Below, in pieces: positions 1 through 24,000 of a stretch of 24,000 nt of DNA. Each line of letters starts with the position of its first letter. The stretch's first letter is position 1. The position numbers and the translations under genes are program-made. The notes below the pieces were generated by a model. The model was not told the origin of the DNA. It did no database searches and worked only from the letters and a program-made list of their open reading frames with translations. Source of the DNA: an uncultured beta proteobacterium. GTDB lineage: Bacteria; Pseudomonadota; Gammaproteobacteria; Burkholderiales; Rhodocyclaceae. The stretch spans positions 497,511 to 521,510 of the forward strand of contig CAWFIW010000007.1 of assembly GCA_963816095.1 (NCBI GenBank), given 5' to 3'.

Positions 1-1215
1 GTCGTGACCGGTCTGGGACTCGTCTCGCCGGTCGGCAATACCGTCGCCGAAAGCTGGAACGCCATTCTTGCTGGTACGAACGGCATCGGCCCGATCACCC
101 GTTTCGATGCCTCGGCCCACAAGGCGCGCATCGCCGGCGAAGTGAAGGGCTTCAATGTCGCTGATTATCTGTCGCCCAAAGAATCACGTCGCATGGATAT
201 TTTCATCCATTACGGCATGGCGGCGGGGATTCAGGCATTCCGCGATTCCGGTCTGGCGGCGACGCCAGAAAATGCCGACCGCATCGGGGTGAATATCGGT
301 TCGGGCATCGGTGGCCTGCCGATGATCGAAGATACACACCACGACTACCTTGCGGGTGGTCCGCGCAAGATTTCGCCCTTCTTCATCCCGGGCACGATCA
401 TCAACATGATCTCGGGCAACCTGTCGATCCTGCTCGGCCTCAAGGGGCCGAATATTGCCGTGGTGACGGCCTGTACAACCGGGCTGCACGCCATCGGCCT
501 GAGCTACCGCATGATTCAGTACGGCGATGCCGATGCAATGGTCTGCGGTGGCGCCGAATCTACGGTCACACCGCTGGCGGTTGGTGGCTTTGCCTCCGCG
601 CAAGCACTCTCCACACGCAACGACGATCCGGCAACGGCTAGCCGTCCGTGGGACAAGGGCCGCGACGGTTTTGTGCTGGGCGAGGGCGCGGGCGTGATGG
701 TGTTGGAGGAGTACGAACACGCCAGGCGCCGCGGCGCCCGGATTTACGCCGAACTGGCCGGCTTCGGCATGAGTGGCGACGCCTACCACATGACGGCACC
801 CGATACCGACGGCCCGCGGCGCAGCATGGTGAACGCGCTCAAGGACGCGGGCATCAACCCTGACCAGGTGCAGTACATCAATGCCCACGGTACCTCGACA
901 CCGCTCGGTGACAAGAATGAAACCGAGGCGATCAAGCTGGCCTTTGGTGACGCAGCGAAACAGCTGGTGGTGAACTCCACCAAATCGATGACCGGCCATC
1001 TACTCGGCGGCGCTGGCGGACTGGAGTCGGTACTGACCGCTTTGGCTGTGCATCATCAGGTTTCCCCGCCGACGATCAACATTTTCGAGCAGGATCCGGA
1101 GTGTGATCTTGATTACTGTGCCAATGTGGCGCGCGACCTGAAGATCGACATCGCCATCAAGAACAACTTCGGCTTCGGCGGTACCAATGGCACGCTCGCC
1201 TTCCGGCGCGTGTAG
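1..1215 (+). CDS. fabF: beta-ketoacyl-ACP synthase II (KAS II), 5' end cut by window edge
   Basis: Frame is open from base 1 ([13 protein letters not shown], the conserved KAS N-terminus just after the true start). Active-site Cys context [13 protein letters not shown]; His contexts [12 protein letters not shown] and [13 protein letters not shown]; C-terminal [17 protein letters not shown]. Stop TAG 1213-1215. Confidence 0.95.
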
Positions 1216-1250
1216 GGTACGCCCGCTTTAAAACGCGTTCAGGCCATCCC

Positions 1251-1571
1251 GTGCATTTGCCGGTAACGCTGCCCATTCGGCAATTTCGGCTATCCCGGTG
1301 GCTCAAGTGGACTCCTTGGCCTGGCCGCCGCGATATTGCAGCCCTGACGCTACGCGCCGATGGACGGATTCGTGTCAATCATGCCGATGGCACGAATTCT
1401 GAAGCCGACATCCATCCACAGTCGACGGTGTTTTCCTGGCTGGTGGTTCTGCTCTTTCGTCTGGATGGACGGCTGGAATCCCTGGTCCTGCCTCGCGCTG
1501 CGATGGACGCGGAGTCTCACCGCAAATTGCGCGTTTGGCTGAGATGGAAGCCTTTTACCGCGAAGGTTTGA
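1251..1571 (+). CDS. small hypothetical protein with YgfX/CptA-like C-terminal domain, no TM helices
   Basis: 106-aa ORF with a GTG start as called by the track; start uncertain. The segment [39 protein letters not shown] resembles, from memory, the C-terminal signature of the YgfX/CptA family (hydrophobic strand, then LWL..DSMD..EWR.LRR.L). The two N-terminal TM helices of E. coli YgfX are absent. The 3' end overlaps the nadB 3' end by 17 nt (convergent). Confidence 0.4.
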
Positions 1572-3147
1572 GCACCGTATTGCGCGCCTTGGGCAGCATG
1601 TCGGGATAATCACGGCTGAAGTGCAAGCCGCGGCTTTCCTTGCGGCGCAGCGCGCATTCGACGATCAGATGTGCCGTCAAGACCAGGTTACGCAGCTCGA
1701 TGAGGTCGTTGCTGACGCGGAAATTTGCATAAAACTCGTCGATTTCCCGTTCCAGCAGGCGAATGCGATGCTTGGCACGCTCCAATCGCTTGGTGGTGCG
1801 CACGATACCGACATAGTCCCACATGAAGTGGCGAAGTTCGTCCCAGTTGTGGGAGATCACGATTTCCTCGTCCGCATCAGTGACGCGCGATTCGTCCCAA
1901 TAGGGCAGTTTCGGCGGCTTGACGGATTTCTGTGCGCGGATGTCGGCGGCAGCGGCTTCGCTGTAAACAAGACATTCGAGCAGCGAGTTGCTCGCCAGTC
2001 GGTTCGCTCCATGAAGTCCCGTACAGGACGCTTCGCCGAGCGCATACAGTCCTGGCACGTCAGAGCGTGCTGCCAGATCGACGACGATGCCGCCACAGGT
2101 ATAGTGCGCCGCCGGCACGACAGGGATTGGTTCCTTGGCGATATCGATACCCAGTTCGAGGCAGCGGGCGAAGATATTCGGAAAATGTTCGCGCAGGAAA
2201 GCTTCACCCTTGTGTGTCATGTCGAGGAAGACGCATTCGAGGCCGCGCTTCTTCATTTCGTAGTCGATGGCGCGGGCGACGATATCACGGGGTGCCAGTT
2301 CCGCCCGCTCGTCGTGGGTTGGCATGAAGCGCGTACCGTCGGGTAGGCGCAGGATGCCGCCTTCGCCGCGCATCGCCTCGGTAATGAGGAAGGACTTGGC
2401 GCGCGGGTGGTACAGGCAGGTCGGGTGGAACTGGATGAATTCCATATTTGCCACGCGACAGCCAGCGCGCCAGGCCATCGCGATGCCATCGCCCGTCGCA
2501 GTGTCCGGATTGCTGGTGAACAGGTAAGACTTGCCGGCACCACCGCTGGCGATGACCGTGTTGGGCGCGCTCAGCGTCAGCACCCGTTCGCTGTCAATAT
2601 CCAGAACATAGGCGCCCCAGCAGCGCTGGGTCTTGCGGCCAAGCTTGCTGCCCGTGATCAGGTCGATCACGATGTGGCGTTCCAGCACGGTGATGTTGGG
2701 ATGCTGGCGCACTTTCAGGCTAAGCGTTTGCTGAACAGAAGCGCCCGTGGCATCCGCGACGTGGATGACGCGGCGCGTACTGTGGCCCCCTTCGCGCGTC
2801 AGGTGGTAACCCGTGCTGTCGCTGTCGCGCGTAAAGGGAACACCCTGCTCGATCAGCCAGTCAATGGCAGTACGCCCGTGCTCGACGACGAAACGCGTGG
2901 CGACGGGATCGCACAGACCGGCGCCGGCGATCAGGGTGTCCTGAATGTGGGACTCGACCGAGTCAGTGCCGTCGAGTACGGCGGCGATGCCGCCTTGCGC
3001 GTAATTGGTCGCCGTATCGTCGATCATGCGCTTGGTCACCATCGCGACGCGATGTGTTTCGGCGAGGCGCAAAGACAGTGACTGCCCAGCCAGTCCGCTA
3101 CCGATGACGATGACGTCGAAGTCCTGCGAATAGTTGGATTTGGACAT
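1555..3147 (-). CDS. nadB: L-aspartate oxidase
   Basis: 530-aa ORF. N-terminal FAD Rossmann motif [19 protein letters not shown]; NYAQGGIAA; IASGGAGK; FIQFHPTCL; RGEGG; HYTCGGI; C-terminal capping-domain [14 protein letters not shown] at 3147-3145 on the minus strand. Confidence 0.95.
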
Positions 3148-3176
3148 GATGAAACTGACTATAACATGATGGTTAT

Positions 3177-3204
3177 TGAACTATTCCCGATTTGCCGGGT
3201 CATT
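3177..3204 (+). promoter_or_regulatory. candidate sigma-E (ECF, AlgU/RpoE-type) autoregulated promoter of rpoE
   Basis: tGAACTA (3177-3183), a 16-nt spacer, then TCATT (3200-3204). Published consensus is GGAACTT-N16-TCAAA/TCTGA. It lies about 90 nt upstream of the rpoE ATG. Pattern match by eye only. Confidence 0.35.
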
Positions 3205-3294
3205 TGCGCAGTTGCATTAAGGAGCGGGATGTGCAAAAAGAGAAGACGGCTATACTGACGCCCCAATACATTTCGACGAGACAATCGCTACCTT

Positions 3295-3894
3295 ATGGGA
3301 GAGCGCGAAGCCGATCTGGTGCTGGTCGAGCGGGTTCAGGCCGGCGATCAGGAAGCCTTCGGGCTGCTGGTCAGAAAATATCAGCGCAAGCTGCTGCGTC
3401 TGGTGATGCGCATGGTGCGCGACCCGGGCGAGGCGGAGGATGTGACGCAGGAAGCCTTCATCAAGGCCTATCGGGCGCTGCCGAACTTTCGCGGCGACAG
3501 TGCCTTCTATACCTGGCTGTATCGCATCGGTGTCAATACCGCCAAGAACTGGCTGGTGGCTCATGGCCGACGCATGCCGACAATGACCGACATTGCGAGC
3601 AATGACTCGGAAGGCGTCGATGAAAGCATCCTGTTGCGCGACGACGAAACGCCCGATCGGGTGCTCATGTCGAGACAGATCGGAGAAGCAGTGAATACGG
3701 CAATGGACGCTCTTCCCGAGGACTTGCGCACGGCCATCAGCCTGCGTGAAATTGATGGCTTGTCCTATGAAGAAATTGCCCAGGTGATGGATTGTCCGAT
3801 TGGCACGGTACGTTCGCGGATCTTCCGCGCGCGCGAGGCGATAGCAGTGCGGCTGCGTCCCTTGGTCGATGCAACGCCTGATCGCAGATGGTAA
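3295..3894 (+). CDS. rpoE: ECF RNA polymerase sigma factor sigma-E (AlgU/RpoE)
   Basis: 199 aa. DLVLVERVQAGDQEAFGLLVRKYQRKL; region 2 EDVTQEAFIKAYRAL..F.GDSAFYTWLYRIGVNTAKN; region 4 LREIDGLSYEEIAQVMDCPIGTVRSRIFRAREAI. Followed by rseA/rseB/rseC. Confidence 0.95.
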   Translation: MGEREADLVLVERVQAGDQEAFGLLVRKYQRKLLRLVMRMVRDPGEAEDVTQEAFIKAYRALPNFRGDSAFYTWLYRIGVNTAKNWLVAHGRRMPTMTDIASNDSEGVDESILLRDDETPDRVLMSRQIGEAVNTAMDALPEDLRTAISLREIDGLSYEEIAQVMDCPIGTVRSRIFRAREAIAVRLRPLVDATPDRRW

Positions 3895-4499
3895 GCATGG
3901 AGAAAGCAATGAAGCAGGAACATCCGACGGAAATTTCGGCTCTTTTCGATGGTGAACTCGAAGAGCATGAGGTACGTTCTGCCGTCAGGACGGCATTGAA
4001 TGAAGACTCAAGCTGGCAGCTCTACGCACTGATCGGCGATGGACTGCGTGGCGATTGTCCGGATGCCCCGGACATGACGGCCAGCGTGATGAGCCGCATC
4101 CGTGAGGAACCGGTGGTGCTGGCCCCGCGCAAAGGGCAATCGGTGCAGCGACAGCATCCCATGCTGGCGCTGGCGGCGTCCGTGGCGGGCGTGGCAGTCG
4201 TTGGCTGGTTGGTGCTGACCGGCAATCCGCAGTCTCAGATGGCCGAAAGCGGTTTGGCTGCCTCCTCAGTCAATACGGCAAGGACGGTTGTCGCCGTCCT
4301 GCCAGCGCCGACTTTTGTCAACGCGCCTGCCAACGTGGCGAAAATTCAGTCCCAGGTATCCGACCCGATGCGAGTACAAGGCATGCAGAGCGACATGAGC
4401 GAATACCTACTGGCGCATCACGCACAGGCAGCGACCTTTCGCCTGGGAGACAGTACCAAGCAAGTCCGCACCGTCGCGATGAGTTCGGCGCGTCCATGA
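3888..4499 (+). CDS. rseA: anti-sigma-E factor RseA/MucA
   Basis: N-terminal RseA_N pattern ISALFDGELEEHE....W.LYALIGDGLRG. Single central TM segment MLALAASVAGVAVVGWLVL. Sits directly after rpoE. ATG 3888 overlaps the rpoE stop (ATGGTAA); in-frame ATGs at 3897 and 3909 are alternative starts. Confidence 0.85.
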   Translation: MVSMEKAMKQEHPTEISALFDGELEEHEVRSAVRTALNEDSSWQLYALIGDGLRGDCPDAPDMTASVMSRIREEPVVLAPRKGQSVQRQHPMLALAASVAGVAVVGWLVLTGNPQSQMAESGLAASSVNTARTVVAVLPAPTFVNAPANVAKIQSQVSDPMRVQGMQSDMSEYLLAHHAQAATFRLGDSTKQVRTVAMSSARP

Positions 4500-5500
4500 A
4501 GTTATTGGCCCCGAGCTGGTCAATCGGCTGGTTATGGCTTGCGGCAGGCTTCGTCAGTCCACTGGCCTGGAGCCAGGCCGTCTCCCTCCAGACGGACGCC
4601 ATGCAATGGTTGCAGCGTGCGACGTCCACTGCGCAGCAAGTCAGTTACAGCGGCACTTTCGTTTACCGCAATGGCAGCCGCAGCGAAACCTCACGCATCG
4701 TGCATCAGGCCAGCAACGGCAACCAGATGGAAAGGCTCGAGGTTCTGGATGGCACCCCGCGTGAAGTCATCCGGCATAATGACGAGGTCAGGTGCTACCT
4801 GCCCGAGAAACGCCTGGTCATCATCGAGCACAGCAGCGTACGCCGGACTTTCCCTGTCTTGCTACCCGTCAGCCTGACTGGCCTGAGCGACCATTACCTC
4901 ATCCGCAAGGGTTCCACCGAGCGCGTTGCCGGATTCGACAGCCAGATCGTCCGGCTCGAACCACGCGATGCCTGGCGCTTTGGCCACCAGCTTTGGGTGG
5001 ACGTCGGTTCCGGCCTGCTGTTAAAGGCGGATATCTTCGACGTACGCGGCGAGTCTCTCGAATCCATGGTATTTACGGATCTGCACATCGGTGAACCGGC
5101 CATACCGGATGCATTGAAGTCCAGATATGCCGCGGCTGCCAAGGGAAACTGGCAGATACGTCAGGCCAAATTGCGGGATCTGCGCGATGATGCCCAATGG
5201 TTGTTCCGCGCCGACCTGCCCGGCTTTAGACGACAGGCGTCGATGCGGCGCAGTACTGGAAAGGATGCAGAAGAGCTCAATATGCTCCATTGGGTATTTA
5301 CGGATGGACTGGCCTCGATGTCGGTTTTTATTTCGCCCCTGCGCCAGTCAACCGAATCCGGGGAAGAGAGCGTGCAGTCACTCGGCGCGCTGAGCGTACT
5401 GAAACGCGTCGTCGATGGCCATCAGATCGTGGTCATGGGCGATCTGCCGCCCGCGGCGGTCAAGCGCTTCGCCGAAGGCATTGGTGTACGCGGAAAATGA
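4496..5500 (+). CDS. rseB: sigma-E regulatory protein RseB/MucB (periplasmic)
   Basis: 334 aa. Signal-peptide-like N-terminus LLAPSWSIGWLWLAAGFVSPLAWSQA. MucB_RseB-like body (SYSGTFVY..., LEVLDGTPREVIR). ATGA overlap with the rseA stop; position between rseA and rseC. Confidence 0.85.
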   Translation: MKLLAPSWSIGWLWLAAGFVSPLAWSQAVSLQTDAMQWLQRATSTAQQVSYSGTFVYRNGSRSETSRIVHQASNGNQMERLEVLDGTPREVIRHNDEVRCYLPEKRLVIIEHSSVRRTFPVLLPVSLTGLSDHYLIRKGSTERVAGFDSQIVRLEPRDAWRFGHQLWVDVGSGLLLKADIFDVRGESLESMVFTDLHIGEPAIPDALKSRYAAAAKGNWQIRQAKLRDLRDDAQWLFRADLPGFRRQASMRRSTGKDAEELNMLHWVFTDGLASMSVFISPLRQSTESGEESVQSLGALSVLKRVVDGHQIVVMGDLPPAAVKRFAEGIGVRGK

Positions 5501-5979
5501 ATGAAACTGCTGCGCTCGTCGTCCGTCTTGAGGGTCAATATGCCTGGGTGCAGGCAGCCGGCCCAGGTTCGGCCTGCGGAGGTTGTGCCAGCAAGGATGG
5601 TTGCAGCACAGCCGGAATGGGCACAGTGCTCGACGATGCCACCGGGAAAACCCGCAAGCTGCAACTGCTGCGCCTGCCGAACACCATCCATGCCCGGCCG
5701 GGTGATGCGGTGGTAATCCGCGCCGCCGATGGCAAGGTCCTGACAGCGGTCTGGCGGGCCTATGGTGTCCCGCTGGTGCTTGCCCTGTTCTGTGCAATGC
5801 TCGCACTCGAATTGACCGGCAGTGAACTGGCAGCGTTTGCGGGGATGCTGTTCGGGCTGGGTGGCGGATTTCTGCTGATGCGCAGCAAGGGGCTTGACGC
5901 GGCGCAGGCGGAACCAATTTTGTCGATGGGCTTCAAAGACGCTCCCGTCAATTCTGTAAAGGATCACGAAACATGCTGA
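5497..5979 (+). CDS. rseC: sigma-E regulatory protein RseC/MucC
   Basis: True start is taken as ATG 5497 (MNETAALVVRLEGQYAWVQ...), an ATGA overlap with the rseB stop. Cys cluster CGGCASKDGC and two C-terminal TM segments, typical of the RseC/MucC family. The track ORF 5290..5979 is an upstream extension inside rseB. Confidence 0.8.
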   Translation: MNETAALVVRLEGQYAWVQAAGPGSACGGCASKDGCSTAGMGTVLDDATGKTRKLQLLRLPNTIHARPGDAVVIRAADGKVLTAVWRAYGVPLVLALFCAMLALELTGSELAAFAGMLFGLGGGFLLMRSKGLDAAQAEPILSMGFKDAPVNSVKDHETC

Positions 5980-7466
5980 CAACGAAGTTTCAGTGGAGGC
6001 GAATGCCGGATTCATCGGCGTTAAGCAAAGCGGCCGTAGCTATAACCTGGTTGCTGGCCATCTGGCTGATATTGCTCTCCGGCCTGGCACAGGCACAAAC
6101 CCGAGAGTTGCCTGACTTTGCCGACCTTGCTGAAAAGCAGGGCATTGCCGTCGTCAATATCAGTGCAACACAAGTCGTGCGAGAACGGCAACGCTTTGGC
6201 GGCCTCCCGTTCGACGAGGATGACCCGGCCCTTGAACTCTTCCGGCGGTTCGCCCCCAAAGCGTTTCCACCGGGGCATCCGGCGATGCCGCGCGAGTTCG
6301 AGAACAAGTCACTTGGCTCAGGCTTTATTGTCAACACGGATGGTTACATTCTCACCAACGCGCATGTCGTCGATGGCGCGGATGAGGTGGTCGTCAAACT
6401 GACCGACAAGCGCGAGTTCAAGGCCAAGGTAATCGGCGCAGACAAGCGCACCGACATCGCCCTGATCAAGATCGAGGCAAGCGGCCTGCCGAGCGTCCGC
6501 CTGGGCGATCCGGCCAAACTGCGGGTTGGTGAGTGGGTGGTGGCGATTGGTTCGCCTTTTGGCTTCGAAAGCACTGTCACGGCAGGCATCGTCAGTGCCA
6601 AGGGACGCTCGCTGCCCCAGGAAAACTTTGTTCCCTTCATCCAGACTGACGTGGCCATCAATCCGGGCAACTCCGGTGGGCCGCTATTCAACATGAAAGG
6701 CGAAGTGGTCGGTATCAACTCCCAGATTTATAGCCGTTCGGGCGGCTATCAGGGGATTGCCTTTGCCATTCCCATCGACGTGGCCATGGAAGTACAAGCC
6801 CAGTTGCGCACTTCGGGCAAAGTCAACCGCGGGCGCCTCGGGGTAGCGATCCAGGAAGTCACCAAGGAACTGGCGGATTCGTTCGGCTTGAGCAAGCCGT
6901 TAGGCGCGCTGGTCGCATCCGTGGAGAAGGGGAGTCCGGCGGACAAGGCGGGGCTCGAAGCGGGTGACGTCATTCTGCGCTTCAACGACAAGCCGGTCGG
7001 CCAGTCGTCCGATCTGCCGCGCATGGTTGGCAATACCAGGCCAGGCACCAGGGCAAGTCTGCATGTCTGGCGCAGCGGTGCGAGCAAGGATCTGACCGTG
7101 ACGGTAGGGGAAATGCCTGACGAACTGGCCACCGGCCGCACGCAACGTCGCGGCAAGCCGGCCGAAGCGGTTCCGGCGAACCGTCTGGGCCTCGTGCTGA
7201 GCGAGCCCACCGCCGAACAAAAGCGCCAACTGGGCATTCGCAACGGCCTGATCGTCGAGGATGTACGCAATGGCGCACGCAACGACCTGCGCCAGGGCGA
7301 TGTGCTCCTGGCCCTGATCCAGAGCGGCGTGCAGACCGAAATTCGTTCGCTGGATCAGTTCAACGGACTGCTGGCGAAAATCAATAAGGACAGCAACCTG
7401 ACCCTTCTGGTCAAACGCGGCGACAGTCAGACCTTTGTCACGATCAAGGGTGGCCAGGATAAGTAA
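5973..7466 (+). CDS. degP: periplasmic serine endoprotease DegP/DegQ/MucD (trypsin domain + 2 PDZ)
   Basis: Signal peptide ending LAQAQT. Catalytic-triad contexts TNAHVV (His), DIALIKI (Asp), GNSGGPLFN (Ser). Two PDZ-like segments (GALVASVEKGSPADKAGLEAGDVIL; GLIVEDVRNGARNDLRQGDVLL). Alternative start ATG 6003, preceded by GGAGG. Confidence 0.92.
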   Translation: MLTTKFQWRRMPDSSALSKAAVAITWLLAIWLILLSGLAQAQTRELPDFADLAEKQGIAVVNISATQVVRERQRFGGLPFDEDDPALELFRRFAPKAFPPGHPAMPREFENKSLGSGFIVNTDGYILTNAHVVDGADEVVVKLTDKREFKAKVIGADKRTDIALIKIEASGLPSVRLGDPAKLRVGEWVVAIGSPFGFESTVTAGIVSAKGRSLPQENFVPFIQTDVAINPGNSGGPLFNMKGEVVGINSQIYSRSGGYQGIAFAIPIDVAMEVQAQLRTSGKVNRGRLGVAIQEVTKELADSFGLSKPLGALVASVEKGSPADKAGLEAGDVILRFNDKPVGQSSDLPRMVGNTRPGTRASLHVWRSGASKDLTVTVGEMPDELATGRTQRRGKPAEAVPANRLGLVLSEPTAEQKRQLGIRNGLIVEDVRNGARNDLRQGDVLLALIQSGVQTEIRSLDQFNGLLAKINKDSNLTLLVKRGDSQTFVTIKGGQDK

Positions 7467-7758
7467 GCCGGTTCTGACTCTCTACGGCAGGAAATACTGC
7501 CACCTGTGTGAAGACATGCTCGCCGCGCTCGAAACTTTGCGCGGCGAGTTTTCGTTCGCAATCGAGGTCGTCGATGTTGATGCCGACCCTGTGCTGGAAC
7601 GAAAGTACAACGAACTCGTGCCAGTTCTTGTGGTTTCAGACTGCGAGCTTTGTCATTATTTTCTGGATGATGTGGTAGTAAGAGAATATCTCACTAGTAC
7701 TGCACACGGTGGGCAGGTCGTCTCGGCAGTTTCCGGCAGGTATGATGACGTACTGTGA
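7435..7758 (+). CDS. glutaredoxin-like protein (DUF836 / glutaredoxin_2 family)
   Basis: LTLYGRKYCHLCEDMLAALE...VDVDADPVLERKYNELVPVLV: thioredoxin-fold CxxC (CHLC) and family-typical layout. The track start ATG 7435 overlaps degP by 32 nt. In-frame GTG 7450 is an equally plausible start. Confidence 0.7.
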   Translation: MSRSRVARISKPVLTLYGRKYCHLCEDMLAALETLRGEFSFAIEVVDVDADPVLERKYNELVPVLVVSDCELCHYFLDDVVVREYLTSTAHGGQVVSAVSGRYDDVL

Positions 7759-7785
7759 TCTTTAATTGACCAGATTGGCTCTGAC

Positions 7786-9291
7786 TTGAATACCGCCGAT
7801 GTTTCTCTGTTCGCCGAAGACGCCGATGTCGAGTCGCTGAAGCACGCAGCAGCGGCGCTGAAGAGTTGGGACCTGCGTGGTCATCCGCTCGGCCTGCTGG
7901 AGTTGTTGCTGCTGGGTTTCTGCGCTCCACTACGAGGTTATCTGGGCCGTGCCGACTGCGCTGCCGTGTTGGCCGGGCAGCGGTTGTCCGACGGCCGGCC
8001 GTGGTCTTTGCCCGTGTTGCTGGAGGTAAGCTCCTCTCTTACCGAGTCGCTTGCTCCGGGCGAGCGCGTAGCACTACGGGATGCTGAGGGGGTGCTGCTG
8101 GGAATTCTGGCGGTTGAAGAGAAATGGTCGGCGACCGATCTGCCTGCAGAGATGATGACCGAACTGGCATCGCTGGGTTACGACGGAGGCGTTTTTCTCG
8201 CGGGGCCGGTGGTCGGGGTCGAAGCACCGGTGCATTACGATTTTTTAGCCTTGCGGCTGAATCCCGAGGAGTTGCGCGGCCAGTTTGCCAAGCGCGGCTG
8301 GCGCAAGGTGCTGGCCTGTCAGCCGGCGGAGATGATCCAGCGTGCCGAGGCGGCGCGCATCGTGCATGCGGCGTGCATTGCCCAAGCCAACGTGTTGGTG
8401 CTGGCCATGACAGCGGAAGAGCAGACGCTCACGCTCGATCACTACACGCGCATCCGCGTGCTGGAGCACGGCCTGCGCTACCTGCCCGAACGCGGGGCGT
8501 TGCTGTCGCTGCTGCCTTTGCCCGGGCCGCTGGCGTCGCCGCGCGAAGTATTGTGGCGGGCTTTGCTGGCCCGCAATGCGGGCGCGACGCATCTGCTGGT
8601 GGAACCGGAATGGTGGCACGGTGCGGCTGCCGGTACGCGGCAGGCCGTGGCGGCGCTGGCACGCGAAGCGGGAATCGAACTGGTGGATCTGCCGCGCTTC
8701 GCGTGCACCGAGGCGCTGAAGGACTATTTACCAGTGCCGGTGCCAGTGCGCGGACGGCAGGGCGTGACAGTATTCTTCACCGGCCTTTCCGGGGCGGGCA
8801 AGTCAACCATGGCACGTGTGCTGCTGTCTAAACTGCTGGAGGTCGGCGATCGCACCGTGACGCTGCTCGATGGAGATGTCGTGCGCAAGCATCTTTCCAG
8901 CGAGCTGGGCTTTTCGCGGGCGCATCGCGACCTGAATATTCAGCGCATCGGTTTTGTGGCAAGCGAGATTACCAAGCATGGCGGTATTGCGCTCTGCGCG
9001 CCGATTGCGCCCTACCGGGCGACGCGGCGCAAGGTGCGCGAGATGGTGGAGGCGCATGGCGGCTTCGTCGAGGTGCATGTGGCCACGCCGCTGGAAACCT
9101 GTGAAGCACGAGACCGGAAGGGGCTTTACGCCAAGGCACGGGCCGGGCTGATCAAGGAATTCACTGGCATCAGCGATCCCTACGAGGCACCGGAACACGC
9201 CGAACTGGTGATCGACACGCGCGATTGCACGCCGCTCGAAGCGGCGCAGATGATCATTGCCCGGCTGGAGGACGATGGGTTCATCCCTTGA
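7786..9291 (+). CDS. cysC: two-domain adenylylsulfate (APS) kinase with degenerate N-terminal ATP-sulfurylase-like domain
   Basis: C-terminal APS kinase signatures: VFFTGLSGAGKST (P-loop), LLDGDVVR, LGFSRAHRDLNIQRIGFV, CAPIAPYRATR, LYAKARAGLIKEFTGISDPYEAPE. The N-terminal ~320 aa are sulfurylase-like (LLELLLLGFCAPLRGYL, DGRPWSLPVLLEV). The catalytic motifs are replaced: ACQPAEMIQRAE instead of QTRNPxHRAH, and VEPEWWHG instead of VGRDHAG. TTG start at 7786 is the only start in the open frame consistent with the domain N-terminus. Confidence 0.85.
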   Translation: MNTADVSLFAEDADVESLKHAAAALKSWDLRGHPLGLLELLLLGFCAPLRGYLGRADCAAVLAGQRLSDGRPWSLPVLLEVSSSLTESLAPGERVALRDAEGVLLGILAVEEKWSATDLPAEMMTELASLGYDGGVFLAGPVVGVEAPVHYDFLALRLNPEELRGQFAKRGWRKVLACQPAEMIQRAEAARIVHAACIAQANVLVLAMTAEEQTLTLDHYTRIRVLEHGLRYLPERGALLSLLPLPGPLASPREVLWRALLARNAGATHLLVEPEWWHGAAAGTRQAVAALAREAGIELVDLPRFACTEALKDYLPVPVPVRGRQGVTVFFTGLSGAGKSTMARVLLSKLLEVGDRTVTLLDGDVVRKHLSSELGFSRAHRDLNIQRIGFVASEITKHGGIALCAPIAPYRATRRKVREMVEAHGGFVEVHVATPLETCEARDRKGLYAKARAGLIKEFTGISDPYEAPEHAELVIDTRDCTPLEAAQMIIARLEDDGFIP

Positions 9292-9382
9292 ACAACCTCA
9301 TGCCCGGACTGCTGTCGAGAATTTTTACACTTCTTGCCATGTTTTGAAAATCAATTTCCAATATTAAGATTTATCTAGTTGA

Positions 9383-9399
9383 TTATTAGTAACTAATAA
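9383..9399 (+). promoter_or_regulatory. perfect 8-1-8 palindrome TTATTAGT-A-ACTAATAA, candidate operator/activator site
   Basis: Read directly: positions 9383-9390 are the reverse complement of 9392-9399. It lies 4 nt upstream of the -24 element of the sigma-54-type promoter. An imperfect dyad TTGAAAATC/AATTTCCAA sits at 9344-9361. Confidence 0.35.
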
Positions 9400-9403
9400 A
9401 ATA

Positions 9404-9419
9404 TGGCACGAGTCATGCA
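9404..9419 (+). promoter_or_regulatory. sigma-54 (RpoN) -24/-12 promoter of the PEP-CTERM gene
   Basis: TGGCAC-gagtc-ATGCA against consensus TGGCAC-N5-TTGCA. GG (9405-9406) to GC (9417-9418) spacing is exactly 12, with one mismatch (T to A). Predicted TSS about 9430; ATG at 9476; SD GGGGAG at 9464-9469. Confidence 0.6.
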
Positions 9420-9475
9420 TGAAGCTAGCCGTCGTTCTGGTCTTTTTGTAAATTTCTCTTACTGGGGAGATTCAA

Positions 9476-10246
9476 ATGAAAAAAATTCTTGCAGTAGCCA
9501 TTGCTGGCATGGGTCTCTCGGGCTTTGCTCAGGCGGCCAGTTTCGTGAACGGTGGTTTTGAAGACGGCAATACGAACGGTTGGGATGTTGCAAGTTCGGC
9601 TTATCGGGCTTCCGTTAATAACACTACCCTGACGCCGGCCTGGGTTTTCGCTAATGCCACCAGTGCCAGTCATTCGGCCATCATTGCGAATAGCTACGTC
9701 GATCCCAACGTCGGCGCTCTGCTGGGCTCTACCGTCTACGGCGGCAACTACGGCTATCGTGTCGAAGACACAACGTGGGGTGGTTATGCTTCTGCGATCA
9801 AACAGACGGTTGTGAACTATACCGATCCAACCATCTATTTCGCATGGAAGGCCGTTTTGGAGGCGGCTCATGCTGTTAGTAATGCTGCAGTGATGAAGCT
9901 TGTCCTGCGCGATGAAACTGATGGGGTTGATCTGATCACCCGTCTTTATACCGCCGTCGGTAGCGGCGTGGATGCCAACTTCTCTCTAGCAAACAATTAC
10001 TATTACACGCCGCAATGGCAGATCGAACAGTTGAATCTTGGCTCTTCGCTAATGGGCCATACTTTCTCCTTGGCGGTACTTGGCTCAGACTGTCAGCCGA
10101 CAGGACATGCCGGTTATGTGTATCTCGATGGTTTTGGCGCCCAGATTCCGGATCCGGGTAATGGCGTTCCTGAGCCCGCTTCGCTGGCACTGCTTGGTTT
10201 CGGCTTGGCCGGTCTGGCCGCGACTCGTCGTCGCAAGATTATCTGA
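9476..10246 (+). CDS. secreted PEP-CTERM sorting-domain protein (exosortase substrate)
   Basis: Signal peptide MKKILAVAIAGMGLSGFAQA|A. C-terminal VPEPASLALLGFGLAGLAATRRRKII, i.e. PEP motif, TM helix and Arg cluster: the canonical PEP-CTERM tail. N-terminal NGGFEDGNTNGW suggests a lectin/CBM-like jelly-roll, which is a weak inference. Confidence 0.9.
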   Translation: MKKILAVAIAGMGLSGFAQAASFVNGGFEDGNTNGWDVASSAYRASVNNTTLTPAWVFANATSASHSAIIANSYVDPNVGALLGSTVYGGNYGYRVEDTTWGGYASAIKQTVVNYTDPTIYFAWKAVLEAAHAVSNAAVMKLVLRDETDGVDLITRLYTAVGSGVDANFSLANNYYYTPQWQIEQLNLGSSLMGHTFSLAVLGSDCQPTGHAGYVYLDGFGAQIPDPGNGVPEPASLALLGFGLAGLAATRRRKII

Positions 10247-10268
10247 AGCGCTCGTTAGTGCAGTGCTG

Positions 10269-10299
10269 AAACGGCGGCCTTCAGGTCGCCGTTTTTCTT
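10269..10299 (+). terminator. Rho-independent terminator after the PEP-CTERM gene
   Basis: AAACGGCGGCC-TTCA-GGTCGCCGTTT. An 11-bp stem with one G-U pair and a tetraloop, running into TTTTTCTT. Located 23 nt after the stop codon. Confidence 0.75.
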
Positions 10300-10349
10300 G
10301 GCAAGTACTGCAATATTATTGTTTTCGATAAAATCAATCCATTTTGGTA

Positions 10350-11876
10350 ATGATCACCCATATGCAACGAGGCTTTGCAGCAGTCAAAGCCGGCAATCCC
10401 CTGGAGGCCATGCAATGGTTTGAAAAGGCATGGCTAGCCAACCCTGCCGACGCCCAGGCACGAACTTGGCTTGGGCAATCCCTTTGCAGTCTAGGCAGGC
10501 TTGATGAAGGGACTGCCCACCTTCTTGAGGCGGGCAATAGCCTTTTGGAAAGTGCTCATGAAGCACGGAATCCCAATCTGGCTCTGGAAATAGCGGGACA
10601 ATTACAGCACTGGGGCGACTTTCCCGGTGCATTGAAGCTTCTTAAGACAGCTCTTGAGGTTTCTCCATCGGAATTTCGTGTCCATCAGCTTCTTGCCGTT
10701 ACTTATGCACAGCTGAACAAGAAAGCCGATGCGCTTGCAGCAGCCGAGCAGGCTCTACAGTTGTCGCCGGAAAATCACATGATGCAGGTCTTTCTCGGAA
10801 GTCTGGAAGCTGACGCCGGCAAGAATCAAGCTGCGCGGGATCGGCTTGAGAAGGTTGTCGCCGGGCAACCCGGGCCTCGAGAAGCTTTCAGAGCCCACAA
10901 GGAACTAGCTCGTGTCCTGGATAGGCTTGGAGAGTTCAATCCGGTCTTTGCGCATTTGCATGCCGCGGGTGTTTTGTCGGCCTCTTTGCCAGAGTATGTC
11001 CAGCAGGACGCAACCATGGTTCCGGGCATGCTCAAGGTCAATCAATCCACATTTAAGCGGAGCTTGATGGAGCGCTGGGTTGGTACGGAATTTCCTCCGG
11101 ACCAGCCAGCTCCAAACTTCGTTATTGGATTCATGCGATCCGGCACGACATTGACGCAAGAAGTTCTGGATGCGCACCCCGCGGTATTTGTTGCTGACGA
11201 AATCGATTTTATTTCAGCTATGAAGCGTGAGTTGCACTCAATGGACAAGTCTGGTGGCGGCACTGCGGAGAAACTTGATCGCCTAGATATAAACGGGTTG
11301 CTGCATCTGCGGGAATTCTATTGGAGAAGAGTGCACGAGCGGTTTGGCAATACAATTGGCAAGCGAACTTTCGTGGATAAATTCACCATGAACATAGTTG
11401 ATCTGGGCTTGATCAACTGCGTTTTTCCGGATGCCAAGGTCGTATTTGTGACGCGAGATCCTCGCGATGTCTGCCTCAGTTGTTTTATGCAATTGATGGT
11501 ACCTACACCCACCACGGTGCAGTTGCTTACCTGGGAGAGCACCATAAACTTCTACGCTGAAGTTATGGCTTGGTGGCTGTACATCAAAAACGAGATGTCT
11601 CTTCGGTTTATCGAATTTCGTTACGAGGATGTAGTCTCGGATTTTGAGGCGACCTATCGACAGGTTTTTGCGTTTCTGGGTCTGCCTTGGAACTCTGCGG
11701 TTATGGATTTCCACCAGCGCGCTGCACAGAAACATGTTGCGAGTCCTAGCCGCACCCAAGTAACTCAGCCGCTGTATGCTTCCTCAGTGGCGAGATGGCG
11801 TCACTATGAATCCGATTTCGCCGTCGTGATGCCTATCCTGCGCCCGTTCATTGAAAAGTTCGGCTATAACGATTGA
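10350..11876 (+). CDS. TPR-repeat protein fused to PAPS-dependent sulfotransferase domain
   Basis: The N-terminal ~230 aa are TPR-like (repeated A..W/Y..A..L.P). The C-terminal domain has the 5'-PSB motif FVIGFMRSGTTLTQEVL, the 3'-PB motif VVFVTRDPRDVCLSCF, and FRYEDVVSDFEATYRQVFAFLGLPW...VARWRHY, typical of the Sulfotransfer_3-like family. Start uncertain: TTG 10344, ATG 10350 or ATG 10362. Confidence 0.85.
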   Translation: MITHMQRGFAAVKAGNPLEAMQWFEKAWLANPADAQARTWLGQSLCSLGRLDEGTAHLLEAGNSLLESAHEARNPNLALEIAGQLQHWGDFPGALKLLKTALEVSPSEFRVHQLLAVTYAQLNKKADALAAAEQALQLSPENHMMQVFLGSLEADAGKNQAARDRLEKVVAGQPGPREAFRAHKELARVLDRLGEFNPVFAHLHAAGVLSASLPEYVQQDATMVPGMLKVNQSTFKRSLMERWVGTEFPPDQPAPNFVIGFMRSGTTLTQEVLDAHPAVFVADEIDFISAMKRELHSMDKSGGGTAEKLDRLDINGLLHLREFYWRRVHERFGNTIGKRTFVDKFTMNIVDLGLINCVFPDAKVVFVTRDPRDVCLSCFMQLMVPTPTTVQLLTWESTINFYAEVMAWWLYIKNEMSLRFIEFRYEDVVSDFEATYRQVFAFLGLPWNSAVMDFHQRAAQKHVASPSRTQVTQPLYASSVARWRHYESDFAVVMPILRPFIEKFGYND

Positions 11877-11971
11877 GACTTCAACTGATATTCAGGGTCG
11901 CAGAGCCGGATTTGAACTGATTCGAAGAAATGGATGTACCACAGGCGTGGTCTATTAGAGGAGTGGTTTCC

Positions 11972-14728
11972 GTGAAACTGATCAATGCACACTTGGTGGT
12001 TGTTGCGGCCGCTGCATTTCTCGCCGTCGGTTGCTCCAATTCGACTGCCGATTCCATCCGGCAGGGCAAGGAGCATCTGAACAAAGGGGAGCTGTCTTCT
12101 GCCGTTATCTCCTTCAAGAATGCCGTTCAGAGTGATGCGTCGTCGTCAGAGGCGCGCTCAGCACTGGCCGACGCCCTGGAGCGAACGGGCGACATGGTCG
12201 GGGCCGAACAACACTTACGCCAGGCATTGGTCCACGGCGGCAATGCCGACGACCTTGTCCCCAGAATTGCATTGCTGCTTCTCGACCGTGGCGATTACGC
12301 CATTTTGGTCAAGGACTTCGCTGATCGGGAGCTTGCGCTTCCCACCGCCGACAGCGAATTGCGCGGTATCGTCGCTTTGGCGCATTTGGCACTGAGACAT
12401 CAGGACAAGGCGGAATGGCAACTGACGAGGGCCACAATCAATGCGCCTGCCGTAAGACTCGCGAAGGCTCAAATGGCCATCCAGGCAAAGCGCCCACAAG
12501 AAGCCATGGTAGAGGTGGAGGATCTCATCAAGGAAGGCAAGGCGCCCTGGTGGGTTCGGCGCGCGGCAAGTCGGTTGTATGTGGCTCGTGGCGATCAAGC
12601 CAATGCCTTGGCGTCCATGAAGAGTTCCTACGAGTTAGCCGGGTGGCATCAGGGGGTTATTGGTGAATATGCCGAGCAACTGTTCGAGGCCGGTAAATCT
12701 GCCGAGGCCAAGCCATTGTTGAACAAGCTCAGGAAAATCGCCCCTCGATATTGGCGGACTGCTTTCGTTGAAGCCTTGTTCCAGATGGAGGAGGGTAAGC
12801 AAGATCAGGCCCATGCCTTGGTTACAAAAGTTCTTGTGGCCTTGCCTGAACATGTCCCATCGTTACTGATTGCAGCAAAAGTTGAACTGGATCGTGGCGA
12901 ACTTTCATCGGCGGATAGCCGCTTGCGCAAAATTCTTTTCATTAATCCCGCGTCCCTCGGGGCGCTCCGCATGCAGTTCTTGCTGGAGCTTCGCCGCAAC
13001 GATTTGAAAGCTGCGGCAGCGATACTTGATCGCGCTTTGCGCTTGGCGCCGAATGATCGAGGTCTGCAGACGGCCTCCGCCGAACTTGCCTGGGCCAAGG
13101 GCGACAAGGCGGGTGCCGTGAAGCAGCTAACCAAAGCGGCCCAGACCCAGCCCCCCGGGGCCGACATACTGATTCGACTTGCCGAAATGAAGTTCGCACT
13201 GGGCAAACGTGACGAAGCTGGTCAGGCAATAAGTCAGGCAATTCAACTCTCCCATGACAACCCCGGCCTCAGGGAAGGCGTATTCCGCGCTCTTCTGAAC
13301 ATGCACTTGCTGGATAAGGCGCGGGAAATGGCCAAGGCAGAGTTGGAGCTTCGCCCCAAGGAACCTGAGCCCTACCTCTGGATGGCCGCGGTGGCGGGTA
13401 TTGAGGGCAATGAAGCGGCTGCCTTCGAGCAGACCAGCCGCGCCCTGGACGTCCGCCCCGACTACTACCCGGCCCTGATGGCACTCGCGATATCCGCAAC
13501 GTCTGCGGACCGCAGCAAGCAATATGACGACCGGCTGAAAAGGGCGGTGGATGATAAAACAAAGGATGTTCGCATCTATTTCGACCTCGCCAAGAGAATG
13601 AGGATTGCTGGTGCAGATTCCGACAAGATTGGTGCGGTGCTCGAGCGCGGCGTGGCAGCGGATGCGGAGTCGGTCGGGTTGCGTGAGGCAGCGATTCGTC
13701 ACTGGCTGGCCTGGGGCAAGAAGGACAAGGCGCTGTCAGTGGCGAGCGAGGGCGAGGCCGCGAATCCTGACAATCTGGCGATGAAAGTGCTGGCAGCCTC
13801 GACACATGAAGCTGCTGGCAATTTCGAACAAGCGATCAACAAGTATGCCGAACTCAAGGCGCGCTTTCCGGAGCGTGTGGACTGGGGTTTGAGGCATGCA
13901 CAAACCCTGGTGCGTGCTGGCAAAGCACCGGACGCTATGCTTGCGTTGCGCAAGTTGATCGCCCAGCGTCCGGATGAGCCAGCCCCATATCAAATGCTGG
14001 CAATGCTGCAGGTCGAACAGAAACAGGGCAGCGACGCGTTGGTAACTGCCGGCATGCTGACCGATCGCCCCAAGCTCAAAGCCACTGGTCTGTTATTGCG
14101 TGGCGATGTACATGCGGTATTGGAGGAAGAACCCAAGGCGCTCAAAGCCTACGAAACGGCGGGCAAGGCGGGTGCATTGGAAGAAGCGGGGCTGCGCAGG
14201 ATCGAGTTGCAGGCGCGTACGCTGGGTGGCGACTATGCCATTAGCGAATTGCGTGATTGGCTGGCCAAGCATCCGGACAGTATTCCTGCAATGACTTTGG
14301 CAGTTCGCTATGCCAGTGCCAAAGGGGATTACGCTACTGCGGCCAAATATCTGGAAACTATCGACAAACTGAACCCGAACAATCCGGTGACGTTGAACGA
14401 TCTGGCGTGGGCTTACGCTCAGGCTCGAAAGCCTGAGGCGTTGGCGGTGGCACGGAAAGCCATCGCGATGGCGCCGGAAAATCCTCAGGTTCTGGATACA
14501 CTGGCCGAGGCGCAAGCCTTGGCGGGACAGAAAAAGGATGCCATCGCGAGCCTGCGCTTGGCAATGGCACTTGCTCCGAGTAATTCGGTTGTGAAAGTCC
14601 ATCTCGCCGAACTGCTGGTCGAAGAGGGCAGCAAGAAGGAAGCTGTCGGGCTGCTGGAAGGCATCGATCAGCATGCGCTTGACAAGGAGGCAACGATCCG
14701 GTTCCAGCACATCAAGGGGAGTCTGTAA
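11972..14728 (+). CDS. prsT: PEP-CTERM system TPR-repeat lipoprotein PrsT
   Basis: About 918 aa of TPR repeats throughout, the size and architecture of TIGR02917. GTG 11972 is preceded by AGAGGAG (11957-11963). It gives the lipoprotein signal MKLINAHLVVVAAAAFLAVG|CS (lipobox LAVGC). The track ORF starts earlier, at 11930. Confidence 0.8.
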   Translation: MKLINAHLVVVAAAAFLAVGCSNSTADSIRQGKEHLNKGELSSAVISFKNAVQSDASSSEARSALADALERTGDMVGAEQHLRQALVHGGNADDLVPRIALLLLDRGDYAILVKDFADRELALPTADSELRGIVALAHLALRHQDKAEWQLTRATINAPAVRLAKAQMAIQAKRPQEAMVEVEDLIKEGKAPWWVRRAASRLYVARGDQANALASMKSSYELAGWHQGVIGEYAEQLFEAGKSAEAKPLLNKLRKIAPRYWRTAFVEALFQMEEGKQDQAHALVTKVLVALPEHVPSLLIAAKVELDRGELSSADSRLRKILFINPASLGALRMQFLLELRRNDLKAAAAILDRALRLAPNDRGLQTASAELAWAKGDKAGAVKQLTKAAQTQPPGADILIRLAEMKFALGKRDEAGQAISQAIQLSHDNPGLREGVFRALLNMHLLDKAREMAKAELELRPKEPEPYLWMAAVAGIEGNEAAAFEQTSRALDVRPDYYPALMALAISATSADRSKQYDDRLKRAVDDKTKDVRIYFDLAKRMRIAGADSDKIGAVLERGVAADAESVGLREAAIRHWLAWGKKDKALSVASEGEAANPDNLAMKVLAASTHEAAGNFEQAINKYAELKARFPERVDWGLRHAQTLVRAGKAPDAMLALRKLIAQRPDEPAPYQMLAMLQVEQKQGSDALVTAGMLTDRPKLKATGLLLRGDVHAVLEEEPKALKAYETAGKAGALEEAGLRRIELQARTLGGDYAISELRDWLAKHPDSIPAMTLAVRYASAKGDYATAAKYLETIDKLNPNNPVTLNDLAWAYAQARKPEALAVARKAIAMAPENPQVLDTLAEAQALAGQKKDAIASLRLAMALAPSNSVVKVHLAELLVEEGSKKEAVGLLEGIDQHALDKEATIRFQHIKGSL

Positions 14729-14746
14729 CAGCTTGAGGGTGTTGTG

Positions 14747-14773
14747 GCGTCCCGGTTTTCGTCGGCCGGGCGC
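14747..14773 (+). terminator. weak GC hairpin downstream of prsT (possible terminator)
   Basis: GCG(T)CCCGG - 10-nt loop - CCGGGCGC, 19 nt after the prsT stop. Followed by only TT, so it is not a canonical intrinsic terminator. Confidence 0.25.
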
Positions 14774-14785
14774 TTGCGTTCAAGG

Positions 14786-14791
14786 TATAAT
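14786..14791 (+). promoter_or_regulatory. perfect TATAAT -10 hexamer upstream of lepA
   Basis: TATAAT at 14786-14791, 87 nt upstream of the lepA TTG. No convincing -35 hexamer at 16-19 nt spacing. Confidence 0.25.
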
Positions 14792-14877
14792 CCGCGCCCA
14801 TTTCATCAGCTTGATCGGACGCGCGCCTGGGCCTGAATATTGAGCCGGGCCAGCCTGTCCGCATCGTCTCCCGCCCC

Positions 14878-16665
14878 TTGGATCACATCAGAAACTTTTC
14901 CATCATTGCCCACATCGATCACGGCAAGTCGACGCTGGCCGATCGCATCATCCAGCGTTGCGGCGGCCTGTCCGACCGTGAAATGTCGGAACAGGTGCTC
15001 GATTCGATGGATATCGAGCGCGAACGCGGCATCACCATCAAAGCCCAGACCGCGTCGCTTTCGTACCTGTCCAGAGACGGCAAGCGCTACAACCTGAATC
15101 TCATCGATACGCCGGGGCATGTCGACTTTTCTTACGAAGTGTCGCGCAGCCTGTCAGCCTGCGAAGGTGCGTTGCTGGTAGTGGATGCCTCGCAGGGCGT
15201 CGAGGCGCAAACAGTGGCGAACTGCTACACCGCCCTCGAATTGGGTGTCGAGGTGCTTCCCGTCCTTAATAAAATGGATCTGCCGCAAGCGAATCCCGAT
15301 GGCGCACGCGAAGAAATCGAAGAAGTCATCGGCATCGATGCCACCGACGCCATTCCCTGTTCGGCCAAGACTGGTATGGGTATCGAAGACATCCTTGAAG
15401 CGGTGATTGCGCGGATTCCTCCGCCCAAGGGTGACCCGGCCGCACCATTCAAGGCTTTGATTATCGATTCGTGGTTCGACAACTATGTCGGCGTGGTGAT
15501 GCTGGTACGTGTTATCGATGGCACGCTGGGTCCCAAGGAACGCATTCGTCTGATGTCAACGGGAACCATCCATCTGTGCGAGCAGGTCGGCGTGTTTACG
15601 CCAAAATCCAAAGCCAAGGAACAGTTATCGGCTGGCGAGGTGGGGTTCATCATATCCGGCATCAAGGAATTGCAAGCCGCAAAAGTCGGGGATACCGTGA
15701 CGAAAGCCGATCGTCCGGCGACTGAGCCCCTGCACGGATTCAAGGAAATCAAGCCACAGGTGTTCGCCGGCCTCTATCCGATCGAGTCAAACCAGTACGA
15801 CCAACTGCGGGAGTCACTGGAAAAGCTGCAACTCAACGATGCTTCGCTGCATTACGAGCCGGAAGTGTCGCAGGCCCTCGGTTTCGGTTTTCGCTGCGGT
15901 TTCCTTGGCCTGCTGCACATGGAAATCGTGCAGGAGCGGCTGGAACGCGAGTTCGATCAGGATCTGATCACCACGGCGCCGACGGTGGTCTATCAGGTAC
16001 GCCTGCGCGATGGTACTGAAGTCCTCGTGGAGAATCCCTCGAAACTGCCCGAAGTGCAGAAGATCGAGGAGATTCGCGAGCCGATCATCACGACGGCGAT
16101 TTTCGTGCCGCAGGACTATCTGGGCGCGGTGATTACCCTGTGCGAGTCGAAACGCGGCTCGCAGGTCGATATGCGCTACCACGGACGTCAGGTGCATGTG
16201 ACTTATGAGATGCCGCTTGCCGAGGTGGTCTTCGATTTCTTCGACAAGCTCAAGTCGGTCTCGCGCGGCTATGCTTCACTCGACTATGAATTCAAGGAAT
16301 ATCGGGCCGCCGACGTTATCCGGCTCGATATCCTGATCAACGGTGAGCGGGTCGATGCGCTGTCGGTGATCGTGCATCGCGCCAATGCGCACTACCGCGG
16401 CCGTGAACTCGCTTCGAAGATGCGCGGGTTAATCCCCCGCCAGATGTACGATGTGGCGATCCAGGCGGCGATCGGTTCAACCATCGTGGCACGCGAGAAC
16501 GTCAAGGCCATGCGCAAGGATGTGCTGGCCAAGTGCTACGGTGGTGACATTACGCGCAAGAAGAAACTGCTCGAAAAACAGAAGGCCGGCAAAAAGCGCA
16601 TGAAGCAGGTTGGCAGTGTCGAAATTCCCCAGGAGGCTTTCCTGGCGGTGTTGCGTGGTGGAACG
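14878..16665 (+). CDS. lepA: elongation factor 4 (LepA); no in-frame stop in this sequence, reads through into lepB
   Basis: [26 protein letters not shown] (G1), DTPGHVDF (G3), NKMD (G4), C-terminal [34 protein letters not shown] 14878 aligns with the canonical LepA N-terminus. Deleting one G of the GG at 16657-16658 gives ...AVLRVER-TGA (16667-16669), a normal LepA end with an ATGA overlap onto lepB. Confidence 0.9.
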
Positions 16666-17460
16666 ATGAACATGAACTTTGCGCTGATTCTTTTCATATT
16701 GCTGGTGGTGAGCGCCATGCTCTGGGTGGCGGATCATTTCGTGTTCCGCAAGCGGCGCGCACCGGACGCCAAGGAGCCGGTCTGGGTTGAGTACGGTGCC
16801 AGCTTCTTCCCCGTCATCCTGATCGTGTTCCTGCTGCGTTCCTTTCTTGTCGAGCCCTTCAAGATACCTTCCGGGTCGATGATTCCGACGCTGCTGGTCG
16901 GTGATTTCATCGCCGTCAATAAATATACCTATGGCATCCGTTTGCCGGTAATCAACAAGAAGGTCATTGAAGTGGGCCAGCCATTGCGCGGCGATGTGGT
17001 GGTATTTCGCTATCCGCCCGATCCCTCGCTCGATTACATCAAGCGCGTAGTCGGCTTGCCGGGCGACCGGGTAGCCTATATCAACAAGCGCCTGACCATC
17101 AACGGCGAACCAGTTTCCCTTGAAAATACCGGCGATTACTTCGATGTGGAGCGCATGTTCTATACCCCGCGCTACGAGGAAAATCTGGGGGGGAAACAAC
17201 ACGCGCTGCTGATCGAGGAAGGCGCGCCGGCCTATGTGCCGCATGTCATGCAATTTCCCCGGCGCGACAATTGTCTCTACAATACCGACGGCGTGGTTTG
17301 CGAGGTACCGGCCGGACATTATTTTGTCATGGGCGACAATCGTGACAATTCGCAGGACAGTCGGGTATGGGGATTCGTGCCTGACGAGAATCTGGTCGGG
17401 AAAGCCTTTTATATCTGGTTCAATTTTGGGGATTTGAAGCGCATTGGCAGTTTTCGTTGA
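16666..17460 (+). CDS. lepB: signal peptidase I
   Basis: [20 protein letters not shown] (TM1), a basic loop, then a second hydrophobic segment. Catalytic Ser box [10 protein letters not shown]; Lys box [11 protein letters not shown]; [11 protein letters not shown]; WGFVP. ATG 16666 or 16672, with a GGTGGA SD-like element at 16657-16662. Confidence 0.92.
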
Positions 17461-17487
17461 TGACCTGAATCCTGACGGGGAGATGAC

Positions 17488-17844
17488 ATGAAAAAAAGAC
17501 AGCTTGGCATAACACTTTCCGGCCTGATGGCCGCGGCGGTTGTCGTTGCCATTCTCGCGCTCCTCGGCCTGAAGGTCATTCCCGAGTACATGGAGCACCG
17601 TCAAATTGTCAGCGCCATCAAGAAGGTCGCAGCTGACGCAGATGCAACGGCTGGCGTGGCTAAGATCCGGGATGCTTTCGATCGTCAGGCCAATGTGGAT
17701 TACATTTCGGCCATTACCGCTGCTGATCTCGATATCACGAAAGAGGGCGGGGCGGTCGTGATCTCGTTTTCCTACGAAAAGCGCATCCCGCTCTTTGCGA
17801 ACGTCAGCCTGATGCTCGACTTCGAAGGTTCCTCCAAGGAGTGA
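17488..17844 (+). CDS. DUF4845-family small membrane-anchored protein
   Basis: 118 aa. Pilin-like N-terminus KRQLGITLSGLMAAAVVVAILALLGLKVIPEY. Conserved position between lepB and rnc, as I recall for beta/gammaproteobacteria. SD GGGGAG upstream. Confidence 0.7.
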   Translation: MKKRQLGITLSGLMAAAVVVAILALLGLKVIPEYMEHRQIVSAIKKVAADADATAGVAKIRDAFDRQANVDYISAITAADLDITKEGGAVVISFSYEKRIPLFANVSLMLDFEGSSKE

Positions 17845-17850
17845 GTAGGT

Positions 17851-18519
17851 TTGACGGCACGGCTGGAAAAAACGCTGGGCTATCGTTTTAACCGGCCAGA
17901 GCTGTTGCGTCAGGCGCTGACGCATCGCAGCCATTCTTCCCAGCATAACGAACGGCTCGAGTTTCTTGGGGATAGCGTGCTGAATTGCGTTATCGCCAGC
18001 CTGCTCTACCTGCGTTTTCCCGGCCTGAAAGAAGGTGAGCTATCCCGCCTGCGTGCCAATCTGGTACGTCAGGAATCCCTGGCTGAAATTGCAACGGATC
18101 TCTTTCTGGGAGACAAGCTGCTGCTGGGTGAAGGCGAGCTCAAGAGCGGTGGCTTTCGTCGCCCGTCGATATTGGCGGATGCCCTGGAGGCGATTCTCGG
18201 CGCCATCTACCTGGATTCCGGTTTCGCTGCGGCGCACGACTGTATCGAGGGTCTGTACATCGCGCGTATCGAGCTGATCGATCCGCGCGACGCTGGCAAG
18301 GACGCCAAAACCGCCCTTCAGGAGTGGTTGCAAGGGCGTCACTTGCCGATACCGCAGTACGCCCTGCTGGCAACGCATGGCGATGCCCATGCCCAGGAAT
18401 TTGAAGTTTCCTGCAGCATTCCGGCCGTCGATTTGCAGGTGACGGGGCGCGGTGCCAGCCGACGCGGTGCCGAACAGGACGCAGCGCAAACTGCCTTGGA
18501 CAGGGTGAAAAATACATGA
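17851..18519 (+). CDS. rnc: ribonuclease III
   Basis: [19 protein letters not shown]; signature [12 protein letters not shown]; C-terminal dsRBD ([13 protein letters not shown]...[16 protein letters not shown]). TTG start 17851 with AAGGAG 9 nt upstream. Confidence 0.93.
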
Positions 18520-19421
18520 GTGAGACCGTCGTTCCGCAAACCCCTTTCCGGGCAGGCTACCTGGCGATTATCGGTTGTCCGAATGTCGGAAAGTCGACAC
18601 TGATGAACCGGTTGATCGGGGCGAAGCTGAGCATCACCTCGAAAAAGGCGCAGACCACGCGCCACCGGATTCATGGCATTCTGACGGTGGAAGCCACTCA
18701 ATACGTGTTTGTCGATACGCCGGGATTCCAGACGCAGCATCGCAACGCGCTCAATCGTGCCATGAATCGCGTGGTGACCGGTGCCTTGGCGGGTATCGAT
18801 GTGATCCTGTTTGTCATCGAAGCCAATAAGTGGCGTCCCGAGGACCGCGAGGTTCTCGCACGCCTGCCGGCAGACACGCCGGTGATCCTGGTGATCAACA
18901 AGATCGACCGCTTGGCGGAAAAGGGCGCGCTGCTGCCCTTTATCGCCTCGCTCGCCGCGCAGCATCCGTTTGCGGAAATCGTCCCGATCAGTGCCGAACG
19001 TGGCGAGAATCTCGATACCCTGCTCAAGGTGGCGGGAAAATATCTGCCGGAAGCGGCGCCAATATTCGGCCTGGACGAACTGACGGATCGTTCCGAACGC
19101 TTTCTCGCCGCCGAGTTGCTGCGCGAAAAACTGTTTCGCAATCTTGGCGAAGAGCTGCCCTACGGCATCGCTGTCGAAATCGAACGCTATGAGGAAGTCG
19201 AAGGTGTGCGGCGCATCCACGCAGCGGTCATCGTCGACCGGGACGCGCACAAGTCCATTGTCATCGGCAAGGGCGGCGAACGCCTGAAGCGGGTGGCAAG
19301 CGATGCACGCAAGGACATGGAGCGTCTGTTTGGCGGCAAGGTCTGGCTCGAAACCTGGGTCAAGGTCAAAGGCGGCTGGGCCGACGACGAACGCGCGCTG
19401 AGAAGCCTTGGTTATGAGTGA
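18516..19421 (+). CDS. era: GTPase Era
   Basis: G1 [15 protein letters not shown]3 DTPG, G4 INKID, C-terminal KH domain ([13 protein letters not shown]). ATGA overlap with the rnc stop. Confidence 0.95.
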
Positions 19422-20137
19422 TGAGCGGCAGGCAGCGCATTGATGGTGCGGCGGCCTTTCTGCTGCACACGTATCCCTTCAGCGAAACCAGCCTGATCTT
19501 GGAGGTGTTTTCACGTGATCACGGCCGACTCGCATTGCTGGCACGGGGTGCGCGCCGGCCACGTTCGGAGCTGCGCGGCGTGTTGCATGCATTCCAGCCG
19601 CTCGAACTCGGCTGGTTCGGCGGTGGCGAAGTCAAGACCCTGGCCAAGGCCGAATGGGTGGGAGGCATCTCCTTGCCGCGTGGTGAAGGCCTGCTGCTCG
19701 GCTATTATTTGAACGAACTGTTGCTGAAGTTGCTGCCGCGCGAAGATGCGCATGCGCAGCTGTATGAAGCGTATGCGATCGCCCTGCAGGCATTGTCGCG
19801 GGGCACCACCGAGGCGGCCGAGTTGCGCCGCTTCGAAAAAACGTTGTTGAAGGAACTGGGTTACGGGCTGGTACTGGATCGCGATGCGGCAGGCATCCCA
19901 ATTCAGGCGGAAGGTAGTTATCACTATCAGATCGAACGCGGCGCGCTGCCTGCCGGTGACTCCGCAGACGGCCTGCCGTTGTCAGGAAAAACGCTGCTCG
20001 ACCTGGCGGCGGACGATTACGGCGATCGGCGTAGTCTGGCCGAAGGCAAGCAGTTGATGCGCTATTTGCTGGCGCATTATCTTGCAGGGCAAAAGTTGCA
20101 GACGCGGCGGGTATTCATCGAATTGCAGGATGTTTGA
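19418..20137 (+). CDS. recO: DNA repair protein RecO
   Basis: AFLLHTYPFSETSLILEVFSRDHGRLALLARGARRPRS..LRGVL.PFQPL: RecO N-terminal OB-fold pattern. Conserved position after era. Start GTG 19418 or ATG 19421, overlapping the era stop. Confidence 0.88.
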   Translation: MMSGRQRIDGAAAFLLHTYPFSETSLILEVFSRDHGRLALLARGARRPRSELRGVLHAFQPLELGWFGGGEVKTLAKAEWVGGISLPRGEGLLLGYYLNELLLKLLPREDAHAQLYEAYAIALQALSRGTTEAAELRRFEKTLLKELGYGLVLDRDAAGIPIQAEGSYHYQIERGALPAGDSADGLPLSGKTLLDLAADDYGDRRSLAEGKQLMRYLLAHYLAGQKLQTRRVFIELQDV

Positions 20138-20152
20138 GAAAGGCGCGGGAAA

Positions 20153-20899
20153 ATGATTTTTCTGGGAGTGAACATCGACCATGTGGCGACCCTGCGTCAG
20201 GCGCGTCGCACCTACGAACCCGATCCGGTCTGGGCGGCTGCCGAAGCGCATCTGGGCGGCGCGGATGCGATCACCGTGCATCTGCGCGAAGACCGCCGCC
20301 ACATCGTCGACCGCGATGTCGAACTGCTGCGCGCCAGCGTGCAGACCAAGCTGAATCTCGAAATGGCGGCGACCGACGAAATGGTCGGCATCGCCTGCCG
20401 CCTCAAGCCCGAAATGTCGACGCTGGTGCCGGAAGGCCGCCATGAAGTCACCACCGAAGGCGGGCTCGACGTGGCAGGGCAGGAAGCGCGGCTCAAGGAT
20501 GTCGTATCCCGGATGAAGGATGCCGGCATCTATGTCAGCCTGTTCATCGACGCCGACCCAAGGCAGATCGAGGCCTCCGCACGTGTGGGCGCGCAGGCGT
20601 GCGAGATCCACACCGGCCCCTACGCGCATGCTTTCCACGACAGCGGGCGCGACATCGAGAGCGCGGCGGCGCAGGCCGAACTGAGAAAAGTCGGCGCTGG
20701 CGGGACGGCGATCATCGACTGCGGCATGCGCTTCAATGCCGGCCATGCGCTGAACTACGTCAATGTGCAGCCGATTGCCGCCCTGCCGGGCATCTGCGAA
20801 CTGCATATCGGCCATGCCATCGTCAGTCGTGCGGTCTTCGTTGGCCTGCGCGAGGCGGTGCGCGAAATGAAAGCCCTGATCCGGCGAGGTCGCCCAGCC
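20153..20899 (+). CDS. pdxJ: pyridoxine 5'-phosphate synthase; no in-frame stop in this sequence, reads through into acpS
   Basis: [67 protein letters not shown]. Removing one base in 20880-20899 (for example one C of CCC 20893-20895) yields ...RRGRQP-TGA (20901-20903), a GTGA overlap with the acpS start. Confidence 0.9.
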
Positions 20900-21278
20900 G
20901 TGATCTTCGGCATCGGCACCGATCTCGTCGCGATCGCACGCATGCGCGAATTCTGGCAGCGCCACGGTGAACGGGCGCTGGAAAAGCTGCTGGCGCCCGC
21001 TGAGCGGGCTGCCTGTCGCGAGAGTGCCGATCCCGGTCGTTTCCTTGCAAAACGCTTTGCCGCCAAGGAGGCGCTCGGCAAGGCGCTCGGCACGGGCATC
21101 CGCGCGCCGGTACTGCTGACCGGCCATTGCCGTGACGCATGACGATCTGGGCAAGCCGCTGCTGGAATTTTCTGCCGAACTGGCGCACTGGATCGCCGAA
21201 CGCGGCCTGACCTGCCATCTTTCGCTGAGTGACGAGACGGAGCATGCGCTGGCCTTTGTCGTCGTGGAAAAACCATGA
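20900..21278 (+). pseudogene. acpS: holo-ACP synthase (4'-phosphopantetheinyl transferase), frameshifted as sequenced
   Basis: GTG 20900 gives (M)[14 protein letters not shown]...[28 protein letters not shown] in frame 0. The homology then continues in frame +1 from about 21123 ([17 protein letters not shown]...[20 protein letters not shown], stop TGA 21276-21278). Frame +1 has a TGA at 21117-21119, so the shift lies at 21120-21124 (CCGGCC). Confidence 0.8.
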
Positions 21279-22282
21279 GCTACGGACCGTTGATGATCGA
21301 CATTGCCGGCACGGCCATGACCGCTGCCGAGCGCGAACGCCTGCTGCATCCGCTGGTCGGCGGCGTCATCCTGTTTGCCCGCAACTATTGCGATCCCGCA
21401 GCAATTGACGGCTCTGTGCGCGGCAATTCATGCGCTGCGTTCGCCGCGATTGCTGATCGCCATCGATCACGAGGGTGGCCGCGTGCAGCGTTGCCGCGAA
21501 GGCTTCACGCGCGTGCCGGCGATGCGCCGGCTGGGTGAGTGGTGGGATCGCGATGCGCGGGCGCCATCGCCGCTGCGCGCGCCATTGGCTTTACCCTCGC
21601 CGCCGAATTGCGTGCCTGCGGCGTCGATCTCTCCTTCACGCCGGTGCTCGATCTCGACTATGGGGTTAGCGGCGTGATCGGCGACCGTGCTTTTCATCGC
21701 GACCCCGAGGCGGTGATTGCACTGGCCGGCGCGCTCATCGAAGGCCTGCACGCAGGCCGGCATGGCCTGCTGCGGCAAGCATTTTCCCGGGCACGGCTGC
21801 GTCGCCGCCGATTCGCATCTGGCGATTCCGGTCGATGAGCGCAGCCTCGCAGAAATGGCCGACGACCTGCTGCCCTATCGCCGCTTGAAGCTGGATGCCG
21901 TGATGCCGGCGCATGTGATCTATCCGCAAATCGACAGCCGGCCGGCCGGCTTTTCGCCGGTCTGGATCGACAAGCTGCGCAACGGATTCGGCCACACCGG
22001 GCGTGATCTTCAGCGACGACCTGTCGATGGAAGGCGCCAGCGTCGCCGGCGGCATTGTCGGCAGGGCGGAGGCAGCATGGCAGGCGGGCTGCGACATGCT
22101 GCCGGTCTGCAACAAGCCGGAAACGGTGGTCGAACTGCTGGAGAAGCTGGCGTCCGGAAGTGGATCCGGAACGCAGCGCACGCATTGCGCGCCTGCTGCC
22201 GACGCAAGCTGCGCCCGCGTGGGACAGCCTGGCCGGACTTTGCGCCGCTGGCCGGGCTGCCTGTCAGGCGATGATGGCCTGA
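21275..22282 (+). pseudogene. nagZ: beta-N-acetylhexosaminidase NagZ, at least 5 frameshifts as sequenced
   Basis: NagZ homology hops frames. 21275-~21396: [41 protein letters not shown]. Then [53 protein letters not shown]. Then [64 protein letters not shown]. Then [14 protein letters not shown]...[24 protein letters not shown]. Then [12 protein letters not shown]...[10 protein letters not shown]...LLEKL. Then [17 protein letters not shown]..., stop TGA 22280-22282. ATGA overlap with the acpS stop. Confidence 0.85.
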
Positions 22283-22298
22283 CCCCTCTATTCGTTGA

Positions 22299-22859
22299 TT
22301 ACTTGACGCGGTTCTTGTATTCGCCGGTGCGGGTATCGATTTCGATCTTGTCGCCGGTCGCGACAAAGATCGGCACCATCACTTCCAGGCCGCTCGGCTT
22401 GATCTTCGCCGGCTTGAGCACCTTGCCGGAGGTGTCGCCCTTGACGGCCGGCTCGGTGTATTCCACCTCACGCACCACGCTGTTGGGCATTTCGACCGAA
22501 ATCGCCTTGCCTTCGTAGAACACCACTTCGACAGCCAGGCCGTCCTCGATGTAGGGAATGGCATCGGCCATGTTCTCGGCTTCGACTTCGTACTGGTGGT
22601 ATTCGTCGTCCATGAAGACGTACATCGGGTCGGCGAAGTAGGAATAGGTGCATTCCTTGCGTTCGGGCACGACCTGCTCGAACTTGTCGTCGGCCTTGTA
22701 GATGGCCTCGGACGGGGCGTCGGTGAGCAGGTTCTTGAACTTGAACTTGACGACCGCAGAACTGCGGCCACCCTTGTTGTATTCGGCCTTCTGGACGACG
22801 AGCGGATCGTTGCCGACCATGATGACGTTGCCGACGCGGAGTTCCTGAGCGGTTTTCAT
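22299..22859 (-). CDS. efp: elongation factor P, Arg32 (EarP-type)
   Basis: [32 protein letters not shown](32)[13 protein letters not shown]...; [13 protein letters not shown]; [12 protein letters not shown]; [15 protein letters not shown]. 186 aa. ATG at 22859-22857 on the minus strand. The track ORF extends spuriously to 23321. Confidence 0.95.
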
Positions 22860-22894
22860 AGCAAGTGCCTGATGGGGAAAATAAAAGGCGCGGA

Positions 22895-23920
22895 TTATAG
22901 CTTTTTCAGACAGAACCTGACCAGATTTGTCGCCAGATCGCCGTGGACAGAAATCTGGCTTGCCCAGCCGGGCGCGTGCGCCGCCTGCGCGGGCAGCGTA
23001 GCGGAAAATTCTGCCCAGTTCAACGGGCCGTCGCCGTTCCAGGCGTGGAAGAAGCTCCGTACCGCCAAGTTGTCGGTGTAGCGGTTCAGGAAGGCGTCGA
23101 GTTTGGCGAAATGGGCATTTTCGGCTTGCGGGTAGGCCTGCCAGACAAAAGGCCGCTCTGCCCACTGGGCGCGCACGAAGGAATCCTCGCCACGGACGAA
23201 GTTCAGCTGGCAGCGGGCAAGCAAGGCATCGTATTCCGTCTGCGGCAGGAAAGGCAGGGCGTGCAGGTCGAGGTTGCCGCGTCGGACAGTAACGCCTGTG
23301 GGGAATGGCTCGCCCAGCCAAGTTTCCACCTGACGGTGTGGCAGACCATAAGCAACATGGCAGACGATGGTCTGATTGCCATCACGCCAGCAATCGAGCA
23401 GCGCGGGCAGTTGTGGGTTTTCGTAGCAGAAAAGCGAGATTTCCAGTGCGCCATCAAAACTCGGCGCTGGCGGGACGGCAAAGTTGCGTTCGCGGATCAA
23501 TCCACCCGCCCCGGGAACGAAGCCGGGAAAGAAGAAATGCTTGACCAGCGGCGGCTGGGGCGAGGGCAGGCCGTGGCAGCCAGCCACCCAGTCTTCGGCC
23601 GAGAGGTATTCGAGATTGATCCAGACTGGCAGCTTGGGCTGGCCGGCCATCGATCCGACGTAAAGCGCGGGTAGCTCGCAGGCAAAGGCCTCGATGACGA
23701 CTTGGGCCGGTGTGACGCCGGCGAAATCGCCTGCCCATTTGCGTATTTCGACCGTGTTCTGATCGGGCGCGAGAAGATCAATGGGTGTCGGGTCGTCGAT
23801 CCACAGCCGCACGTGCCATCCCTGTTCCATCGCCAGCTGGCGTGCCAGCCGCCAGCAGACGCCAGCATCTCCATAGTTGTCGATGACGGCGCAGAAAATG
23901 TCGCAGGAAATACTACTCAT
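22895..23920 (-). CDS. earP: EF-P arginine-32 rhamnosyltransferase EarP
   Basis: 341 aa. N-terminal [25 protein letters not shown]...VRLWIDD is the hallmark EarP/DUF2331 start. Lies immediately upstream of an Arg32 efp on the same strand. Confidence 0.9.
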
Positions 23921-23939
23921 GGCGATATCCTACGCTGAC

Positions 23940-24000
23940 ATGCCAGAACCGATTTTCGACAGCAAATCTTTCCTCGCCTCGCTGACCGATGCGCCGGGCG
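23940..24000 (+). CDS. uvrC: excinuclease ABC subunit C, first 20 codons only (cut by window edge)
   Basis: ATG 23940, then MPEPIFDSKSFLASLTDAPG. This matches the conserved UvrC N-terminus pattern FD.K.FL..L...PGVY. Too short for the ORF track; divergent from earP. Confidence 0.55.
   Translation, partial: MPEPIFDSKSFLASLTDAPG

Follow-up and report, generated by a model that had tools for sequence, protein, structure and literature searches.

The window (the whole stretch of 24,000 nucleotides that was analysed, from an uncultured member of the Rhodocyclaceae) contains four genes between positions 7786 and 14728, all on the + strand, whose ORFs lie where an earlier note, made from the sequence alone, had placed them. 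The genes and features of the locus are as follows.

7435-7758: small DUF836 glutaredoxin-like gene between degP and the kinase gene
7786-9291, + strand: APS kinase, 501 aa (PF01583, TIGR00455)
about 7786-8730, + strand: PUA plus truncated, catalytically dead ATP-sulfurylase-like domain of the kinase
about 8758-9291, + strand: kinase domain of the APS kinase
9324-9329, + strand: TTTACA from the PEP-CTERM box, matching the 3' end of its enhancer-like element 'motif 1'
9404-9419, + strand: sigma-54 (-24/-12) promoter, TGGCACgagtcATGCA
9476-10246, + strand: secreted PEP-CTERM protein, 256 aa (PF07589, TIGR02595)
9476-9535, + strand: its signal peptide (...GFAQA/ASF)
10166-10243, + strand: its sorting tail (VPEP-TM-RRRK)
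about 10269-10299, + strand: intrinsic terminator after the PEP-CTERM gene
10344/10350-11876, + strand: TPR and sulfotransferase fusion, 508-510 aa (PF13469)
11930 (or GTG 11972)-14728, + strand: PrsT (TIGR02917)
14737-14752, + strand: weak terminator-like hairpin before lepA, from a consensus scan only, closing the sulfotransferase-prsT unit

Upstream of this module are fabF, a nadB-like gene and rpoE-rseABC-degP, and downstream lepA-lepB-DUF4845-rnc-era-recO-pdxJ-acpS, the two housekeeping blocks that the earlier note had described as flanking it. The four genes assigned to the interval are all present, with the refinement that a fifth small gene, that of the DUF836 protein, separates degP from the kinase gene and belongs to the conserved flank. 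HMM searches placed all four proposed identities, among them the TPR-sulfotransferase fusion and PrsT, above the curated thresholds. The G+C content falls to 0.50-0.54 across positions 9000-12000; that of the flanks is about 0.60.

The product of the first gene matched PF01583 (APS_kinase) with 202 bits (cut-off 21.1) and TIGR00455 with 189 bits (cut-off 138.7), and its score against NF004040, a model of the bifunctional enzyme, was 533, under the cut-off of 669. Its N-terminus carries a PUA_2 domain, after which PF01747 is matched over no more than its first 119 positions of 212. When this N-domain was aligned to the yeast sulfurylase, every catalytic motif was absent (QTRNPMHRAH aligned to QPAEMIQRAE, and GRDHAG to EPEWWH), so that the PAPS supply at the locus consists of the kinase step only, and the kinase itself cannot make APS; no active sulfurylase was found in the window. 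The dedicated PAPS supply that had been proposed thus holds for the APS kinase step but not for the synthesis of APS. The closest solved relative is the two-domain APS kinase Tbd_0210 of T. denitrificans (PDB 3cr8; E = 1e-120, kinase domains about 70% identical), in which an active APS kinase domain is likewise fused to an inactive sulfurylase-like one. The Entamoeba APSK (PMC13213808) has the same architecture. The window protein is the shorter one in this comparison, by about 40-50 residues. In the Thiobacillus-type loci L003 and L019 the kinase directly adjoins one to three TPR-sulfotransferases and a member of the same PEP-CTERM family, a context of which we found no published description in the literature.

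The second gene forms a single-gene operon, and its product matched PF07589 (29.5 bits, cut-off 20.7) and TIGR02595 (26.6 bits, cut-off 16). It belongs to a family of more than 1000 proteins. The AF2 model (pLDDT 81.7) gave Foldseek matches to CBM27/61/28/4/22/16 with E about 1e-5, and the mature protein is accordingly modelled as a CBM-like beta-sandwich domain. The sigma-54-type promoter and the terminator that the earlier note had assigned to this gene were both recovered. TGGCACgagtcATGCA is the sole sigma-54 match in the window, where 0.07 would be expected, and of 25 homologous genes, 19 have an equivalent site 52-147 nt 5' of their start (that at L056 is degenerate). The TTTACA element, presumed to be the PrsR site, lies 75 nt upstream of the promoter and recurs at a like offset in 17 of the 25 homologous loci; it fits the PEP-CTERM box, and this distance falls inside the published range of spacing (mean 62.8, maximum 92; Haft et al. 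2006, PMC1569441). The terminator consists of a stem of up to 12 bp with a GC-rich 8-bp core, followed by UUUUUCUU (folding energy -24.7 kcal/mol, z = -3.45).

The third product combines TPR repeats (residues about 1-235) with a catalytic domain (about 245-508) that matched PF13469 with 110 bits (cut-off 27). It has no signal peptide and is cytoplasmic. Across 24 orthologues there is no variation in RSGTTL, RDPRD, Glu284 or Ser467. By profile search the nearest type was TPST1/2 (E = 8e-14; next CurM, 3.5e-6), and hhalign gave a probability of 97.8% over 232 columns, the alignment continuing past the Pfam core into a C-terminal S-x-x-Q-V-x-x-P...W segment. Among solved structures the catalytic domain thus appears closest to the tyrosylprotein sulfotransferases TPST1 and TPST2 (PDB 5wrj, 3ap1, 8w5z), with 21-23% identity and TM 0.59-0.65 (0.65 for TPST1 with the AF2 model, pLDDT 87.4). 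The alignment covers the 5'-PSB RSGTTL, the 3'-PB RDxR, the catalytic Glu and a C-terminal motif that includes the Ser, and in it Arg78, Glu99 and Ser285 of TPST2 correspond to invariant residues of the window family; no equivalent of TPST Lys158 was clearly aligned. The position of TPST2 R101, which we take to be the arginine reading the acidic -1 residue, is occupied in the window family by a nearly invariant Asp. Unlike the cytoplasmic window enzyme, the TPSTs have no TPR repeats and are type II membrane proteins of the Golgi lumen. TPST1 is itself a member of PF13469, so that the TPST-like signal is partly one of family level, and PF13469 also includes enzymes without protein substrates. 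The top Foldseek matches of the full-length model were OGT, SPINDLY and AspH; the TPR similarity to these proteins is generic and is no proof of a protein substrate.

The fourth product is the XrtA/PEP-CTERM-system TPR lipoprotein PrsT (TIGR02917 416.8, cut-off 312.2, positions 6-897 of 899), with the lipobox LAVGC. It was called as 918 aa in an independent assembly, and GTG 11972 is likely to be the true start. The scan of the window found no sigma-54 promoter before the sulfotransferase gene, which is not co-transcribed with the cargo gene; in the window, as at the loci L008 and L066, it has the orientation of prsT and is probably co-transcribed with it.

We surveyed the linkage of these genes in 80 genome loci from Beta-, Alpha- and Gammaproteobacteria. 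Relatives of the sulfotransferase almost always adjoin a PEP-CTERM-type gene: the density of such ORFs is 0.5-0.7 per kb up to 500 bp from the sulfotransferase, compared with 0.013-0.024 per kb at 7.5-10 kb, a 20-40-fold local enrichment in all three classes (for one alphaproteobacterial orthologue, no PEP-CTERM gene lies within 10 kb). The neighbour belongs to the family of the window protein in 19 of the 23 betaproteobacterial loci, the other four being truncated contigs. In Methylococcales the neighbours are from other families, and hhalign found only the 30-residue sorting tail in common with the window protein, which indicates that the partner that stays constant is PEP-CTERM cargo in general. 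An APS kinase, in three unrelated architectures, is nearby in 13 of the 23 betaproteobacterial loci, CysQ (PAP phosphatase) in three and CysD/CysNC in others; PrsT is found in 12 of the 23 and is missing from nearly every methanotroph locus. The genes stay close together although their order and orientation are shuffled and the genomic contexts are unrelated. The link is not a chance one, and the comparison of neighbourhoods called for in the earlier note supports its reading: the linkage of sulfotransferase and PEP-CTERM gene spans three classes, and in Betaproteobacteria an APS kinase, CysQ or CysDN, and PrsT are frequent neighbours. Judged from these neighbourhoods, the first two form the conserved core and the last two are frequent but variable accessories.

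The locus points to a sulfation step in the exosortase/floc-matrix system, and we tentatively propose a PAPS-dependent module that is functionally part of this surface-protein system. APS from elsewhere in the genome would be phosphorylated to PAPS by the kinase, and the TPR-sulfotransferase would use PAPS to sulfate the PEP-CTERM preprotein while the cargo is still unfolded in the cytoplasm, with the TPR superhelix as the docking site, possibly for the C-terminal sorting tail. The sulfated cargo would then leave by Sec, be retained through its PEP-CTERM helix, be processed by exosortase and be incorporated into the extracellular matrix with the assistance of periplasmic PrsT. PrsK/PrsR would turn on the cargo gene via the sigma-54 promoter, and the sulfotransferase-prsT unit would be a separate transcript. 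The recurrence of APS kinases of three architectures, CysQ and CysD/CysNC supports the PAPS logic. We infer a protein acceptor (Tyr or another hydroxyl), recognised by the TPR domain and modified before export: the linkage is to PEP-CTERM cargo, the catalytic domain is nearest to the TPSTs, the sulfotransferase adjoins single-gene cargo operons, the usual layout of an enzyme-substrate pair, and a TPR region joined to a catalytic domain is the build of the protein-modifying OGT, SPY and AspH. In Aquincola, PepA gives unexplained multiple bands, which were read as post-translational processing and modification. We know of no sulfated Sec substrate in bacteria; as a precedent, HMW1C and TibC add glycans to Sec-exported adhesins in the cytoplasm.

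This acceptor, a possibility that we favour only modestly, competes with a scarcely less plausible one, in which the sulfated product is the exosortase-associated exopolysaccharide, modified at the cytoplasmic face as its undecaprenyl-linked repeat unit, or the acceptor that receives the cargo from exosortase; the CBM-like PEP-CTERM protein would bind or attach to the sulfated polymer, and PrsT would assist export or assembly. Lipid-linked repeat units are reachable by a cytoplasmic PAPS enzyme, and the predicted fold of the mature protein agrees with such a role, as does the finding in Aquincola that over-expression of PepA moves exopolysaccharide from the soluble to the cell-bound fraction and that flocs require prsT (Xia et al. 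2023, PMC9850573). In sludge, the EPS commonly contains sulfated glycoconjugates whose responsible sulfotransferases are not known (PMC10483923), and at L001 GT9, GtrA and PMT-family glycosyltransferase genes adjoin the cargo gene. The PEP-CTERM protein also bears no acceptor signature: no sulfated residue or acceptor motif was identifiable from its sequence, the acidic disordered Tyr segment of the kind preferred by TPSTs is absent, the tyrosines that the family conserves are just as constant in members without a nearby sulfotransferase, and no residue sets the sulfotransferase-adjacent members apart. Against a glycan acceptor, however, the sulfotransferase lies in no glycosyltransferase/Wzx-type polysaccharide cluster among the loci inspected, and the methanotroph cargo is neither CBM-like nor homologous, so that a specific lectin-ligand pairing is not general. 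With the catalytic domain alone, seven TPST entries but no solved carbohydrate sulfotransferase reached E = 0.01. To our knowledge, a TPR domain is not a feature of polysaccharide sulfotransferases, which also speaks against a glycan.

An unlikely alternative is another PEP-CTERM-linked acceptor, such as PrsT, exosortase, a PrsK-sensed signal or a lipid (e.g. the N-acyl amino acids linked to exosortase loci). An accessory enzyme of unforeseen chemistry, N-acyl amino acid synthase, has already been tied to PEP-CTERM/exosortase loci (Craig et al. 2011), CurM-type PF13469 enzymes sulfate acyl intermediates, and the probable co-transcription with prsT would suit PrsT; but PrsT is missing from about half of the betaproteobacterial and nearly all methanotroph loci, and no lipid-synthesis genes recur in the neighbourhoods. 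Chance or syntenic juxtaposition of a kinase for sulfur assimilation, an unrelated sulfotransferase and an independent pepA-prsT pair is disfavoured and highly improbable: L008 and L066, close relatives that lack the kinase at the same degP...lepA placement, L117, where kinase and cargo are adjacent without any sulfotransferase, and the PEP-CTERM family, with a sulfotransferase at only 5 of 30 loci, would fit it, but the local enrichment in three classes, the proximity kept through rearrangement, the recruitment of non-orthologous PAPS genes and CysQ, and a sulfurylase domain as dead as in the dedicated T. denitrificans enzyme argue against it.

Sulfation of a PEP-CTERM preprotein would have partial parallels in known systems. 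RaxST of Xanthomonas oryzae, with RaxPQ, is a cytoplasmic TPST-like PAPS enzyme encoded beside its secreted substrate RaxX, which it sulfates before export (PMC6637879, PMC4646787), as proposed here, and its PAPS also comes from an APS kinase. RaxST (compared from its published description) has no TPR domain, and RaxX, a RiPP-like peptide of 60 residues, leaves the cell through a type I system, whereas the candidate substrates here are 25-35 kDa Sec/exosortase cargo with Tyr sulfation as a candidate only. OGT, SPINDLY and AspH share the N-terminal TPR superhelix and C-terminal transferase or hydroxylase domain, and OGT has been raised as an analogy for TPR proteins of the PEP-CTERM system (Haft et al. 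2006, PMC1569441), but their catalytic domains have other folds (GT41 and 2OG oxygenase, against a P-loop sulfotransferase here). NodPQ/NodH of rhizobia and Xss synechan sulfation of Synechocystis (PMC8205485) also pair a dedicated PAPS supply with a sulfotransferase decorating a secreted product; unlike the window enzyme, theirs act on a lipo-chitooligosaccharide or polysaccharide inside matching biosynthetic clusters and have neither a TPR domain nor a PEP-CTERM partner, and NoeE, the only rhizobial model matched in the window, reached 28 bits where the cut-off is 500. A full-text literature search found no paper connecting sulfotransferases with the PEP-CTERM/exosortase system, in agreement with the earlier note, and sulfation is not mentioned in the papers on the pepA-prsT locus of Aquincola tertiaricarbonis and Zoogloea (Xia et al. 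2023, PMC9850573; Haft et al. 2006, PMC1569441). That locus has the same single-gene PEP-CTERM operon, with a -24/-12 sigma-54 promoter (Aquincola pepA is RpoN-dependent; PMC9850573) and a stem-loop terminator, then prsT on the same strand. The window differs in its cargo, which is of another family (floc_PepA 42 bits, below the cut-off of 80), and adds a TPR-sulfotransferase between cargo and prsT and an APS kinase upstream, pointing to a previously undescribed sulfation step in a bacterial exosortase/floc-matrix system.

Our analysis of the locus indicates, with high probability, a functional link between a PAPS-dependent sulfation step and the PEP-CTERM/exosortase surface system. The four plus-strand ORFs that the earlier note had placed within 7786-14728 were all found, as were the two housekeeping blocks said to flank them (rpoE-rseABC-degP upstream and lepA-lepB-rnc-era-recO-pdxJ-acpS downstream). 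The statement that only these four genes lie between the blocks has to be amended, since the note did not list an additional small gene for a DUF836 glutaredoxin-like protein. We regard this gene as part of the conserved flank and not of the module, because it also lies beside degP in two of the numbered genome loci that have relatives of the window genes (L007 and L008). The features of the region are as follows.

7435-7758, ahead of the APS kinase gene and overlapping the end of degP by 32 nt: DUF836 glutaredoxin-like gene
7786-9291, plus strand: gene 1, APS kinase (501 aa; PF01583, 202 bits; TIGR00455, 189, cut-off 138.7)
9324-9329, plus strand: TTTACA element, 75 nt upstream of the sigma-54 site
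9404-9419, plus strand: sigma-54 -24/-12 site, TGGCACgagtcATGCA (TGGCAC-N5-ATGCA), with the start codon 56 nt downstream
9476-10246, plus strand: gene 2, PEP-CTERM protein, the cargo (256 aa; signal peptide and sorting tail)
10350-11876, plus strand: gene 3, TPR repeats and PF13469 sulfotransferase domain (110.4 bits, cut-off 27)
11930 or 11972 to 14728, plus strand: gene 4, PrsT (TIGR02917, 416.8, cut-off 312.2)

When four of the profiles named in the note (TIGR02917, TIGR02595, PF13469 and PF01583) were run, all four scored above cut-off on the genes for which they had been named.

Some defects were seen in the flanks. The gene lepA lacks a stop codon and runs in frame into lepB (14878-17460; junction at 16651-16674, ...CGT GGT GGA ACG ATG AAC ATG AAC...), giving an ORF of 860 aa with LepA and signal peptidase I domains. 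The lepA stop is kept in the relatives L066 and L007 (TGA directly before ATG, or TAA and 11 nt). The LepB of the window has two TM segments with the N-terminus out, so that a true LepA-LepB fusion would be topologically awkward; the stop was lost either by a mistake in assembly or through a small deletion of recent date. Furthermore, one ORF at 20153-21142 holds both pdxJ and an acpS that is truncated to 67 of 111 profile positions, and a GH3 (nagZ-like) gene is broken over two overlapping frames at 21717-22518. These defects suggest indel errors of a long-read MAG, or real pseudogenes. On the minus strand, efp and earP (EF-P arginine rhamnosyltransferase) adjoin at 22299-23920, as is ordinary in Betaproteobacteria, and earP was matched in two stretches, possibly reflecting another frameshift. 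Genes 1-4 are intact despite these signs of error elsewhere in the window, and the cargo gene, the sulfotransferase gene and the start of the PrsT gene, at least, recur in an independent assembly.

The TPR-sulfotransferase fusion described for gene 3 was upheld, and both PAPS-binding motifs are present (5'-PSB RSGTTL and 3'-PB RDPRD) and invariant in 24 orthologues. No signal peptide or membrane segment was found in the translation or the model of the protein. The AF2 model (pLDDT 87.4, pTM 0.80) is an all-helical TPR superhelix packed on a P-loop sulfotransferase domain. Among solved structures, the sequence profile of the catalytic domain ranked the tyrosylprotein sulfotransferases (TPSTs) first (E = 8e-14) and CurM next (3.5e-6), and in a search with the catalytic domain by itself no carbohydrate sulfotransferase was found among them at E = 0.01. 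Comparison of the gene 3 family with TPST1 by hhalign gave a probability of 97.8% over 232 columns, and Foldseek gave TM values of 0.65 to TPST1 and 0.59 to tick TPST. The TPST homology runs about 55 residues past the Pfam core, and the CurM match ends at the core. In the alignments with TPST1, TPST2 and tick TPST, R263, E284 and S467 correspond to Arg78, Glu99 and Ser285 of TPST2, a numbering that we take to be that of the 3AP1 structure. These three residues are invariant in the 24 orthologues (alignment A2), the catalytic Glu lying in VADE284 and the Ser in a C-terminal PS467RxQVxxP...W. The equivalents of Lys158 and of Arg101 of TPST2, the latter a basic residue that senses acidic neighbours of the acceptor Tyr, appear not to be conserved in register: an invariant Lys, K344, sits two positions off the Lys158 column, and the R101 position is occupied by a nearly invariant Asp. 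Since TPST1 itself scores 198 bits with PF13469 and is a strong member of the same family, the TPST likeness is partly at the level of the family, and we rejected the argument that this similarity alone proves a protein substrate. The top structural matches of the full-length model were SPINDLY, OGT and AspH, in which TPR repeats are combined with a catalytic domain that modifies proteins; this TPR likeness is generic.

The supply of PAPS had been assigned to gene 1, which holds for the kinase step and fails for the sulfurylase step. The kinase domain is complete (all 152 PF01583 positions matched) and has the P-loop GLSGAGKST. N-terminal to it are a PUA_2 domain and then only the first 119 of the 212 ATP-sulfurylase profile positions, and the score with NF004040 (bifunctional sulfate adenylyltransferase/APS kinase) was 533, below the cut-off of 669. 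In an alignment with the yeast ATP sulfurylase, the motif QxRNPxHxxH (QTRNPMHRAH in yeast) reads QPAEMIQRAE and the GRD motif (GRDHAG in yeast) reads EPEWWH. Because both sulfurylase motifs are replaced, the product is predicted to convert APS to PAPS, with the synthesis of APS beyond its reach. The closest solved relative is the two-domain APS kinase of Thiobacillus denitrificans (3cr8, E = 1e-120), the N-domain of which is sulfurylase-like and catalytically inactive (PMC13213808). That enzyme, with a solved structure and an orphan function, gains a physiological context here. XrtA, PrsK and PrsR were not found within the 24-kb window; we assume that XrtA, PrsK/R and an active ATP sulfurylase are present in this organism outside it.

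Gene 2 encodes a secreted PEP-CTERM protein, as proposed, with an N-terminal signal peptide (MKKILAVAIAGMGLSGFAQA) and a C-terminal tail consisting of a VPEP motif, a TM helix and a basic cluster (GVPEPASLALLGFGLAGLAATRRRKII); the tail passed both curated cut-offs (PF07589, 29.5 against 20.7; TIGR02595, 26.6 against 16). Its identification as PepA, the floc protein of Aquincola, was rejected (NF033554, 42.1 against a cut-off of 80, with the C-terminal 43 residues alone aligned). The AF2 model (pLDDT 81.7) is a beta-sandwich with CBM27, 61, 28, 4, 22 and 16 as best structural matches (E about 1e-5, target TM 0.45-0.66), and this modelled fold is compatible with a matrix-binding role as in PepA, which moves polysaccharide from the soluble to the bound fraction (PMC9850573). 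The G+C content is 0.50-0.54 across the cargo and sulfotransferase genes (9000-12000), whereas the flanks have about 0.60 and the kinase gene 0.64; the lower value may reflect a different origin or codon usage of the two genes.

The spacer upstream of gene 2 is AT-rich and 184 nt long, and its sigma-54 site is the sole match in 24 kb, against 0.07 expected. Haft et al. 2006 described a two-part 'PEP-CTERM box', in which a motif 1 with TTTACA at its end is followed, after 63 ± 11 nt, by a sigma-54 site about 71 nt ahead of the start codon (PMC1569441). Gene 2 has the features of the proteobacterial box, namely TTTACA, the sigma-54 site, a single gene and a terminator. An equivalent upstream sigma-54 site was present in 19 of 25 homologous genes (one degenerate) and TTTACA in 17 of 25. 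The stop codon is followed by a strong hairpin and a U-tract (-24.7 kcal/mol, z = -3.45), so that the sigma-54-type promoter and the terminator claimed in the note both stand and gene 2 is an enhancer-dependent operon of one gene. For this gene a sigma-70 promoter was rejected, as the sites in the scan were no more numerous than in shuffles. For genes 3 and 4, which are separated by 53-95 nt on the same strand, the window scan gave no sigma-54 site, and these genes probably form a transcription unit apart from gene 2. The TIGR02917 match of gene 4 is full-length (residues 22-912, profile positions 6-897 of 899), confirming PrsT at the level of an equivalog, and its translation begins with a lipoprotein signal peptide (...AAAAFLAVG↓CSNS, lipobox LAVGC).

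The gene 3 orthologue family is large and well conserved: it had 551 protein-database matches, and full-length identity was 54% or higher in the top 120. A locus scan with one genome per species gave at least 471 sulfotransferase loci, the best 80 of which were analysed; some come from MAGs and are possibly mis-binned. The sulfotransferase-cargo linkage extends over hundreds of species, including Dechloromonas, Azonexus, Thiobacillus, Rhodoferax, Rubrivivax, Methylomonas and Methylobacter. Within 500 bp of the sulfotransferase, the density of PEP-CTERM-type ORFs was 0.51/kb in Betaproteobacteria, 0.46/kb in Alphaproteobacteria and 0.68/kb in Methylococcales, against 0.013, 0 and 0.024/kb, respectively, at 7.5-10 kb, an enrichment that far exceeds the noise from the few false ORFs that calling the tails by regex may let in.

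Among 23 non-redundant betaproteobacterial loci, 19 have a member of the gene-2 family (HMM E = 1e-62 to 1e-104), and in the other four the contigs end beside the sulfotransferase. An APS kinase is present in 13 of the 23, in three different architectures: a sulfurylase-like fusion kinase in Thiobacillus/Hydrogenophilales-type loci, and CysN-CysC fusions and stand-alone CysC in loci of Rhodoferax, Dechloromonas, Sterolibacterium and Azonexus. PrsT was found in 12 (the three tested, L001, L013 and L055, all pass TIGR02917), and CysD-CysNC in one. CysQ, the phosphatase that clears the sulfotransferase by-product PAP, was found in three. The co-occurrence of the four genes, which the note proposed to test, was thus seen for the sulfotransferase with its cargo, but only in part for the kinase and PrsT. 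The order and orientation of the module genes vary between loci, and the surrounding genes are unrelated (pilus, ubiquinone and LPS genes). That proximity is kept despite the shuffled order, and with non-orthologous PAPS genes recruited, argues for functional coupling and not inherited synteny. In L008 and L066 (sulfotransferases 71% and 64% identical), cargo, sulfotransferase and PrsT lie between degP and lepA with no kinase; because these loci share the exact place, the placement is old in the lineage, and the kinase was either added or lost.

The reverse relation is weak, with a sulfotransferase at five of 30 metagenomic gene-2-family loci (at least 2 kb on each side). Two loci, L003 (4963-15956) and the Thiobacillus-type L117 (8001-13721), share a context of VanZ, a 318-347 aa protein, a sulfurylase-like APS kinase ... 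cargo, SSF and UbiB; in L117 the kinase adjoins the PEP-CTERM gene and the three tandem TPR-sulfotransferases are absent. Judging from these gene orders, the TPR-sulfotransferases behave like a cassette that can be inserted or deleted. L117 and the five of 30 indicate that the sulfotransferase depends on a PEP-CTERM cargo and not vice versa, and its role would seem to be an optional decoration. An exception to the linkage is an alphaproteobacterial MAG (L006/L018, 4826-11518), in which an orthologue (58% identity) directly follows ccmCDEFGH and a 236-aa protein, with no PEP-CTERM gene within 10 kb. In a Rhodoferax MAG (L001, 3367-8711), genes for GT9, GtrA, a PMT-family (GT-C) glycosyltransferase and a BNR-repeat protein precede the cargo gene, and CysQ, CysD and CysNC follow on the other side, past the sulfotransferase and PrsT, which hints that glycosylation of the cargo or the matrix is organised together with sulfation.

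In Methylococcales the TPR-sulfotransferase forms at least two groups of paralogues, which lie within VPxP-CTERM gene clusters (loci L005, L023, L026, L029, L031, L039, L041-L045, L061 and L062). The neighbours belong to families other than gene 2 and end in the tail variant VPxP-GAVWLFGSA...RRK. The commonest is about 300 aa long, with the mature N-terminus TTMYNTF...TDGW and many invariant Trp, His and Asp, and others start A↓HV(S/T)YNL, so that signal cleavage leaves a His at the N-terminus. None of the families was reached by any named NCBIfam model. The neighbours were rejected as remote homologues of the gene-2 cargo domain, as profile-profile comparison of the commonest family with that of gene 2 aligned the 30-residue sorting domain only. 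With the sorting tail alone common to the neighbour families, the constant companion of the sulfotransferase would seem to be 'exosortase cargo' as such and no particular passenger domain.

As to the acceptor, we tentatively and slightly prefer the adjacent cargo protein, which the sulfotransferase would sulfate in the cytoplasm ahead of Sec export. We do so because the layout is enzyme-substrate-like, the sulfotransferase genes adjoining cargo operons of one gene and keeping apart from polysaccharide clusters; because the cargo partners have the sorting tail alone in common; because the catalytic domain is TPST-like and a TPR docking domain is present; and because cytoplasmic modification before export has precedents, such as RaxST of Xanthomonas acting on RaxX. 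HMW1C and TibC likewise glycosylate Sec-exported adhesins in the cytoplasm. The main rival, sulfation of an exopolymer or of the exosortase acceptor, is possible if somewhat doubtful; the CBM-like fold of the cargo, the PepA phenotype (PMC9850573) and the sulfated EPS of sludge (PMC10483923) speak for it. So does the lack of any acceptor signature found in the cargo: comparison of 36 sequences with and 21 without an adjacent sulfotransferase, made with Tyr especially in view, gave no informative residue specific to the former. Some other acceptor linked to the PEP-CTERM system is improbable, and coincidental juxtaposition, given the proximity kept through shuffled gene orders, is very improbable indeed.

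A broader form of the cargo reading, that the TPR-sulfotransferases are widespread bacterial protein sulfotransferases that would sulfate exosortase cargo before Sec export, possibly recognising it by the PEP-CTERM tail, is rather unlikely. If it is true, floc-forming Betaproteobacteria and methanotrophs have sulfoproteins as their PEP-CTERM surface proteins, this is the second documented bacterial protein sulfation and by far the most widespread, and there is a source for the unexplained sulfate in sludge and biofilm matrices. Wastewater bacteria form flocs and granules by means of PEP-CTERM/exosortase systems, and the chemistry of cargo maturation is a gap. The matrices of granular sludge hold sulfated glycoconjugates, for which the responsible sulfotransferases are unfound (PMC10483923). 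A TPST-like enzyme with its own PAPS kinase is a concrete, testable candidate for both cargo maturation and sludge sulfation.

The note had known of no sulfation branch of the PEP-CTERM/exosortase system, and a full-text literature search agrees: no paper was found that links sulfotransferases to PEP-CTERM, the sole paper retrieved with both terms using them in unrelated contexts; the papers on PrsT and flocs do not mention sulfation; and 'exosortase' is absent from the main text of the synechan sulfation paper (PMC8205485). The parts each belong to known families, and a cargo gene with a sigma-54 box, paired with PrsT, makes up the known floc module; what appears to be undescribed is the sulfotransferase/PAPS branch. 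In Aquincola tertiaricarbonis, pepA, like gene 2, lies upstream of prsT, depends on RpoN and is followed by a terminator, and prsT transcription is RpoN-independent (PMC9850573). The RaxX/RaxST system is reported to be the sole documented bacterial tyrosine sulfation, and there RaxX is modified in the cytoplasm before its export (PMC6637879).
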